A program made the position numbers and the translations under genes. The notes beneath the pieces were generated by a model. It saw nothing but the letters and a program-made list of their open reading frames with translations, did not search any database and was not told where the DNA came from. 64,000 nucleotides of DNA from an uncultured delta proteobacterium. GTDB taxonomy: Bacteria; Myxococcota_A; Polyangia; Polyangiales; Polyangiaceae. Positions within the stretch are counted from its first letter, which is position 1; each line of letters begins with the position of its first letter. The DNA is taken from the NCBI GenBank assembly GCA_963841435.1, contig CAWJCS010000006.1, positions 1,024,001 to 1,088,000 on the forward strand. The letters run 5' to 3'. Positions 1-64,000 of the stretch are shown one piece after another.

Positions 1-784
1 TCGTGCGGTCGCCGAAGCGCAGCTTTTCGGCGGCGATGTCGTCGCGCAGCTTGGCGATGCGCGCCTGCGCCTCGCGCTTTTCGAGACCCTGGGCGAGCGC
101 CTCGCGCAGCTTCTTGGCGCGCTCGGCGAGCGCTTTCAGCCGTTCGCGCTCCGCCGGGCTGCCCCCGCTGATCTCGGCGAGGGCCTCGATGCGCTCGAGG
201 CCGCTCGGCTCCTTGAGCCTCACGCGCTCGGCACCGGGGGGCGCAGGAAGCGCGGCGGGCTTGGGCGGCAGCGGGATCACGGCGAGCCACAGCGCGGCGG
301 CGCTGCCGACGGGAAGCGCGCCGTGCCAGCGAGACAGCGGGCGCGGACCGAGCGCCCTCGCGGGTCTCGCCTCGAGCGCGCTCGCCGCGCGGCGCTTTGC
401 CGCCGAGCGAGCCTCCGACGCGCCGTCCTCGACGGCCGTGACGATAGCCTCCGAGGCTCCGAGCTTGGCGTCGAGATAGAGCGCGACGTCCGTATCGGAC
501 CAGCGGCGCCTGAGTGCCACCCAGACGGAAGCGAGCACCCCGACGCCGAGGGCGCAGGGCAGGGCGAGCGGGCGCAGCGCCGCGAGCCTCTGCCACCACG
601 CGAGCGCCGTCAAAAGGGCGCCCCCGAGCGCCCCCGCCGACACGCCGAAGAGCAGCACGCGCAACGCGAGCAGCGCTCGGACCTTCTGCGCGCGGCGCCG
701 AAAGCTCCGTTCGAAGCCGGCCTCCGCGAGAGAAGCCGTGCCGTCCTCGTCTCGTGTCGGCTCTTCGCTCGCGTCGATGCTCAC
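1..784 (-). CDS. Hypothetical membrane protein (C-terminus runs off the window edge)
   Basis: Hand translation from GTG at 784: VSIDASEEPTRDEDG...RALLALRVLLFGVSAGALGGALLTALAWWQRL...RRRWSDTDVALYLDAKLG; hydrophobic segments then a charged region; extended -10 (TGnTAAAAT) at 803-795. Confidence 0.65.
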   Translation of the reverse strand, partial: MSIDASEEPTRDEDGTASLAEAGFERSFRRRAQKVRALLALRVLLFGVSAGALGGALLTALAWWQRLAALRPLALPCALGVGVLASVWVALRRRWSDTDVALYLDAKLGASEAIVTAVEDGASEARSAAKRRAASALEARPARALGPRPLSRWHGALPVGSAAALWLAVIPLPPKPAALPAPPGAERVRLKEPSGLERIEALAEISGGSPAERERLKALAERAKKLREALAQGLEKREAQARIAKLRDDIAAEKLRFGDRT

Positions 785-931
785 GGTGCCCACCATTTTA
801 ACATGCCTGGAAGCGGGCCGCCGCGCCCGGATCCGCGAGCCTCGCGCGAGGGGCCCGTCGCGGCCCCGTGGGCCTCGGCGTCGGGGCCTCGGCGCCTGCC
901 GGCCCCGCGGCGGTGCTAGGCTGAGCGGAAG

Positions 932-1831
932 ATGCAGCACGCCGCGAAGGTCACGGCTCCGGCGCTCCGCGCGCGCAAGGCGCACGGTCCGAAAATCAGC
1001 GTCGTGACCGCCTACGATGCGACCTTCGCCCGCCTCTTCGACGAGGGTGGAGCCGATGCGTTGCTCGTCGGCGATTCGCTCGGCATGGTGGTGCAGGGCC
1101 ACAACACGACGCTCGGTGTCACGCTCGAGGACATGCTCTACCACGGTCGCGCCGTGGCGCGCGGCACGAGGCGCGCGCACCTCGTCGGCGATCTGCCCTT
1201 CATGAGCTACCAGACGGGCGTGGTCCCGGCGCTCGAAGCGGCGGGCCGCATGCTCAAGGAGGGCTCGTACGAGGCCGTGAAGCTCGAGGGCGGCGAAACC
1301 TACGCCGAGCACGTACGCGCGATCGTGCGCGCCGGCATCCCCGTGATGGGTCACGTGGGTCTCCTGCCGCAGTCCGTGCACGCCATGGGTGGTTTCAAGG
1401 TGCAGGGTCGCGACGACCAGTCGGCGGCGCGCTTGCTCGCCGATGCGCGCGCGCTCGAGCAAGCCGGCGCCTACGCCATCGTCGTCGAGGCCGTGCCCGC
1501 CGAGCTCGCGCGCCGCATCACCGAAGCCGTCGGCATCCCCACGATCGGCATCGGCGCCGGCGCTGCATGCGACGGTCAAGTCCTCGTAGGCTACGACCTC
1601 TTGGGCATGTACGGTGAGCTCCGACCCAAATTCGTGAAGCGCTACGCCGAGGTGGGCTCGCTCGTCGTCGAGGCCACGAAAGCGTATGTCTCGGACGTGC
1701 AGAGCGGGGCGTTTCCCACCGCGGCTCATGCCTTCGCCGCGCCGCGCGAGCGGCCAGCGTTGCCCGAGGTCACCGGTGACGAGTCCGTCGTCAAAGGCGA
1801 CCCCCCGCACTATGGACCGGCCGGCGATTGA
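932..1831 (+). CDS. panB: 3-methyl-2-oxobutanoate hydroxymethyltransferase
   Basis: [45 protein letters not shown] motifs. Confidence 0.97.
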
Positions 1832-2736
1832 TGGTGAGCGGCGCCGCTACCCAGTCGCCGGAGGTCTGCGAAACGGTCGAGGCATTCCGCGCCGCGTGCG
1901 ACGCGGTACGCCACGGCGGCGAAACCCTCGGGCTCGTTCCGACCATGGGCGCGCTGCATGCCGGGCATCTTGCGCTCGTCGCCGAGGCTCGGCGGCGCGC
2001 ACAAAGGGTCGCCGTGACGATCTTCGTGAACCCCACGCAGTTCGGGCCGCACGAGGACCTTTCGCGCTACCCGCGCCCGCGTGAGGCCGACCTCGAGCTC
2101 TGCCGGCAGGCCGGCGTGAGCATCGTCTTCATGCCACCCGCGTCCGCCATCTACCCGCCGGGTGAAACGACGCGGGTCCGTGTGGGAGCCCTCACCGATG
2201 CGTTGTGCGGACCGCTTCGTCCGGGGCACTTCGAGGGTGTCGCGACCGTCGTCACCAAGCTCTTCGCGGCGGCCGGCCCGGCGATCGCCGTGTTCGGCCG
2301 CAAGGATTACCAGCAGCTTGCCGTCGTCCGGAGGCTGACACTAGACCTCTTGTTGCCCGTGACGATCGTCGGCCACCCCACCGTTCGCGACTCCGATGGC
2401 CTGGCCCTATCGTCGCGCAATGCCTACCTTTCGCGCGAAGAGCGGCAGCGCGCCCTCGCCGTGCCGTTTGCGCTCTCGGCCGTGGTGCGCGCGCACGCAC
2501 GGGGCGAGCGGAACGTCGGCGTCCTGCGCAGGATCGCCCGCACGATCCTCGAGCCCGAGGCGACGCGCCTCGACTACCTGAGCATCACCGACGCCGACGA
2601 TCTCACGCCGCTCATCGACAGCGCCGAGACGGGCGAGCGCGCGCTCTGCGCCGTGGCGGCCTTCATGGGCGCCACGCGGCTCATCGACAACGTCGTCCTC
2701 GGAGAGGACCCGGCGCCACGATCGGAGGCCGCATGA
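1831..2736 (+). CDS. panC: Pantoate-beta-alanine ligase
   Basis: [57 protein letters not shown] overlap with panB. Confidence 0.97.
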
Positions 2737-3404
2737 AGCACGAGTCGCTGCCCGGCACCTTCATCGTCGTCGAAGGCGTCAACGGCTGCGGCAGCACGAC
2801 CCACGCGCGTCTGCTCGCCAAGTCGCTGCGCGCGCCCGGGCGCGAGGTGGTGCTCACCTGCGAGCCCACGAACGGTCCCGTCGGCGGATTGATTCGGCAA
2901 ATCCTGCAGCGGCGCCTGTTCGTCACCGACGCAACGGGCCCGCGTGGCTTCGCCTGGTCGACGATGGCGCTCCTGTTCGCCGCCGATCGCCTCGATCACC
3001 TCGACTCGGTGGTCATGCCCGCCCTGCGAGACGGCTCGGTCGTCGTGAGCGATCGGTACCTGCTTTCGAGCCTTGCCTACCAGTCGGCAACCTCGCCAGA
3101 GGGTGTCGACGCCGTGCCGTGGATCCACGAGGTGAACGTGCGGGCCCAGCGCCCCGATCTCACCATCGTGATCGACGTTCCCGCCAACGTCGCGGAGGGG
3201 CGCCGTCAGAACCGCGGCGGCACGGCGGAGGTCTTCGAGACGCGCGCGCTGCAGGAGCGGCTCGTGGCGATCTACGCGCGCGCCGAGACGCTCGTGCCGG
3301 GCGAGCGGGTGGTCCACCTCTCGGGCGTGGGCGAGTCGGCGGATGTCGCAGCCCGCATCCTCGAAGCGACGCTCGAGGCGCTCCCCGTGCTCAGGGGGCG
3401 CTAA
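2733..3404 (+). CDS. tmk: Thymidylate (dTMP) kinase with variant P-loop
   Basis: [49 protein letters not shown] overlap with panC. Confidence 0.9.
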
Positions 3405-3453
3405 AAAGGCGGCCATAGGGGCGCGAAGCGGGTGCCCGTGGTAGATTCGCTGG

Positions 3454-4410
3454 ATGGTGTGGCGCTCGTCCTTGGCGTCCGTGGGCCTCGCGGTGGCGTG
3501 TGCCTGGGCATGCGGTGGAGCCTCCAACGTGGAGAGCGAGACGGGCGGGACGGGGCAGGGCGGCTCGACCGGTGGCTCTGGAAACGGTGGGGCCTCGGGA
3601 CGCGCGGGCGATGGCCCAGGGGCCCAGGGTGGCGTGGGCGGCTCGGCGGCAGTCGGCGGTGACGCCGGTAGCGCGCTGGGCGGTGTGGGTGGCATCGGCG
3701 GTGCCGGTGGTGCCGTCGGCGGTGTCGGCGGCGCGGGCGGCAGCGTTGGTGGTGTCGGCGGCGTTGGCGGCAGCGTCGGTGGCAGTGCGGCGAGCGGCGG
3801 TGACGCGGGCATCGCAGGCTCACTCGGGGGCACCGCCGGCGACGCCGGCGCGGCCGGCGCCCCGGGCTGCGTCGATCCCGACGGCGCCGTCCAGCCCATG
3901 AGTGGCGCGTCGGTCGCGAGCACCACGGTGGGCGAAAACGGATCCTTTACCGACACCTGCGACGAAAACGGAAACCTCGTCGAGTACGTCTGCGAGATGG
4001 CGCCCTGCACCGTCCAGCGCATCATCCCCGCCACGGGCGGCCAGGGCACGGGTGGGACCAGCGCCTGCCTGCCGATGGCGTCCGGTCAGGTCGTCCCCCT
4101 GTCCATCGACTGCGCGGGCCACTGCCGCGACGGCGCGTGCTTCGGCTGGTGCGCGAGCTTCGGCGACACGTTCACCGTGACGGCCGTCGCCGCGAACGGG
4201 CTCGAGATGAGCCGCGGCGACGACGCGTACTCGTGCTCGGTGGTGTTCCAGCGCGATGGCTACGATTGCCTTGGCGCGAGCCTCATGGGCCGCGAGCTCG
4301 TCGTGACCTCGCTCGGCGCCTGCGTCGGAGCCAGCACGACCTTCGGTTGGGACGATCTCGACGATCCGGCCACCGAAGAATGCGCGTTCACGTGCACCTT
4401 GCTCGATTGA
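3454..4410 (+). CDS. Gly-rich secreted lipoprotein with Cys-rich C-terminal domain
   Basis: Signal peptide ending AWAC, about 110-aa Gly/Ala linker, Cys-rich C-terminus. Confidence 0.75.
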   Translation: MVWRSSLASVGLAVACAWACGGASNVESETGGTGQGGSTGGSGNGGASGRAGDGPGAQGGVGGSAAVGGDAGSALGGVGGIGGAGGAVGGVGGAGGSVGGVGGVGGSVGGSAASGGDAGIAGSLGGTAGDAGAAGAPGCVDPDGAVQPMSGASVASTTVGENGSFTDTCDENGNLVEYVCEMAPCTVQRIIPATGGQGTGGTSACLPMASGQVVPLSIDCAGHCRDGACFGWCASFGDTFTVTAVAANGLEMSRGDDAYSCSVVFQRDGYDCLGASLMGRELVVTSLGACVGASTTFGWDDLDDPATEECAFTCTLLD

Positions 4411-4521
4411 GCTTCGGTCTACCGGCCTGAGGGAGTCGGAAAGGGGGGACCCGCGAGACCGCTCGCGCCGAGCGCGATCTTGTCTTCCAAGACTGCCCAA
4501 GTTGAACGCTAGATCGGGCGC

Positions 4522-4854
4522 ATGCCGTGCCTGATCGGCTGCATCGCCATCCTGTTTCCGCGCCTTTCGCTGCTCTTTGTGTGGCTTTTCGGCGGCGACT
4601 ACCTCACGCGCGCCTACCAGGGCTGGATCTGGCCGCTCTTCGGATTCTTCTTCCTGCCGCTCACGACGCTCGCCTTCGCCTTCGGCATGAACTCGCTCGG
4701 GCCCCCGGGCGAGATGGGGCCGCTCGGCTGGCTGCTAGTGGCGCTCGGCGCGGCGGGAGACCTGGGGCTCCTCCGGGGGGGCGCCCACGGCGCCGAGAGC
4801 TTTCGCGGCCGCTCCCGGAGTGACGGGGGTTGGCGCCATCCTCCGCGGTCCTGA
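4522..4854 (+). CDS. Small hypothetical membrane protein
   Basis: FPRL..LFVWLF, WPLFGFFFLPLTTLA; about 3 hydrophobic helices. Confidence 0.75.
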   Translation: MPCLIGCIAILFPRLSLLFVWLFGGDYLTRAYQGWIWPLFGFFFLPLTTLAFAFGMNSLGPPGEMGPLGWLLVALGAAGDLGLLRGGAHGAESFRGRSRSDGGWRHPPRS

Positions 4855-4892
4855 ACTTGCCCCGCAGCGCGGGTCATTGCCATAGTCGGGGT

Positions 4893-5348
4893 ATGCGAGG
4901 CCTCGTCCTGCTCGCTTCGTCCGCCGCCCTCGCGACGGCCTGTGGCGGCGCGCCGCGCGCCGAGACGGCGGCGAGCGCCCCGGCCACGGAAAAGGCCGCC
5001 CCGACGCCGAGACCCGCGCCGCCGCCCAAGGGCACGCTCCGGCGCGCCGACGTGAACGCCGTGCTCGATGCCGGTTTCGGCCGCTTCCTTCAGACGGTCG
5101 CCGTCGAGCCACGACTCGACGCCGGTCGCTTCCGCGGCTGGACGATCCTCGATCTCGAACAGGGCCCGTTCTACGACGCCGTCGATCTCAAGCCGGGTGA
5201 CGTGGTGACCCGCGTCAACGGGATGCCGATCGAGCGCGACACCGAGGCGTTCGACGCCTTCGAGTCGCTGCGTACCGCGTCGGCGCTCACGGTCGATTAC
5301 GCGCGCGCCGGGACCGAGCGCACGATCGTCTACCGCATCGTGCCCTGA
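4893..5348 (+). CDS. Lipoprotein with GspC-like PDZ domain
   Basis: Lipobox ATAC; FRGW, DLKPGDVVTRVNG, LTVDYARAG. Confidence 0.75.
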   Translation: MRGLVLLASSAALATACGGAPRAETAASAPATEKAAPTPRPAPPPKGTLRRADVNAVLDAGFGRFLQTVAVEPRLDAGRFRGWTILDLEQGPFYDAVDLKPGDVVTRVNGMPIERDTEAFDAFESLRTASALTVDYARAGTERTIVYRIVP

Positions 5349-5357
5349 GCGGCGCCG

Positions 5358-6491
5358 TCAGGTCGCGGCGAGCTGGAAGGCGACGAGCGCATCCAGCATG
5401 GCGCCGAAGCGTTGGCGCGAAAAGCGCGAACCGCTCGTGATCCAGTCGACGTGTACGCTGGGGGTCACATCGTCGTGGAAATGGCCGATCACGTCGAGGT
5501 GGTCGGCCTCGCCCGCCCACAAGAGCTCGCCCCAGATCATGCTGAGCGTCGGGACGATGCCGTCGCTCGTGGCATCGCCGATCTCGTGGTCGATGCCCGC
5601 CTTCAACAGATCGAGCTGGCGAGCGGTCGGCTTCGCATAGGGGTAGACGCGCGGTCGCTGCCCGGCAAACTGGTAGAGTGTCGAGAACATCGCCGCCGTG
5701 AGCGCCGCGTACGGCGAGCGGATGCGACGCGCGATGCGCAACGAACGGGGCGGTGGCGCCGCCGTGGCCACCGAGCCGTAGCGAACGCCAGAGCGATCCT
5801 CGGTCGCGGCGTTGAAGAGGTCCACGGCCTCCGGCATGATCTGCACGATGGCGCCCTGATCGACGCGAACCTTGCTCAAGAATTGCGAAATTTCCTCGCG
5901 CCCGTCACGATCGACGAACCTGAGGATGCCGTCCGTCACGCGGCTGACGAGCTTGAGATCGCCGCCGAACAGCGCGTCAACGCCGCCGACCCCGGCGAGC
6001 ACGCGCGAGAAGATCGCGAGCGACGGCTCGCCGAGCGTCAGCGAGAGCACCGTGAACAAGCTGAGCGCGTAGAGCACTCGCGTGCCCGACACCGTTGCGA
6101 AGTAGCTGGCGACGGGCGTGCCGTAGTGCGGGGTATTGAGCGTGATCGTCAACCGCACGCGCGGCCGCCAGGCGAGCTGCGCTTCGTCGACGCCGAGGCT
6201 CGCCGAAGGGGAGAGCACGAGACGCGCGTCGAGGCCTCCCGTCGAGTGCCCGACGAGGTGGATCGGGCCACCTTCCGTGGTCGTTCGCGCGACGGTGCTC
6301 GCGAGCACGCGCGAGCGGTAGCGCAGCGACGACGTGGGTGGCGCCGGCACGTCCTCGCAGATGACCTCGACACCCGCGTCGGCGTAGCGGCGCTCGATGC
6401 CGGCGCGAAGGTGCGTGAAGTAGTCGTAGCCCGCGAGCTTCGCGAAGCCGAACAGCCCCGGAACGAAGTAGACTCGGTGGGCCTGTGTCAT
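5358..6491 (-). CDS. Triacylglycerol lipase-like alpha/beta hydrolase
   Basis: PGLFGF oxyanion region, HLVGHSTGG nucleophile, TPHYGT, SDGIVP (Asp), DHLDVIGH (His). Confidence 0.88.
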   Translation of the reverse strand: MTQAHRVYFVPGLFGFAKLAGYDYFTHLRAGIERRYADAGVEVICEDVPAPPTSSLRYRSRVLASTVARTTTEGGPIHLVGHSTGGLDARLVLSPSASLGVDEAQLAWRPRVRLTITLNTPHYGTPVASYFATVSGTRVLYALSLFTVLSLTLGEPSLAIFSRVLAGVGGVDALFGGDLKLVSRVTDGILRFVDRDGREEISQFLSKVRVDQGAIVQIMPEAVDLFNAATEDRSGVRYGSVATAAPPPRSLRIARRIRSPYAALTAAMFSTLYQFAGQRPRVYPYAKPTARQLDLLKAGIDHEIGDATSDGIVPTLSMIWGELLWAGEADHLDVIGHFHDDVTPSVHVDWITSGSRFSRQRFGAMLDALVAFQLAAT

Positions 6492-6540
6492 GGGGCGCTC
6501 AGGCCCGGGAGGCCGTGGATGGGCGCGTCGGCAGGCGGCT

Positions 6541-7422
6541 TCACTCGATGGTGACGCGGGCTTCGAGCGCGAAATCGAAGCGCAGCTCGCCGCCGGCGAT
6601 GCCGAGGTCGGTGAAGGATGCCTGGCGCAGGCGGTGCACGGCGAGCGTGGCAACACCCCGTGCGGGCAGCAGAGCCACGGGGACGGCGCCCGTGCCCGCG
6701 TCGTCGCGGAAGGCGCACTCCGTCGTCACCGTGCCCGCGTCGATCACGACGAGCACTCGATCGCCCGAGCTTCCCGCCGCCCAGGCGAGGGTGGCATCGC
6801 GCGCGGCGGAGAGTGACTCGACTTCGGCGAGCGGCGTTTCGCCGAGCCTCACGTCGGTGAGCTCCGCCGGCGCGGGCGCTGCCGCCGAGATGGGGCCGAG
6901 CGCGGCTGCACCCCCCGCGAGCGTGCCCGAGGTGGCGATCGTGTAGGTGCGGCCGCTCGGCAGGGGCTCCGGCGCCCGATCACGCGTGGTGTAGACCACG
7001 CCGGCGAGCGAGTCGGTGACCGTGGGGAAGGCGCGTGGCGCGAGGGTCGTGACGCTGCCACCCGCGGCGACGGTGACCTCCCCGGCGTCGAGCAGCTCGA
7101 TGCGCGTGAGGTCCCCGGTGGCGCCCGCCTCGCCCGCCACGACCTTGCGACAGGCACCGGCCTCGGGCGCGTCCACTGAGAGACCCGCGGCGGCCAGCGC
7201 GCGCCCCGCGTTGGCGTCGACCGGCAGGCGTGAGAAGGTGGCGAGCGCGTCGGCCCTCACCTCTTCGGGCGTGACCGCGGAAGCCGTGCGCGTGATGGTG
7301 ACGAGGGCGTGCGTGCTGCCGGCCGCTTCGGTCGCCGGGTCGCCATCGGTGCTCACGCCGCAGCCGAGCGCGGTGGCACCGAGCACGACCAGGTAGCGGG
7401 CGAACGTCGTCGAAGGCGACAC
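6541..7422 (-). CDS. Hypothetical lipoprotein
   Basis: Lipobox ALGC; beta-rich sequence; typical codon usage. Confidence 0.7.
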   Translation of the reverse strand: MSPSTTFARYLVVLGATALGCGVSTDGDPATEAAGSTHALVTITRTASAVTPEEVRADALATFSRLPVDANAGRALAAAGLSVDAPEAGACRKVVAGEAGATGDLTRIELLDAGEVTVAAGGSVTTLAPRAFPTVTDSLAGVVYTTRDRAPEPLPSGRTYTIATSGTLAGGAAALGPISAAAPAPAELTDVRLGETPLAEVESLSAARDATLAWAAGSSGDRVLVVIDAGTVTTECAFRDDAGTGAVPVALLPARGVATLAVHRLRQASFTDLGIAGGELRFDFALEARVTIE

Positions 7423-7459
7423 TCCCTAGATCGTAGGCCAGGCGCCCGGGCCCCGCAAG

Positions 7460-8821
7460 TCAGCGGGGAAGCCTCGCGATCACGCTGCGGACCACGGCCC
7501 GCCCCTTGCCCTTGAGTTCGCGGAGGCTCTCCGGGCCAAGGTCGTGGGTTTCGGCGAGCAGTGCGGCGAGCTCCGCGGTGACGAGCGTCTCACCGGGGCG
7601 GGCGGCCGTTTCGAGCCGGCTCGCGACGTTCACGGCGTCGCCCCAGAGGTCGTAGAGCAGGCGCTCGCGGCCGAGCACGCCGGCCATCGCTTCGCCACGC
7701 GCGATGCCCACGCGCAAATGCAGGTCGCGCCCGCGCCGTGCCGCCACCTCGGCCACCTTGAGGTGCATGCTCAGGGCCGCGTCGGCCGCGGCTATCGCGT
7801 CGTGCGAGGTCGGCTTCTCGATGCCCAGCACGGCGAGGTACCCGTCGCCGATCGTCTTGATCTTTTCGAGCGCGTGGCTCTTTGCGACCCCGTCGAACTC
7901 CGAGAACAGCTCGTCGAGCAGCTCGACGAGCTCGGGCGGCTTGAGCGCCGATGCGAGCTGCGTGAAATCGCACAGGTCGGCCATCACGATCGTGAGCTTT
8001 TCGTGGGAGTCGGCGATCGGCGCCTCGCCGGCGCGCAGGCGCTCGACGATGCGGGCCGGCAGCACGGCCGAGAGGAGCTTTTCGGTCTTCTGGCGCTCGG
8101 CCTCGAGCTTCTCGTTGACGGCCGCGAGGGCGCTGTGCTGCCGTTCGATCGTGACGCGTTGCTCGAAATCCCTCGCCTTCGTTCGGTAGAGCATGCGCGA
8201 AAAGATCACGCAGACCGCCGTGAAGCCGGCGCCGTTGATGCCTTGACTGAACGCGAGGGGCGGCTCCGTCGTGAAGGCGAGCTGGCCCGCGAGGAAGGCC
8301 GCGTAGCCGGCACCGAACGCCAGATACGTCGGCAGGCTCTCGAACGTCACGAACAGCGCAGACCCGATGGCGACGATCAGATAGACGGTGATTCCCGCGC
8401 CGATGAGCTGGTCGACGCCCGACAGCACGCCGCTCCACACGAGGAAGAACGCCGTCGTGATATAGGCGACGCGCGCCTTCGACGCGGCATTGGCGGTCAG
8501 CTGCGACACCAGCATCGAAAGAGCGGTGCCGACGAGCATCATGACGTGCAGGACGAAGAGCCAGCTTTGCCAAGTGCGCTCGGGGGCGCTCTCGGCCGGC
8601 GCCTGGACGAGGTCGTGCACGACGAGCCCGAGGTGCACGACGAAGAGCAGGATCGAGAACGCGCGTAGCCGCTCCACCGCCTGTTTGCCGAGCTCCTTTC
8701 GGAAGAGAGAAAGCTCCTCCGCAGCCAGGCCGATGCGGTGCCGGAGCGCGAGCCGCCCCAACCCGAGGGCACGTCCACGCGTGGCTGCCTCGGCGCGTTC
8801 GACCATCGCGTCGTCGAGCAT
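7460..8821 (-). CDS. Membrane-anchored class III adenylate cyclase
   Basis: About 6 TM helices, S-helix-like EKLLSAVLP, ADLCDFT, EKIKTIGDGY, RVGIARG, YDLWGDAVNVASRLE (Lys/Asp indicate ATP specificity); start approximate. Confidence 0.9.
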   Translation of the reverse strand: MLDDAMVERAEAATRGRALGLGRLALRHRIGLAAEELSLFRKELGKQAVERLRAFSILLFVVHLGLVVHDLVQAPAESAPERTWQSWLFVLHVMMLVGTALSMLVSQLTANAASKARVAYITTAFFLVWSGVLSGVDQLIGAGITVYLIVAIGSALFVTFESLPTYLAFGAGYAAFLAGQLAFTTEPPLAFSQGINGAGFTAVCVIFSRMLYRTKARDFEQRVTIERQHSALAAVNEKLEAERQKTEKLLSAVLPARIVERLRAGEAPIADSHEKLTIVMADLCDFTQLASALKPPELVELLDELFSEFDGVAKSHALEKIKTIGDGYLAVLGIEKPTSHDAIAAADAALSMHLKVAEVAARRGRDLHLRVGIARGEAMAGVLGRERLLYDLWGDAVNVASRLETAARPGETLVTAELAALLAETHDLGPESLRELKGKGRAVVRSVIARLPR

Positions 8822-8840
8822 ACCGACTTTCAGGCCGGGG

Positions 8841-9143
8841 CTAGCGGAAGCGCGACGGGAAGGTGCCGTCGGCGGCGCTCCGCTCGAGCACGCTATCGCC
8901 TGGGTGCAGCGCGAGGGCGCGCCGGAGCAGCACGGCCTCCGATTCCGGGCGCGCTGGGTCTGGGACGCAGCACGCGACGGGGCACACGGCCTGGCACGCC
9001 TCCCCAGCATGGTAGCCGACGCACTCCGTGCAAAGGTCCGGCTCGATGACGTAGAGCGCACCCCCCTCGTGGATCGCGTCGTTGGGACATTCCGGTTCGC
9101 AGGCCCCGCAGTTGATGCAATCATCGGTGATCACGGTTGCCAT
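8841..9143 (-). CDS. YfhL-family 2[4Fe-4S] ferredoxin
   Basis: MATVITDDCINCGACEPECPN...CTECVGY...CQAVCPVACC. Confidence 0.92.
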   Translation of the reverse strand: MATVITDDCINCGACEPECPNDAIHEGGALYVIEPDLCTECVGYHAGEACQAVCPVACCVPDPARPESEAVLLRRALALHPGDSVLERSAADGTFPSRFR

Positions 9144-9211
9144 GCGCCAAAATCCCCGGACGGGGACACTAGCACTCGGCCGCAGCCCGTGACATAGAGC
9201 CCCCCTCCGGA

Positions 9212-9700
9212 ATGAACAGGCTGCTCTTCGTCTTGTTGCTTTTGGTGGCCGGCTGCGCGCCGGGTATCGGCGACGCCTGTGAAACGTCAACCGATTGCTC
9301 ACAGAACGGCGACCGGCTGTGCGACGTGAGCCAGCCGGGCGGGTACTGCACGGTGTTCGCCTGCGATCCCGGCAGCTGCCCGGACGACGCGGTCTGCATC
9401 CTCTTCGGCAAGGATCCATCGACGGTCGCAGGTTGCGAGGACGACACCGGCTCGAATCCGTCCGCTCGCAGCTTCTGTATGAAGAAGTGCAAGAACAGCG
9501 GAGACTGCCGACAGCCCGAGGGATACATCTGCGTCGACCCCGTGGGCCCCGACCGGCCGATCTCCGCGGTGAACCTCGACGCACCGAGCAAGGTTTGTAT
9601 GTTCGTCTCCAGCGAGACGCGCGCGACGGACGCGGCGTCGGACGTGTGTCACGCCGAGCCGGTGTCGTCCGGCGGGGGCGGCGAGGGCGGCGGGGGCTGA
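9212..9700 (+). CDS. Cys-rich lipoprotein
   Basis: Lipobox VAGC; IGDAC...PGGYCT..C.PGSCP, FCMKKC....DCR..GYIC. Confidence 0.8.
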   Translation: MNRLLFVLLLLVAGCAPGIGDACETSTDCSQNGDRLCDVSQPGGYCTVFACDPGSCPDDAVCILFGKDPSTVAGCEDDTGSNPSARSFCMKKCKNSGDCRQPEGYICVDPVGPDRPISAVNLDAPSKVCMFVSSETRATDAASDVCHAEPVSSGGGGEGGGG

Positions 9701-9713
9701 CGGTCGCCAGGCG

Positions 9714-10757
9714 ATGTTCGGGCTGCCGCCGCTGCCGCGCAAGCTCGCTGCCGCCCTGACCGACGCGCAGAACCGGCGGGCCGACGTTCGGCTCTCTGCA
9801 CTCGGTGATCTCGTGCGCCTCACGCGCGTCGAAGCCGAACGCGACGCGGCGGTCAGTGGGCTCGAGGGGTTGCTCGCGGGCGACCCGAGCCCCGAGCTCC
9901 GCGCCGCCGCCGCCATGGGGCTCGCCGACGCCGAGGCGAGCGTCTCGCTGCCGGCCCTCGCGCGGGCGCTCGACGACGGCAACGCTCGCGTGCGGCAGAT
10001 GGCCGTGCTCGCGTTCGGGGAGCTCGCCGACCCCGGCGACCGCGCAGGCGCCGCGCGCGTCGAAGCCCTGCTCGCGGCGGCGGAACCGCCCGTACGCTTT
10101 CAGGCCCTCATCGCGTTCGTGAGGCTTTGCCCGGAGCGAGCCACACCGGCGCTGCTCGCCGCGAGCGAGGACGCCGACGACGAGATCCGAGCGATGGCGT
10201 ATCGCCTCGCGGCGAGCACCTTCGACGGCGACGTCGAGGCGCCCGCGTCGCTCGTCGCGAGAGCCGAACGAGCGCTGGGCGAGACCTCGGACGCCGCGCG
10301 CGCTGCTGCGGCGATCTTCCTCGCGCGGCGGGGCCTCGAGAAGGCGGAGCCCGTGATCGTCGGCGTGATCGACGGCAGCGTGCGCGTCGCCGAAGAAGCG
10401 GATCGGCTCCGCGCCATCGAGGTCGCCGCCGAGCAAGGTATCGAGCGGGCACGCAGAGCGCTCGTGCAGCGCGCCTTCGGCCCGTTCCGGCGGCGGTTCG
10501 GCGCGCTTTCGTGGCACGCGCTCGTCGCCGCAGCGTCGCTCGGCGACGAGCGCGCCCGGCACGCCATTTTGCGCGATCTCGCGGCGTGGACGCGCGAGAC
10601 GCGCACGCTCGCCGTCGTGGCGGCTGGTCGCGCGGGCCTCCACGAGGCGCTGGGAGCCATCCAGGGTTTCGTCGGCAACCCCTCCCGCGCCGACCCCGAG
10701 GCCGTCAACGAGGCACTGCGCGCGCTCGGCCATCGCGGAGCGACCGACGCTGGTTGA
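9714..10757 (+). CDS. HEAT-repeat protein
   Basis: Repeated D.D.xVR..A..ALG-type motifs. Confidence 0.8.
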   Translation: MFGLPPLPRKLAAALTDAQNRRADVRLSALGDLVRLTRVEAERDAAVSGLEGLLAGDPSPELRAAAAMGLADAEASVSLPALARALDDGNARVRQMAVLAFGELADPGDRAGAARVEALLAAAEPPVRFQALIAFVRLCPERATPALLAASEDADDEIRAMAYRLAASTFDGDVEAPASLVARAERALGETSDAARAAAAIFLARRGLEKAEPVIVGVIDGSVRVAEEADRLRAIEVAAEQGIERARRALVQRAFGPFRRRFGALSWHALVAAASLGDERARHAILRDLAAWTRETRTLAVVAAGRAGLHEALGAIQGFVGNPSRADPEAVNEALRALGHRGATDAG

Positions 10758-10789
10758 AGCGGCGCGCCCGCCCGGATACGCTGCCACGC

Positions 10790-11119
10790 ATGACGGGCGA
10801 CGGCACGATTGAACCGGGGCTCGCGTTCGAGATCACCAAGCTTCTCCTGCAGGCCGTTTGGGCGGACGGGGAGGTGGCCGACGAGGAGGCCGAGGCCCTG
10901 CACGACTACGCCGTGCGCGCGGGCGTCGACCCCGTGGCTCTCGAGTCGCTCGACGCGTGCCTCGCGGGGCAGCAACCGCTCGTGCTGCCGAATCTAGGAC
11001 TGCTCAAGGGGCATCGTACGGAGGTGCTCCGCGCCGTCCGCAAGCTCGTCACCTCCGACCAGCGCATTCACGAGGAGGAGGAGGCGCTCGTCGACCAAAT
11101 CGTGGCGCTGCTCAGGTGA
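10790..11119 (+). CDS. TerB-like protein
   Basis: LLLQAVWADGEVADEE...SDQRIHEEE TerB signature. Confidence 0.75.
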   Translation: MTGDGTIEPGLAFEITKLLLQAVWADGEVADEEAEALHDYAVRAGVDPVALESLDACLAGQQPLVLPNLGLLKGHRTEVLRAVRKLVTSDQRIHEEEEALVDQIVALLR

Positions 11120-11125
11120 CCCGAC

Positions 11126-12217
11126 GTGGCGGCCCCCGACAGAGCTGACGCACCGTTCGCGCTGATCTCGAGCGACGGCGAGCTCGCGCCGGGGCAAAGC
11201 TCGTCGCTTTCGGCGCGCAGCCGGCTCTCGCTCTACCGTCACATGCTGCGCGCGCGGCGCCTCGACGAGCGCCTGAGCGCTCTCACGCGAAACGGGGCAA
11301 TCGGATTCTTCGGCTCGAGCCTGGGACAGGAAGCCGTGCCCGTGGCCGCGACGCTCGCCGTGGACGCCGAGGACTGGATCTTCCCCGCGCTGCGCGAAAG
11401 CGCCGCGCTGCTCGTTCGCGGGCTCCCCCTCGAGCTATTGCTCGCCCAGTCGTTCGGCAGCGCGCGCGACTTCGCAAAGGGTCGCCAGATGCCGAACCAC
11501 GCGTTCAGCGCGGCGCACCGCGTGGTCTCGTGGTCGAGCTGTATCGCGACTCAGCTGCCGCACGCCGTCGGCATGGCCTGGGCGGCGAAGCTCAGGCGCG
11601 AGCCGCGCATCGCGCTCGCGTTTCTCGGCGACGGGGCCACGAGCCACCCCGACTTTCACGCCGCGCTCAATTTCGCCGGTGTGTACCGGCTGCCGGTCGT
11701 GTTCGTCTGCCAGAACAACCAGTACGCGCTGAGCGTTCCGGCCGCTCGCCAGACCGCCTCACGGAGCTTCGCCATCAAGGCGCGCGCCTACGGCGTCGGC
11801 GAGGCGCTCGTCAACGGCAACGACGCGCTCGCCGTGCATCAGAAGGTGGAGCAGGCCGCGGCCCACGCGCGGAGCGGCAGCGGGGCGACCCTCGTCGAGT
11901 GCGTCACCTACCGGCGGGGACCGCATTCGTCGAGCGACGACCCCGCGCGCTACCGCAGCGCCGCCGAGGAGGCAGCGTGGGCGGCCCGTGACCCCATTCT
12001 TCGCCTCGGGCGACATCTCACCCGCGAGGGTTTCCTCGATCCGGTGCTCGAGTCCCGCCTCGTCACGGCCATCGACGATGAGATCGACGCGGCCCTCGCC
12101 GTCGCGGCTGCCGATGGCCCGCCGGTTCGCGAGACCTTGTTCGACGACATCTACGAAACCCGCCCCTGGCACCTCCGGGAGCAGGCCGACGGCGTGGAAA
12201 TCGGCACACAGTATTGA
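11126..12217 (+). CDS. 2-oxoacid (pyruvate/branched-chain) dehydrogenase E1 alpha subunit
   Basis: GQEA, KGRQMPNH, TPP motif GDGATS...NNQYA, YRRGPHSSSDDP. Confidence 0.92.
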   Translation: MAAPDRADAPFALISSDGELAPGQSSSLSARSRLSLYRHMLRARRLDERLSALTRNGAIGFFGSSLGQEAVPVAATLAVDAEDWIFPALRESAALLVRGLPLELLLAQSFGSARDFAKGRQMPNHAFSAAHRVVSWSSCIATQLPHAVGMAWAAKLRREPRIALAFLGDGATSHPDFHAALNFAGVYRLPVVFVCQNNQYALSVPAARQTASRSFAIKARAYGVGEALVNGNDALAVHQKVEQAAAHARSGSGATLVECVTYRRGPHSSSDDPARYRSAAEEAAWAARDPILRLGRHLTREGFLDPVLESRLVTAIDDEIDAALAVAAADGPPVRETLFDDIYETRPWHLREQADGVEIGTQY

Positions 12218-12269
12218 GGAACGAGCACGGGTCTTGTGAGGCGCCGGGCGGTAAGGTAGTCGGGCGCCC

Positions 12270-13676
12270 ATGGAAACGACCTACGACGTCATCGTTCTCG
12301 GAGGTGGTCCCGGTGGCTACCCCTGCGCCATTCGCCTCGGGCAGCTCGGGCTCAAGGTCGCGTGCGTGGAAGAGGAAGAGTACGGCGGCGTCTGTCTCAA
12401 CTGGGGTTGCATCCCGTCCAAGGCGCTGATCGCCAACGCGCACTTCGTCGAGAAGTCGCGTCACGTCGCCGACTTCGGCATCGCGGTCAACGGTGTCTCG
12501 GTGGACGTTCCGCGCATGCAGGAGTGGAAGGGCGGCATCGTGAAAAAGCTGACGGGCGGCGTGCGCTCGCTGCTCAAGGCCAATGGCGCGGCGATCGTCG
12601 AAGGGCGCGGTCGCTTGACCGACGCCAAGACCGTCGAGGTCGCGCAAAAGGGTGGTCAGACCACGAAGCTCACGGCGAAAAAGGCGATCGTCATCGCTAC
12701 GGGCTCGGCGACGATCCAGGTGCCGGGCTTCGAGTTCGACGGCCAACGCGTGATCGGCGCGCGCGAGGCCGTGAGCCTCCCGCAGATCCCGAAGCGCCTC
12801 GTCGTGATCGGGGGCGGCGTGATCGGGCTCGAGCTCGGCATGGTGTACCAGAGCTTCGGTGCCACGCTCACGGTGGTCGAGCTCACGCCCGAGCTCTTGC
12901 CGGGGACGGACCCCGACTGCGTGCGCATCGTCGAGAAGAACATCGTGAAGCGCGGGGGCACGGTGCTGAAGGGCGCGCGCGCGGAGAGCTTGGAAAAGAA
13001 GCCGGACAGCGTCGTCGTCAACGTGGCTGCCGCCGACGGGCCGAAGAAGATCGAGTGCGACGTCGTGCTGGTCGCCGTGGGCATGAAGCCGCGCGGCAAG
13101 GGTATCGGCCTCGAGGAGATCGGCGTCACGGTCGACCAGCGCGGCTTCGTTCCCACCAACGATCGCTGCGAGACCAACGTGCCCGGCATCTACGCCATCG
13201 GCGACGTGAGCGGCCCGCCCATGCTCGCTCACAAAGCTTCCAAGGAGGGCGAGGTGTGCGCCGAGGTGATCGCCGGCAAGGCCGCCGCCAAGGACTGGGT
13301 CACGATCCCCGGCATCATCTTCACCGATCCGGAGATCGCGACCGTGGGCATCACCGACGCCCAGGCCAAGCAGCAGGGTCTCACGGTGAAGGTGGGGCGC
13401 TTTCCGTTCTCCGTGCTCGGCCGGGCGATGAGCATCGGCGAGACCGACGGGTTCGTGAAGGTCGTGACGGAGCAGAAGACGGGCCGCGTGCTCGGCATCC
13501 ACATCGTGGGGCCGAACGCGAGCGATCTCATCAGCGAGGCGGCGCTCGCGCTCGAGGTGGCCGCCACCGCCGAGGACATTGCGCTCACGGTGCATCCGCA
13601 CCCGACGCTCGGCGAAGCCTTGATGGAGGCGGCGGCGCACTCGATCGGCCACGCCATCCACATCGCGAACCGCTGA
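12270..13676 (+). CDS. lpdA: Dihydrolipoamide dehydrogenase (E3)
   Basis: GGGPGGY, GGVCLNWGCIPSK, GGGVIGLE, MLAHKA, HPHPTLGE. Confidence 0.97.
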   Translation: METTYDVIVLGGGPGGYPCAIRLGQLGLKVACVEEEEYGGVCLNWGCIPSKALIANAHFVEKSRHVADFGIAVNGVSVDVPRMQEWKGGIVKKLTGGVRSLLKANGAAIVEGRGRLTDAKTVEVAQKGGQTTKLTAKKAIVIATGSATIQVPGFEFDGQRVIGAREAVSLPQIPKRLVVIGGGVIGLELGMVYQSFGATLTVVELTPELLPGTDPDCVRIVEKNIVKRGGTVLKGARAESLEKKPDSVVVNVAAADGPKKIECDVVLVAVGMKPRGKGIGLEEIGVTVDQRGFVPTNDRCETNVPGIYAIGDVSGPPMLAHKASKEGEVCAEVIAGKAAAKDWVTIPGIIFTDPEIATVGITDAQAKQQGLTVKVGRFPFSVLGRAMSIGETDGFVKVVTEQKTGRVLGIHIVGPNASDLISEAALALEVAATAEDIALTVHPHPTLGEALMEAAAHSIGHAIHIANR

Positions 13677-13788
13677 CGCGCGGCAGCTGGCTTCGGGCGC
13701 TCCGCATCCGGATGGGGCGTTGCGGCGGCCGGGGCGGGCCCGGCGCCCACGCTTTGAGCGCTCCCGAAAGGCGTGGCATCTTCGACCC

Positions 13789-14523
13789 ATGGGCATCTTC
13801 GACCGCGTGGGCAGCGTCATCTCGTCCAATTTCAACGCGCTCCTCGATCAGCTCGAGGATCCGAAAAAGTCGGTCGAGGCGACGCTCTCCGGCATGCGCG
13901 ACCAGATCCGCGCCGCGCGCCGCGAGGTCGTGAGCGCCGTCGCGGCGGGCAAGCAGCTCGAGCGGCGCGTCGAGGAGCTCGGGCGCGAGGCCGACAAGTG
14001 GCAGCACCGCGCCGAGCTTGCCGTGCGCCACGGCGACGACGACCTCGCGCGCGAGGCACTGTTTCATCACCGGCGAGCGCAGAGGGAGCGCGATCAGGCG
14101 GAGGCTCAGCGCGGCGAACAGCGCGCGTCGGCGGTCGAAATGAAGAAGGAGCTCGAGCGGATGGAGCAGCGCGTGGGCGAGCTCGACAAAAAGAAGGGCA
14201 CGCTCGCCGCGAAGCTCGGCCAGGCGAAGGCCGGTGGCGGCCCCGAGGCGCTCGGCGCGCGCGGCGCGGGTCCAACGGCGTTCGAGGAGTTCCGCCGCAT
14301 GGAGGATCAGATCGAAGCCGTGGAGACGGCGGCGCAGGCCCAGCGCGAGATCGAGGACGCTCTCGGTGGCGGGCGCGGCCCGGCGGGCCTCTCGGCGAGC
14401 GAGGTGGAGGCGCGCTTTCGCGCTCTCGAGAGCGGCCAGAGCCCCAAGGCCGAACGCGAGGGCGAAGGCGACGTTGAGGCCGAGCTCAGCGCGCTCAAGA
14501 AGCGCATTCGCATCGAGACCTGA
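13789..14523 (+). CDS. pspA: PspA/IM30 family protein
   Basis: MGIFDRV..VISSNFN.LLD.LEDP, GDDDLAREAL, coiled coil. Confidence 0.88.
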   Translation: MGIFDRVGSVISSNFNALLDQLEDPKKSVEATLSGMRDQIRAARREVVSAVAAGKQLERRVEELGREADKWQHRAELAVRHGDDDLAREALFHHRRAQRERDQAEAQRGEQRASAVEMKKELERMEQRVGELDKKKGTLAAKLGQAKAGGGPEALGARGAGPTAFEEFRRMEDQIEAVETAAQAQREIEDALGGGRGPAGLSASEVEARFRALESGQSPKAEREGEGDVEAELSALKKRIRIET

Positions 14524-14535
14524 GCGGCCGAGCCG

Positions 14536-15054
14536 TCACGTTTCGGGCGCGCCCGAGCTCGAGCTGACGAATCCCACCGATTCACCGAGCTCGTCGCGCG
14601 GCTCGCGCGATGCGGACCTCGCCTGGCTCGCGAGCCACGCTTCGAGTCGGGATGCGACGGCGATGCCGACGAGCATCGTCGCGACGAAGCCCAGGGCTCC
14701 TGCGCCGCCGGAAGCCAGGGCGACGACGCTCGGCCCCGGGCAGTAGCCGGCGAGCCCCCAGCCGACGCCGAAAATCGCGGCGCCCACGAGCAGCCGGGCG
14801 TCGATGGGCCCCTTGACCGCGAACGAGCTACGCGCGCTCGACGGCGGCGCGCTCTTCGTCAACGCTCGCACTCCGAGCGCGTGCACGCCGATGGCCCCGA
14901 CCATCACCAAGGCGAGCGAGGGGTCCCAGGCACCCGCCAGATCGAGGAAGCCGAGCACCTTTTCGGGTTGGGTCATCCCGCTCAGCAAGAGCCCGACGCC
15001 GAACACGGCGCCGCTCGCGAGCGAGGCGAGAGCGACCTTGCTGGCGTGGCTCAT
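14536..15054 (-). CDS. YeeE/YedE-family (DUF6691-type) sulfur-transport membrane protein
   Basis: FGVGL..SGMTQPEKVLGFLD..GAWDPSL, FGVGWGLAGYCPGP. Confidence 0.88.
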   Translation of the reverse strand: MSHASKVALASLASGAVFGVGLLLSGMTQPEKVLGFLDLAGAWDPSLALVMVGAIGVHALGVRALTKSAPPSSARSSFAVKGPIDARLLVGAAIFGVGWGLAGYCPGPSVVALASGGAGALGFVATMLVGIAVASRLEAWLASQARSASREPRDELGESVGFVSSSSGAPET

Positions 15055-15479
15055 GGTCCGCCACCGAGCAGGTGAGCGAGCGACGCGGTCAGCATGCCGG
15101 TCGCGACGAACGTCACGGTGGCGACGAGCGAGCGCACGGACCCTCGGCTCAAGCCGCACACGCCGTGGCCGCTCGTGCAGCCGCTGCTCAGGCGCGTGCC
15201 CATTCCCACGAGGAACCCGCCGACCAGCAGCGTTCCGAGGGTCCGAGGTGAAGCGGCAATCGCGTTCGAGCCGGCCAGAATCGAAACCGCGCCAGCGGCG
15301 AGCAAGCCTGTCACGAACAGAAGTCGCCAACGTACGTCGCCCGGCCGCGGGACGGCGAGCCCTGCGACGATGCCGCTCACGCCGGCAATGCGGCCCGTGA
15401 GCGCGAGCAACAAGGTGGCGGCGAGGCCCAGCAACGCGCCGCCGGCCAGCGCAGCTATGGGAGTGAAGGTCTGGGTCAT
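15051..15479 (-). CDS. YeeE/YedE-family sulfur-transport membrane protein
   Basis: GRIAGVSG, GTRLSSGCTSGHGVCGLSR. Confidence 0.9.
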   Translation of the reverse strand: MTQTFTPIAALAGGALLGLAATLLLALTGRIAGVSGIVAGLAVPRPGDVRWRLLFVTGLLAAGAVSILAGSNAIAASPRTLGTLLVGGFLVGMGTRLSSGCTSGHGVCGLSRGSVRSLVATVTFVATGMLTASLAHLLGGGP

Positions 15480-15544
15480 CCGGGCCGGCTCCGTTACGAC
15501 GTCCGCGGGAGCGTTTCAAGTCGGGCGGCGCAAACGGCGCCGGC

Positions 15545-16750
15545 CTAACGCCCCGGCCGGCCGCCGGTCGCGGCGCCGGTCGTGAACGTCCACTCGAAAT
15601 GCAGCGGCGATGTGTCGCGGGTCGCCTCGATGGCGACGCGGTAGGTGGTGTTCGCCGTGAGCGGCGCGTCCGTGTAGAGCACCTTCGCGTAGTCGGGTAG
15701 GGTGGGGTCGTCGCTGTCGAGCCACTGGTGCATGAGCTCCTCGGTCGTTCCATCGACGACGATGGAATGGCTCGAGACGGTGATGCTTTTCGCGTAGAGC
15801 GTCACGGGAAATCCGCTCGGCCAACCCGTGGCGGGCATGGGTGGCTCGGGGCCTTCGCGGCTGCCGTCGAAGGACGTTGGCACGCCGGTTTGATCGGCGT
15901 ACGGGTAGAAGGCCGTGACGTTGGCGGCGGTCATCGCGCCGGTGCCGTAGTCGATCGTGTCGCAGCCGTCACCGAAGCCGTAGCCGAGCTCGCGTGTCCA
16001 GGGATCCAGCACGGGAGTGCGGTGATACACCGAGTTGACGAACATCATGGTCGAGGTCACCGGGTCACCGGCGAACGCCATGCATTCGGAACCGCCGCGT
16101 CCCGTGTAGCCGGCGGCGCGCATCCGATCGCCGAGACCTGCGCCGGTGAACCCAGGGCAGCCCATGATTTCGTTGTGGGGGCTCGGCGCCTCGCACATCG
16201 CGTCGCCCTGGTTCTGAACGTAGTAGTCGCAGTGGTTTTGGGCGCTCGTGATGAGCTCGGCGACGAGCGTGGCGCAGTCGAGGCCCATGGCGAGCCTGAG
16301 CTCGTTCTCCGTGTTCAGTGCGACGACGGCTTCGTCGGGGACGCCCACGGGAGGGGCCGGGCACGAATCGAGCCCTGGCGTCGTGCCGCCCGTGCCCGCG
16401 TCACCGGCAGCGCCCGCTCCCGCGCTGCCCGCGGTACCGGCACCACCAACGCCCGCGGTTCCCGCGTCCCCGGCGCTCGCTCCGCCGCTCGCGAGCCCGG
16501 CTCCACCGGCGGCTCCGCCGCCGAGGCCTGCCGCCCCCGCACCGGACTGACCGGCGACGCTACCGGCGCTCCCGCCCGCTCCCGCTGCCGTCCCAGCCTG
16601 CCCGCCGCTTGCCGCGGCGCCGCCTTGTCCGCCGCTCGCGCTCATCGTTCCGCCGGAGCCGCCGGTGCTCGGAATGCCGAGATCGTCTTGCCCGCTGCTG
16701 CAACCGAGCAGTGGGGTCAGGGCCAGTAGAAACCACGGCGTATGGCGCAT
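15545..16750 (-). CDS. CAP (SCP)-domain lipoprotein with Gly-rich linker
   Basis: Lipobox LLGC; N.LR...GL, SAQNHCDY, H.E...PGFTG, NSVYHR; Ig-like C-terminus ending WTFTTG. Confidence 0.82.
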   Translation of the reverse strand: MRHTPWFLLALTPLLGCSSGQDDLGIPSTGGSGGTMSASGGQGGAAASGGQAGTAAGAGGSAGSVAGQSGAGAAGLGGGAAGGAGLASGGASAGDAGTAGVGGAGTAGSAGAGAAGDAGTGGTTPGLDSCPAPPVGVPDEAVVALNTENELRLAMGLDCATLVAELITSAQNHCDYYVQNQGDAMCEAPSPHNEIMGCPGFTGAGLGDRMRAAGYTGRGGSECMAFAGDPVTSTMMFVNSVYHRTPVLDPWTRELGYGFGDGCDTIDYGTGAMTAANVTAFYPYADQTGVPTSFDGSREGPEPPMPATGWPSGFPVTLYAKSITVSSHSIVVDGTTEELMHQWLDSDDPTLPDYAKVLYTDAPLTANTTYRVAIEATRDTSPLHFEWTFTTGAATGGRPGR

Positions 16751-16805
16751 GACCGTTAAGTGTCTCGAGAGCGCGCGCTCGGGGCGAAAATCGGGATGAG
16801 GACCC

Positions 16806-16838
16806 GTGCAAGCTCTTGCACGATGCAGCGCCTTGCAC
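16806..16838. promoter_or_regulatory. Tandem TGCA-N6-TGCA sites, putative enhancer for a sigma-54 activator
   Basis: GTGCAAG-CT-CTTGCAC (7-bp inverted repeat, 16806-16821) followed by ATGCAGCGCCTTGCAC (16823-16838), 17-bp period. Confidence 0.55.
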
Positions 16839-16903
16839 GCGTCGGCGGTGCGCGGGCGTGCACGTCGATCGACGCACCCGCGCAAATCACGGCGATTCAT
16901 GCA

Positions 16904-16919
16904 CGGCACAGCCCTTGCT
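16904..16919 (+). promoter_or_regulatory. Putative sigma-54 (-24/-12) promoter
   Basis: CGGCACAGCCCTTGCT matches YGGCAC-N5-TTGCW; SD GGAGGAG and ATG at 16952 follow. Confidence 0.7.
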
Positions 16920-16951
16920 CTTCCCAGGTCGAACCCACGGAGGAGAACGAC

Positions 16952-19507
16952 ATGAGGCTTGGAAAATTCTTTGGGACCGCACTCGTCCTGACCCTTGGGA
17001 CTGCGAGCATCGCGTGCAGCTCGGGCTCGCGCGCCGGCGCCGACAGTGACGGCGACGGTAGGCCCGACGTGGTGGATCTTTGTCCCGGCACGACCAACGC
17101 CATCGCGGGTCCTGACGGTTGCGCGAAGGGAGAGGACGGCGACGCCGACGGTCTCGACACCGGTGACGATCTCTGCCCCGGCACGCCCACGGGCGCCGAC
17201 GTCGACGCTTACGGTTGCTCGGCCGAGCAACGGGCCGCCGGCGTCGGTGCGGGCGTATTCGGCGGTGCGACGCGAGGCGTTGACGAGCGCTTGCCGGGTG
17301 AGGCTCCGGATGGCGTGACATCGGGCGATTCGCAGGGCAACGAGGTTGACGTCGCGGGCCCGCTCGCTCCTGCGGCATCGACCGCAGAGGAGGCGCAGGC
17401 GTTGCTCGACGACCCGCCGGAGACGGGCTCCGTCAGGAACGGCTTCGTCGCGCTTGTCGTCGATCGCCAAAGCGACCGTCCGCTCGTGTTCTTCACGTTC
17501 GCCTCGAACGTCACGACGCTCGAAAACGGCTACGAGGTGCACGGCGCGTTGCTCCTGACGACACCGCTCGGCCAGGTACCCATCGCGAACGCATCGGTCG
17601 TCTTCGAGAAAGGCGACGACCCGAAGTATGGCCTCGAGCGGGTGCGCGGCTTCGTCGGTATGCCGTTCCCCGTCGCCGGCGCGCTCCGGGGCTTCGAGGT
17701 CGACGATCTCGTGACGGCGTCGATCGGCCTCGACTGGGGGAAGAACCTGAAGGACCTCGAGGCGCCCATCCACGACGATCGGAAGTACCTGTTCTTCCAC
17801 TACCAAACGGGGTTCGAGGCGAGGAGCGGTCCCATCAGCATCACGCTCCCCGGCGCCGCCGACGCGACGCTGATTTTCGATCCCTTCGATCCTTTCCTGT
17901 TCGCGCGGGGCAGCTTGCTCGGTCTGTCGGCGCTCGGCCCGGTCGAAGACGTCGCGCTCGGCCTTTCGGCACGCGGCCGGATCCCGTTCGCGCCAGAGAC
18001 CACCTTCGAGCTCGGCGCCGGTATCGAGCCGTTCGAAGGGCAGCTCTACTTCGGGGGCTCCGTGCCGCTCGCGCGCCTCCCGATGACGCTGAGCGGGCAC
18101 ATGGTGCTCGACATCGACCCGAACGGCGACGGACGCCCGCTCGGCGCGATCGACCAGGCCGGCATGGAGCTCGGCTTGAACGGCGACGTGGCGCTCACGG
18201 CGAGCTTTCTCGACATCCTGAGCTTCGAGGCACCCATCGGTCAGGCGACGGTCGGGCTGCGCGTTACCGGCGACGAACAGCAGGCTTACTTGTCCGGCGT
18301 GATCGAGCCCGACCAGTCGTTCTTGCCCGACGAGCTGCCGCTTCGCGCCGAGCAGACGATCGAGGTAGCGGGCTTCATCAGTAGCGAGATCGAGGATTCG
18401 TACCTGGTTCTCGAGGGTGAGTACCGGATGGTGGGCTCGAGTCTCACGCAGAAGGTCGGCGTGGATCTCTCGGACCTCGCCGTCGCCGAGGCCCGGCTCG
18501 ACGTCGATCGCCGTGGCTTCCGCCTCGCGGGAACGATGCGCGTGGGCGTCACGCTGGCCAAGGACCTCGAAATCGGTGGCGGCGCGGCGGTCGAAGCGTT
18601 CTTTGCCGACGACCCGGCCGACTTCTACGTGCGCATCACCGGTGACGTGACGGTTGCCGGACAGGAGCTGTTCGACGCCCGCGTGCGCATGGATGCCCAC
18701 GGGCTCTTCGTCGAAGGCGAGCTCGATACCGGCGTGAGCCGCATCGCCGTGACGGGGTTCATCACCCAGAGAGGCGCCGAGCTCGGCGGCGAAGCGTCGG
18801 TCCACATCCCCGTGCAGACCGGCAAGAAGGTGCTGGAGACGCTCGTCGATGGCGCCATCTGCGGCTACGAGGCGGTGACGGACGGCGCGAAATGCGGCTA
18901 CGAGGTCGTCAGCGACGGCGCCGTGTGCGGCTACGAGAAGGTGACGGACGGTGCCGTGTGCGGGTACCAGACGGTGACGAACGGCGCGGTGTGCGGCTAC
19001 CAAACGGTGACGAGCGGCGCGTTGTGCGGCTACCAGACGGTGACGAGCGGCGTGCTCTGCGGGACGCACGAGGTGTGCAAGTGGCTCGGCGCGATTGGTA
19101 TCCACGTCTGTGACGACGCGCCCAACACCTGCTCGGTGCCGAAGACCTGCACCGATCCGAGCGCGCCGAAGACGTGTACCGACCTCTCGCTGCCGAAGAC
19201 CTGCAACGACCTCGCAAAGCCCAAGACGTGCGCCGATCTCGCTCGGCCCAAGACCTGCGCCGATCTCGAAAAGCCGCGGACGTGCGAGCACGAGAGCGTG
19301 ATCCCGGATTTCGACTACGGCACGCTCGAGGGCAAGATCGCGCTATCGCTCGGAACGCGCGGGCTTTCGGGTGAGGTGAGCGGCGACTACTGCGAAAGCG
19401 GCGGCGGCTGCACGCGCCTCGCGGGCGGCCGCGTGAAGGTCGGCGACCCGCTGACGGCGTGCATCGACGTGCCGCCCGGGCTCGGCGAGTTCTGCGCGCC
19501 CTTCTGA
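16952..19507 (+). CDS. Large lipoprotein: TSP3-like Ca-binding repeats, extended beta-rich region, Cys-repeat insert
   Basis: SD GGAGGAG; lipobox SIAC; DSDGDGRPDVVDLCPGT and DGDADGLDTGDDLCPGT; 11-aa and 9-aa Cys repeat arrays. Confidence 0.85.
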   Translation: MRLGKFFGTALVLTLGTASIACSSGSRAGADSDGDGRPDVVDLCPGTTNAIAGPDGCAKGEDGDADGLDTGDDLCPGTPTGADVDAYGCSAEQRAAGVGAGVFGGATRGVDERLPGEAPDGVTSGDSQGNEVDVAGPLAPAASTAEEAQALLDDPPETGSVRNGFVALVVDRQSDRPLVFFTFASNVTTLENGYEVHGALLLTTPLGQVPIANASVVFEKGDDPKYGLERVRGFVGMPFPVAGALRGFEVDDLVTASIGLDWGKNLKDLEAPIHDDRKYLFFHYQTGFEARSGPISITLPGAADATLIFDPFDPFLFARGSLLGLSALGPVEDVALGLSARGRIPFAPETTFELGAGIEPFEGQLYFGGSVPLARLPMTLSGHMVLDIDPNGDGRPLGAIDQAGMELGLNGDVALTASFLDILSFEAPIGQATVGLRVTGDEQQAYLSGVIEPDQSFLPDELPLRAEQTIEVAGFISSEIEDSYLVLEGEYRMVGSSLTQKVGVDLSDLAVAEARLDVDRRGFRLAGTMRVGVTLAKDLEIGGGAAVEAFFADDPADFYVRITGDVTVAGQELFDARVRMDAHGLFVEGELDTGVSRIAVTGFITQRGAELGGEASVHIPVQTGKKVLETLVDGAICGYEAVTDGAKCGYEVVSDGAVCGYEKVTDGAVCGYQTVTNGAVCGYQTVTSGALCGYQTVTSGVLCGTHEVCKWLGAIGIHVCDDAPNTCSVPKTCTDPSAPKTCTDLSLPKTCNDLAKPKTCADLARPKTCADLEKPRTCEHESVIPDFDYGTLEGKIALSLGTRGLSGEVSGDYCESGGGCTRLAGGRVKVGDPLTACIDVPPGLGEFCAPF
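18848..19078 (+). repeat. 33-bp coding tandem repeat x7 (xGAxCGY(E/Q)xV(T/S))
   Basis: Cys codons at 18860, 18893, 18926, 18959, 18992, 19025, 19058. Confidence 0.92.
19121..19295 (+). repeat. 27-bp coding tandem repeat (PKTCxDLxx) x6 plus one short unit
   Basis: Cys codons at 19130, 19148, 19175, 19202, 19229, 19256, 19283. Confidence 0.92.
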
Positions 19508-19528
19508 GCCATCGCACGGGGCGTCGTT

Positions 19529-19565
19529 GGGCGGGTCCCTCCGGGGCCCGCCCGTCGTCGTTTTG
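19529..19565 (+). terminator. Possible intrinsic terminator between convergent genes
   Basis: GGGCGGGTCCC-TCC-GGGGCCCGCCC stem, then a short T run at 19561-19564. Confidence 0.45.
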
Positions 19566-19569
19566 TGCG

Positions 19570-21054
19570 TCAGGGCGCTTTTCGGACGGCGTGCAGGATC
19601 GCGAGCCGGGTGCCTCGCCCGGCGACGGGCGGGGACGGTTCGGTGAGGGTCCCGTCCGGCTGGATCTGGAAGCTGTGCGTGTCTACGTCAGTGGTGACGA
19701 ACAGGTGCCGGCCGGTTCGGTTGACGGCGAGATCTCCGGGCCTCGTCAGGGGGATGCCGCTCACGCCGTTCAGCGTGTCGTCGTCGAGGTCGATGAGCTC
19801 GGGCTGCGCGGTGCCTGCCTTGAAGGCCCAGAGTGCGTCGCCGCCCACGGCGTAGACGAACCCGCCGGCGGGGTGGACCGCCATCCGCGAAAGTTCCAGG
19901 TTCCCGTTCGGGGTCGAACCGGCGTACGGCGCAAGCCTCGGTGAAAACGACCTCACGCTGAACGATTCGAGGTGGTCCCCGAAGAGGACGTAGACGAGCT
20001 CACCGGACGGGGCGACCGCGACCTGTTGGGGCGGGTACCCGTCGTTGATGTCGAGTGCGGCCGTGTCGCGGGGGGAAAGCGTTCCCGCCTGCGCGTCGAA
20101 AGAGACGGCGTTCACGGTGCTCGAGAACGAATACGGGTCCTGGATGACGTACACCCAGGCGCCCGACGGATCGAACACGGGCGACCACGGCTTGTTGATG
20201 GAAAGCCGCTCTAGCTGGGCAATTCGACCGGGGTACTGGTCGTGGTCGAACGAATAGAGGTAGACGCCGCCGCCGGAGCCGTTGCTGTCCCCGTTCGCGA
20301 CCAAAAGGAAGTCGTGGTCCAGCCCCGCGGGGCCCGCGAGCATTGCGCCCGTGGCGTATTGCGTGGTGGGCTCACCCGACGTTTCCATCGGCTGGGTTTG
20401 CAGGCTCTCCTCGAGCTCGAGCGTGTCCGGATCGACGTTGAAGGTGTGCGTGATCTGGCCGCCTTTTCCACTGAGGGCCACCACGTGCTGCCGGTCGGGG
20501 GCCGAGAGCAGGTCACCGCTGACACTGGAGGCGTGTTGGATCACGCTAAGGGGCGTGGCGTCGAGCCCGCCCGATGGCTCGACTCCGAACCCGACGAGGT
20601 TGGGCGAGGAACTCTCTTTCATGACGTACACCGCGACGGGCGCGAGCTCGCACCGCGGATCGGCGAGCGCCTCCTCGCCGTCGCAGCTCACCGGGCCCGC
20701 GCCGCCCTCGCCCGCCGCGCCGCCGGGCGCCTCACCCGCCGCGCCACCGGGCGCCTCACCCGCCGCGCCGCCCGCCGCGGTGCCGCCACGCCCGCCGACG
20801 CTCGAGCCCGCTTGACCACCTTTTCCGCCGCGGCCGCCGAGATCCTGAGCCCCCGCCTCGCCGCCCTCGCCGGCCTGTCCTCCCTCGTTGCTTTTCGGCG
20901 GCTCGCCGAACGCGTAGCGATCCAAATCGAGGGTCAACGAGCACGCCGAGCCGAGCACGCCGAGCACGACCCAGCCGCCGAGCGTGCGCCGGGCACGGCC
21001 GCCCGAGCGCGACCTCGAGGTGCGGTCGGGCGGGGCAGTCAGCTTCGGGCGCAT
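19570..21054 (-). CDS. Lactonase-like beta-propeller lipoprotein
   Basis: LGSAC lipobox, Gly-rich linker, repeated blades (FDPSGAWVYV, VAPSGELVYV, VHPAGGFVYA, VNRTGRHLFV); start uncertain. Confidence 0.78.
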   Translation of the reverse strand: MRPKLTAPPDRTSRSRSGGRARRTLGGWVVLGVLGSACSLTLDLDRYAFGEPPKSNEGGQAGEGGEAGAQDLGGRGGKGGQAGSSVGGRGGTAAGGAAGEAPGGAAGEAPGGAAGEGGAGPVSCDGEEALADPRCELAPVAVYVMKESSSPNLVGFGVEPSGGLDATPLSVIQHASSVSGDLLSAPDRQHVVALSGKGGQITHTFNVDPDTLELEESLQTQPMETSGEPTTQYATGAMLAGPAGLDHDFLLVANGDSNGSGGGVYLYSFDHDQYPGRIAQLERLSINKPWSPVFDPSGAWVYVIQDPYSFSSTVNAVSFDAQAGTLSPRDTAALDINDGYPPQQVAVAPSGELVYVLFGDHLESFSVRSFSPRLAPYAGSTPNGNLELSRMAVHPAGGFVYAVGGDALWAFKAGTAQPELIDLDDDTLNGVSGIPLTRPGDLAVNRTGRHLFVTTDVDTHSFQIQPDGTLTEPSPPVAGRGTRLAILHAVRKAP

Positions 21055-21165
21055 GGGTCGTTGAACGTAAAAGGAGACGCTCCGACCGTGCGCTCGAACG
21101 CCGACGGCCGCAAGCCCGGGCGCGCTTCTTGCGCGGGCCGCGCCCTTCGGGCCTACTCGTGGGCG

Positions 21166-22218
21166 ATGAGCGACAAGAGGTTGGCCGCCCAACGCGTTGC
21201 GCTCGGTCTCGTGCTTTCGCTCGGGGCTCCCTCGGTGCGCGCAGAGCCCGCGCCGACGGCGTCCGACGCGACGGCGTCCGACGCGACGGCACGCGCCCGC
21301 GCCGACACCCTCTTCCGCGAGGGGCGCCAGCTGATCGCCGAGGGAAAACTGGAGCTCGCCTGCACGCGCTTCGAGCAGAGCCAGTCGCTCGACCCGTCAC
21401 CCGGGACGCTCCTCAATCTCGGCGCGTGCCACGAAAAGCGCGGCGACCTCGTGCGCGCGCAGCAGGACTTCGAGCGTGCTTCGGCCCTCGCGCTAAAGCA
21501 CCCGGATCCGACGCGGCGCAGGGCGTGGACGGCCGCGGCCGAGAAGGAGCTCGGGGCGCTCACGCCACGCATTCCGAAGCTTCGCTTGAAGCTTCCCGCG
21601 ACTCCCTCGCTCGGTGTGTGGCTCGACGGCGCCGAGCTCGCGCAACCACTGCCCGAGGCGGGGACGCTCGTCAACCCGGGCGCCCACGCGATCGAGGCCC
21701 GGGCGCCCAGTCGGGCGACGTGGCACGCGTCCCTCAGCGTCGCCGAAGGCGAGGTGTCGAGCGTGGTCATCCCCGAGCTCGTGCCGCTCCTCGCACCCGA
21801 GCCGGCGGCACCCGCCGGGCACGACGGGGGCGCTGCAGCCTCGCGCGTCCCGGCGTTCGTGGCATTCGGGGCGTCGGGGGCGCTCCTCGGTGCTGGCGTC
21901 GTGACCGGTGTGCTCGCAAAGTCCGCCCAAGCAGACCTCGACGAGCGCTGCACCGCTCCGGATCCAGCGCGGCCCGGCGGTGTGCTCTGCGATCCGTCGT
22001 TGCGCTCGACGCGCGACCGTGCGCGGACGCTCAGCATCGTCACCGACGTGCTCTGGGTCGGCGCGGTGGCGAGCGCGGGGCTCGGCGCGTACTTCTGGCT
22101 CAGCGCGCCGGCTCACGACGACCGGGGCGCGGAGCCGGCGTCGCGCGATGCTGCGGCACGTGTCTCGGCTGGCTGTGACGGCACGGGCTGCGCGCTCGCC
22201 GTCGCGGGCGCGTTCTGA
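21166..22218 (+). CDS. Secreted TPR + PEGA-like protein with C-terminal membrane segments
   Basis: A..LFREGR...AC.RFEQS..LDPSPGTLLNLGACHE; V.LDG...VNPG.H.IEA; ends LAVAGAF. Confidence 0.82.
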   Translation: MSDKRLAAQRVALGLVLSLGAPSVRAEPAPTASDATASDATARARADTLFREGRQLIAEGKLELACTRFEQSQSLDPSPGTLLNLGACHEKRGDLVRAQQDFERASALALKHPDPTRRRAWTAAAEKELGALTPRIPKLRLKLPATPSLGVWLDGAELAQPLPEAGTLVNPGAHAIEARAPSRATWHASLSVAEGEVSSVVIPELVPLLAPEPAAPAGHDGGAAASRVPAFVAFGASGALLGAGVVTGVLAKSAQADLDERCTAPDPARPGGVLCDPSLRSTRDRARTLSIVTDVLWVGAVASAGLGAYFWLSAPAHDDRGAEPASRDAAARVSAGCDGTGCALAVAGAF

Positions 22219-22221
22219 GCA

Positions 22222-23745
22222 CTATCTGAGATCGAAGGCGTCGACGGTGGCCGGCTTTTGCGGCTGGCTCGGGGGCGACGCCGTCGCGCGGGTTTCAGCG
22301 GTTTTGGGCGCCGGCGCTGCGCCCTTCGTCGGCGGTGACGCGGCGCTCGGCGCCGAAACCGGGGCGCGCCCTGCGCGTGCCGGGGGACGCCCTCGCGGCG
22401 CCGCGGTCGTGGGCGCATGGTTGGGCTCGGGCGCTGCGGAGGCGGAGGCGGAGGCGGAAGGTAGGACGGGCTCCACCGTCGGCGCGCGCTCGGCGTTCGG
22501 GGCCGCGGGAGTCGGCGTAGCGTTGGGCGCGTCGGTGGTACTTTGCGCCGCGGGTGCGGGTGCCGCGCTCTCGGGCAGGGGGGCGGCGGGCGCCGCCGCG
22601 TCGCTCTCGCTCGTCACCGCGGGCCGGCTCGCGAGCACGAAAACCGCGACGAGCCCTGCGCCGGCGGCAGCGCTGACGAGCAGCCTGCGTGAGCGCTTCT
22701 TCGGTTCGAGCGGGGCGCTCTGCACGGGCGCGAGCGACTTCTCCGTCGGCGTGCCCGGCGCCGGCTCGGCGAGCGCGGTCGCGGAGTGACCCGAAACGCG
22801 TGCCGACGGTGCCGCACGGACGACATCGACGACAAAGCCCTCGAGCGCCGCGCCGAGCGCGCCGACGGCCTCGCTGGCGGTCGAAAATCGGCGCTCAGGC
22901 CGCGCTTCCAGGCAGCGGAGCAGCCAGGCGTCGAACGACGCGGGCACGCTTCCCGTGAGACCCTGCTCGCGGATCCGCTCGGACGGCGCCGTCCGGTCCG
23001 CGCTGCCGATCTCGCCGAGCACCGCGAGCAGGTTCGGGTTCTCGCCGTACGCTCCCTTCCAGTAAACCTTGCCCGTGACGAGGTAATAGGCGACGAGCCC
23101 GAGCGCCCAGACGTCCGTCTCCGGGGAGACACGCTGCGCGCGGATCTGCTCGGGCGCCATGTAGAGCGGCGTGCCCTTGAGGTCGGTGCTCACGTGCGAG
23201 GTGTCACCGAGCACCTTGGCGATACCGAAGTCGAGAATGCGCACGAACGGCCGGTCGCTGTCGGCGTCGGTCACGAAGAGATTCTCGGGCTTGAGATCGC
23301 GGTGAACGATGGGTTGCGGAGTGCCGTTCGCTGCGCGGTGAGCGTGGGCGGCGTCGAGGCCTGCTGCGACCTGCTCGAGCAGCAGGAGCGCCCGCGCGGG
23401 CTCGAGCGGTCCGCTTCGCTGCACGAGCGTGCGCAGGTCCTCCCCATCGAGGAGCTCCATCACGAGGTAGGGCAGCTCGCCGTCCTCGGCGAAGCCAGCG
23501 TCGAGCACCTTGACGATATGGGGCGAAGCGACGCGGGCCGCGACGCGCGCTTCGAGCTCGAAACGCTGCCGCGCGCCGGCCTGCTCGAGAACCTCGGGCC
23601 ACAGCACCTTCACGGCAAGGCGCATTTCCGTGGTCACGTGGCGCGCCTCGAAGACGGCGCCCATGCCGCCCTGCGCGAGCTGTCGCTCGAGCCGGTAGCG
23701 CTTACCCAAAACGACCCCCGGGGTAAGGCTCAGGCGCGAGCTCAT
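22222..23745 (-). CDS. Membrane Ser/Thr protein kinase
   Basis: LAQGGMGAVF, AVK, HRDLKPEN, DFG, GTPLYMAPE; TM helix; Pro/Ala tail. Confidence 0.95.
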   Translation of the reverse strand: MSSRLSLTPGVVLGKRYRLERQLAQGGMGAVFEARHVTTEMRLAVKVLWPEVLEQAGARQRFELEARVAARVASPHIVKVLDAGFAEDGELPYLVMELLDGEDLRTLVQRSGPLEPARALLLLEQVAAGLDAAHAHRAANGTPQPIVHRDLKPENLFVTDADSDRPFVRILDFGIAKVLGDTSHVSTDLKGTPLYMAPEQIRAQRVSPETDVWALGLVAYYLVTGKVYWKGAYGENPNLLAVLGEIGSADRTAPSERIREQGLTGSVPASFDAWLLRCLEARPERRFSTASEAVGALGAALEGFVVDVVRAAPSARVSGHSATALAEPAPGTPTEKSLAPVQSAPLEPKKRSRRLLVSAAAGAGLVAVFVLASRPAVTSESDAAAPAAPLPESAAPAPAAQSTTDAPNATPTPAAPNAERAPTVEPVLPSASASASAAPEPNHAPTTAAPRGRPPARAGRAPVSAPSAASPPTKGAAPAPKTAETRATASPPSQPQKPATVDAFDLR

Positions 23746-23850
23746 GGCCCCAACCGTATCAGCCAGAGTGCGCGGCCGCACCGCGAAATGACCTCGTGAG
23801 CGCGGCCGGGCGGCGCGCTCGCCGATCGGGTAGCCTGGGGAGAGCCCTCG

Positions 23851-25242
<1,392 letters not shown>

Positions 25243-25285
25243 AGCAGATGCGGCCTGACCCCGGGGCGCGCGTGGGGGGTTCTGC

Positions 25286-25714
25286 TCAGGCGGCGGGCGG
25301 GTTCGGCGGCATGCGGAACACGATGAGCCGCCGCACCGGATAGGCGAAGCCTGCGAACACGATGAACGTGCCGACGAAGCCCACGACCTCGGGCGCGAGC
25401 ATCGTCAGGCGCTCGACGAGGTAACGGAACACCGTGTAGTTCAAATACAGCGTGATGCTCTCGGCGACGACGAACAGCCACGCCTGCCTCGACAGCTTTC
25501 CCGCGGTCGCGCGAAACGTGAAGCTGCGATTGCCGAAAAACTGAAAGCACGCGCCTGCGACGAGCGCGGGCACACGAGCCGAGGTGGGCGCCATCCCGAT
25601 GGCCCGGATGCAGGTCGTGAAGATCGAAAAGTCCGTCAAGGTCGCGCCGCTGCCCACGATCAGCGCGCGCCCGAAGCGGTAGGCGCGGGTGAGGAGCGGC
25701 TCCCTTTCGACCAC
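25286..25714 (-). CDS. GtrA-family membrane protein
   Basis: VGSGATLTDF, F.GNRSFTFR; 4 TM helices. Confidence 0.82.
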   Translation of the reverse strand: MVEREPLLTRAYRFGRALIVGSGATLTDFSIFTTCIRAIGMAPTSARVPALVAGACFQFFGNRSFTFRATAGKLSRQAWLFVVAESITLYLNYTVFRYLVERLTMLAPEVVGFVGTFIVFAGFAYPVRRLIVFRMPPNPPAA

Positions 25715-25887
25715 GCTCCAATATCAGGCCAAATGGGTCGTTTTGTCCACTTCCCGGCCGCGGCTTCGGCCTTGCCGAGCGTTCTCACACGGTGGCTCGC
25801 GCCTGGCGAGGCTCACGTCTTCGACCGTCAGGTCCTTTTCGGTTGCGCCGATCTTGCTGCCCGCGGCGGCCGCCGCAACCCTGCCGG

Positions 25888-26922
25888 TCACCCAGCGTCG
25901 GGCGTCGAGAGGTCGGGTCGCGACGTCGCGAGATCGCGCAGGATCTCGGCGACGGCTTCGTAGAGCGCTTCGGGGATCTCGTCGCCGATCTCGAGCTCGG
26001 CGAGCGCGCGGGCCACGGGCACGTCCCGAACGCAGGGGATGCCGTAGGCGTGCGCCGCCTCGATGATGCGCCGCGCGAGGTCGCCGTGGCCGAGTGCGAC
26101 GAGCCTGGGCGCCTCGTCCTCGCCCTCGACGTAGCGCAGCGCGCTCGCGACGTGCGTGGGATTCACGACGACCACGGTCGCGTCCTTGACGGCATTGACA
26201 ATCGACCCCGCGAGGGCTTCCTGGTGCGCGCGGCGGCGCCTCGCCTTGATCTCGGGGTCGCCTTCGGCTTCCCGGTGCTCGCGGCGCACGTCGTCCTTGG
26301 TCATGCGGTGGCGGAGCCGAAATGCCCGATGCTGCAGCGCCACGTCGATTCCGGCGAGCGCGAGCCCGACGAGCGCCGCCTCGACGCCGAGCTGCTTGCC
26401 GAGCGTCGCGACGAGCGGCCCGATGGTATCCGGGTTGCCGGCGGCGTTCACGAGGTCCGCGGCGTGGTCGCGCAGCGTGACGAAGCAAAGGACGCCGACG
26501 GCGCCCGCCGCGACGAGCGCGCGCGCGAGCCCGGCGATGCGTTCCATGCGAAACAGGGCGGAAAGCCCCGCGATGGGATCGAGCCGCTCGAGCTTGGGCG
26601 TGAGCCGCGTGCCAGAGAAGACGCCGCCCGTCTGCACGAGCGAGACGGCGCCGGCCGTGAAGGCGACGGCGAGGAGGATGGGTAACGAGAGGAGGAGCAC
26701 CTCGACGGGTAGCGTCACCGCCGTCGACGCGGGTCGGCCGGCGAGCGCCCGGTGCAAGAGCTCGCTCGCGCGCGCCGCCGTGGCGACGATCGCGCCCGGC
26801 ACGAGCAACACCGCCGCCCACAGCGAAAGCGCCTGGCCGAGCGCGTGGGAAAGCGGGCTGTCGCCCTCTTCACGCGCCTTTCTCAGCCGGCGCGGCGAGG
26901 GCTCCTCGGTCTTCATCGCCAT
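25888..26922 (-). CDS. FlhB/EscU/YscU (SctU) family type III export switch protein
   Basis: KTEEPSPRRLRKAREEG, RMTKDDVRREHREAEGDPEIKARRR, NPTH autocleavage motif, VPVARAL, EIPEALYEAVAEIL. Confidence 0.92.
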   Translation of the reverse strand: MAMKTEEPSPRRLRKAREEGDSPLSHALGQALSLWAAVLLVPGAIVATAARASELLHRALAGRPASTAVTLPVEVLLLSLPILLAVAFTAGAVSLVQTGGVFSGTRLTPKLERLDPIAGLSALFRMERIAGLARALVAAGAVGVLCFVTLRDHAADLVNAAGNPDTIGPLVATLGKQLGVEAALVGLALAGIDVALQHRAFRLRHRMTKDDVRREHREAEGDPEIKARRRRAHQEALAGSIVNAVKDATVVVVNPTHVASALRYVEGEDEAPRLVALGHGDLARRIIEAAHAYGIPCVRDVPVARALAELEIGDEIPEALYEAVAEILRDLATSRPDLSTPDAG

Positions 26923-26989
26923 GGTTGCCCCGCATCGGTCGCCGTGTGCTCCGAGTTGCCGCCCTGTTCCACGCGCCCTCCGATCGGCC

Positions 26990-28000
26990 CTAAAAGAAAG
27001 GGTAAGGCAGTCCGCGACCCCCGGTGCCACGCCAGGCGTTGGCCGTCTGTTGGATGATGGGGATGCGGAGCGCGGGCGATGGGTGACTGCGCTCGAAGCC
27101 GAACAGGATGTCGGCGGGCGTCAGCTGGTCCAGGCCGCTGAAGAACTGCATGGTGAGGAGCGCGCCACCCTCGGTGAAGTGATAGCCGTTGCGTCGCGCG
27201 CCCGCCGTGAGCGCGTCGTTCAGGCCCGACACGTCCGCGGCGATCTCGTTCGGCTGGTTGAAAAGGGGTACGGTGTCGGCGAGCACGCGACCGATCTCGG
27301 CGGCCGGCAGCGCGCCCGCGCCCGCGCAGGGCAGGTGCCCGAGATAGTGGTGGGCGAGCTCGTGACCGAGCACGAAGGCGATCTCTTCGTCGAGCACCTC
27401 GCGTTGGCGCGCGAGCTTTTGGGGATTCTGATCCATGGCCGGGTCGAAGAAGCCCGCCGGCGGCCGCACGATCGGCCGTTTCGGGCGCTGGTCACGGGCG
27501 ATGATCGCGATGTACTCGCCCACCTTGTTGGTTCGAAAGAGCTCGTCGATGGCCCTCGCGCGCGCCAGGTGGGCCTGGATGTCGAAGAGCCCGTCGGTGA
27601 CGGCCATCGCCGCGCGTCCGTCGCGCGTGCAGGTCGCGAACGCGTTCACCTCGCCGGGCGAGCCGTCGACGACGAGCGGGATGTTGGCGACGCGGCCGTT
27701 CTGCAAGGGCGGCAGCGCGGCCACGAGCTCCGCCAGGATGCCGCTCGCCTCGGTGCGCAAGAAAGGCAGATCGACGTTGTTGATGGGGTCGGGGCCCGAC
27801 GGCGCGACGGCGACGGGCGGCATACCCGTCGTCACGGGAGCGCCCGGCTGGGCCGGGTAGCCGGGTGACGGTGCGGGCGCAGCGTACTGCGGCGCGTAGG
27901 CGGGCGGCGGCGCCTGGTTCGAGCTGCTCTTGCAGCCCGACGAAAGGAGGGTGACGAGCCCGAGGCCGAGCGGCGCGAAAGGGAGGTGCGGACGACGCAT
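26990..28000 (-). CDS. M48-family zinc metallopeptidase lipoprotein
   Basis: Lipobox SSGC; VNAFA, VLGHELAHH, EIAAD, SHPS..LR. Confidence 0.85.
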   Translation of the reverse strand: MRRPHLPFAPLGLGLVTLLSSGCKSSSNQAPPPAYAPQYAAPAPSPGYPAQPGAPVTTGMPPVAVAPSGPDPINNVDLPFLRTEASGILAELVAALPPLQNGRVANIPLVVDGSPGEVNAFATCTRDGRAAMAVTDGLFDIQAHLARARAIDELFRTNKVGEYIAIIARDQRPKRPIVRPPAGFFDPAMDQNPQKLARQREVLDEEIAFVLGHELAHHYLGHLPCAGAGALPAAEIGRVLADTVPLFNQPNEIAADVSGLNDALTAGARRNGYHFTEGGALLTMQFFSGLDQLTPADILFGFERSHPSPALRIPIIQQTANAWRGTGGRGLPYPFF

Positions 28001-28035
28001 CGACGAACCTTGGGACCGGGCGCAGGATAGCCGGC

Positions 28036-29199
28036 GTGCCACCCAACCGCACGCCGTTCCTCAACCGTCGCGCGGAGCCACAGTTCGTGGATGGAAACTG
28101 CGTCACTCTGCTGCGCGACGGCGCCGAAGCGTACCCGGCGATGCTCGCGGCGATTGCCGGCGCGACCGAGCAAGTGCTTTTCGAGATGTACTGGCTCGGG
28201 TCGGACAAGGCCGGCCACTCGTTCGCCGACGCCCTGATGGCGGCGGCGCGGCGCGGCGTGGAGGTCGCGCTCGTCTACGATGCGATCGGCAGCCTGGGGA
28301 TCGACGGCGCGTTCCTCGAGGAGCTGCGTCGGGCGGGTTGCTTCGTGGCGGAGTTCGGGCCGCTCGCGCCGTGGCGTCCTCGCTTTCGCTGGGAGGGGCT
28401 CGCGCGCCGCGATCACCGGAAGATCCTGATCGTCGACGGCGAGATCGGCTTCACGGGCGGTATGAACGTGGCCGACGCCTGGCTGCCCCTGGACCAGGGG
28501 GGTCAGGGCTGGCGAGACGACATGGTGCGTGTCGAGGGGCCGGCGGTGCGCGGCTTGGTGAACTGTCTGTTCGCGGCCTGGCGGCGCGCCGGGGGCCCGC
28601 CGCTCGGGCGCACGCGCCGCTCCGACTCGGGACCCCCGAAAAAGGCGGAGGATCAGCAGGTTCGCGTGCTCGGCGAGAGCTATTTTCGTTCGCGTCGGCA
28701 AATCTCCACGGCGTACCTCCAGGCGTTGCACGGTGCTTCGCGCACGGCATGGATCACCAACGCGTATTTCGTCCCCGATCGCTCCGTGCGCCACGCGCTC
28801 GTGGGCGCCGTGCGGCGCGGCGTTGACGTGCGCGTGCTCATGCCGGCAAAGAGCGACGTTGAAGTGGTGCGCTACGCGAGCCGCGGGACGTGGAGCCGGC
28901 TCCTGACGCGCGGCGTGCGGCTCTACGAATGGCTGCCGAGCGTGCTCCACGCGAAGAGTGCCGTCATCGACGGGCACTGGAGCACCGTCGGCACGTACAA
29001 CCTCGACTATCTGTCGTTGCGCTCGAACCTCGAGGTCAATGTCGCCGTGCTCGACGCTCGTTTCGGCGCCGAGATGGAGCGTTCGTTTCTGCGCGACCTC
29101 GAGCAGTCGCGCGAAGTCGATCTGGCAGGCTTCCGGCAGCGCCCGCCGCTCGACCGTGTGCTCGAGCACGTCGCCTACCGCTTTCGCAAATTCCTGTGA
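28036..29199 (+). CDS. cls: Cardiolipin synthase (ClsB-like, phospholipase D family)
   Basis: Two HKD motifs: HRKILIVD and HAKSAVID; no N-terminal TM helices. Confidence 0.9.
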   Translation: MPPNRTPFLNRRAEPQFVDGNCVTLLRDGAEAYPAMLAAIAGATEQVLFEMYWLGSDKAGHSFADALMAAARRGVEVALVYDAIGSLGIDGAFLEELRRAGCFVAEFGPLAPWRPRFRWEGLARRDHRKILIVDGEIGFTGGMNVADAWLPLDQGGQGWRDDMVRVEGPAVRGLVNCLFAAWRRAGGPPLGRTRRSDSGPPKKAEDQQVRVLGESYFRSRRQISTAYLQALHGASRTAWITNAYFVPDRSVRHALVGAVRRGVDVRVLMPAKSDVEVVRYASRGTWSRLLTRGVRLYEWLPSVLHAKSAVIDGHWSTVGTYNLDYLSLRSNLEVNVAVLDARFGAEMERSFLRDLEQSREVDLAGFRQRPPLDRVLEHVAYRFRKFL

Positions 29200-29242
29200 G
29201 CGCCGGGCGGGACGGCGCCTCGCGCCCGGGTATACTGCCGGA

Positions 29243-30407
29243 GTGACGAATCAGGCGCCGATCGAAGTGCACACGCACGGTTCGATCCGCGAAGTGGGCG
29301 AGCACGCGTATCGCTCGCTCGTCACCGCCGAGACGCCGCCGTTCTTGCGCTTCGAGTGGCTCGACGCGCTCGAGCGCACCGGTTGCGTGACACCGGAACG
29401 CGGCTGGTTGCCGATGCACCTCACGCTGCACCGAGACGGGGAGCTCGTCGGCGTGGCACCCGCGTACGCCAAGGGCAACAGCGAAGGCGAGTTCGTGTTC
29501 GACCACGCCTGGGCTCGCTTCGCCGAGGTCGAGCTCGGCGTCAGCTACTACCCGAAGCTCATCGTCGCCGTTCCGTTCACGCCCGCGACGGGGCCGCGCC
29601 TGTTGCTCCGTGCGGGGGAGGAGCGTGCGCCCCTCGCGTCGGCGTTCGTTCATGCGCTTTCCGCCGTGACGGAGCAGGCCGGGCTCTCGGGTGCCCACGT
29701 GCTGTTCCCCCGCGAGGAGGAGGCGCGTGGCTATGCCGAAGCCGGCATGCTCGAGCGCCACGGTGTGCAATTTCATTGGCACAACGCCGGCTACGACACC
29801 TTCGACGCGTTCCTCGGGTGCTTCAACTCCAAACGGCGCAATCAGAATCCGCCGCGAACGCCGCGCCGTCGCCGAACGCGGCGTCGTGCTCGAAGCGTTC
29901 ACGGGCACGGACCTCGACCCGTCGCTCGCCGACTTCGTGTATCGCTTCTACGTCGCAACGGTTGACAAGTTCGCGTGGGGGCGCCGCTACCTGAATCGCG
30001 CCTTTTTCGAGGAGGTGCTCGCGACGATGCCCGACGCGCTACACGTCATCGTGGCGAGCGAGAGCTCGAGCAAGAAGAAGCTCGGCGGCGCCTTCAACCT
30101 GCTGGGACACGACCGGCTCTACGGTCGCTACTGGGGCGCGCTCGCCGAGGTGCCGTTTTTGCACTTCGATGTGTGCTTCTACAAGGGCATCGAGGAGGCC
30201 ATCGTGCGCCGGCTCGACGTCTTCGAGCCCGGCGCGGGCGGCGAGCACAAGGTGGCGCGCGGCTTCGAGCCCACGGTGACGTGCAGCGTGCACCACCTCG
30301 CCGACCGGCGCCTCAGGGCCGCCGTCGCCGATCACGTGCGGCGCGAGCGGCGGGCCGTCGACGAGCACGTCGATCACGCCGACTCCGTGCTCAGGCCGCT
30401 CGGCTGA
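29243..30407 (+). CDS. FemAB-like/DUF482 GNAT-family protein; +1 frameshift near 29846
   Basis: First frame PPFLRFEWL..LE..GC, K.NS.GEFVFDHAWA, YYPK...VPFTPATG, QFHW; second frame IRRERR, LYGRYWG, LHFDVCFY, FEPGAGGEHK.ARGF. Confidence 0.85.
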
Positions 30408-30458
30408 GACGCGCGCTCGTGCGCGATGGGCCGGCGCGCGGGCAGCGCCCGCCTCGCA

Positions 30459-31100
30459 TCAGTCGCGGACGAGCGGCGTCGTGACGGCGAAGTGCCAGGA
30501 CAGGAACACGAGCCCCGAGGCCTCGCGGCCGCTCTCCGGCGCGTACCACCCGGCGCGCGCCTCGAGCCAGGGGCCGCTCGCCCGCGCCAAGAGCGGGACC
30601 CCGAAGCCCAGCGAAAGCTCCAAGCCGGCGTGGCTCGCGAAGTGCTCCCCGGGCGGGTCGAGCAGGAGCACACCGAGGCCGAGCGAGAGCGAATCGAGCG
30701 TCAGGTCGAGCAGGGCGGGCCCGTGCTCGGCGGCCTCGGAAAAGCGCAGCAAGAAGAGCGGCTCGAGCTCGAGCCCGAGGCCGAGTCGTCGCTCCACGGC
30801 GCGCGCGCCGAGCGACTCGGTGTATCCGAGGTACGGGCCGGCCGTCGAGTACCAGTGCGCCGCGGCGCGCAGCGAGGGGCCCGTGTCGCCGGTTGCGAAG
30901 AAGGTGCTCACGCCGACCCCCATTCCGAGATCGAGGTCGCCGTCGAAACGGCCGTAGACGCCGTCGCCCTCGACGCGATCGAGGTCGGGGTGGCGCGGCC
31001 CGCCGACGTGCGACGTCGTGTGCGTGCCGAACGCGCTTTCGTCCGAGGCGATTGCCGGCGGCGGTAGCGCCCCGAAAAAGAGCGCGGCGACGCCGATCAT
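30459..31100 (-). CDS. Hypothetical secreted, probable small outer-membrane beta-barrel protein
   Basis: Signal peptide; DGVYGRFDGDLDL; alternating amphipathic strands. Confidence 0.65.
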   Translation of the reverse strand: MIGVAALFFGALPPPAIASDESAFGTHTTSHVGGPRHPDLDRVEGDGVYGRFDGDLDLGMGVGVSTFFATGDTGPSLRAAAHWYSTAGPYLGYTESLGARAVERRLGLGLELEPLFLLRFSEAAEHGPALLDLTLDSLSLGLGVLLLDPPGEHFASHAGLELSLGFGVPLLARASGPWLEARAGWYAPESGREASGLVFLSWHFAVTTPLVRD

Positions 31101-32491
31101 GCGCGCACCGCGCCCAGCACGGCCTCGCGAAGCTCGGGCGCGAAAACCAGACGCACGCGCTCCATTTCCTCACCGCGCAGGCGGCCGAGTAAAAACGACG
31201 CCTCGGCGAGCGGGCGCGTGCGCTCGCCGGGCAACACGACGAGCAACGGGTCGTCGCCATCGTCGAAGGCCACCGTCGAGGCCACGTCGAGACCCACGTA
31301 GACCTGCGGGTCGAACCCGGACGTCTCGACCGCCTCGCGCGCGGCTTCGAGCGCTTCGAGCCGGCCGCGCGGCGTCTTGTGCTCACCGTGCAGCTCGAGC
31401 GTCTTGAACAGGCGCCGCCGGTGCAGCCGATCCACGAGGTCGGCGAGCACGGGGTCCTTGGCGTCTCGCCAGGCCGAAAGCGCGACCCACAACGACGGGT
31501 CGTCGAGCGCGAGGTAGTCGCCGAGCGAGGCCTTGCCGTCGCGCGCGAGCGAGATTAGGCCGGGCGGCGTTCCGGGCAGGCGTGCGCCGTCGGCGAGCAG
31601 CTGGTGGGCACGCTCGAGCACGCGCGCGAGCATCCATTCGCAGGCCCGCTCGGTCTTGTGAAAGTAAACCTGCTGGAACATGAAGAGCCGCGCGAGGAGA
31701 AACGACTCGATGGCGGGGATGCCCTTTTCCCCGTCGATCGCCAGCGGCGGCGCCTTGCTCTCGGACTCGGGGATGCCGAAGCGCAAGCTACGCAGCAGCC
31801 AGTCGAGGTCGAAGCGCCCGTAGCCGACGCCCGTCGCGTGCGCGTCGCGCAGGAGGTAGTCGCAGCGGTCGACGTCGAAGGTGCCACTCACCGCTCGCGC
31901 GAGGAACGTCAGCTCGTGCTTTCCCGCGACGAGCTGGGCGACGCGCTCGGGCAGCGCGCTGTCGATGCCGAGCAGGATCCGGTGCACGTCGGTGCTGGGG
32001 TCGAGCACGATGCGCCGAGTCCAGGTCTCGTGGCGCTCGGAATCGGGCAGCACCTGCTCGAACAGGTGCGAGAACGGTCCGTGGCCGAGATCGTGAAGCA
32101 GCGCGGCCGCCAGGGCTTCGCGCGCCCGCTCGGTGGTCACGCGCTGCCAGAAGGGGAGCGCCTCGTGGATGCTGCGAAGGCGCGCGAGCAGGCGGGTCAT
32201 CACGAACGCCGAGCCGATGGCGTGGGAAAACCGGGTGTGATCCGCCCCCGGGTACGCGAACGAGGCGAGCCCGAGCTGGCGGATCCGGCGAAGGCGCTGC
32301 ACCTCGCGCGCCTCGAGCAGCAAGAAGACAATCTCCTCCTCGGGGCGCTCGAAGGAGACGAGGCCGTGCACGGGGTCGCGCAGGATCACGATTTTGCCGG
32401 GAGTGTAGTCGTTGGCCCGTTCTCCAAGAAACCCCGAAAGGCCCGAAAGCGAGCGTGCCGGCAGGCTTCGTTGCCGAGAAGGAACGTTCAA
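31097..32491 (-). CDS. HD-domain phosphohydrolase (SAMHD1/YwfO-like dNTPase family)
   Basis: RDPVHG, QRLRRIRQLG, HTRFSHAIG, LLHDLGHGPFSH, DVDRCDYLLRD, QVYFHK; true start may be near 32389. Confidence 0.9.
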   Translation of the reverse strand: MNVPSRQRSLPARSLSGLSGFLGERANDYTPGKIVILRDPVHGLVSFERPEEEIVFLLLEAREVQRLRRIRQLGLASFAYPGADHTRFSHAIGSAFVMTRLLARLRSIHEALPFWQRVTTERAREALAAALLHDLGHGPFSHLFEQVLPDSERHETWTRRIVLDPSTDVHRILLGIDSALPERVAQLVAGKHELTFLARAVSGTFDVDRCDYLLRDAHATGVGYGRFDLDWLLRSLRFGIPESESKAPPLAIDGEKGIPAIESFLLARLFMFQQVYFHKTERACEWMLARVLERAHQLLADGARLPGTPPGLISLARDGKASLGDYLALDDPSLWVALSAWRDAKDPVLADLVDRLHRRRLFKTLELHGEHKTPRGRLEALEAAREAVETSGFDPQVYVGLDVASTVAFDDGDDPLLVVLPGERTRPLAEASFLLGRLRGEEMERVRLVFAPELREAVLGAVRA

Positions 32492-32581
32492 TCGGCCGGT
32501 CGCTCTCGACAGCGGCCGAAATAGTGCGTAACTTTCTCCGGATATCCCTGTTTGCGGGAAACGCCCGCGCGGGGTCGGACC

Positions 32582-34807
32582 ATGGCGCGCACCACCATTC
32601 CTCCCCCCTCCCGACCGCTCCGGCTGGTGGACCTGCTGCGTCAGCTCCCGGATACGGAGCTCGAGTCGCTCGTCACGCGCCTGAAGATCCGCGTGGATGG
32701 AGCCAAGCGCATCGACACGGCGTCACAAGTGGCGCGCGTTTTACTTCAACTGCCCGAGCTCCGGGACCCCGGTATCCTACCTGGACCTACCCGTGAGCTC
32801 CTCTATCGGATCGCGGAGGCCGGCGGTGTCCTGCTCGCTCGGTCGCTGCCGGCCGCCGTCGAGCCGCTGGTGCACCGGGGTGTGGTGTTCGCGCGGGGCC
32901 ACGCCGACGGCGTCGAGCTGGTCCTGCCCGTCGCCCACCTCCTGCAGCTCAAGCCCTGGGAGGGTGAGGACCCCCGCGGCGCGCGGGCGCTGCTCTGGCA
33001 GGCCCACTCGGACGTCGCGTCGAGCATCGCGTCTCACTACCTCGGCCGCCCGGCCACGCCCCCGCTCGCGCTCTGCCTCGAGCCGGCCTGGGAGGTGCTC
33101 TACGACCTGCCGCGTCTCGCGCGCGAGGTCGAGGAGCTCGCGCCGCTCGAGCGCAAGCTGCTCGCCGCCGTCGAGCAGGTCGGCGGTGAGGTGGAGACCG
33201 AAGAGCTTCTGGACCTCGAGCGCGAGCCGCTTCGCCTGCGCGGCGCGATGGGCGCGACGCCCTCCCGGCGCGGGGTGGGCTTTGCTCTCGAGCGCCGAGC
33301 CTTTCTCGTGCCGGTGCACCCGAATCGCCACATCGTGCCCACCGAGGTCGCGATGGTGGTGGGGGCGCAGCGCCGGCTCGAGCGCGAGGCTCACCGCAAG
33401 GAAATCCGGACCTTCGTGCTCGGTGAGGATCACGCGCCGCGCCGTGCGCGCTTCGCCGAGGATCCCGCGCCGCTCTCGCTCGCGCTCGCGCTCGCGGTGC
33501 GCGATCCGGGCGTCGACGTGCGGCCCGGCATCGGTACGCCCCGTTCGCTGATCGCCAAGCTTGCCTCGCGCTTCGGCAAGGACTCCGATCACGTCGCTTT
33601 CATCGCAGCGCTCGGTCGCGCCATCGGTCTCTGGGATCCGTCGGCCATCGGCATCGCCTCGCCGCCCGGTGCACTGCCGGTCGCCGAGCTCGGTCGCGCC
33701 CTGTTCTCGGCCTGGCGCCGCGGCGGCGCCTGGGACGAAGCGCGCCCCGACGGCGAGGTGCTGCGCGCATCGCCCGAGATGCGCGAGTCGAGCGCGGCCG
33801 GCGTCATTCGCGATCTCGTGCTCGAGGCGCTTCAGGAGCTTTCGGACGGGCGCTGGGTGCCCTGGGAGGCCGTGGCCGCCTACGTGCGTTCCGACTCACG
33901 CACGCCTGGGGTCAAGCGCCTCGTCGAGCGGTGGGCCGCTCGCGCCGGGCTCGAGGCTCCGCTGCCCGAGGAGATTGCGCGACGCGTGGCGCTCGGTAGC
34001 CTGCACTTGCTCGGCGCCGTCAACCTCGGCGACCCCGAGGACGAAGAAGCGATGGGTCCCACGCTGCGCATCACGCCGCGCGGCCGCGCGTACCTGCGCG
34101 ATTCGGGCGAATCGCGGCCGTCGGGCGAGGCGAGCCGCTTCCTCGATCATCAAGCGCTGCGTATCGGCTCGGGCTCTCAGGTCGGCTCGGTGATCGCCCT
34201 TGCGCCGCTCGTCGAGGTGGGTGCCGTCGGCTCGGCGCTCGACGTGCTCGTGACGCCGCAGACGCTTTCGCACGCGCTGAGCGCCGGTTTCGAGGCGGAT
34301 GTCTTGCAGGCTCGTCTCGAGACGCTGGCACAGCTGCCCGACCCGATCGCGCGCAGTTTGGCTCAAGCGAGCGCCGTGCTGGGTCGCGGTGAGTTCGTCG
34401 CGACCGCCGGTTTTCTCTGGGTTGAAGATCCCGAGGTGCGGGAGCTGTTGCGGACGCGTCGGCAAACGGTCAACCTCTTCATCGATCCGTCGCCGCCGTC
34501 AGGCCTGCTCGTGCAACCGGGCGTCGATCTCGAACGTCTCGCTCGGCGCTGCCGATCGCTCGGGGTCGAGCTCATGGTTGGCGGCGAGCCCTACCGCGCG
34601 CGCTCGGTGCCGCCGGGCAAGGGCAGCGGCGCGAGGCGTCTCGAGTCGAGCGGCACGCTGCCGGCCATCCGCGCCGTGCGCGCGCCGTCGTCGGGGTCGA
34701 GGCAGGCCGCTCGGCGACAGGCTGGAAGTGCGAACGAGGCGCTGCCGGCTGCGCGGCGCGAAGAAGTGGTCATCGCTCCGCGCGACAAGCGCGGCGCCGG
34801 CGAGTGA
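32582..34807 (+). CDS. Helicase-associated (XPB/Ssl2 N-terminal, Helicase_C_3-like) domain protein
   Basis: Winged-helix-like segments, [20 protein letters not shown]...L.RLE..A.LP; family assignment from pattern recall. Confidence 0.55.
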
Positions 34808-34862
34808 CCCCCGAGCGCTGGTCTCGAGCTCGACGAGCCTTCCGAGACTGCTCGAGTCGAGG

Positions 34863-36122
34863 CTAGGCGCCGAGGCGCTTTCGCAACCAGTCTTCGGCTC
34901 CGGGGCTCGGGCTCACGTGCACCACGCGGCCTCCTCGCACGAACACCTCGGCCGGGAGTGGGCGCCCGTTGTATTCGCTCGCCATCACGAAGCCGTAGGC
35001 GCCAACATCGCGGATCGCGACCAGCGCGGGTGGCGTCGGGCCGAGCGGGTGCACGCCGAAGTCGTCCGCGCTTTCGCACACGGGACCGACGATACGCCAC
35101 TCGTCTTCGCCGGGCGCGTGCTCGAGCGGCTCGATGCGGTGCTTGGCGGCGTAGAGCGCGGGGCGCAAGAGGTCGTTCATCCCTGCGTCGATCATCACCC
35201 AGCGTCGCGCGTCGCTCACCTTCGTCTGCAGCACGTTCGCCACGAGCACGCCGAAGGGGCCGACGAGCGCGCGGCCAGGCTCGATGACGAGTGTGAGCTC
35301 GCCGAGCCCCTCGTTCGCGAGCAGGCCGAGCGCCGCGCGGACGAAGGCGCCCGGCTCCTGAGCCGGGGCCCCGCCGTAGTCGATGCCGAAGCCGCCGCCG
35401 AAGTCGACGTAACGGAGTGGCGTGCGCGCGTGTCGCTCCCGAGCGATCGAAACGACGACGCGCGCCGCCGCGAGGTAAGGCTCCGGATCGCGCAGCATCG
35501 AGCCGACGTGCGCCGAAACGCCGACCGCCTCGAGCTCGGGGCTGGCGTCGGCGACGGTCCAGGCACGCGCCACGTCGCTCCGGGGTATCCCGAACTTGGC
35601 GTCGTCGTGACCCGTCGCCACGTGCGCGTGGGTGTCGGCTGCGACGCCGGGGTTGACGCGCAGGGCGACGCGCGCCGTCCGGCCCAGCGCCCGTGCCCGG
35701 CTCGCGACCCGGACGAGCTCCTCGACGCTTTCCACTTGAATCGCCATGATTTCGCGCGCGACCGCGAGATCGATCTCCGCGTCCGTTTTTGCCACGCCGC
35801 TCATGACGACCCGCGCGGGCGTGATCCCCGCCGCCATCGCGAGCTCGAGCTCGGCTCCCGAGACGACGTCGGCCCCCGTGCCCTCCGCGGCGAGCGCGCG
35901 CACGACGCTCCCCGCGCTATTGGCTTTGACGGCGTAGGCCGTCAGGTGCGGGGCGCCCCCGAAGGCGGCCTCGAGCGCACGGGCAGCGGCCGCGAGGCCG
36001 TCCAGGTCATAGAGGTACGCGGGTGTCGAGACACCCGCCTGGCGAAGCAGGGTGGAAAGTGGCGCACCGCCGAAACATGCGGCGCCTTGCGCATCGCGTC
36101 GAAAGCCCGAGGGGTGAGTCAC
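34863..36122 (-). CDS. lysA: Diaminopimelate decarboxylase
   Basis: TPAYLYD, YAVKAN (PLP Lys), [41 protein letters not shown]; start approximate. Confidence 0.93.
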
Positions 36123-36236
36123 GTCATAAAAGGGGGCGAGGTGGGAGGAGAACCTACCCCATTTCGTCGGGGCGTGTGGCATGCTGGTTTCGGATTCTGC
36201 CCGACACGAACGTTTGCGGCAGCTCGTCCACTCTTC

Positions 36237-37635
36237 ATGATTTCTCGTCGAGCCAAGATCGTCTGCACCATCGGTCCCGCCGTGGAGACTCGCGAGAGCA
36301 TCCGCGAGCTCATCGAAGCGGGCATGGATGTCGCCCGCTTAAACTTCTCCCACGGCGAGCCCGCCGACCACCAAAAACGCCTCGAGCTCGTGCGCAGTGA
36401 AAGCAATGCGCTCGGCAAGCCTGTGGCGATTTTGCAGGACCTCTGTGGGCCTGAAATACCGCACCGGCAAGCATGGCCCCGCCTCGCTCACCGCGGGCGA
36501 CTCCGTCGAGCTGGTCTCCGGAGACGGCGACGACCAGACCATCGGCGTCGAGTACCAGGGTCTCTCGGAGGACGTGCGGGTCGAGGACCGTATCTTGTTG
36601 TCCGACGGACAGGTCGAGCTCCGGGTCGTCGGGATCCGCGGCGACCGCGTCGAGGCTCGCGTGGAGCACGGCGGTCCGATGCGCGCCCGCATGGGCGTCA
36701 ATCTCCCGTCGGGGAGCCTGAAGCTCGGGGCGCTCACGGAGAAGGACAAGCGCGACCTCGAGTTCGGTCTCTCGATCGGCGTCGACTACGTCGCGCTTTC
36801 GTTCGTGCGACGCGCCGAGGAGGTGCAGGAGCTGCGCGAGATGTGCCAGCGCTTCGGCCGCCCCACGCCCATCGTCGCAAAGATCGAGACACCGAACGCC
36901 GTGGAGCGCCTGGATTCCATCGTGCGCACGGCGGACGCCGCCATGGTTGCACGCGGCGATCTCGGCGTGGAGCTGCCGCCGGAAACGGTGCCCGTCATCC
37001 AAAAGCAGATCATCGGCACCTGCCGCATCCACCGAAAGCCCGTGATCGTGGCGACCGAAATGCTCCAGTCGATGGTCGATTCTCCGCGGCCCACGCGCGC
37101 GGAATCGAGCGACGTGGCGCACGCCGTGTTCGGCGGCACGGACGCCGTGATGCTCTCGGCCGAGACGGCCACGGGAAAATATCCCATCCACGCCTGCCGC
37201 ATGATGGACCGCATCATCCGCCAGGCCGAGGCGAGCCGCTTCTTGAACCTTGCGGCTTCCGAGCCCGACCACACGACGCCCGACGCCATCGCCCACGCGG
37301 CCTGCTCGATCGCGCGCGAGGTCGGGGCGAAGCTCATCGTGGCGCTCACGGAGACGGGCGTCACCGCGCGCCTCGTGTCGAAGGCGCGGCCACCCGTGCC
37401 CATTCTCGCGTTCTCGACCGAGGAGAACGTGCTGCGAAGGCTCGCGCTCTACTGGGGCGTGCAGCCGCGCTCGCTGGTTGCCAAGGCCAATCTCGAAGAT
37501 CAAGTTCGTGACCTCAGTCAGGTGCTCACGGATCGCGGAATGCTGAAATCCGGCGAGCGCTACGTCATGGTGTACGGCGCACGCGTGGGCGTGCGAGGTG
37601 CCACCAACGCCGTGAGGGTCGAGCAGTTGCCGTGA
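36237..37635 (+). CDS. pyk: Pyruvate kinase; +1 frameshift near 36459
   Basis: [69 protein letters not shown]. Confidence 0.93.
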
Positions 37636-37652
37636 CGGGAAGGTAGGAGCCG

Positions 37653-39503
37653 CTGATCGCGCCCGCCGAAGCCAAGCCGGAGCTTTCGAAATACGAGCTC
37701 TGCCGGGAGATCGGCCACGGCGGCATGGCGACCGTGTATCTCGCGCGCGACCGGCGCCTGGGGCGCGAGGTCGCGCTGAAGATCATTCACCGCCACCTGC
37801 GGGAAAATACCGAGGTCGCGGCGCGGTTCGCGAGCGAAGCGCGCGCCGTCGCGAAGCTCAAGCACCCCAACATCGTCGAGGTTTACGACGTTTCGGACGA
37901 GACCGAGCCGGAGCGTTATCTCGTGGTCGAGTTCGTGCGTGGCACCACGTTGCGGGCGCTCATGGCCGAGCACGAGCGCTTGCCGACCGAGATTGCGGCC
38001 ATCATCGGCGTCGAGGTCGCGCTCGGCCTCGGTCATGCTCACGACTTCGGCGTCATTCACCGCGACGTGAAGCCCGAGAACGTGCTGATCGCCGCGCCGT
38101 CTCTCGGCCAGTCTGCCGACCGTACGAGCTACCCGGACGATCCACTCGTCAAGATCACCGATTTCGGGATCGCGAAGCTGCTCGACGCGCAGGGCGTCAC
38201 GTCGACGGGCCAGGTGCTCGGTTCGCCCGCGCACATGGCGCCCGAGCAGATCGAGGGTGGTGACGTCGACGCGCGCTCGGACGTGTTCGGCCTCGGCGTG
38301 ATGCTCTACGAGTCGATGGTCGGTCGGCTGCCCTTCGACGGGAAGAACCCCGCGCAGGTGCTGCGCCGCGTGCTCGACGGCGCCTTCACGCCCCCCGACA
38401 AGGCGCGCCCGAGCGTGGGCGCGCAGTTTTCGGCCATCGTGTCGCGCGCGCTCGCGCACGAGCAGCCGGGTCGCTACGCGAGCGCGCAGGAGCTCGCCGA
38501 GGCGCTCAGGACCGAGCTCACGGAGCTCGGTTTCTTGGATTTACGCGGCGAGCTTCGGTCATTCCTGACTGATCCGGCCGCGTACAAGGCAGGTTACGAG
38601 GATCGCATCGTCGATAGGCTCGTGCGCCGAGCGAGCGACGCGCGGCTCACGCGCAACATCCCGCTCTCGGCGGCGTGCCTGAACCGCGCGCTCGCGATGC
38701 GCCCCGACGACGCCGACCTGCTCGCCGAGGTGTCGAGCCTCGGACGGGCCGAGCGGCTGCGCCGCAATCTGCGCACGGGCGCGCTCGCTCTCGGCGGCAG
38801 CGCGCTCGTGGCGGCGCTTTCGTTCGGACTCTCGAGCGTGCCCTCTCCAGGCGCACGCTCGAAGGCGGCACCGGCGGCCGACCCGTCCTCCGCGGCCCTG
38901 GGGAGCGAGGCCATGCCGCGCGCGTCCGCGTCCGGCGCCGCGCGCGCGAAGAAGAAGCGGACCGAGTCCGCCACCGACGACACGGAGGACGTCCCGAAGC
39001 GGCCCCCGCTCCGGCCGGCCGTCAACCGCACGCCCGAGCCTCCCGTCGAGGTGGAGCATGCGCCCGTTCGCATCGCCGTTGACGGACCCCAGAACGCCAC
39101 CATCCGCCTGGACGGCGCCGAGCTTCGCGATTGGTTCGGAACGCAGAGCATCAGCGTGGGCACCCACGTGTTCGAGTTCATCCCCCCGAACAGCGAGTGC
39201 TGCGAGGGTGCTCAGCGCCTGACCGTCGAGGTCCGCCCGCCGGCCGGCAACGGGGAGCCGCAGCGGGTTCGTGGCCGCATCGCCTTCAAAGGCGCCATGC
39301 TCGACCTCCGGGGCACTCCTGGGACGCGGGCGAGCTGCGGCGAGCTCGGGGAATTTCCGGTTCCGAGCCGGCAGACCTTCGAGATGGCCACGGCCGTGCG
39401 TCCGGCGCGCTGCACGCTCATCCCCTCGCCGGGAAGCGGTGCCCTCCCGAAAGAATTTGACGTCACCCTGAGCCCCGGCCGACTCTCGAGTATCGGCCCC
39501 TGA
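37653..39503 (+). CDS. Membrane Ser/Thr protein kinase (start uncertain, probably non-canonical)
   Basis: YELCREIGHGGMATVY, VALK, HRDVKPEN, DFG, GSPAHMAPE; TM helix; PEGA-like periplasmic part. Confidence 0.92.
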   Translation: MIAPAEAKPELSKYELCREIGHGGMATVYLARDRRLGREVALKIIHRHLRENTEVAARFASEARAVAKLKHPNIVEVYDVSDETEPERYLVVEFVRGTTLRALMAEHERLPTEIAAIIGVEVALGLGHAHDFGVIHRDVKPENVLIAAPSLGQSADRTSYPDDPLVKITDFGIAKLLDAQGVTSTGQVLGSPAHMAPEQIEGGDVDARSDVFGLGVMLYESMVGRLPFDGKNPAQVLRRVLDGAFTPPDKARPSVGAQFSAIVSRALAHEQPGRYASAQELAEALRTELTELGFLDLRGELRSFLTDPAAYKAGYEDRIVDRLVRRASDARLTRNIPLSAACLNRALAMRPDDADLLAEVSSLGRAERLRRNLRTGALALGGSALVAALSFGLSSVPSPGARSKAAPAADPSSAALGSEAMPRASASGAARAKKKRTESATDDTEDVPKRPPLRPAVNRTPEPPVEVEHAPVRIAVDGPQNATIRLDGAELRDWFGTQSISVGTHVFEFIPPNSECCEGAQRLTVEVRPPAGNGEPQRVRGRIAFKGAMLDLRGTPGTRASCGELGEFPVPSRQTFEMATAVRPARCTLIPSPGSGALPKEFDVTLSPGRLSSIGP

Positions 39504-39519
39504 ACGGGCCTGCTCGAGC

Positions 39520-40623
39520 ATGTGCTCCGCCCAACGGTCGATAGTGGTGGCGGCCTTCGCCGGAGTCCTGTGCGCCTCGTCGGTAGCGGGCGCAGAGGCG
39601 AAAGGTGCCGACGTGGCCGCGCCACCGGCACGCTGGCCGGCTGCGAAAACGCCCGCGAGCGCCGCGCCGCCGTCTGCCGGCAAGGCAACCGCCACAAGCC
39701 CGCCCGCCGGTGAGGCAGCGTCGGCGTCGTCGCCGGACGCCGATCTCGACGAAGAGGAGCTCAGCGACGAGGCCGAGCTTGCGCGCATCGTGGGTCTCGT
39801 GGGCGCTGCGCGCTACGAGGAATGTGCCGCGCGGCTCAGCGAGCTGCTCGGTCCGAAGAGCAAGCGTCCGCTCACGGATCCGGACGTCATAGAGACCGCG
39901 CGAATCTACGACGCGACCTGTCTCTTGGGCCTCGACAAGCCCGAGGCCGCCGACGAGCCGCTGCGCGCCGCCATCCGCAAGAACCCGCAGATGCGCGCAC
40001 CCGACAGCCTCGTGTTCCCGCAGAAGGTCGTCGACCGCTTCCTCAAGGTGCGCGAAGAGCTCTACAGCGAGCTCCGCGCCGCCGAGGCCCAGGCGATCGA
40101 CAAGGCGCGGCGCCAGGCGCGCGAGAAACAGCGGCGCGACAGCGAGGACTGGGCTCGCATGCTGCTGCTCGAGCGGCTGGCGCGCCAGGAGGTGCTGATC
40201 ACCAAGAACCACCGCTACATCGCGATGGTCCCCTTCGGTGTCGGCCAGTTTCAAAATGCCGACAAACCGCTCGGTTGGCTCTTCTTCGGAGCCGAAGCCG
40301 CGCTCGGCATCAGCGCGCTCACGTCGCTCGGCGTCCACAGCCACTTGCAGGCGCAGGCCGATCGCATCGCCTCGCGCGGCGGCGTGGCACCGGGTGTCGG
40401 TGATCGATTGCACGCCTGGTGGCTCGCGCTCAACGTGAGCACCTACGGGCTCATCGGCGTGGCGGCGGTCGGGATCACGCAGGCTCAGGTCGCGTTCGTG
40501 CCCGAGGTACGCACCGTGCGCGAGCGCAAGCTGCCGCCGTTGAATCGAGGCACGCTCGAGCTCGCGCCGAACGTCGCCGTGGGCGCGGGCGGGCTCGAGC
40601 TCGGGCTCACGGGGCGGTTCTAG
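39520..40623 (+). CDS. Secreted helical (TPR-like) protein with C-terminal membrane segments
   Basis: Signal peptide, helical domain, VPFGVGQFQN motif, ends LELGLTGRF. Confidence 0.75.
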   Translation: MCSAQRSIVVAAFAGVLCASSVAGAEAKGADVAAPPARWPAAKTPASAAPPSAGKATATSPPAGEAASASSPDADLDEEELSDEAELARIVGLVGAARYEECAARLSELLGPKSKRPLTDPDVIETARIYDATCLLGLDKPEAADEPLRAAIRKNPQMRAPDSLVFPQKVVDRFLKVREELYSELRAAEAQAIDKARRQAREKQRRDSEDWARMLLLERLARQEVLITKNHRYIAMVPFGVGQFQNADKPLGWLFFGAEAALGISALTSLGVHSHLQAQADRIASRGGVAPGVGDRLHAWWLALNVSTYGLIGVAAVGITQAQVAFVPEVRTVRERKLPPLNRGTLELAPNVAVGAGGLELGLTGRF

Positions 40624-40755
40624 GCTCGACTCGGGCAGGCTCGGTAGGCAAGAGCGCGAGCAGCGCCTCGCCACACCGGAGAGCCGGCGAGGCCGGCGCC
40701 ATGCCGAGGACCCCGAGCCACCACACCGTGTCGCGCCGCGCGACCGGCCGCGGTC

Positions 40756-41328
40756 TCATGCGGGCATCGCCGGCGACGAGGGTGGGGGTTCACCGTGCGC
40801 AGCGACGCGCTTTTTCGCTCCCTCGGCGGCGGCGCGCGAAAGCGACGCGCGGAGCCCGTCGAGAGCGCGCCGGGTCGCGCGCCGCTGGATGGCGCCGACC
40901 AGCGTGATGCCGAGTGCGATGGCGAGTAGGGCGTAGAACGTCTCCCCGACGCCGAGCGCGCCGCGCACCGCGTAAGCACCCGCACCGAGCAGGACGGCCG
41001 TCGTGGCAAAGTCGCGCGCCCGGCCGCGATCGAGTGACTTTCGCGCGAGGCCGAGCGCGCGCCCGACGACGGCAGCCATCGTGTCCGGGGACGTTCCGCC
41101 CCCGAGGGCCTCGACGATGGCGTTGGCCACGCCGGCGAAGGCGGCTCCGCGCGCGCGCGAGCACACCTCGGCCGCGCGCTCGGGGCGCCCGGCGGCGAGC
41201 GCGCGCTCGAGCTCGGGACCGAGGCGGCGGAGCTCGACGAGACCGGTGCGAAGCTCCACGGTGCGCACGAGGGCGACGAGCGCTCCGATCAGGGTCACGG
41301 CTTCGAGTGTCGGGAACTCGTCGGGCAT
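40756..41328 (-). CDS. Small membrane protein, weakly MotA/TolQ/ExbB-like
   Basis: N-terminal TM, L..G....A..VC helical loop, two C-terminal TM helices. Confidence 0.5.
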   Translation of the reverse strand: MPDEFPTLEAVTLIGALVALVRTVELRTGLVELRRLGPELERALAAGRPERAAEVCSRARGAAFAGVANAIVEALGGGTSPDTMAAVVGRALGLARKSLDRGRARDFATTAVLLGAGAYAVRGALGVGETFYALLAIALGITLVGAIQRRATRRALDGLRASLSRAAAEGAKKRVAAHGEPPPSSPAMPA

Positions 41329-41639
41329 CGGAGGGGCAGCCCTGTCCGTTAGCAGGGCAGGGCGCCTACGTCTTTTACCCCCTCCTGAGCGGGCGGAGCC
41401 CGCGATTTGGCAGGGGGTCGGCCGCCCGCAGGCGCTCGGCGGCGCCGTGCCCGGCCGCCCCGGGGAGGCCGAGCGCCGAGGACGGACGGGGGGAGGCAGC
41501 ATTCCGCTCGGGCGGTTGAGACGCGGGTAGGGGCCCGGCCGGGCGCCCTGTCCCGGCTCGGGGGTGAAAGCTCGCGGCGCGGCGAGCGTTTGGACGTCAC
41601 AGCGCGAATGGCGCGCTCGCACGTAGGAGCCAATCCGGC

Positions 41640-42824
41640 ATGGATCGCATCGGCCAGTACGACATCGTGCGCCTGCTCGGCGAGGGCGGCATGGGCAAGG
41701 TCTACGAGGCGACCGAGCGCCTCTCGGGGCGGCGGGTCGCGCTCAAGGTGCTCAGGCCGGAGCTCTGCCGCTCGGAGCCGGTCCGGCGCTTGTTCGAGAA
41801 CGAGATGAGCATCCTGGCCGGGCTCGACCACCCGCACGTCGTGCGCTGTCTCGCCTGCGCCGAGGTGGACGGCGAGCTCATGATGGCGCTCGAGCTTTTG
41901 CCGGGGCGCACGCTGCGCGAGGTGCTGCGCGAAAAGGGGCGGCTCGACTGGGTCGAGGCGGCGGGGCTCGTCGGCCAGATCGCGCGGGCGCTCGGCGCGG
42001 CCCACGAGCACGAGCCGCCCATCGTGCACCGCGACTTGAAGCCCGAGAACGTGATGGTGCTCGACGACGGCACGGCGAAGGTCACCGATTTCGGGGTCGC
42101 GAAGCTCGTCGCGGCGCTCGGCTCGGCGACGACGCATAGCGTGGGCACGCTCGCCTACATGAGCCCCGAGCAAATCGACGCCGGGCCCGTCGATCAACGC
42201 AGCGATCTCTACGCGCTCGGGGTGGTGCTCTACGAGCTGCTCGCGGGCCAGCCGCCGTTTCAGTCGAGCTCGCCGCGTGAGCTTTTGAACCTCGCGTGCA
42301 CGGCGGCGCCGCCGCCGCTCGACGAGCCGGTGCGCCGCACGCTGCCGCGCGGCGTCGAACGGCTGCTCTTCGAGCTGCTCGAGAAGCGACCAGAGTCGCG
42401 CCCTGGGTCGGCGGCGGACGTGCTCGCGGCGCTCGAGCCGTTCCTGCCGGACGACGGCGACCCGAGCGCTCCGCGCCCGCGTTCGTCCCGCGAGCGAGCC
42501 GAGGCGCCCACGCTGCCGTCGGTGTCGTCGGGCGCCGGTGAAGAGGCCGAGGAGCCGTCCGGCGCGGCGAACGTGACCGGCAGCGACGCGGCGCCGTCGG
42601 GCGTGGGGGCCGCGCCGGCGCCGGCCAGGACGGCGCGGCGCGAGGACACGATCTTGCTGCTCGAAGGCCGGGCACGCGTGCCGCGCGAGCTGCCGCTCCG
42701 CACGGCGCTCGGCGTGATCGCGCTGGCGTCGGCGCTCGCCGGCATCGTCACGTATTTTTCCGCGCGGGGCGCGGATGCGCCGCGCGACGACCCCGGCGAG
42801 CTCATCGGCCGGAGCGGTCCGTGA
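41640..42824 (+). CDS. Membrane Ser/Thr protein kinase
   Basis: SD AGGAG; LGEGGMGKVY, VALK, HRDLKPEN, DFG, GTLAYMSPE; C-terminal TM. Confidence 0.95.
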   Translation: MDRIGQYDIVRLLGEGGMGKVYEATERLSGRRVALKVLRPELCRSEPVRRLFENEMSILAGLDHPHVVRCLACAEVDGELMMALELLPGRTLREVLREKGRLDWVEAAGLVGQIARALGAAHEHEPPIVHRDLKPENVMVLDDGTAKVTDFGVAKLVAALGSATTHSVGTLAYMSPEQIDAGPVDQRSDLYALGVVLYELLAGQPPFQSSSPRELLNLACTAAPPPLDEPVRRTLPRGVERLLFELLEKRPESRPGSAADVLAALEPFLPDDGDPSAPRPRSSRERAEAPTLPSVSSGAGEEAEEPSGAANVTGSDAAPSGVGAAPAPARTARREDTILLLEGRARVPRELPLRTALGVIALASALAGIVTYFSARGADAPRDDPGELIGRSGP

Positions 42825-44917
42825 CGCTGCGGGCCGCCGAGGCCGTCGGCGGCGCGCTCGTGGTGCTCGCTTCGCTCGGCGTGACGCTCATGGCGGCGCC
42901 GGTGGCGCGCCGCGGTGCTTCCGCGGGTGACGGCGGCCCCACGCCGAGCTCGCGGCTCTCGTTCGCGAGCGATGCGAAGGCGTGCGAGAGCTGCCACCCG
43001 AGGCAGGCGGCCGAGTGGCGCCGATCGGCCATGGCGCATGCCGCCGATTCACCGCTGTTCTTGGCGCTCGAGATGCTCGTCGAGGAGCAGATTGGGCGTT
43101 CGGCGGTGTGCCCCGAGGGCGGGGGCGTGCTCCGGGCGCCCGGCGAGGGGGCCTGTCGCGACCCCGCGAGCGGTGAGCTTCTCGCTGGGTCAGGGGGCGA
43201 AGGATTCTGCGTCAAATGCCACGCGCCCGCGCAGAGCCTCGCCGGGCCTTCCCCGTCCTGGGGTGCGCGCGAAGCCGATCGGTTGCCGCTCTCGCGCCTC
43301 CTCGCTGGCGCGGGGCGCGACGGGGTGGGGTGCACGCTGTGCCACGAGCTCTCGGTGCCGCACCGCGCGGCCGTGCGCGAGCGGGGCAACGCGACGTGGC
43401 GGTCGACGACGAGCGGAGCGCTCTTCTCCTTTCGTCCTGACGCGCTCGAACGGGAGGCCGGCGTGGCCAACTCCGGCTACGCGCTCGAGCCGGCGGTGCT
43501 TTTGGGAGCCGAAGGCGACGAACTCGTGCCGGGCGGCGCGCACCGGCGCATGACGGATGGGGAGCGCCGCTACCTCGGTTCGAGCAAGCTCTGCGGCACG
43601 TGCCACGACGTGCGGCTGTTCGGCACCGACGTCCTCGGGAGCGCGCGCGGCGAGCACTTCAAACGTCTGAGGAACGCCTACGGCGAGTGGCTCGACTACG
43701 CGCGCGAGCGCGAGGCGCGCGGCAAGACCGCGGCGTCGTGCCAGAGCTGTCACCTCTCGACGTTTCCCGGCGTCTGCGTGCCCGGGGCGGGGAGTGGTGA
43801 CGAGCCCGGGGCGCTCGCGGACGCCTGTCCCGAGGGGACGCACTTTTCGGAGCGAGAGCCCGGGGCGCTCGCGCGCGGCTTCGTCGCGACCTCCTCGCGC
43901 TCGAGCGCGCGCGTGCACCCGCATTTTTTCAGCGGCGTCGAGGTGCCGCTCGCGCCGAGCTTCGCGCGGGCGCTCGGCGACGAGAGCGTGCTCGACGCCG
44001 CGGGCACGCCGCTCGGAGCGCGCGCGCGTCGCGATCTGTTGCTCGCGCGGAGCGTCACGCTCACGCTCGGCGCCGTGGGGCGCACGGCGCGTGGCGTCGA
44101 GGTCCCCGTGACGGTCGAAAACGTGGCGGCGGGTCACCGCGTGCCCGCGGGTTTCAGCCAGGAGCGCGAGCTCTGGGTGCACCTTCGCGTCACCGACGCG
44201 CGCGGAAGCACCGTTTACGAGGTGGGACGCGTCGAGCGTCCCGACGAGGATCTCGCCGACAAACGTTTCGTGGCCGTTCGGACCGACGACGGCGAGCTCG
44301 ACGCGCTCGGGCGGCCGCTCGGCTTGTTCGGCGCGGATGTGGTCGACGGGCCCGACGTTCCGCGCTGGGACCCGCCACCCGACCGCGGCGGAACGCGCTT
44401 TTTCGGCCGGGGCCTCGCGAGCTTCCAGAACGGCTTTCTTCGCTGCGTGCGCTGCATCGGTACGATCGACGCGAGCGGCCGGTGTCAGCCGCTCTCCGGA
44501 CAGGAGGGCGCGCGCGCCGATCGCTTCGCCGACGGCGACTACGATCCGGAAACGGGCGAGTGCCGGTCGAACCTCGCTGGGCGCGAAGCACTATTCGAGA
44601 CGTACTTCCCAGTGGGTGCGCTCGACGCGACGCGCGGCATCGCCAAGGCGCCGGACGCCATCATCGACACGCGCTCGCTGCCGCCAGAACGTCCGGTGAC
44701 GTACGTCTACCGGCTCGACGCGCCGCCCGGTCCGCTCGTCGTCGAGGCGCGCCTCATGTTTCGCGCCTTTCCGCCGTATCTCCTGCGAGCCTTTGCCGCC
44801 TACGAGCAGCGAATGGCCGCCCTCGGGCGCCGCCCCGACGGGCCGCTCTTCGGCGAGGACGCGCTCGAACGGCTCGATCTCGTGGAGCTCGCGCGCGCGC
44901 GCGTCGTTGCGGACTGA
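42821..44917 (+). CDS. Multiheme (5 CxxCH) cytochrome c, c554-like, with C-terminal Ig-like domain
   Basis: N-terminal anchor; CESCH, CVKCH, CTLCH, CGTCH, CQSCH; HFFSG; AGHRVPAG. Confidence 0.88.
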   Translation: MTLRAAEAVGGALVVLASLGVTLMAAPVARRGASAGDGGPTPSSRLSFASDAKACESCHPRQAAEWRRSAMAHAADSPLFLALEMLVEEQIGRSAVCPEGGGVLRAPGEGACRDPASGELLAGSGGEGFCVKCHAPAQSLAGPSPSWGAREADRLPLSRLLAGAGRDGVGCTLCHELSVPHRAAVRERGNATWRSTTSGALFSFRPDALEREAGVANSGYALEPAVLLGAEGDELVPGGAHRRMTDGERRYLGSSKLCGTCHDVRLFGTDVLGSARGEHFKRLRNAYGEWLDYAREREARGKTAASCQSCHLSTFPGVCVPGAGSGDEPGALADACPEGTHFSEREPGALARGFVATSSRSSARVHPHFFSGVEVPLAPSFARALGDESVLDAAGTPLGARARRDLLLARSVTLTLGAVGRTARGVEVPVTVENVAAGHRVPAGFSQERELWVHLRVTDARGSTVYEVGRVERPDEDLADKRFVAVRTDDGELDALGRPLGLFGADVVDGPDVPRWDPPPDRGGTRFFGRGLASFQNGFLRCVRCIGTIDASGRCQPLSGQEGARADRFADGDYDPETGECRSNLAGREALFETYFPVGALDATRGIAKAPDAIIDTRSLPPERPVTYVYRLDAPPGPLVVEARLMFRAFPPYLLRAFAAYEQRMAALGRRPDGPLFGEDALERLDLVELARARVVAD

Positions 44918-44918
44918 C

Positions 44919-47141
44919 ATGGCGACGGACGGGCCTGCACTCGATCCTCGCGAGCTCGCGGCTGTGTTCACCCGGGCGCCGCTCGCCGCTCTCGACGCCC
45001 GGGGGCGCGCGGACCTCGCGCTCGCGGCGCGCGTGCGGCGCCTCGACCCCGGCACGATGCTGTTCGGCGGCGGCGCGACGGCCGATTCGCTCTTCGTCGT
45101 CGCACGAGGCGCGCTCGTGGTCGACGAGGAGGGCGGCCCGCGGACGCACGGTGAAGGGGAGCTCTTCGGTCGCGAGGCGCTCGTGCCGGGTGCGCGACGC
45201 TCGGGTGCGGCGGTCGCGCGCGAGTCGAGCGCGGTGCTCGAGCTGCCGCTCGGTGTGCTGCGCCGGGTGCTCGCACGCTCGGGAGCCGGCGCCGAGCTCG
45301 CGCGTGCGGAGCGCGACGCGCGTGCGGCGGCCTTCGGCCGGCTGGTTTCGGCGAGCGAGCTCGGGCGGAGCCTCGACGCGCCGGGCCGGACGCGCCTGCT
45401 CGGTGCGTTGCGCGAGGAGGCGCTTTTTCCCGGGCGCGTGCTCGTCGGGGCGGGCGCGCGCTCCGAGGTCGCGTACGTCGTGGCGTCCGGGCTCGTCGAG
45501 CTCCGCGCGACGGACGGCGGCCGCGTCTTCGTGACACGCGGGGAGCTCTTCGGGCTCGCTCAGGCTCTCTCGCGAGAGCCCTGGCAGGTGACCGTGACGG
45601 CGCTCGGCGACGGCGTGGCGCTCGCCGTTCCTCGCGACACCCTCGTTGCGCTCGAAGAGCGGCACCCGCGCGCCGTGCGCGCCGAGCTCGAACGCCAGGC
45701 GAGCCGCGGCGGGCGTCCGGGGGCCGGGTGGCGCGGCGGCTCGGCCCTGCCGACACGACGCGCCGAGGACGAGCTACCGCGCCTCGCGGCGGCTCGCTCG
45801 CTGCTCGCCATCGATCTTTCGAGCTGTGTCGAATGCGGACACTGCGCCGCGGCGTGCGCCGAGACCCACGGCAGCGCGCGCCTCTCGCGCCGGGGTCCGA
45901 AGACGACCGTGCTGGTGAGTGACGGGGCGGCGGTGCGCGCGCACGCTTTCGTCTTGCCCACGGCGTGCCAGCACTGCCGTGATCCCGTCTGCCTGCCGGA
46001 ATGCCCGACAGGCGCCATCGTGCGCAACGAGCGCGGCGCCGTGCTCGTGCGGGAGGCCGCCTGCACCGGGTGCGGTGCCTGCGTTTCGGCCTGTCCCTGG
46101 GATGCCGTCGCGCTCGTGCCCCGCGAGAAGGGGGTGCCCGAGCCGCCCGGCGTGGCCTCGGCCTTCGTGGCCGCCAAATGCGACCTTTGCGACGGCCGCG
46201 AGGGGCCCGAGTGCGTCGCGGCCTGCCCGACCGGCGCCATCCTCCGCATCGACCCCGAGCGCGAATTGCCCGAGGTGCGCGCGGCGCTCGCGCTTCTGCC
46301 TCGCCACGTCGAGAGGGCGACGGCCCCGCGTCATGCCCGGCACTGGCTCGTCGCGGGGGCGCTCGCGCCGCTCGCGCTCGCCGTCGTCACCGTGCACGTC
46401 ACCGCGCCGGCCACGCTCGGCAGTGGCGTCGCCGCGCTCGTTCCCTGCGCGCTCCTTTGCCTGCACGGCTGGGTGAAGCGTCGCGCCGCCGCACGCGCGC
46501 TCGCCGTTCGAATCGTGCGGCGGTTCGGCGCGGGCTCGGCGCTCCCGGCGCTTTTGCGCGTGCACGCGGTCCTCGGTGCGGCCGCGGCGGGGGCCGTTTC
46601 CTGGCACGCCGGTTTCATGCTTCACGCGGGCGTGAGCGGCGCGCTCGCTCTTTCATTTTTCGCCTCGACGCTGACGGGCGTGTTGGGCGCGCTCGGCTAT
46701 GCGTTCATCCCGAGGCGCCGTGCGCGCCTGGTCGGCAGGGGAGCCTTGCCGGAGGACGACGCCGCACGCCAAGCCGACCTCGAGCGGCAGCGCTTTCAGT
46801 TGCTCACGGGCCAGAACGCAGCCCTGCAGGCGCTCGCGCGCACGCTGCTCGTGCCTTACGCGTCGTCGCGCGTGGGCGCGCTCCTGCTTGCGCTCTCGAA
46901 GCGAACGTCCGGGGACGAAGTGCGTGCGCTCGAGGACCGCGTGAGCGCCATGCTCGGCGGGCGCTCGAGCGCTCGCCTCGCCGCGGCGCCTCGCCTCGTC
47001 GAGCTCAGCGTCGCCTTGCGCCTGCTCCGGGCGGAGCGGTACACGAGCCTCGCGCTGCGCGCCTTCGTGCCGCTGCACCTGGTGCTCGCCGTTCTCGTCG
47101 GGGCGCTCGTCGTCCTGCACGTCGTCGGGGTATCGTCGTGA
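44919..47141 (+). CDS. Tandem cNMP-binding + NrfC/DmsB-like 4x[4Fe-4S] + diheme-b-type membrane domain protein
   Basis: GELFGREAL..ARRS and GELFGLA cNMP folds; CVECGHCAAAC, CQHC....CLPECP, CTGCGACVSACP, CDLC......ECVAACP; two H-X13-H helices. Confidence 0.88.
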   Translation: MATDGPALDPRELAAVFTRAPLAALDARGRADLALAARVRRLDPGTMLFGGGATADSLFVVARGALVVDEEGGPRTHGEGELFGREALVPGARRSGAAVARESSAVLELPLGVLRRVLARSGAGAELARAERDARAAAFGRLVSASELGRSLDAPGRTRLLGALREEALFPGRVLVGAGARSEVAYVVASGLVELRATDGGRVFVTRGELFGLAQALSREPWQVTVTALGDGVALAVPRDTLVALEERHPRAVRAELERQASRGGRPGAGWRGGSALPTRRAEDELPRLAAARSLLAIDLSSCVECGHCAAACAETHGSARLSRRGPKTTVLVSDGAAVRAHAFVLPTACQHCRDPVCLPECPTGAIVRNERGAVLVREAACTGCGACVSACPWDAVALVPREKGVPEPPGVASAFVAAKCDLCDGREGPECVAACPTGAILRIDPERELPEVRAALALLPRHVERATAPRHARHWLVAGALAPLALAVVTVHVTAPATLGSGVAALVPCALLCLHGWVKRRAAARALAVRIVRRFGAGSALPALLRVHAVLGAAAAGAVSWHAGFMLHAGVSGALALSFFASTLTGVLGALGYAFIPRRRARLVGRGALPEDDAARQADLERQRFQLLTGQNAALQALARTLLVPYASSRVGALLLALSKRTSGDEVRALEDRVSAMLGGRSSARLAAAPRLVELSVALRLLRAERYTSLALRAFVPLHLVLAVLVGALVVLHVVGVSS

Positions 47142-49114
47142 CCGAGCGAGCGCGAGCGGGGACGCGCCGAGCGGCGCTCGGCCGCAGCGACGGCGACGTT
47201 CGTCGCTTCGCGGCGCTCGTTCCGGCGCTCGCGCTCGGCGCGGCCGTGCTCGTCGCCGGGCTCGCGATGCTCGACGGCCCAGGCGCGCTCGTTTCGCCGG
47301 GTCCGCTCGCCCCCGCGCACCGCGCGCTCGGGTGCTCGGATTGCCACGCGGCGGGGCGCGCCGAGGCGAGCTGCGGCGGCTGCCATGGCGCCCACCCCTC
47401 GGAGCGCGCCGGCCACCGCGCCCTCGTCGCCGCGGGCAAGCTCGGCTGCAGGTCGTGCCACGCGGCTCACGACGGAGGGCGTGGCGTGCGGTTCGAGCCG
47501 GATGGGCGCGTCGTGTCGTACGGCGGGGCGCACGAGGTCGAGCTCGGCGAGCGCGGCGCAACGGGGCTCCGCGCCGCGCTCGCCGTGCCGTTCGTTCCCG
47601 CGCGCCGCTGCGAACGCTGCCACGACCTTGGCCGAGCGAGCGATGCGGCGGCGCACTGCGTGCTCCCCGGCTCCTCCCGCGACGAGCCCATCCTGTGCTT
47701 CGACGAGCATCGCGCTCCCGCGCGGGCGAGCGCGGCGACGCCGGCCGAGCGGGACGCGGTGCTCGAGCTCGCGCGGGCGGCGGCGCGCGTGGCGCCCGGC
47801 GCGCTCTCGGCGCGTATCCTGGGCGCGCACGGCGTGCTGCTTGCGGCGGCCCTGGCCGGCGCGCTCGCCTTGCTCGCGCGAGGTCGTCGTGCGCCCGTCC
47901 CGCGACCGGTCGTTTTCGAGCCGGGGGCGGCCCGCCGGTTGCCCGTGATCGATGCCACGCGCTGCCTCGGATGCCACGCCTGCGCCGACGCCTGTCCGTA
48001 CGAGGTGCTCGAGATCCGTCGCTACGTCGCGGTCGTCGCGCGCCCCGACGCCTGCACGGGCGCGGGCCCCTGCGAGGAACGCTGTCCGAACGGCTCGCTC
48101 ACGCTGGCGGAGCTCGTTTCAGAGGACGCGCGCCCGGCGGCGCCCGAAAGCACGCCGCTCGAGCGGGCCCCCGGCCTGTTCGTCGCAGGTGACGCCGCGG
48201 GCGGCGCGCTGATCGCGCGGGCGCTTTCCGATGGCGCAGCCGTCGCCGAGACCGTCGTCGCGCGACAAAGGAGCCTGTCCGGCGTCGGGCCCGCCGACGC
48301 CTTCGACCTGCTCGTCGTCGGGGCGGGCCCGGCGGGTCTCGAGGCGGCGCTCGGCGCCAATCGGCGCGGCGCCCGCGTGCTCGTGCTCGAGCAGGCGAGC
48401 ATCGCCGAGAGCATTCGGCGCTTCTCGCGCAAGAAGCTCGTACTGGATGCCGGCCCGCGTGGCAGGTCCCACGAGCTCTTCGCTGGCGACGTCGAAAAAG
48501 AGGAGCTGATCGAGCGCTGGCTGTACGGCGTGCGCGCGGCGCGGCTCGACGTGCGTGAAGGTTTGCGCGTCGTCGACGCGACGCGCGTCGCCGAGGGCGG
48601 CTTTTGCGTGCGCGCGGTTGACGGTGGGGGGAAAGGGCGGGCATTTGCGGCGCGTCTCGTGCTCGTTGCCGTGGGTCGCCGCGGCACGCCGAAGAAGCTC
48701 GCCGCTCCCGTCGCCGATGCCGCCGTCGGTCGCGTGCACTACGAGCTCGCCGACGCGCGCGCCTTCGCCGGGCAACGCGCGCTCGTGGTCGGGCTCGGCG
48801 ACGTCGCCATGGAGACGGCGCTCGCGCTCGCGGCGCAGCCGGGTACCGAGGTTACCGTCGTCCATCGTGGTCAGGGTTTCGGCCGTGGTCGAAGGCGCAA
48901 CGTCGAGGCGCTCTCCCGGCTCGTGGCGCGGGGCAGGGTGGGGCTCTTGCTCGCGGCTCGAGTCGTCGCCGTCGAGTCCGACCGCGTCCGCATCGACGCG
49001 AAAGGCGGGCCAGCCGCCCTCGCGTACGACGCGTTGTTCGTCGCCATCGGATCGATCCCGAACGATGTCCTCGTCACGAGCGATGGCGTTGCGTTCGGTA
49101 CGAAGAGCGGCTAA
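47138..49114 (+). CDS. Tetraheme cytochrome c + ferredoxin + FAD/NAD(P)H oxidoreductase fusion
   Basis: PGPLAPAH; CSDCH, CGGCH, CRSCH, CERCH; TM; CLGCHACADACP, CTGAGPCEERCP; GLFVAGD, VVGAGPAG, VVGLGDVA, HRGQGFGR. Confidence 0.88.
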   Translation: MTERARAGTRRAALGRSDGDVRRFAALVPALALGAAVLVAGLAMLDGPGALVSPGPLAPAHRALGCSDCHAAGRAEASCGGCHGAHPSERAGHRALVAAGKLGCRSCHAAHDGGRGVRFEPDGRVVSYGGAHEVELGERGATGLRAALAVPFVPARRCERCHDLGRASDAAAHCVLPGSSRDEPILCFDEHRAPARASAATPAERDAVLELARAAARVAPGALSARILGAHGVLLAAALAGALALLARGRRAPVPRPVVFEPGAARRLPVIDATRCLGCHACADACPYEVLEIRRYVAVVARPDACTGAGPCEERCPNGSLTLAELVSEDARPAAPESTPLERAPGLFVAGDAAGGALIARALSDGAAVAETVVARQRSLSGVGPADAFDLLVVGAGPAGLEAALGANRRGARVLVLEQASIAESIRRFSRKKLVLDAGPRGRSHELFAGDVEKEELIERWLYGVRAARLDVREGLRVVDATRVAEGGFCVRAVDGGGKGRAFAARLVLVAVGRRGTPKKLAAPVADAAVGRVHYELADARAFAGQRALVVGLGDVAMETALALAAQPGTEVTVVHRGQGFGRGRRRNVEALSRLVARGRVGLLLAARVVAVESDRVRIDAKGGPAALAYDALFVAIGSIPNDVLVTSDGVAFGTKSG

Positions 49115-49125
49115 CTCATCGTGCC

Positions 49126-50091
49126 ATGGGACTTGGAGCAGCCAGGAAGACGGTTCTTGTGGCAGGCGCCGCGGGCTTTCTCGGCTCGCACTTGGTCGAT
49201 CGCTTGCTCGACGAAGGCTACGAGGTCGTGGGCCTCGACAACCTGATGACGGGCGACCTCGTGAACCTGTCGCGCGCCGCGCGCGACCCGCATTTCCACT
49301 TCCAGGCCGGCGACGTGCGCGAGCCCATGCACGTCTACCCGCAGGTGATCTTCAACTTCGCCTGTCCGGCGTCCCCCAACCACTATCAGCACGATCCCTA
49401 CGCCACCTTCACGACGAGCGTGCTCGGCGCCCAGAACCTCATCCAGATGGCGCGTGGTCGCAGCTGCACGATCATCCATGCCTCGACCTCGGAGGTCTAC
49501 GGTGACCCGACGGTCCACCCGCAGACGGAAAACTACTGGGGCAACGTCAACCCGATCGGCGAACGCGCCTGCTACGACGAGGGCAAGCGCGGCGCCGAGA
49601 CGCTGCTCATGGACGCGAGCCGGGTCTGGAAGCTCGACACGCGCATCGTGCGCATCTTCAACACCTACGGTCCGCGCATGGCCTTCAACGATGGGCGCGT
49701 GGTCTCGAACTTCATCGTGCAGGCGCTCGAAAATCGGCCCGTCACGCTGTTCGGCGAGGGCAAGCAGACGCGCTCTTTCTGCTTCGTCAACGACCTCATC
49801 GAGGGCTTCGTGCGCGTCTCGCGGCTCGACCGGCTCGACGGACCGATGAATCTCGGCAACCCCGAGGAATTCACGATCGTCGAGCTCGCCAACGAGGTCA
49901 TTCGCCTGACGGGCTCCCGGTCGACCCTCGAGTTTCGGCCCTTGCCCGCCGATGACCCCAAGCAGCGCCGTCCAGACATCGGCAAGGCGCGGAGCCTGAT
50001 CCAGTTCGAGCCCAACATCGAGCTTGCCCAGGGGCTCGAGCGCACCATCAAGGACTTCAAGGAGCGCCTGACCGAACGCCGCCCCACATGA
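49126..50091 (+). CDS. UDP-glucuronate decarboxylase (UDP-xylose synthase)-like extended SDR
   Basis: GAAGFLGSH, ACPASP, ASTSEVYGDP, YWGNVNPIG.R.CYDEGKR, RIFNTYGP, DDPKQR.PDI. Confidence 0.93.
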   Translation: MGLGAARKTVLVAGAAGFLGSHLVDRLLDEGYEVVGLDNLMTGDLVNLSRAARDPHFHFQAGDVREPMHVYPQVIFNFACPASPNHYQHDPYATFTTSVLGAQNLIQMARGRSCTIIHASTSEVYGDPTVHPQTENYWGNVNPIGERACYDEGKRGAETLLMDASRVWKLDTRIVRIFNTYGPRMAFNDGRVVSNFIVQALENRPVTLFGEGKQTRSFCFVNDLIEGFVRVSRLDRLDGPMNLGNPEEFTIVELANEVIRLTGSRSTLEFRPLPADDPKQRRPDIGKARSLIQFEPNIELAQGLERTIKDFKERLTERRPT

Positions 50092-50573
50092 GGCGTCGGC
50101 TCGTCATCGGCGCGCTCGAGCCCGTCAACATTCCGGCCTGGGGCGTGTTCGGAATCGACGCACGCGTCGATACGGGGGCGCTCACGAGCGCGCTGCACGT
50201 CGAGAACCTGCGTGAGCTCGGCGGGGGGCGCGTGGCGTTCGACGTGCGCGTGAAGGCTCGCGGCAGGGGAGCGACGACGGGCGTCGTCGCGACGGTGGCG
50301 CGCCGCGGTCGGGTGCGCTCGTCGAACGGCGGACTCTCCGTTCGCTTGTTCGTCGCCGCGCGCGTGCAGCTTGGCCCCGTGCTCCGGCGCGTCGAGGTCG
50401 GGCTCGTCGACCGCCGGAGCATGACGTACCGCATGTTGCTGGGGCGAACGGCCCTCGCCGGCTACTTTCTCGTCGACCCCGCCGCGGAGCGAACGCTCGC
50501 TAGCCGTCGCCCGAAACCAGCGCCCGCGTCGCTCAGAAAGCGAGCTTTGACGCGCCGACCTGGTTCCGCTTGA
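50088..50573 (+). CDS. RimK-associated retropepsin-like protease (DUF785/RimB type)
   Basis: ARVDTGALTSALH, VRSSNG, DRRSMTYRMLLGR. Confidence 0.85.
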   Translation: MRRRLVIGALEPVNIPAWGVFGIDARVDTGALTSALHVENLRELGGGRVAFDVRVKARGRGATTGVVATVARRGRVRSSNGGLSVRLFVAARVQLGPVLRRVEVGLVDRRSMTYRMLLGRTALAGYFLVDPAAERTLASRRPKPAPASLRKRALTRRPGSA

Positions 50574-52002
50574 GCGAGGCCTTGTCGCGCTCCGCTCGCT
50601 CGTCGGCCGCGATGCTCGCGGGCGGCTCGGCAAAGCCTTCGCGCGCGGCGTCGAGCGCTTCGAGCTGCCGGTCGAAGCGGCGCCCGAGCGCAGCGACCTC
50701 GCCCTTCGGTGCGGCGGCGACGGCCGCAGCGCGGCTCTGTTGGACCTCGGCGGCCTTCTGGGCGACGCGCCGGCGAGCGCCTTCGCTATCGCCCTTGCGG
50801 AACAGCTCGTTGGCGTCGGTGAGGGCGACGGTGGTGGTGCTGCGAGCGACGCGTTCCTCGACGAGCGGATCGATGCGCGAGCGCGAGCCGTCGCTCGTGA
50901 ACGCCACGAACAGGCGACCATCGCAGGTCGCGTCGTGACCATCCCTGAGATCGGTGTAGTCGAGGTGGGCGTTCAGAACTTCGCGGTCGCCGGGCGCGCC
51001 GCCGTCCACGCGCAAACGCGCGAGCAGCGTCCGCTCCTCGCCGGCCGACATGATGCCGAGGTCGACGACGACGCGCGAGCCCTCTCGCCGGAAGCTGCGG
51101 TCCGCGACGTCCAAGAGCTCGACGCCGGGCGCGAGCTCGAGCGAGAGTGACACGTCGCGCGCGACCGAGCGCTCGAGCCCTCCGAGCTCGCGCTCGAACA
51201 CGCCGGCCAGGCCCGCCGGGCCCTCGACGAAGTGGTGGTTGCCGTTGGTATTGGCGGCGATCGCCGCCATCATCTGCTCGTTGTAGTCGACGCCGAGCCC
51301 GATCGTGCTGATCGTCGCGCCCGCCGCGCGGACCCGCTCGGTGAAGCGTCGCATGCCGTTCACGCTGGTTTCGCCGCGCGTCGCCTGCCCGTCGGAGAGC
51401 AAAAGGACGCGGCTCACGAACCCCGCGCGCTCCCGCAAGAGGTCGGCGCTCTCTTCGAGCGCACACGAAATGCACGTGTCGCCGCCCGACGTGATGCCGG
51501 AGAGCGCCCGCTCGACGCGCTCGCGGCTCGAGGCGTCAACCGTGGTCGGCGACACGAGCACGCGCGCGGTCGTCTGGTAGTCGATGACGCTCACGAGGTC
51601 GCCATCGCGGAGCTTATGCGTGGCGCGCTTGGCCGCGTCGATGGCGTCGTCGAGCTTCTTGCCCTCCATCGAGCCCGAACGGTCGATGAGGATCGAAAGG
51701 TGCCGGTGCGACTCGCGCCCGATGGCGGAGCGGTCCGCTCGAACGGCGATGAAGGCGAATTCTTCCTGCTCGCTGCCGGCCGGCAGGCGCGCGTGCCCGA
51801 GCCGCCCCTCGATGCGCAGAAGATCGCCCCCCTCGAACACCGGGCCGCGGGTGCTGGTCGGGACGAGCGGACGATCGGGACGGCGGGGTGCGGTGCGTTC
51901 CGAGCCCACCGAGCGTTCGGGTCGAGCCGAAAGCGAGCGGACGCCGAGGCTCGTGACCAACATTCCCAGGGCGGCGAGCGCCCCCACGGTGCGAATTTTC
52001 AT
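50533..52002 (-). CDS. von Willebrand factor A domain protein
   Basis: MIDAS DRSGSM, GGDT, LLSDGQA, TIGLGVDYNE; N-terminal signal; SD GGGAG. Confidence 0.88.
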   Translation of the reverse strand: MKIRTVGALAALGMLVTSLGVRSLSARPERSVGSERTAPRRPDRPLVPTSTRGPVFEGGDLLRIEGRLGHARLPAGSEQEEFAFIAVRADRSAIGRESHRHLSILIDRSGSMEGKKLDDAIDAAKRATHKLRDGDLVSVIDYQTTARVLVSPTTVDASSRERVERALSGITSGGDTCISCALEESADLLRERAGFVSRVLLLSDGQATRGETSVNGMRRFTERVRAAGATISTIGLGVDYNEQMMAAIAANTNGNHHFVEGPAGLAGVFERELGGLERSVARDVSLSLELAPGVELLDVADRSFRREGSRVVVDLGIMSAGEERTLLARLRVDGGAPGDREVLNAHLDYTDLRDGHDATCDGRLFVAFTSDGSRSRIDPLVEERVARSTTTVALTDANELFRKGDSEGARRRVAQKAAEVQQSRAAAVAAAPKGEVAALGRRFDRQLEALDAAREGFAEPPASIAADERAERDKASLKRNQVGASKLAF

Positions 52003-52181
52003 GGCTGTCTCCCGAGAACGCTCGACGGGCGAAAGGCTTACAGCCGACCCGAAGCGGCCGGATTTCTGTATCGTCGAGCGGAGCTTCCCTACGCGCGACG
52101 CTGGCGGAGGATCTGGCCCCTGTCCTCGGGCCCGAGGCAAAAGAGACCTTCGAGTCTTTTGAGGACGCCCCGAGCTCTTCG

Positions 52182-52667
52182 ATGAACCCCGCCAATCACC
52201 CCGACTTCTTTCGTCGCCCGCCCCCCGAGGGGCGTTCGCGTGAGAGCACCATCCGGCTCGACCGCGAGGGGCGCTTCTTTCACGACGGCGAGCCGGTCAC
52301 ACATCCCCGCATGGCGCGCGCCTTCGCGGGCTGGATCGGGCGCCACCCCGACGACGACCGCTACGTGCTCTCGAACGGGTGGGACTGGACCTACATCACC
52401 GTCGAGGACGCGCCCTACGTCGTCGAAGGCATCCAGAAAACAGAGGCTGGGCTCCTCCTTCGACTCTTCGATGGCAGTGAAGAGCTGCTCCGGCCCGAGG
52501 CGCTCAGGCTCGACCCCGAGGGGCGGCTGCGCACCGCCGTGAAGGGGGGCGCTTTCGAGGCGGTGTTCTCGCGGAGCGCGCAGCTTGCCATCGAGCCGTC
52601 TCTCGAGGAGGGCTCCGACGGGCGCCCGCTCCTCTCGATTCTAGGCGTACGGTACGAGCTTCGTTGA
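52182..52667 (+). CDS. DUF1285-family protein
   Basis: IRLDREGRFFHDGEPVTHP, YITVEDAPYVV, AVFSRSAQ. Confidence 0.75.
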   Translation: MNPANHPDFFRRPPPEGRSRESTIRLDREGRFFHDGEPVTHPRMARAFAGWIGRHPDDDRYVLSNGWDWTYITVEDAPYVVEGIQKTEAGLLLRLFDGSEELLRPEALRLDPEGRLRTAVKGGAFEAVFSRSAQLAIEPSLEEGSDGRPLLSILGVRYELR

Positions 52668-52736
52668 GCGGCTTCTGGCCTTCCGGCCGCTTCCTCGCGG
52701 ACGATCCACCAAAGTGGTGCTAGAAGGGCCGCCCTC

Positions 52737-53948
52737 ATGCGTGTGCTCGTCGTAGATCGGCTGTCCGAGGACGCCCTCGATGAAATGCGTGCGCTCGGCG
52801 TCGAGGTCGAATATGCGCCCGAGGTCACGGCTCCCGAGCTGCCCTCCCGTCTGGCCGGCGTGAACGTGCTCGTCGTGCGGGGGACCGAGGTCCACGCGGA
52901 AGCCCTTTCTGCGGGCAAGGCGCTCACGCTCGTGATTCGCGCCGGCGCCGGCACGCGCACCATCGACGTGGCCCACGCGAGCCAGCGTGGCATCTACGTG
53001 GCGTGCACGCCGGGCCGCAACGCACGGGCCGTCGCCGAGCTCACCTTCACGCTGATCGGCTGCCTCGATCGGCGCGTGTCCGACGCCTGGGTGGCGCTCA
53101 AGGCCGGACGCTGGGAAAAAGACGAGTACGCGCGCGCCGTCGGCCTCGAGGGTCGCACGCTCGGCATCCTCGGCCTCGGGCACGTGGGCCGCGCCGTCCT
53201 CAGGATGGGGCAGGCCTTCGCGATGCAGCCCATCGCCTACGGGCGCTCGCTCACGGCGGCCCGCGCGAGCGAGCTCGGCGTCAAGCGGATCTCGTCCGTG
53301 GTCGAGCTGGCGCGCCAGTCCGACGTTTTCACCGTGCATCTCGAGCTGGGCGACCGCACGCGCGGCATCGTGGATCGCCGCGTGATCGAGGCCCTTCCTG
53401 ACGGGGCCCTTTTCGTAAACACGGCACGACCGGAGCTCGTCGATTACGACGCGCTCGTCGAGCTCGCCCCCAAAAAGGGCCTGCGCCTGGGGCTCGATGT
53501 GCTGCCCAACGAGCCCCGGGAGCGCACCTCCATCTATGATCATCCGATCTTGCGTGCCGGCGTGGTCGTGGCGACACCCCACATCGGCGCCTCGACCGAT
53601 CGCGCCCAGACCGAGATCGCCAACGAAACCGTGCGCATCTTGAGGAGCTTCGTCACGATGGGCGACGTGCGGAACGTCGTGAACATCGCGGAGGGGTCAT
53701 GGTCGCGTTACCAGCTCCTGGTTCGCCACGTCGATCAGGTGGGCGCGCTCGCGAGCGTGCTCGCCGTGCTGAAGCGTCACGGCATCCACATCACCGCGCT
53801 CGACAACACCGTGTTCGATGGAGGCCGCGCCGCGTGCGCCAAGATCCGCCTCGAGGCACGCCCTTCGGAAGCCTGCTTGCAGGAGATCATGGCGTTCAGC
53901 GACGAGATTTTGCACGTCGATCTCATGACGCTGCCGAACGTCGCCTGA
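52737..53948 (+). CDS. serA: D-3-phosphoglycerate dehydrogenase-like protein with ACT domain
   Basis: RAGAG...IDV, NARAVAE, GLGHVG, NTAR, TPHIGAST; C-terminal ACT domain. Confidence 0.8.
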   Translation: MRVLVVDRLSEDALDEMRALGVEVEYAPEVTAPELPSRLAGVNVLVVRGTEVHAEALSAGKALTLVIRAGAGTRTIDVAHASQRGIYVACTPGRNARAVAELTFTLIGCLDRRVSDAWVALKAGRWEKDEYARAVGLEGRTLGILGLGHVGRAVLRMGQAFAMQPIAYGRSLTAARASELGVKRISSVVELARQSDVFTVHLELGDRTRGIVDRRVIEALPDGALFVNTARPELVDYDALVELAPKKGLRLGLDVLPNEPRERTSIYDHPILRAGVVVATPHIGASTDRAQTEIANETVRILRSFVTMGDVRNVVNIAEGSWSRYQLLVRHVDQVGALASVLAVLKRHGIHITALDNTVFDGGRAACAKIRLEARPSEACLQEIMAFSDEILHVDLMTLPNVA

Positions 53949-54039
53949 GGCGCTTCGGACCCGGATTTTGTGCCAGCTTGCCGCCGCCGCCCGCCGCTTC
54001 ACGACGAAAAGCAAAGCATATCATAGACTTACGTTCTCT

Positions 54040-54068
54040 TTGCAAGGCGCCCGACACGCGGCTAAAAT
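54040..54068 (+). promoter_or_regulatory. Sigma-70 promoter of the rimP-nusA-infB operon
   Basis: TTGCAA (54040-54045), 17-nt spacer, TAAAAT (54063-54068). Confidence 0.8.
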
Positions 54069-54098
54069 GCGCGCGCCCTCTTCAGGGTGGATCCACAT

Positions 54099-54124
54099 GG
54101 ACCCGTCGCGCGGGTCTTTTTTTT
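54099..54124 (+). terminator. Leader terminator/attenuator (rimP-leader-like)
   Basis: GGACCCG-tcgcg-CGGGTCT stem with a T8 run, between the promoter and rimP. Confidence 0.72.
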
Positions 54125-54189
54125 GTCCACGGCCTCCAACGCCCCCGCGGGGGGCAGCGCTTCGCGAGAACCGACGTAATACCCGACCG

Positions 54190-54773
54190 ATGAGAATCGC
54201 ACACGAAAAGCTGATGGGACTCGATCGCGAGTGCGTGGTCGGCGCGCTCGGTCCCGTCCTTGCCGCGCATGCGGTGGACTGCGTCGAGCTCGTGTGGCGT
54301 TCGGATCGGGGAGAGCGCGTCCTCGAGGTGACGGTCGAGAAGCCCGGCACGCGGGAGCCCGGAGCCGGGGTCACGCTCGACCTCCTGAGCGACGTGTCGC
54401 GCGATCTTTCGGCCGCGCTCGACGTGGCGGACTGCATCGCCCAGCACTATCGGCTCGAGGTCGGGTCGCCAGGGCTCGAGCGGACGCTCTACGGCGAGGC
54501 CGATTTCCGTCGTTTTTCCGGGCAGCTCGCGCGGTTCAAGCTGAAGGTCCCCCAGCGCGGGCAGTACGTGCTCGTCGGGCGGCTCGCGGGCGTCGGCGAC
54601 GACGCTACGGTTGGGCTCGAGATCGGCACCGAGACGCTGCAGGTGCCGCTCGGCTGCGTCGAAGCGGCCCGCCTCGTTTTCGAATGGCAAAAAGGTGAAC
54701 CTCGCCGAGCGCGGCCCCGCCGCACGAGCGAGCACGCGCGGCATCCCCGCGCTCGGAATGGAAAAGGTGAGTG

Positions 54774-54774
<1 letters not shown>
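54190..54774 (+). CDS. rimP: Ribosome maturation factor RimP
   Basis: GVTLD...VSR.LS..LD, YRLEVGSPGLER.L, ARLVFEW; position before nusA. Confidence 0.92.
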
Positions 54775-56425
<1,651 letters not shown>

Positions 56426-56429
<4 letters not shown>

Positions 56430-57035
56430 CCACGACCCGAACCTGTGTCGGCTGCCAAGAGGCACGAGCGCCCGACGCGCTCGTGCGACTCATCCTCGGA
56501 CCGGATGGCGAGCTCGTCGTCGATCCGCCGGGTGGGCTCGGGGGGCGTGGCGCGTGGCTGCACCCCCGGGTCGACTGCGTCAAGCGCGCCGTGCCGCGCG
56601 GGCTCGCGCGCGCCTTGCGCGGCGAGATCGAAGAGCTCGCGGGAGGCGGTCGCGGAGCGGCTGCGCGCTGCGGGGGCACGGCGCCTGGGCGGCCTGCTCG
56701 CGGCGGCCCGTGGTGCCAACCGACTCGCCGTGGGCACCGACGCCGTCGAGGACAGCCTCGCGCGGGGGAAGGCTTGCTTCGTGCTCGTCGCTCGCGACTC
56801 GCGCTCCGGCGCGAACTCCCACCGCATCGCCGAGGCGCTCTCGAGCGATCGTGCTCTCGTCGTGCTCGACAAAGCCGAGCTCGGACGCAGGGTCGGTCGC
56901 AACGAGGCAGGCGTCGTCGCGGCGCTCGAGCCTGGGCTCGGCGCTGCGCTGCGCCTGGCGGCGGAGCTTTCGAGCTACGGTGAGGTCCGCACCCTACCGG
57001 CGGGCCGCGATGCCGTGACGAAGGAGGCTTCATGA
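56426..57035 (+). CDS. ylxR: YlxR (DUF448)-YlxQ (L7Ae-like) fusion; +1 frameshift near 56630
   Basis: RTCVGC...LVRL...GRGAWL...C in the first frame; LLAAARGANRLAVG.DAV...ARD...DKAELGRRVGR in the next frame. Confidence 0.8.
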
Positions 57036-59674
57036 CGGCAAAGCTCAGAGTGTACGAGGTCGCTCGGGATCTCGGCATGGACCAGAAGCAGCTGGTTTCG
57101 CTGCTGCAGTCGTCCGGCGTGCCGGACGTGCGCAACCACATGAGCTCGATCGGGGCCGACGTCGTCGAGCGGATCCGTCGGCAGCTCGAGAAGCAGAAGG
57201 CCCCCGCCGTCGTCGAGGAGCGCATCCGGCCCACCGTCGTGAAGCGGCGAGCCGCCGTACGCCCTGCCGAGCCGGCCCCAGCGGCGGTCGCGGCGGCCGC
57301 CGCCGCCAAAGCGGCCGCCGAAGCACGCCCCGCGCCCGTGGTGCGACGCGCCCCGGCCCCGCCGCCCCCGCCACCCTCACACAAGGAAGAGGCGCCGCTC
57401 CCGCTGCCCGCGCCGGTCTCGGCCCCTGCTGCCGCGCCGCCAAGCGCGGCCGCGGCGGCGCCCAGCGCACCCGTGGCGGCACCCAGCGCGGCCGCGGCGG
57501 CGCCCAGCGCACCCGCGGCGGCCCCGGAGCCGCCCGCCGCACCCGTCGCTGCCCAGCCCGCACCAGCGCCCGCGGCGGCGCCCGGCCCCCCGGCGGCGCC
57601 CTCGCCCACGACGCCTCCGCCCGCGGCTGCGGCGCCGCCTCGCAGCACCGCCCCGAAGACGGGCATCGATGTCTGGGAGGGTCGTCCGGGCGTGCCCATG
57701 CCGCAGGTCCAGCGGGGCACACCCACACCCCGGCGCGTGCAGTACGACCCGAAGGCGGGCTCGATAGGGGCGCGCCCGCGCCCTGGTGCCCCGATGCCCG
57801 GCCATGGCCGGCCCGGGTTCAATCGGCCCGGCATGCGCCGGCCGTTCGGCAGCATCGCCGTTCCGCGCACCAAGGGCCCGGTCACGACGCAGGAGCGCGG
57901 TGCGCACAAGAAGGTCGTGCGTATCGAGGAGTCGGTCGGCTTGCAGACGCTCGCCGCGCGCATGCAGCTCAAGGCCACCGAGGTCTTGATGAAGCTCATG
58001 CGCCTCGGCATGACCGGCGTGAACATCAACACGACGCTCGACGCCGAAACGGCGAAGATCGTCGCCAACGAGTTCGGCTGGGAGGTCGAGGACACGGCCG
58101 TCAGCGAGGCCGATCAGCTCACTGCCGCGCGCGGCTCCGCGCCCGACGACGCGGACACTCTTCCGCGCCCCCCCATCGTGACCGTGATGGGCCACGTCGA
58201 TCACGGCAAGACGAGCCTGCTCGATCGCATCCGCAAGGCCAACGTCGTCGCGGGCGAAGCCGGCGGCATCACTCAGCACATCGGCGCCTATTCGGTGGAA
58301 ACACCGCACGGCTCGATCACGTTCCTCGACACCCCGGGTCACGAGGCTTTCACGGCCATGCGTGCACGCGGCGCCCAGGCGACCGACATCGTGGTGCTGG
58401 TCGTGGCGGCTGACGACGGCGTCATGCCGCAGACCAAGGAAGCCGTGAATCACGCCAAGGCGGCCGGCGTGCCGATCGTCGTGGCGGTCAACAAGATCGA
58501 CAAGCCGGACGCCAACACCGAGCGTGTCAAGCGCCAGCTCGCCGAGCTGGGTCTCACGCCGGAGGACTGGGGCGGCGAGACGCTCTACACCGAGGTCTCG
58601 GCTCAAACCGGAGAGGGTATCGAGAGGCTGCTCGAGCAGATCGTGCTGCAGTCGGAAGTGTTGGAGCTTCGCGCCACGCCGACGCGTCCTGCCACGGGCC
58701 TCGTGGTCGAGGCCGAGCTCGATCGCGGGCGCGGTCCCGTGGCAACGATCCTCGTGATGGACGGGACGCTCACGCGGGGCGACGTGATCCTCGCGGGCGC
58801 GGCGTACGGCAAGGTCCGCGCGATGTACGACTCGGTGGGCCGTCAGCTCGAGACCGCCGGGCCGGCGACGCCCGTTTCCGTGATCGGCCTCAGCGACGTG
58901 CCGAGCGCCGGCGACCAGGTGCACGTCGTCAAGGACATCAAGAAGGCCCAGGAGATCGCCGAAACCCGCAAGACCAAGGAGCGGCGCAGCCTCGTGCCCT
59001 CGACGGGCCAAAAGGCGCTCAACCTCGAGGACCTTCACAAGGCGCTCCAGGAAATGGAGCAGCTCGAGCTCAAGCTCATCATCAAGGCCGACGTGCAAGG
59101 TTCGGTCGAGGCGGTCGCCGAGGCGCTCACCAAGCTCACGAGCGAAAAGGTCAAGGTCGTGGTCGTCCACTCCGGGGTGGGCGCCATCACCGAGGGTGAC
59201 GTCAACCTCGCGCTCGCCGCGGCGGCCATCATCATCGGCTTCAACGTGCGGCCGGCCGGCAAGGCTGCGGCTCTCGCCCAGAAGGAAGGCGTGCCGATCC
59301 GGCAGTACACCATCATCTACAACGTCGTGGACGAGGTGAAGGCCGCCATGGAAGGCCTGCTCGCGCCCACGCAGGTGGAGAAGCTGCTCGGCAAGGCCGA
59401 GGTGCGCCAGGTCTTCCGCATCAGCAAGGCCGGCAACGTTGCCGGTTGCATGGTCGTCGAAGGCGCCATCCGGCGCTCGGCGAACGCGCGGCTCATGCGC
59501 GAGGGCGCCGAGATCTGGCAGGGCAAGCTCTCGAGCCTCAAGCGCTTCAAGGACGACGTCCGCGAGGTCAAGGAAGGCTTCGATTGCGGCATCGCGCTCG
59601 AGGGCTACGGCGAAGTGCAAGTCGGCGACGTGATCGAGGCCTACGAGATCGAACAGGTCAAGCAGACGCTCTGA
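57032..59674 (+). CDS. infB: Translation initiation factor IF-2
   Basis: RVYEVA N-domain, Pro/Ala linker, [33 protein letters not shown]. Confidence 0.98.
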
Positions 59675-59693
59675 GCGTGGCTTCGGAGCAGAC

Positions 59694-60053
59694 GTGTTCG
59701 TCGGAGTCGCCCGCCTGGTGCTCGCGATTCCGGGCGCTCGCTCGCTCAAGGACAAAAGGCGCGTCGTGAAAAGCTTGAAAGATCGCTTGCGCGCACGCTT
59801 CCCGGTATCGCTCGCGGAGATCGGCGATCTCGAGCGCTATCAGGTGGCGACGCTCGGGATCGCGGTCGTCTCCAACGAGGCCGCGCGCTGCTCGGAGGTG
59901 CTCTCGCATGCCGTCGGGCTCGCCCGCGTCGCGAAGGACGCCGTGCTCTCCGACGTTGCGACCGAGATCCTCACGCTCGGGCCCGGCGGTGGCTCGATCC
60001 AGGGCGGCATCGCCGAGCGCCTCGGCCCCCACACGAGCGGTGACGAGCCATGA
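59694..60053 (+). CDS. DUF503 (YlxP-like) protein
   Basis: SLKDKRRVVKSL.DR.R.RF.VS.AE. Confidence 0.88.
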   Translation: MFVGVARLVLAIPGARSLKDKRRVVKSLKDRLRARFPVSLAEIGDLERYQVATLGIAVVSNEAARCSEVLSHAVGLARVAKDAVLSDVATEILTLGPGGGSIQGGIAERLGPHTSGDEP

Positions 60054-60415
60054 GCGACGACAACCGCCGCCTCTTACGGGTCTCGGAGCTCGTCCGATCC
60101 CACCTCGGCACGCTCCTCGCGCGCGAGCTCGGTGACCCGGAGCTATCGAGCGTCGTCATCACCAAGGTCGAGGTTTCCAAGGACTTGTCGATTGCGCGGA
60201 TCAGCGTGCGCACGTTGATCGGCGCCGACGACCCCGAGCGCCGAAAGCGGGTGATCGTACAGCTCGGACGCGTGGCCTCGCGGCTGCGCCGTGCGCTCGG
60301 TCCGAGCCTCGGCTTGCGGCGCGTTCCGGAGCTGCGCTTCGTGTACGACACCGATCCCGACAAGTCGGCGCGCGTCGACGCGCTGCTCGCCGAGATCGAG
60401 CGCGAGAAGAACTGA
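60050..60415 (+). CDS. rbfA: Ribosome-binding factor A
   Basis: R..RVSELVR, DP, ITKVEVSKDL..A, LRRVPELRFVYD. Confidence 0.93.
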   Translation: MSDDNRRLLRVSELVRSHLGTLLARELGDPELSSVVITKVEVSKDLSIARISVRTLIGADDPERRKRVIVQLGRVASRLRRALGPSLGLRRVPELRFVYDTDPDKSARVDALLAEIEREKN

Positions 60416-60469
60416 CCGCGCGCCACGCCGAGCGAGATCGGCTCGGGGCCAAAGACTGGCGGAGTAGCG

Positions 60470-62875
60470 CTACTCCTTCTTGATCATCAGCTGCACGCGC
60501 CGGTTCTTGGCGCGATTCGCTTCGGTGGTGTTCGGCAAGAGCGGCTTGGTGTCGCCGTAGCCCTTGGCGACGACGCGCAGTGGATCGACGCCGAGCTTCA
60601 CGAGCACGTCGACCACCGCTTGGGCGCGGTCGCCGCTGAGCTTCAGGTTGTACGGCGCGCTACCCTGGTTGTCGGTGTGACCCTGCACCTCGACCGTCGT
60701 GATCTCCGAGTGGGTGTTGAGAACGTCGGCGATCTCCTCGAGGATTGCCATCGAGTCGGGCAGGATTTCGGCCGAATCGTGCTGGAAGTGGACCTGCTTC
60801 TTGAGCTTGAGCTCGCGGCCCGTGACGAGCACGTTCGGCTTCTCCGGCCGCTTGTTCATCATGATCCGCGCCACGGTGTCTTCGAGCGGGCGGATCGAAA
60901 AGTCGTTGGTGCTCGGGAAGTACCCGGGCGCCTCGGCGATGATCGTGACGCGACCGGGCGGCACGTTTTGGAACCGGAACGCCCCTCCTGCGTCCGCCGT
61001 GAGATCGAGCTCCCGGCCCCGCGTATCGCGGATCTTCACGCGTGCGCCCGAGACCGACTGTTGCGACTCGGCGTCGAACAGCGAGCCCACGACAGCGCCG
61101 AGCTGGGGCAGGGCCTCCATCTCGCAGCGCACGGCGACCTGTCCGTCGGGGCCCATCGTCGTCGGAGCGGGAGGCGGCGTCGTGGCATCGCCCATGGCGG
61201 CGTCGGGTGGCGCGGCTGGATTCGGCGGCACGGCGGCCGGTGTCGTGCCCGGAGCGCTCGGCGCCGGGACCGTGAGCAGGCACTGTCCGTCGCGATAGCC
61301 CTTGGCGCTCAGATTGAGGGTGTAGTTGCCCGGATCGAGCGGATAGCTGCGGAACGTCCCATCCTCGGCGGTCACGAAGCCCGAAATCGGACGTCCGTCG
61401 AAGCGCACCGTGGCGGTCGGCACGGGGTTGCCGCTGACCTTGTCGATCACGGTGCCGAGCACGTACGGCTCGATCTTCTGCACGGGGGCAGCGGGGGTCG
61501 GCTTCTCGACCATCTTGATGACGGGCGCGGGGGGCACGGTGTCCACGGCCCAGGCGACGCCGAACCAGAGGTTATAGGGTGGCTCGGGGGCGATCTCGTC
61601 GAGGAAATCGCTCGTTGCGCCCGTGCCGATGTCCACGGCGCCGACCAGCGACAAGCCCTGGTCGACCCAGGGGAAGACGCGAGCGCCCAGCGTGAGGCGC
61701 GAGGGTGCCGTGCCGAAGCGCTGCGCCTTCGCGAGGCAAGCCTCACCGTGTGCGGCGGCTTCGTTCTCGTCGCAGACGTAGTTCTGGCGGTTCACAGGCA
61801 CGTCGATCGTCCACTCGATGAACGGGCGCACGAACTCGTGGATGTACTCGCCGCCCAGTCCAATCTGGAAGCTGTCAACGCGATTGATGTCGAGCCCGAA
61901 ACGCTCGGTACGCTGGATGCGCTCGCCGCGACCGTCGGGCGGCGGTGTGGTTTCGACCTTGTCGACGAGGTTACCCGAATTGTCGAACATGTAGCCGAGG
62001 TTCAAGTGGAACCTCAGCGGGATCACATCGTCGTGATTCTCGTGGTTGTCGAGCGCGAGCGTCGCGAGGCCGCGCAGCGCGAAGCTCGTACCGCCGCCGT
62101 TGAACCCGACGGCACCCGTGCCATTCATGAACAAGAGCTCCGCCTGACCACCTGCCTGGAAGATCTGGTCGGGCTCCTTGGGCATGAAGCCCTTCACCGC
62201 GAGGCTCGTGTCGCCGAGCACCTGCAGGAGCTTCGGGCGGCTGCGGCTGTTGGAGGTTGCGGAGTTGTGGAGCGAGAACGACGCCTCGAGGAACGGAAAC
62301 AGCGAGGCCGAGATCCCGAGGTTCATTCCCACGCGATCGACGCTGTCGTCGTCGGTGGGCGTTTGACCGGCGTTGACGGCGGGGCACGGCGAATCGGCAT
62401 TACAGAGGAAGCCGCTCGAACCAAAGTAGCTCGAATGCAGAGAAAACCGGAACGTCCCGGGCTCTCCGGAGCCCGCTTCGAGCACGCGCATCAGGCCGAT
62501 GCCGCCGTTGAGCCCGTTGGTCTCGTGCAGCGCCGCGTTGCGACGGTTGCGCTCGGCGTTCGGGTCGCCTTCCTCACCACCGGTGGCGCTCGCGTCGGTG
62601 TTCGCTTCCGCGCCGGCAGCGCCATCCGTGCTCATTGTCGCGCCGACGCTCGCGCCTGCGGCCGCGGCTGGCGCGGCTTCGGGAGCAGGGGCGGGGGCAG
62701 CGCTCGCGTCGGGGGCTGGTGCCGCCGTCGGAGCTGGTGCCGGCGCGGCGGGCGCTTCGGCGCTGGGTAGCGGCGGCGGAGGAGGCGGAGGAGGGGGCGG
62801 CTCCTGCGCGCTCGCACGTCCGAGCAAGGCCAGCGAGCCCAAGAGGAGAAATGACGAGAGCCCGAAGCGATGCAT
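60470..62875 (-). CDS. OmpA-family outer-membrane protein (beta-barrel, carboxypeptidase-regulatory-like domains, OmpA C-terminal domain)
   Basis: SD GAGGA; signal peptide; EVQGHTD, N.KLS..RA, GYGDTKP, NRRV. Confidence 0.9.
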   Translation of the reverse strand: MHRFGLSSFLLLGSLALLGRASAQEPPPPPPPPPPLPSAEAPAAPAPAPTAAPAPDASAAPAPAPEAAPAAAAGASVGATMSTDGAAGAEANTDASATGGEEGDPNAERNRRNAALHETNGLNGGIGLMRVLEAGSGEPGTFRFSLHSSYFGSSGFLCNADSPCPAVNAGQTPTDDDSVDRVGMNLGISASLFPFLEASFSLHNSATSNSRSRPKLLQVLGDTSLAVKGFMPKEPDQIFQAGGQAELLFMNGTGAVGFNGGGTSFALRGLATLALDNHENHDDVIPLRFHLNLGYMFDNSGNLVDKVETTPPPDGRGERIQRTERFGLDINRVDSFQIGLGGEYIHEFVRPFIEWTIDVPVNRQNYVCDENEAAAHGEACLAKAQRFGTAPSRLTLGARVFPWVDQGLSLVGAVDIGTGATSDFLDEIAPEPPYNLWFGVAWAVDTVPPAPVIKMVEKPTPAAPVQKIEPYVLGTVIDKVSGNPVPTATVRFDGRPISGFVTAEDGTFRSYPLDPGNYTLNLSAKGYRDGQCLLTVPAPSAPGTTPAAVPPNPAAPPDAAMGDATTPPPAPTTMGPDGQVAVRCEMEALPQLGAVVGSLFDAESQQSVSGARVKIRDTRGRELDLTADAGGAFRFQNVPPGRVTIIAEAPGYFPSTNDFSIRPLEDTVARIMMNKRPEKPNVLVTGRELKLKKQVHFQHDSAEILPDSMAILEEIADVLNTHSEITTVEVQGHTDNQGSAPYNLKLSGDRAQAVVDVLVKLGVDPLRVVAKGYGDTKPLLPNTTEANRAKNRRVQLMIKKE

Positions 62876-63091
62876 GGTTCCTCGTATGCGGTGCGGGGGT
62901 CGGACCGGACCCCTGATTACACCCGACGACCGAAATCCCCAAGACCACCAAATCATGGGTGGGCACACTCTTACAGGCCAAACCCCTTGCTGCAAGGGTC
63001 TCGAGCTCTGGTCCCCCGGCCGGACGGGTCGTCGCCAACGCCGTTGGCGAGGGTCACCGAGCGCGCTCCTTGCTATCCTCGGCGGTCGTCG

Positions 63092-64000
63092 ATGGCCGAG
63101 GTGCTGATTCGCGTCGAGGGGCTCGAAAAGGAGTTTCGCCTGGGAATTCTGCGCCGGCGCGTGCCCGCCGTGCGTGGTGTCTCCTTCGAGGTGGCGCGCG
63201 GCGACATCTTCGGGTTCTTGGGTCCCAATGGGGCAGGCAAGACGACGACCATCAAAATGCTGACCGGTCTCATCGCCCCGACGGGCGGCCGAGCCACCGT
63301 GTTCGGCGAACCGATCGCCACGCCTCGCTCGCTCGCGAAAGTCGGCTTTTTGCCGGAGAACCCCTACGTCTACCCCTACCTCACGCCGAGCGAATTCGTG
63401 GAGCTCTGCGGGCGGCTGTCGGGGCTATCGGCACGCGCGTCGCGCGATCGCGCGAGGACGGTGCTCGATCAGGTCGGCATCGCATACGCCGCCGATCGCC
63501 CCGTGCGCCGCTTATCGAAGGGCATGCTGCAGCGTGCCGGCCTCGCCGCCGCGCTCGTGGCCGACCCCGAGCTGCTCATCCTCGACGAGCCCATGAGTGG
63601 CCTCGACCCCGTGGGTCGCAAGGAGGTGAGGGATCTCATCGTGGAGGAGCGCCGCCGCGGGCGCACGATTTTCTTTTCCACGCACATCTTGAGCGACGTC
63701 GAAACCCTGTGCGACCGCGTCACGATCTTGCGAGAAGGCGCGGTCGTCGTCAGCGGGCGGCTCGACGAGCTCTTGAACCGCGTCGTGCGGCGTACGGACG
63801 TCGTGCTTTCGCACGCAACCGAGGCGCTCGAGCGCGAGCTCGAGGGTGACTCGTTCACGGTGCGCCGCCAGGGGGAGCGCCTGCTCGTCGAGGTGCCGGG
63901 AGAGGAGGCCGGCCAGCGCGTGATCGAGCGTGCGCTGGCGGCGGGGGCCCGGGTCGTGCAGGTGACACCCGTGCACGAAACGCTCGAGGACCTGTTCGTG
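63092..64000 (+). CDS. ABC transporter ATP-binding protein (PilH-like), truncated at window end
   Basis: Hand translation MAEVLIRVEGLEKEF...GPNGAGKTT...LPENPY...LSKGMLQR...LDEPMSGLDP...STH. Confidence 0.92.
   Translation, partial: MAEVLIRVEGLEKEFRLGILRRRVPAVRGVSFEVARGDIFGFLGPNGAGKTTTIKMLTGLIAPTGGRATVFGEPIATPRSLAKVGFLPENPYVYPYLTPSEFVELCGRLSGLSARASRDRARTVLDQVGIAYAADRPVRRLSKGMLQRAGLAAALVADPELLILDEPMSGLDPVGRKEVRDLIVEERRRGRTIFFSTHILSDVETLCDRVTILREGAVVVSGRLDELLNRVVRRTDVVLSHATEALERELEGDSFTVRRQGERLLVEVPGEEAGQRVIERALAAGARVVQVTPVHETLEDLFV

Follow-up and report, generated by a model that had tools for sequence, protein, structure and literature searches.

What might a Ser/Thr kinase, a pentaheme cytochrome and two large multidomain redox proteins, encoded by four abutting genes of a Polyangia-type myxobacterium, accomplish together? 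These genes, here called G1 to G4, lie on the forward strand of the window, the 64,000-nucleotide stretch of DNA that was analysed. G1 (41640..42824) encodes a Hanks-type Ser/Thr kinase of 394 residues whose C-terminal membrane helix (aa 355-373) leads into a short periplasmic tail. G2 (42821..44917) encodes a pentaheme c cytochrome of 698 residues, anchored in the inner membrane by a helix at aa 8-26. G3 (44919..47141; 740 aa) joins a pair of cNMP-binding-fold (CNB) domains to a four-cluster ferredoxin and a membrane domain, and G4 (47138..49114; 658 aa) fuses tetraheme c, membrane helices, ferredoxin and an FAD-NAD(P)H flavoprotein. In a preliminary description the four genes had been reported as co-oriented and abutting, which was confirmed with the same frames and junctions: G1/G2 and G3/G4 each overlap in a GTGA, and a single base separates the TGA of G2 from the ATG of G3. 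GC3 lies between 0.86 and 0.93 across all four frames, the lengths of G3 and G4 match public gene calls, and hydropathy puts the membrane helices at the places given before. Scans for promoter-like sites (0) and terminator-like sites (6, with 3.7 expected) are uninformative in such GC-rich DNA. Judged from sequence, G1-G4 are a real and conserved trans-membrane redox module with a predicted function. The reading favoured here, with a probability of roughly 55%, is that the cluster encodes a redox complex of the type named ptd, spanning the inner membrane.

A comparison of gene neighbourhoods, as the preliminary description had proposed, revealed the four genes to be a conserved unit by both synteny and co-occurrence. 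G1-G4 occur together in many soil and marine myxobacteria, and 30 Polyangia-type loci retain the same order. G2 precedes G3 in 23 of 24 loci, and G4 is present at 200 bits or more in 22 of 23, the remaining one (L033) being recognised by Pfam. A G1 homologue was found upstream in each of the 19 loci whose flank extends for 4.5 kb or more, the set to which this count was confined. Sorangium loci carry inserts between the cluster genes, and one locus (L009) has G3-G4 with neither G2 nor G1 within 3.7 kb upstream. Co-occurrence of G2, G3 and G4 is almost perfect across 61 genomes of the family, with all three genes in 25, none in 30 and a partial set in 6; a genome of the same genus, 96% complete, lacks all three.

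The flanking ORFs with Pfam matches encode a kinase, an epimerase, a Zn-protease-like protein and a VWA protein; two flanking ORFs carry no Pfam match. The VWA gene (50533..52005, reverse strand) encodes a secreted protein; it has a signal peptide, and its MIDAS motif reads DRSGS (VWA Pfam match 3.6e-16). Here it is displaced and inverted, behind the epimerase gene and the Zn-protease-like gene. tblastn matches to it were found in 19 of 30 related loci, directly after G4 in L006, L007, L029 and L033, and a database protein (P0364) is a G4-VWA fusion. The periplasmic VWA protein is thus a fifth conserved partner, and apart from it the 30 loci show no additional conserved gene.

Because the closely syntenic loci all come from one class, synteny is inflated by shared ancestry, and the genes might be neighbours through descent alone, with no joint function. 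This is very improbable, given that the flanks beyond the cluster differ among loci, that the genes are gained and lost together, that G4 and VWA can be fused, and that distant lineages have the modules again in split, fused and reordered form. In two loci from other Myxococcota families (L086, L088), a stand-alone membrane protein, a multiheme c cytochrome and a ferredoxin-flavoprotein are grouped. L147 has the modules split, and its stand-alone membrane protein aligns to the membrane domain of G3 with an hhalign probability of 98.7%. The modules of the electron wire outlined in the preliminary description are therefore held by distant lineages as separate neighbouring genes. Distant G2-like cytochromes in metagenomes have G3 or G4 homologues nearby in only 1 of 80 loci (L147), many of these loci being short.

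The path in the favoured redox complex would begin in the cytoplasmic half of G4 (aa 269-658; 47942..49114), a ferredoxin domain followed by a TrxR-type FAD/NAD(P)H flavoprotein that lacks CxxC. Pfam matches are Pyr_redox_2/3 at about 1e-21 (Pyr_redox_3 3.5e-21) and Fer4_10 at 2.1e-7, and a GD motif (aa 346-357) precedes the GxGxxG (395-400). The match to YpdA (2e-22) is below cut-off (TIGR04018, 79 bits against 340), so that G4 is not an equivalog; in the PDB the flavoprotein matches FNR 3ab1 (1.4e-10) and Bdr 7a7b (2.5e-10). By sequence comparison it is nearest to TrxR-type ferredoxin-NADP reductases and YpdA, fused to a ferredoxin. The Fe-S site reported earlier for G4 is present in the first motif (C276/279/282/286), but the second (C306/T307/C312/C316) is not intact, with T307 at a position that is Cys in at least 90% of relatives. 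In the predicted path, FAD would be reduced by NAD(P)H, and the ferredoxin clusters of G4 would take the electrons onward. The other half of G4 (aa 1-245; 47138..47872) comprises a conserved cytoplasmic N-terminal motif, a helix (27-45), a periplasmic tetraheme c region and a second helix (227-245). Its four CXXCH motifs (66, 79, 104, 158) are accompanied by invariant H61, H93, H111 and H191, and the heme motifs are retained in 25 of 25 aligned relatives; a fifth CXXCH string, at 276, belongs to the Fe-S motif.

From the ferredoxin of G4, electrons would pass to four [4Fe-4S] clusters in G3. The corresponding domain (aa 296-448; 45804..46262) is a four-cluster ferredoxin of the NrfC/DmsB/HycB type, whose 16 Cys (C303/306/309/313, C350/353/358/362, C382/385/388/392 and C421/424/432/436) are invariant in 22 of 22 sequences. 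Ferredoxins with four Cys motifs of the NrfC/DmsB type are usually Tat-exported or enzyme-bound subunits; the one in G3 follows cytoplasmic CNB domains and has no Tat signal. G3 matches 4Fe-4S families in Pfam, and a PDB search matched the domain to HycB4 (1.5e-26). Since all NCBIfam equivalogs score below cut-off (DsrO 1.1e-21, HydN 1.5e-18), it is, by its sequence matches, a domain relative and no named subunit.

The membrane domain of G3 (aa 473-739; 46335..47135) is predicted to have five helices, with a helical insert on the cytoplasmic side, and is a putative diheme b wire. Four His are invariant in 22 of 22 sequences, H549/H563 on helix 3 and H720/H734 on helix 5. In the AF2 model (pLDDT 82) the two pairs are spaced i/i+14 on parallel helices, and positively charged loops face the Fe-S, cytoplasmic, side. 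The Pfam families most often matched among G3 membrane domains, all below threshold, were DUF4405 (7/21), Ferric_reduct (5/21) and Ni_hydr_CYTB (2/21), each a heme-b membrane family; DUF4405 binds heme b via four central His (PMC11334425). The ESM Atlas gave no more than a lead, a cluster called 'Ferric reductase like' (0.90). Searching the PDB with the membrane model, Foldseek returned nothing at E <= 0.001 and matched no solved diheme cytochrome b. The wide VIA fold search gave coiled-coil or long-helix matches only (Z <= 9.1), including a designed two-heme protein at Z 8.3. These searches are uninformative and give no evidence for a new fold. From the invariant His pairs we infer heme b binding; two bis-His b hemes between helices 3 and 5 would carry electrons across the membrane and pass them to the four bis-His c hemes in the periplasmic loop of G4.

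The preliminary description had suggested multimer structure prediction, and this lends weak support to a complex of G3 and G4. The pair G3 (285-740) and G4 (1-345) scored 0.57 (runs of 0.56, 0.57 and 0.62; best control 0.00), to be read against a mark for complexes that 116 of 157 solved complexes and 2 of 215 mismatches reach, 18 of the 157 and both mismatches at scores of 0.60 or less. The runs share at least 87% of contacts, with a partner pLDDT of at least 81.

A cytoplasmic four-cluster ferredoxin on a diheme b anchor is also the layout of NarH-NarI. It could mean that the diheme of G3 is a quinol/quinone site as in NarI/FdnI, in an alternative respiratory branch linking the quinone pool to periplasmic cytochromes or NAD(P)H. 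The sub-threshold Ni_hydr_CYTB matches agree with this, as do the best NCBIfam matches, which are to the respiratory Fe-S subunits DsrO, HydN and DmsB (all below cut-off). We consider such a quinone link unlikely: no quinone-site motif was identified, a catalytic molybdo- or Ni-Fe subunit is missing, and the c-heme loop of G4 is placed for direct heme-to-heme hand-over, so that a quinone would be unnecessary. The earlier statement that molybdopterin and NrfD subunits are absent agrees with the Pfam/NCBIfam searches, in which no such match was seen at E <= 0.01. If the path of the favoured complex works, it would bring cytoplasmic reducing power to the periplasm independently of quinone, through a membrane cytochrome family of barely known function.

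At the outer end, the five CXXCH motifs of G2 (55, 130, 171, 258, 307) are kept in 29-30 of 30 aligned relatives; throughout the cluster the cofactor motifs are invariant or nearly so, and the inventory drawn up earlier (FAD, Fe-S, two b hemes and nine c hemes) is consistent with the motifs. In the AF2 model of G2 (pLDDT 85.7), an N-terminal helix is followed by an alpha-helical domain for the five hemes and, at the C-terminus, a beta-sandwich domain. The model resembles Thermochromatium tepidum c552 (5ze8; Foldseek E 4.8e-12; Z 19.5, rmsd 3.6, 351 of 385 residues aligned, 22% identity) in fold, in its five CXXCH motifs and in a conserved GHxxPxG loop contributed by the beta domain. A G2 profile also found 5ze8 (3e-14) and MccSep (7.6e-6) in the PDB, where a single-sequence phmmer search of G2 gave no match. 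In its predicted structure, G2 has the fold of the c552/PHC family, members of which (Geobacter ExtKL/MccSep, cable-bacteria PHCs) are described in PMC11976967. Compared with this family, G2 is about 250 residues larger and is membrane-anchored, and it has Met71 where c552, MccSep and MccA have the His of the SxHA motif. In the profile alignment with MccSep, an invariant F445 takes the position of Sec325 (U325, D-G-U-P loop), and Ala-Tyr stand at C239-C240, Cys239 being heme-ligating in MccSep. No non-heme Cys is conserved family-wide in G2. A polysulfide reductase of the MccSep type was rejected, since both the Sec/Cys of the catalytic loop and the distal Cys ligand of heme 2 are missing. NrfA was likewise rejected as an identity; the Cytochrom_C552 family has no Pfam match at E <= 0.01 in the four genes, and PDB profile matches to NrfA reach only E 0.02-0.03. 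Because only four distal-ligand candidates (M71, H241, H368, H439) are conserved family-wide for five hemes, one heme of G2 may be open.

The hemes of G2 would come last in the path, handing electrons to some periplasmic or extracellular acceptor. Outward flow is favoured because the potential of NAD(P)H and the membrane potential both act in this direction. In principle the chain is reversible, FNRs of the TrxR type run both ways, and the many other multiheme cytochromes of the genome could feed it, so that outside donors might instead reduce the c hemes and send electrons inward to ferredoxin or NAD(P)+. Such uptake appears improbable, as it would run against the membrane potential and, for most donors, against redox potential as well; moreover, Pfam/NCBIfam searches of the genes found no energy-coupling subunit.

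The cluster carries two kinds of candidate input. G1 (Pkinase Pfam match 8.6e-54) is an active-looking Ser/Thr kinase on the evidence of its translated motifs, in which the G-loop (LGEGGMGKV), the VAIK Lys (VALKVL), HRD (HRDLKPEN), DFG and an APE-type motif (SPE) are all present. In most relatives G2 bears an N-terminal pseudokinase. All 10 long G2 orthologues have this kinase-like domain, in which HRD is absent and neither DFG nor a G-loop can be made out convincingly; a single DWG and a pair of G-x-G-x-x-G strings among them were taken as chance. Furthermore, L089 and L147 encode G3-like or G4-like proteins that have FHA domains fused to them. The link to phosphorylation proposed in the preliminary description therefore recurs in three forms, as kinase, pseudokinase fusions and FHA fusions. 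G1 and the pseudokinase of most G2 orthologues would tie the favoured complex to Ser/Thr-phosphorylation signalling, and the CNB-fold domains of G3 would provide a second, ligand-type input. These two cytoplasmic domains (aa 1-285; 44919..45773) match cNMP_binding PF00027 in two stretches (1.1e-24) and are nearest in the PDB to PKG/PKA regulatory domains. A functional CNB cassette has Gly-Glu ... Arg-(Ser/Thr/Ala), the residues found in PKA and CAP; in this copy the cassette is degenerate. Among 22 sequences, domain 1 keeps the Gly in 22, Arg94 in 21 and the Glu in 13, and domain 2 keeps the key Arg in 9. The Glu of domain 1 is Arg here and the Arg of domain 2 is Trp, and the gating by cyclic nucleotides that was proposed earlier is not supported.

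Signalling might even be the main output. The periplasmic cytochromes could report redox state, or a small ligand on one of the G2 hemes, to G1 through the membrane and the pseudokinase, with phosphorylation as the output and electron flux merely poising the sensor. The kinase-like domain of the long G2 orthologues, the constant proximity of G1, the FHA fusions and the possibly open heme would suit such a sensor. We regard it as doubtful, because an NAD(P)H-FAD-Fe-S-heme chain of about 17 redox centres far exceeds what a sensor needs, and the pseudokinase is absent from G2 in this window and in the relatives P0136 and L028. Nor is there a kinase among the ptd clusters listed in the available part of the preprint that describes them (bioRxiv 10.1101/2023.11.21.568154). 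A similarly tentative idea extends the favoured reading: the cluster could be a bacterial counterpart of the phosphorylation-controlled NADPH oxidase, made of unrelated parts, in which the pseudokinase-pentaheme fusion and the kinase switch NAD(P)H-driven electron export or read out its flux. If this were true, social or predatory myxobacteria might employ it in redox signalling, in the production of reactive species or in the reduction of extracellular substrates. The pseudokinase-cytochrome and FHA fusions suggest eukaryote-like phosphorylation signalling wired to a redox machine, which, if so, would be new for bacteria.

Several known systems share parts of this design. With NOX, ferric-reductase-domain (FRD) proteins, MsrQ and DUF4405, the cluster would share the passage from a cytoplasmic NAD(P)H flavoprotein to two stacked bis-His b hemes across the membrane, with the His pairs of G3 on helices 3 and 5 and spaced by 14. 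In contrast to the NOX type, the dehydrogenase is TrxR-type and on a separate polypeptide, six Fe-S clusters are interposed, and the outer end is nine c hemes rather than O2. The G3 membrane model also has five predicted helices where FRD and DUF4405 have six. In NarGHI and in the Tmc/Hmc/Dsr-type complexes of sulfate reducers, a periplasmic multiheme c cytochrome, a membrane cytochrome b and a cytoplasmic Fe-S protein are combined in a layout resembling this cluster, and the four-cluster ferredoxin of G3 is of the corresponding NrfC/DmsB/NarH type. Unlike these systems, the cluster has no HdrD-like CCG protein, NrfD-type subunit or catalytic molybdoenzyme, and its cytoplasmic end is an NAD(P)H flavoprotein.

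The closest likeness is to ptdABCDEFG, an uncharacterised gene set named in 2024 from marine Alphaproteobacteria UBA11136 and hosted by marine Alpha, Gamma, Nitrospirales and Planctomycetes lineages (bioRxiv 10.1101/2023.11.21.568154). The claim that no characterised system has this composition still holds, but the composition already has this name. A literature search found 'ptd' in the one preprint only and no description of the myxobacterial cluster. As far as the available part of the preprint describes them, PtdB is a porin, PtdC an FAD/NAD(P) oxidoreductase, PtdD a periplasmic tetraheme, PtdE a cNMP-binding Fe-S protein, PtdF a ferric-reductase-like membrane protein and PtdG a decaheme. 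Matched by this described composition and not by Ptd sequences, five of the seven components are shared with G2-G4: G2 corresponds to PtdA, the G3 membrane domain to PtdF, and the N- and C-terminal halves of G4 to PtdD and PtdC. PtdE and PtdF are thus fused here as G3, and PtdD and PtdC as G4. Measured against the same description, this cluster has neither a porin nor a decaheme gene among its four abutting genes and the flanking ORFs with Pfam matches (a 10-CXXCH ORF lies elsewhere in the genome, at C3:28185-29699), its pentaheme cytochrome has an inner-membrane anchor, and a kinase, a VWA protein and, in most relatives, a pseudokinase are added. Its host is a Polyangia-type myxobacterium rather than one of the marine ptd lineages. 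A ptd-type gene set is hereby placed in a new phylum, one with cultured strains (Labilithrix luteola, Sorangium, Enhygromyxa salina), which makes it open to experiment.

The cluster comprises four co-oriented genes: G1, an open frame encoding a Ser/Thr kinase (41640-42824); G2, a pentaheme c cytochrome (42821-44917); G3, a CNB-CNB/four-cluster Fe-S/membrane protein (44919-47141); and G4, a tetraheme c/ferredoxin/flavoprotein (47138-49114). G1 and G2 as well as G3 and G4 share a GTGA overlap, and G3 starts one base past the G2 stop. The four frames end exactly where the preliminary description had placed them. In this GC-rich locus (GC 0.72-0.78) the GC3 of every one of the four frames is 0.86-0.93, and independent public gene calls give 740 aa for G3 and 658 aa for G4. 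Pfam searches matched G1 to Pkinase (8.6e-54), G3 to cNMP_binding in two stretches (1.1e-24) and to 4Fe-4S families, and G4 to Fer4 and Pyr_redox_2/3 (about 1e-21); for G2 no Pfam family was found above threshold. CXXCH counts (five in G2; four in G4, plus a fifth string within an Fe-S motif) and hydropathy agree with that description as well. By hydropathy, G1 has a single C-terminal membrane helix and G2 a single N-terminal one; G4 has two, and several are found within the last third of G3. Another Ser/Thr kinase (592 aa, 37725-39503, + strand) lies 2 kb upstream of the cluster. A 42%-identical homologue of this kinase is also found upstream of the cluster in a related locus (L016), together with a homologue of the ORF at 39520-40623.

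When one genome was scanned for each species, full-length G3 relatives were found at 30 loci. Every record among them that states a lineage is Polyangia-type (Labilithrix, Sorangium, Enhygromyxa, Nannocystaceae, and Polyangiaceae MAGs), and the neighbourhood of G3 is conserved across the loci. Cultured carriers exist, Labilithrix luteola DSM 27648 and Sorangium among them. Where the flank reaches 2.2 kb or more, G2 lies upstream of G3 in 23 of 24 loci, L009 being the exception; where it reaches 4.5 kb or more, G1 is always present (19 of 19), 18 times on the same strand. Of 23 loci whose downstream sequence extends for 2.3 kb or more, 22 have G4, 16 of them within 400 nt, and in the 23rd (L033) it was recognised by Pfam. 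Sorangium loci carry inserts between the cluster genes. Across 61 genomes of the family, G2, G3, and G4 occur together in 25, G2 and G4 only in three (two fragmented assemblies and one that is 73% complete), G2 and G3 only in one (with the match at a contig end), and a partial G4-like match only in two. All three are absent in the remaining 30. Only one other genome of the same genus was searched (96% complete, 690 contigs), and it falls in this group, so the cluster looks accessory within the genus. In the phylum, the G3 membrane domain was matched in at least 37 of 401 genomes, a floor set by a stricter first look. The cluster is real and conserved.

A further partner is a secreted VWA protein, with tblastn matches in 19/30 loci. 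Its gene lies directly past G4 in the loci inspected by ORF and Pfam, and in the database protein P0364 (1110 aa) VWA is fused to G4. In the window the VWA gene (50533-52140, - strand) is displaced and inverted, 1.4 kb downstream of the cluster; an epimerase gene (49126-50091) and then a Zn-protease-like gene (50088-50573) stand between it and G4.

More than 149 database proteins share the full architecture of G3 at 33-49% identity, the few named ones coming from Polyangiaceae, Minicystis, and Labilithrix. In a 22-sequence alignment the 16 Cys of four motifs are invariant, a pattern that is the signature, at the sequence level, of an NrfC/DmsB/HycB-type four-cluster ferredoxin. The membrane part has exactly four invariant His. 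In its AF2 model (pLDDT 82), H549 and H563 are found on the third helix and H720 and H734 on the last, the His of each pair being 14 residues apart, and helices 2 and 4 are each followed by a positively charged loop. Because the Fe-S domain is downstream of the CNB domains and lacks an export signal, it is assigned to the cytoplasm, which would orient both His-bearing helices inside to outside. H549 and H720 would then be partners towards the cytoplasmic side, and H563 and H734 towards the periplasmic side. By analogy, this would be the classic layout for two stacked bis-His b hemes, which is established for NOX, cytochrome b, and MsrQ. Fold searches with the membrane model recovered no solved cytochrome b. 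When the 21 aligned membrane domains were scanned singly, the three families with the most matching members were DUF4405 with seven, Ferric_reduct with five, and prokaryotic cytochrome b561 with two, in every case below threshold. Heme b binding through four central His has been demonstrated for a DUF4405 protein (PMC11334425).

G4 has 254 relatives at E <= 1e-20, mostly of 620-720 aa. The four CXXCH motifs and His 61, 93, 111, and 191 are invariant in 25 aligned sequences, as would be expected if the periplasmic loop joining the two membrane helices carried four bis-His hemes. The cytoplasmic half consists of a ferredoxin domain and a flavoprotein without a redox CxxC, nearest to TrxR-type ferredoxin-NADP reductases and YpdA (3ab1, 1.4e-10; 7a7b, 2.5e-10). 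An HRxxxFxR stretch is similar to the site at which thioredoxin reductase binds the 2'-phosphate of NADPH. Residue 307 (48056-48058) is Thr, where at least 90% of relatives have Cys (the second of a CC pair in the second Fe-S motif), and the cluster here could be 3Fe-4S or differently ligated. In thioredoxin reductase the GD motif closes the FAD domain; in the flavoprotein part of G4 (48164-49114) it precedes GxGxxG, and the protein ends in an LFVxIG element. In 7/8 matches, a 63-residue piece of G4 aligns weakly (E 0.015-0.67) with the GD-motif stretch of solved flavoproteins, a stretch located close to the C-terminus of protoporphyrinogen oxidase and of thioredoxin reductase. From the motif order and this alignment, the FAD domain looks circularly permuted. 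Stand-alone G4-type homologues in two related loci (L086 and L088) give the same truncated Pfam-profile match.

The AF2 model of G2 (pLDDT 85.7) matched one solved protein far above the rest: Thermochromatium tepidum cytochrome c552, also a pentaheme (PDB 5ze8; Foldseek E 4.8e-12; Z 19.5, rmsd 3.6, 351/385 residues). With a profile of G2 relatives, 5ze8 was matched at 3e-14 and MccSep, a multiheme selenoprotein of Geobacter, at 7.6e-6. MccSep is a polysulfide reductase whose heme 2 is ligated by Cys and whose catalytic residue is Sec325 (bioRxiv 10.1101/2025.11.18.688581). MccSep-type chemistry was rejected for G2, since an invariant Phe445 replaces Sec and Ala-Tyr replaces Cys in the family alignment; only the fold is common. 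Conserved distal-ligand candidates are M71 (26/30), H241 (28/30), H368 (30/30), and H439 (30/30). With four candidates for five hemes, one heme may be open or variably ligated. Distant pentaheme relatives from a protein-library search all share a GHxxPxGF loop, and several begin with lipoprotein-like signal peptides.

Most G2 orthologues are longer (890-1130 aa) and carry an additional domain at the N-terminus, alignable to the G1 kinase at 34% across 210 residues (E 5e-21). It is a pseudokinase domain in which the HRD and DFG motifs are replaced. When 10 long orthologues were scanned for kinase motifs, HRD was absent from all, and the single DWG and the two G-x-G-x-x-G strings that turned up were taken as chance. 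The G2 of the window and a few relatives lack this domain. As to cyclic nucleotides, the CNB fold of both N-terminal domains of G3 is certain. Scored on residues that we take to be those of the PKA and CAP cassettes, domain 1 keeps Gly in 22/22 and Arg in 21/22 sequences. The Glu position holds Glu in only 13/22 (Arg in the window copy), and the Arg position of domain 2 holds Arg in 9/22 (Trp in the window copy). Because these cassette residues vary, cyclic-nucleotide gating is putative only. The main rival to an electron-wire explanation of the cluster is that it would serve as a sensor.

Other Myxococcota families carry the parts of the cluster as genes of their own. At L086 and L088, a membrane protein of 311-332 aa adjoins a multiheme c cytochrome, accompanied by a divergent ferredoxin-flavoprotein 33% identical to the cytoplasmic half of G4. 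In L089 an FHA-FHA-CNB-CNB-Fe-S protein (2843-5041) lies beside an FHA/cyclase-like protein, with a membrane-domain match just 3' of its gene and then a multiheme c cytochrome. L147, a metagenome contig, encodes a G2-like pentaheme, another multiheme cytochrome, a CNB-CNB-Fe-S protein, an FHA-FHA-tetraheme-ferredoxin-flavoprotein (10232-12949), and a 290-aa membrane protein that matches the G3 domain (hhalign 98.7%, E 2.8e-16) with His pairs in register. Such splitting, fusion, and reordering is what would be expected for subunits of one machine. The repeated addition of FHA, kinase, and pseudokinase parts suggests phospho-Thr signalling. No G3 or G4 neighbours were found in 79 of 80 metagenome loci (L093-L172) retrieved with an alignment of the distant pentaheme relatives, so the pentaheme type serves other contexts too. 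In a multimer prediction, G3 (residues 285-740) with G4 (1-345) scored 0.57 (runs 0.56, 0.57, and 0.62) against 0.00 for the best control. Contacts agreed by at least 87% between runs, and partner pLDDT was at least 81. The score mark is passed by 116/157 solved complexes and 2/215 mismatches, and scores up to 0.60 include only 18 of the 157 and both passing mismatches; the prediction thus weakly supports a G3-G4 complex.

An electron wire that would lead from NAD(P)H through FAD, Fe-S clusters, and b hemes to c hemes is the best-supported explanation, to which we assign a probability of roughly 0.55. The genome of the window has many multiheme cytochrome ORFs, including a cluster with 4, 22, 12, and 12 CXXCH motifs (contig C2, 146940-155842) and others with 10 (contig C3, 28185-29699), 8, 8, and 7. 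Multiheme cytochromes elsewhere in the genome could extend the electron path beyond the periplasm.

According to the preliminary description, no characterised system was known to have this composition. No system of this kind has indeed been characterised, but the composition had already been named: a preprint on marine oxygen-deficient zones describes a ptdABCDEFG operon in Alpha- and Gammaproteobacteria, Nitrospirales, and Planctomycetes (10.1101/2023.11.21.568154). In that operon, PtdA is a c552-related pentaheme that includes a beta-sandwich, PtdB a porin, PtdC an FAD/NAD(P) oxidoreductase, PtdD a periplasmic tetraheme, PtdE a cNMP-binding Fe-S protein, PtdF a ferric-reductase-like membrane protein, and PtdG a decaheme, and the function "remains completely unknown" (10.1101/2023.11.21.568154). 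In the literature searched, the name ptd was met in no other paper and no description of the myxobacterial form was found. Matched by described composition, five of the seven ptd parts are shared, as two fusions plus G2. The cluster of the window is a variant of a kind noticed before but never characterised; compared with ptd as described, it is without the porin and the decaheme, whereas the myxobacterial cluster adds a kinase, a pseudokinase, and a VWA protein.

Follow-up and report, generated by a model that had tools for sequence, protein, structure and literature searches.

The described system closest to the locus analyzed here is the ptdABCDEFG operon, which was named in 2024 and whose function was called "completely unknown" (Elbon, Stewart and Glass, bioRxiv 10.1101/2023.11.21.568154). 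As described in that paper, PtdE is a CNB (cNMP-binding) protein with 4Fe-4S, PtdF is a ferric-reductase-like membrane protein, PtdA is a pentaheme c552 homologue with a beta-sandwich, and the other products include an FAD/NAD(P) oxidoreductase, the porin PtdB, the tetraheme PtdD, and the decaheme PtdG; neither "kinase" nor "FHA" appears in its main text (bioRxiv 10.1101/2023.11.21.568154). Members of the ferric reductase domain (FRD) superfamily, including NOX, FRE, and MsrQ, bear four histidines on two like-oriented helices, receive NAD(P)H/FAD input on the cytoplasmic side, and carry electrons outward (PMC3591440). Within the PHC family of pentaheme cytochromes (T. tepidum c552, 5ZE8; Geobacter MccSep/ExtKL; cable-bacterial PHC), T. 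tepidum c552 is a low-potential protein for which a role in sulfur metabolism has been suggested (PMC11976967), and heme 2 of MccSep is His/Cys ligated, with selenocysteine (10.1101/2025.11.18.688581).

Our analysis of a 64,000-nucleotide stretch of DNA from an uncultured delta proteobacterium (Polyangiaceae; hereafter, the window) revealed a 740-aa protein that joins a PtdE-like part and a PtdF-like part in one chain and carries no flavin domain. Its ATG lies one base past the stop codon of an upstream pentaheme cytochrome gene, its own stop codon overlaps the GTG of the next gene (hereafter, gene 3), and the stop of a Ser/Thr kinase gene overlaps the pentaheme start (Table 1). A promoter scan at the locus found none, and terminators occurred at chance level. 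The first-pass annotation of this DNA had been silent on the operon, on the link to ptd, and on the kinase/pseudokinase pair described below. Read together, the three genes from the pentaheme cytochrome to gene 3 provide cofactor sites that would form an unbroken series across the membrane, from cytoplasm to periplasm. We consider it somewhat more probable than the contrary that the fused protein is the center of an NADPH-to-periplasm conduit of three inner-membrane proteins, with the conduit being likely under kinase control.

Table 1. Positions of the genes and domains in the window, with the evidence for each assignment.
Feature	Position	Strand	Evidence
Ser/Thr kinase, intact HRD and DFG, C-terminal membrane helix	41640..42824	+	Pfam, comparison
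Pentaheme cytochrome c, N-terminal membrane helix, c552 (5ZE8)/PHC family, PtdA-like	42821..44917	+	Five CxxCH, family profile
Fused CNB-CNB-[4x Fe-S]-membrane four-His protein, 740 aa	44919..47141	+	ORF, Pfam, alignment, AlphaFold
CNB domain 1, about residues 15-135, cassette G84-R85-E86...R94	44961..45323	+	Pfam, alignment
CNB domain 2, about residues 140-262, degenerate cassette (G212-L213, W222 at Arg position)	45336..45704	+	Pfam, alignment
DmsB/NrfC-type 16-Cys module, C303-C436, cytoplasmic, predicted four [4Fe-4S]	45825..46226	+	Pfam, NCBIfam, alignment
Membrane domain, five predicted TM helices and cytoplasmic helical insert, predicted two b hemes, C-terminus outside	46335..47135	+	Alignment, AlphaFold, K+R counts
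Gene 3: membrane helix, periplasmic tetraheme c, membrane helix, ferredoxin, permuted TrxR/FNR-type flavoprotein	47138..49114	+	Pfam, motifs, profile
vWA protein, N-terminal hydrophobic segment, probable start 52002	50533..52002	-	Neighbor comparison

Relatives were surveyed in 80 metagenome loci and 16 genome stretches. In 58 loci, the parts are split: one protein comprises flavin-CNB-CNB-FeS, with the flavin domain N-terminal to the CNB-CNB-FeS part; the next genes usually encode a separate four-His membrane protein and an FHA-bearing decaheme, and tetraheme, HbpS-like (beside 20 loci), and probable porin genes lie nearby. These split loci were matched to the ptd type on the strength of the published description. 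A profile built from the 58 split-form proteins alone matched residues 24-448 of the fused protein (E 3.6e-56; PtdE-type), and a profile of 49 stand-alone membrane proteins matched residues 503-737 with the four histidines aligned (E 8e-5 at Z=1e6; PtdF-type), the latter also detecting 108 of the 116 fused-family members at E<1e-3. The PtdA-type features, namely five CxxCH motifs and a profile match to T. tepidum c552, are present in the upstream cytochrome, and the FAD/NAD(P) oxidoreductase has its counterpart in the flavin domain of gene 3. In contrast to ptd as described, the E and F parts form one chain here, the flavin domain is permuted and sits on a tetraheme membrane protein, kinase, pseudokinase, and vWA genes are added, and the CNB cassettes are degenerate. 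Searches of the 95% complete source genome for the porin, the decaheme, the PtdD-type tetraheme, and the HbpS-like protein, with one split-locus query each, yielded no tblastn match at E<1e-4; the locus is therefore a ptd variant rather than a full ptd member, and the three-gene form probably ends in the periplasm.

The same parts recur in further combinations. A third form, found in 12 loci of the same genus, has the pentaheme joined directly to the membrane domain, next to a flavin-FHA-FHA protein, an arrangement that fits a C-terminus facing out and direct transfer from heme b to heme c. In P0325, named Magnetococcus sp., one chain unites the flavin domain, both CNBs, the Fe-S module, and the membrane domain, and seven loci from other families retain the domain order of the fused protein and continue with an FHA/heptaheme/ferredoxin/flavin fusion. 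Matches to the fused form span the query in 41/109 same-family genomes (partial matches in 7 more), and the form also occurs in other families of the class, with named homologues in Polyangiaceae, Minicystis, and Labilithrix, which makes a Polyangia myxobacterium the probable host. A stand-alone fusion oddity was rejected, given that the same domains form an operon and recur in split relatives. Because they recur in five different fusions, the three-gene form can be regarded as the minimal core of ptd, consisting of flavin, Fe-S, two CNB domains, a four-His membrane domain, and multiheme c. In a FastTree tree, each of the three forms (fused, 38 proteins; third form, 12; split, 58) was set apart by a branch; given its long-branch warnings and missing root, the tree is not read as an order of events. 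A GTDB pattern scan with the single fused protein returned only two Fe-S loci, both unrelated.

Pfam parsing of the 740-aa reading frame yielded two cNMP_binding stretches (E 1.1e-24, above the cut-off) and Fer4 families, and, together with fold searches, bore out the two cNMP-binding folds that had been proposed at first pass. The four NrfC/DmsB-type Cys clusters and the two H-X13-H pairs noted there were likewise recovered: 16 cysteines fall into four groups (residues 303-436), the His codons lie exactly at 46563, 46605, 47076, and 47118, and all 16 cysteines together with His549, His563, His720, and His734 were invariant in 116/116 homologues of at least 660 aa (the aligned set including the query, from 120 matches listed, after exclusion of 4 shorter ones). 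The Fe-S module was nearest to DsrO, HydN, DmsB, and NrfC (NCBIfam). It shares the four-group 16-Cys pattern of DmsB/NrfC/FdnH-type Fe-S subunits with diheme anchors, but it remained far under every NCBIfam cut-off (DsrO 77/200 bits, DmsB 63/214), lacks a molybdoenzyme partner, and is joined to two CNB domains.

Two H-X13-H pairs arose in 4% of 20,000 shuffles of the fused protein, so that the spacing alone is weak evidence and conservation decides; chance spacing was rejected in view of the invariance across all 116 homologues. The four histidines were also invariant in 64/64 aligned membrane domains sharing 14-40% identity, of which 49 are stand-alone proteins. In the AlphaFold model (pLDDT 90.5, pTM 0.86), each pair sits on one long helix (H549/H563 in helix 541-564, H720/H734 in helix 690-739), and the initial placing of these histidines in TM helices stands. 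The K+R counts were 7, 6, and 4 in the cytoplasmic loops and 0 in the outside loops, which, by the positive-inside rule, places the C-terminus outside. The resulting clean topology predicts that the Fe-S module and the helical insert are inside, with H549/H720 near the cytoplasm and H563/H734 near the periplasm.

The likeness to ferric reductases and NOX suggested at first pass was upheld in the arrangement of the histidines, which matches that of NOX2, but not in their exact spacing, as NOX2 has one X13 and one X12 pair (H101/H115, H209/H222) instead of two X13 pairs (PMC3591440). A T-G in the helix between the His helices (here T586-G587) is a further feature shared with the FRD superfamily (PMC3591440). 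The membrane domain differs from that superfamily in its X13 plus X13 spacing, its 85-residue helical insert, its Fe-S relay, and a flavin domain that is of the TrxR type rather than the FNR fold and lies on another chain. NOX2 has an extra histidine (His-119) four residues past the outer TM3 His (PMC3591440), where Met567 is found here, and a NOX-type superoxide source was rejected on this ground. The membrane domain of the fused protein matched no Pfam family, PF01794 included, and among the 64 relatives the matches were all below the cut-off, with cytochrome b561 in 40 (best 3.7e-7), DUF4405 in 20, and ferric reductase in 14 (best 3.8e-4). Foldseek gave no match at E<=0.001, and nothing above noise came from searching PDB sequences with the membrane profile. 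VIA-align returned generic helical bundles with no solved cytochrome b among the best 50, the designed two-heme bundle 4D2 (7ah0) being tied among them (Z 9.2, rmsd 1.9, 99 aligned), and the ESM Atlas leads were all below 0.9, one being named ferric-reductase-like. These fold-search failures exclude nothing. An electron-transfer subunit with a predicted diheme membrane domain, as first proposed, is well supported by the invariant ligands, the topology, and the flavin and cytochrome neighbors, whereas a clear cytochrome b fold match did not emerge.

The Fe-S kinship and the weak cytochrome b561 matches would both suit an alternative in which the b hemes exchange with the quinone pool, as an NADPH:quinone oxidoreductase or in reverse, and the cytochromes are linked via quinol alone. 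The membrane partners of DsrO, HydN, DmsB, and NrfC react with quinones, and quinones are the usual exchange partners of DmsB/NrfC-type subunits that have diheme anchors, which counts for this alternative and against an outward wire. However, the membrane-pentaheme fusion of the third form and the tetraheme attached to the flavoprotein argue for a hard-wired path, and no NrfD/PsrC or NapC-type partner is recurrent among the neighbors; we thus judge quinone exchange to be improbable.

Gene 3 would supply the cytoplasmic entry. Its flavin profile matched 61 split-family proteins (best E 2e-53), and a circular permutation was evident, as the C-terminal segment of the domain in these 61 relatives precedes the first Rossmann motif here. 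The closest solved relatives are Bdr/YpdA (E 2.6e-11) and ferredoxin-NADP reductases (2.7e-11). The flavin domain contains no Cys and therefore no CxxC, and a true thioredoxin reductase was rejected on the absence of this redox-active motif; the adjoining ferredoxin domain has 7 Cys in the source-genome copy. Past the second Rossmann motif, R577 is found in 107/108 and R583 in 108/108 sequences, which, from what is known of TrxR, we take to be an NADPH-type signature. Judged from its sequence, the flavin domain would work like a TrxR-type ferredoxin-NADP reductase.

At the periplasmic end, the profile of the pentaheme family matched the PHC family, namely 5ZE8 (E 2.4e-16, over the heme domain and a C-terminal stretch) and MccSep (1.6e-6), and the source-genome sequence alone gave no PDB match. 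Compared with PHC proteins as described, this family has four extra invariant or near-invariant Cys pairs, is membrane-anchored, and is mostly fused to a pseudokinase. The profile has no Cys at the position aligned with the heme-2 ligand of MccSep (10.1101/2025.11.18.688581), and an MccSep-type polysulfide reductase was rejected for this reason.

The low potential and suggested sulfur role of T. tepidum c552 (PMC11976967), along with the fact that ferredoxin-NADP reductases rank among the solved structures nearest to the flavin domain, are in line with electron flow in the opposite direction, whereby the pentaheme would take electrons from a periplasmic donor of low potential (a sulfur compound, for example) and the wire would reduce NADP+. 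We favor the outward direction because of the analogy with the FRD domains. For most donors, inward flow would have to run energetically uphill from c hemes to NADP+, which counts against it. An energy-coupling subunit is absent among the locus neighbors, and the reductive function is taken to be conserved in the FRD paper (PMC3591440), such that the inward direction appears very improbable.

With the domains, the invariant Cys and His residues, the topology, the gene order, and the homology to the split ptd parts established by sequence comparison, we infer cofactor occupancy, complex formation, direction, donor specificity, acceptor, and regulation as follows. NADPH would reduce FAD in the TrxR/FNR-type domain on the cytoplasmic tail of gene 3, from which electrons would pass through the ferredoxin clusters of gene 3 to the four Fe-S clusters of the fused protein, cross the membrane through its two bis-His b hemes, and continue via the periplasmic tetraheme of gene 3 to the pentaheme, which would reduce a small periplasmic acceptor. 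The activity of the fused protein would be tied to the neighboring Ser/Thr kinase more than to cyclic nucleotides.

Whole-protein fold searches matched the CNB domains alone (Z up to 17.3), with the tandem-CNB regulators PKA R subunit and PKG, which have the same two tandem folds, as the best Foldseek matches; unlike in these regulators, the output of the fused protein is an Fe-S module and not a kinase, and the cassette residues are partly lost. In a canonical cassette, the Glu binds the ribose 2'-OH and the Arg, ten residues past the Gly, binds the phosphate. Cassette 1 had been called near-canonical, which holds for G84 and R94, both in register with PKG, but not for R85, which stands where the F-G-E of PKG has its Glu. 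Cassette 2 was aptly described as degenerate, with L213 at the Glu position and W222 at the Arg position. Across the fused family (n=116), site 1 retains the Gly in 116, the Arg in 115, and the Glu in 56 (an acid one place later in 116), and Gly-Glu at site 2 is found in 3/116. G84-E85 is commoner in the fused loci (34/38) than in the 116-homologue set and, taken with the near-invariant R94, suggests that nucleotide binding at site 1 may persist in most family members. The split proteins (n=58) have Gly-Glu in 58 and Arg at +10 in 54 at site 1, and in 54 and 48, respectively, at site 2, whereas all 12 third-form proteins lack the site-1 Arg but retain both domains. Across the forms, both CNB domains are thus always kept, and the ligand residues are not.

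These cassette patterns bear on whether the wire is opened by cAMP or cGMP binding to the CNBs of the fused protein, a variant that would be compatible with the kinase-controlled conduit. Both folds are intact, G84 and R94 keep the canonical distance, and SpdA/CpdA-like cNMP phosphodiesterase genes adjoin 12 split loci; the source genome has six cyclase matches. The replacement of Glu by R85, the near-complete loss of Gly-Glu at site 2, and the retention of both domains in a third form devoid of the site-1 Arg argue against such a gate, as do the lack of cyclase or phosphodiesterase matches in the 39 fused loci and of an SpdA/CpdA-like match in the source genome. A linked cyclase was rejected, the nearest match being 37 kb away and a cyclase match being found at 1 other locus. 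The "ligand-gated" property assigned to the protein at first pass is therefore best divided: for the wider family, with canonical cassettes in about nine-tenths of the split relatives, cAMP/cGMP gating is likely, but for this copy, which has lost the Glu at site 1 and both Glu and Arg at site 2, it is doubtful, and a nucleotide-opened wire is distinctly less probable than the kinase-controlled conduit. In the latter, the CNB pair would act as a regulatory clamp that binds cAMP/cGMP in the split relatives and whose ligand has probably been lost or changed in this lineage.

All 39 fused loci compared contain the pentaheme and gene 3, and all have an orthologous Ser/Thr kinase gene directly upstream. 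The set comprises the source locus, 2 same-genus loci, 4 metagenome contigs (a fifth, of 4 kb, was left out as too short), and 32 of the 41 same-family genomes that carry the fused form. The 39/39 figure overstates the association because the genomes are related and the counts are not independent. These kinases are orthologous at E <=1.1e-93, keep HRD and DFG intact, and have almost no outside domain of their own. The pentaheme bears an N-terminal kinase-like domain and a membrane helix in 34/39 loci (32 by pairwise search and 2 more by profile), and this domain is considered a pseudokinase since HRD or DFG was kept in 0/32 aligned copies. The source genome belongs to the 5/39 whose pentaheme has no pseudokinase, and the wire and kinase are kept in all five. 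Among 13 loci of the fused type in other families, 12 have the pseudokinase fusion, and the tie to the kinase is looser than in the close loci: 8 have it directly upstream, 2 have it in divergent orientation, 1 has it downstream, and 2 have none in the stretch. The kinase is absent from the 7 other-family loci with the same domain order mentioned above.

These neighbors could also be arranged differently, with the pentaheme serving as the outside sensor of the kinase/pseudokinase pair, an oxidant or heme ligand switching phosphorylation, and the wire merely resetting the sensor. The recurrence of the pseudokinase-membrane helix-pentaheme order in close and other-family loci, the loss of HRD and DFG next to an intact kinase with almost no outside domain, and the failure to find porin and decaheme homologues in the source genome would all be expected of such a receptor, and because the heme-ligating Cys of MccSep is not kept, a heme site of the pentaheme may be open; HbpS-like proteins adjoining 20 split loci point the same way. 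Against this, the wire and kinase are retained in the source genome and 4 other loci despite the missing pseudokinase, and the fusion occurs in none of the 58 split loci, most of which have no kinase either. A reset role would also be an expensive use of so long a cofactor chain, and phosphorylation could equally run from the kinase to the wire. We therefore regard the sensor role as unlikely, and a myxobacterial receptor kinase system, with a five-heme sensor on a pseudokinase and an active Ser/Thr kinase hard-wired to NADPH via the fused protein, is put forward only tentatively. If true, it would constitute a resettable redox/heme-ligand receptor joining trans-membrane electron flow, CNB-type domains, and phosphorylation in one machine, and the joining of pseudokinase and cytochrome seen in most relatives would represent a receptor type for which we found no description in the open-access literature. 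The kinase/pseudokinase-cytochrome pair, the fused form, and the permuted flavoprotein were likewise not found described there.

Should the kinase-controlled conduit be the correct reading, it would be the bacterial counterpart of a regulated NADPH oxidase, with a cytochrome rather than oxygen at its end, and the fused protein would couple redox chemistry to the phosphorylation of proteins. The ptd system is widespread, as the membrane-domain profile matched 3,949 clusters (50% identity) with E up to 1e-10, and the three-gene form is small enough for expression and assay. FHA domains occur on partner proteins in other forms of the system. The vWA gene lies within the compared stretch in 31/39 loci, on the same strand in 29, and is convergent and two genes off in the source genome.

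The five CxxCH motifs of the window pentaheme cytochrome (42821-44917) are accompanied by eight additional cysteines, conserved in 37-39 of 39 relatives and including one CxxC without a histidine, which may form disulfides or, alternatively, bind an additional cofactor. The window cytochrome carries no pseudokinase fusion, and 34 loci (L126 and 33 others, e.g., L043, L130, and L154) encode a pseudokinase-pentaheme fusion beside an intact kinase. Judged from sequence, this pseudokinase-helix-pentaheme fusion adjoining an intact kinase is a receptor-pseudokinase architecture, with the multiheme domain predicted to lie outside. The second pentaheme homologue in the same genome as the window shares 24% identity, has a lipoprotein-like N-terminus, and lacks the pseudokinase.

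In gene 3, the flavin domain is rearranged such that the GD-motif segment, usually C-terminal, stands ahead of the first Rossmann motif. The ferredoxin domain of the window copy contains 7 Cys, with Thr at position 307, where at least 90% of relatives have Cys, and because of this one of its clusters may be [3Fe-4S]. Two relatives have a broken operon: the gene for the 740-aa four-His protein is split over two frames in L145, and gene 3 likewise in L150; these frame breaks may reflect either assembly error or decay.

Coordinates of features in the window and in related loci
Feature	Location	Strand	Remark
Pseudokinase-membrane helix-pentaheme cytochrome fusion	L126:4721-7813		example locus
Extra conserved Cys of window pentaheme	residues 97, 112, 319, 336, 542, 545, 555, 581		conserved in 37-39 of 39 relatives
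Second pentaheme homologue, same genome	L155:6364-7950	-	G000:C2
Circularly permuted TrxR-type flavin domain, gene 3	window 48140-49111
Ferredoxin domain, gene 3	window 47960-48090
Class III adenylate/guanylate cyclase domain	window 7499-8011	-
Second Ser/Thr kinase and 367-aa protein	window 37725-40623		upstream of operon
SpdA/CpdA-like cyclic nucleotide phosphodiesterase gene	L115:12264-13112		also in 11 other split loci
Recurring partners, split loci	L057:4181-6253, L054:10109-12025, L077:12941-17092
Third architecture	L029-L042		same genus as window

The cyclase domain lies 37 kb from the operon, with no sign of linkage to it. The 367-aa protein, which appears secreted and had no match in the family search, retains its order with the second kinase in L027 and L028.

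Among the split loci, the phosphodiesterase gene, whose matches score below NCBIfam cut-offs, is mostly located directly 3' of the decaheme gene. Of the recurring partners, a repeat protein resembling HbpS accompanies 20 loci, and a protein that is probably an outer-membrane barrel, without a family-search match, accompanies 23; a further one is a decaheme protein of 1,300 aa with LVIVD repeats. The third architecture comprises a flavin-FHA-FHA protein, a Fer4-CNB-CNB-FeS protein, and a membrane domain-pentaheme fusion, preceded in four loci (e.g., L034:13273-15942) by an 889-aa protein unmatched in Pfam and NCBIfam. The domain order of the 740-aa protein is identical in L162-L168, with a canonical first cassette in five of the seven; there the gene is followed by one for a 1220-1300 aa protein combining FHA domains, seven heme motifs, a ferredoxin, and a flavin domain, together with divergent clusters of cytochromes containing 7 to 16 hemes.
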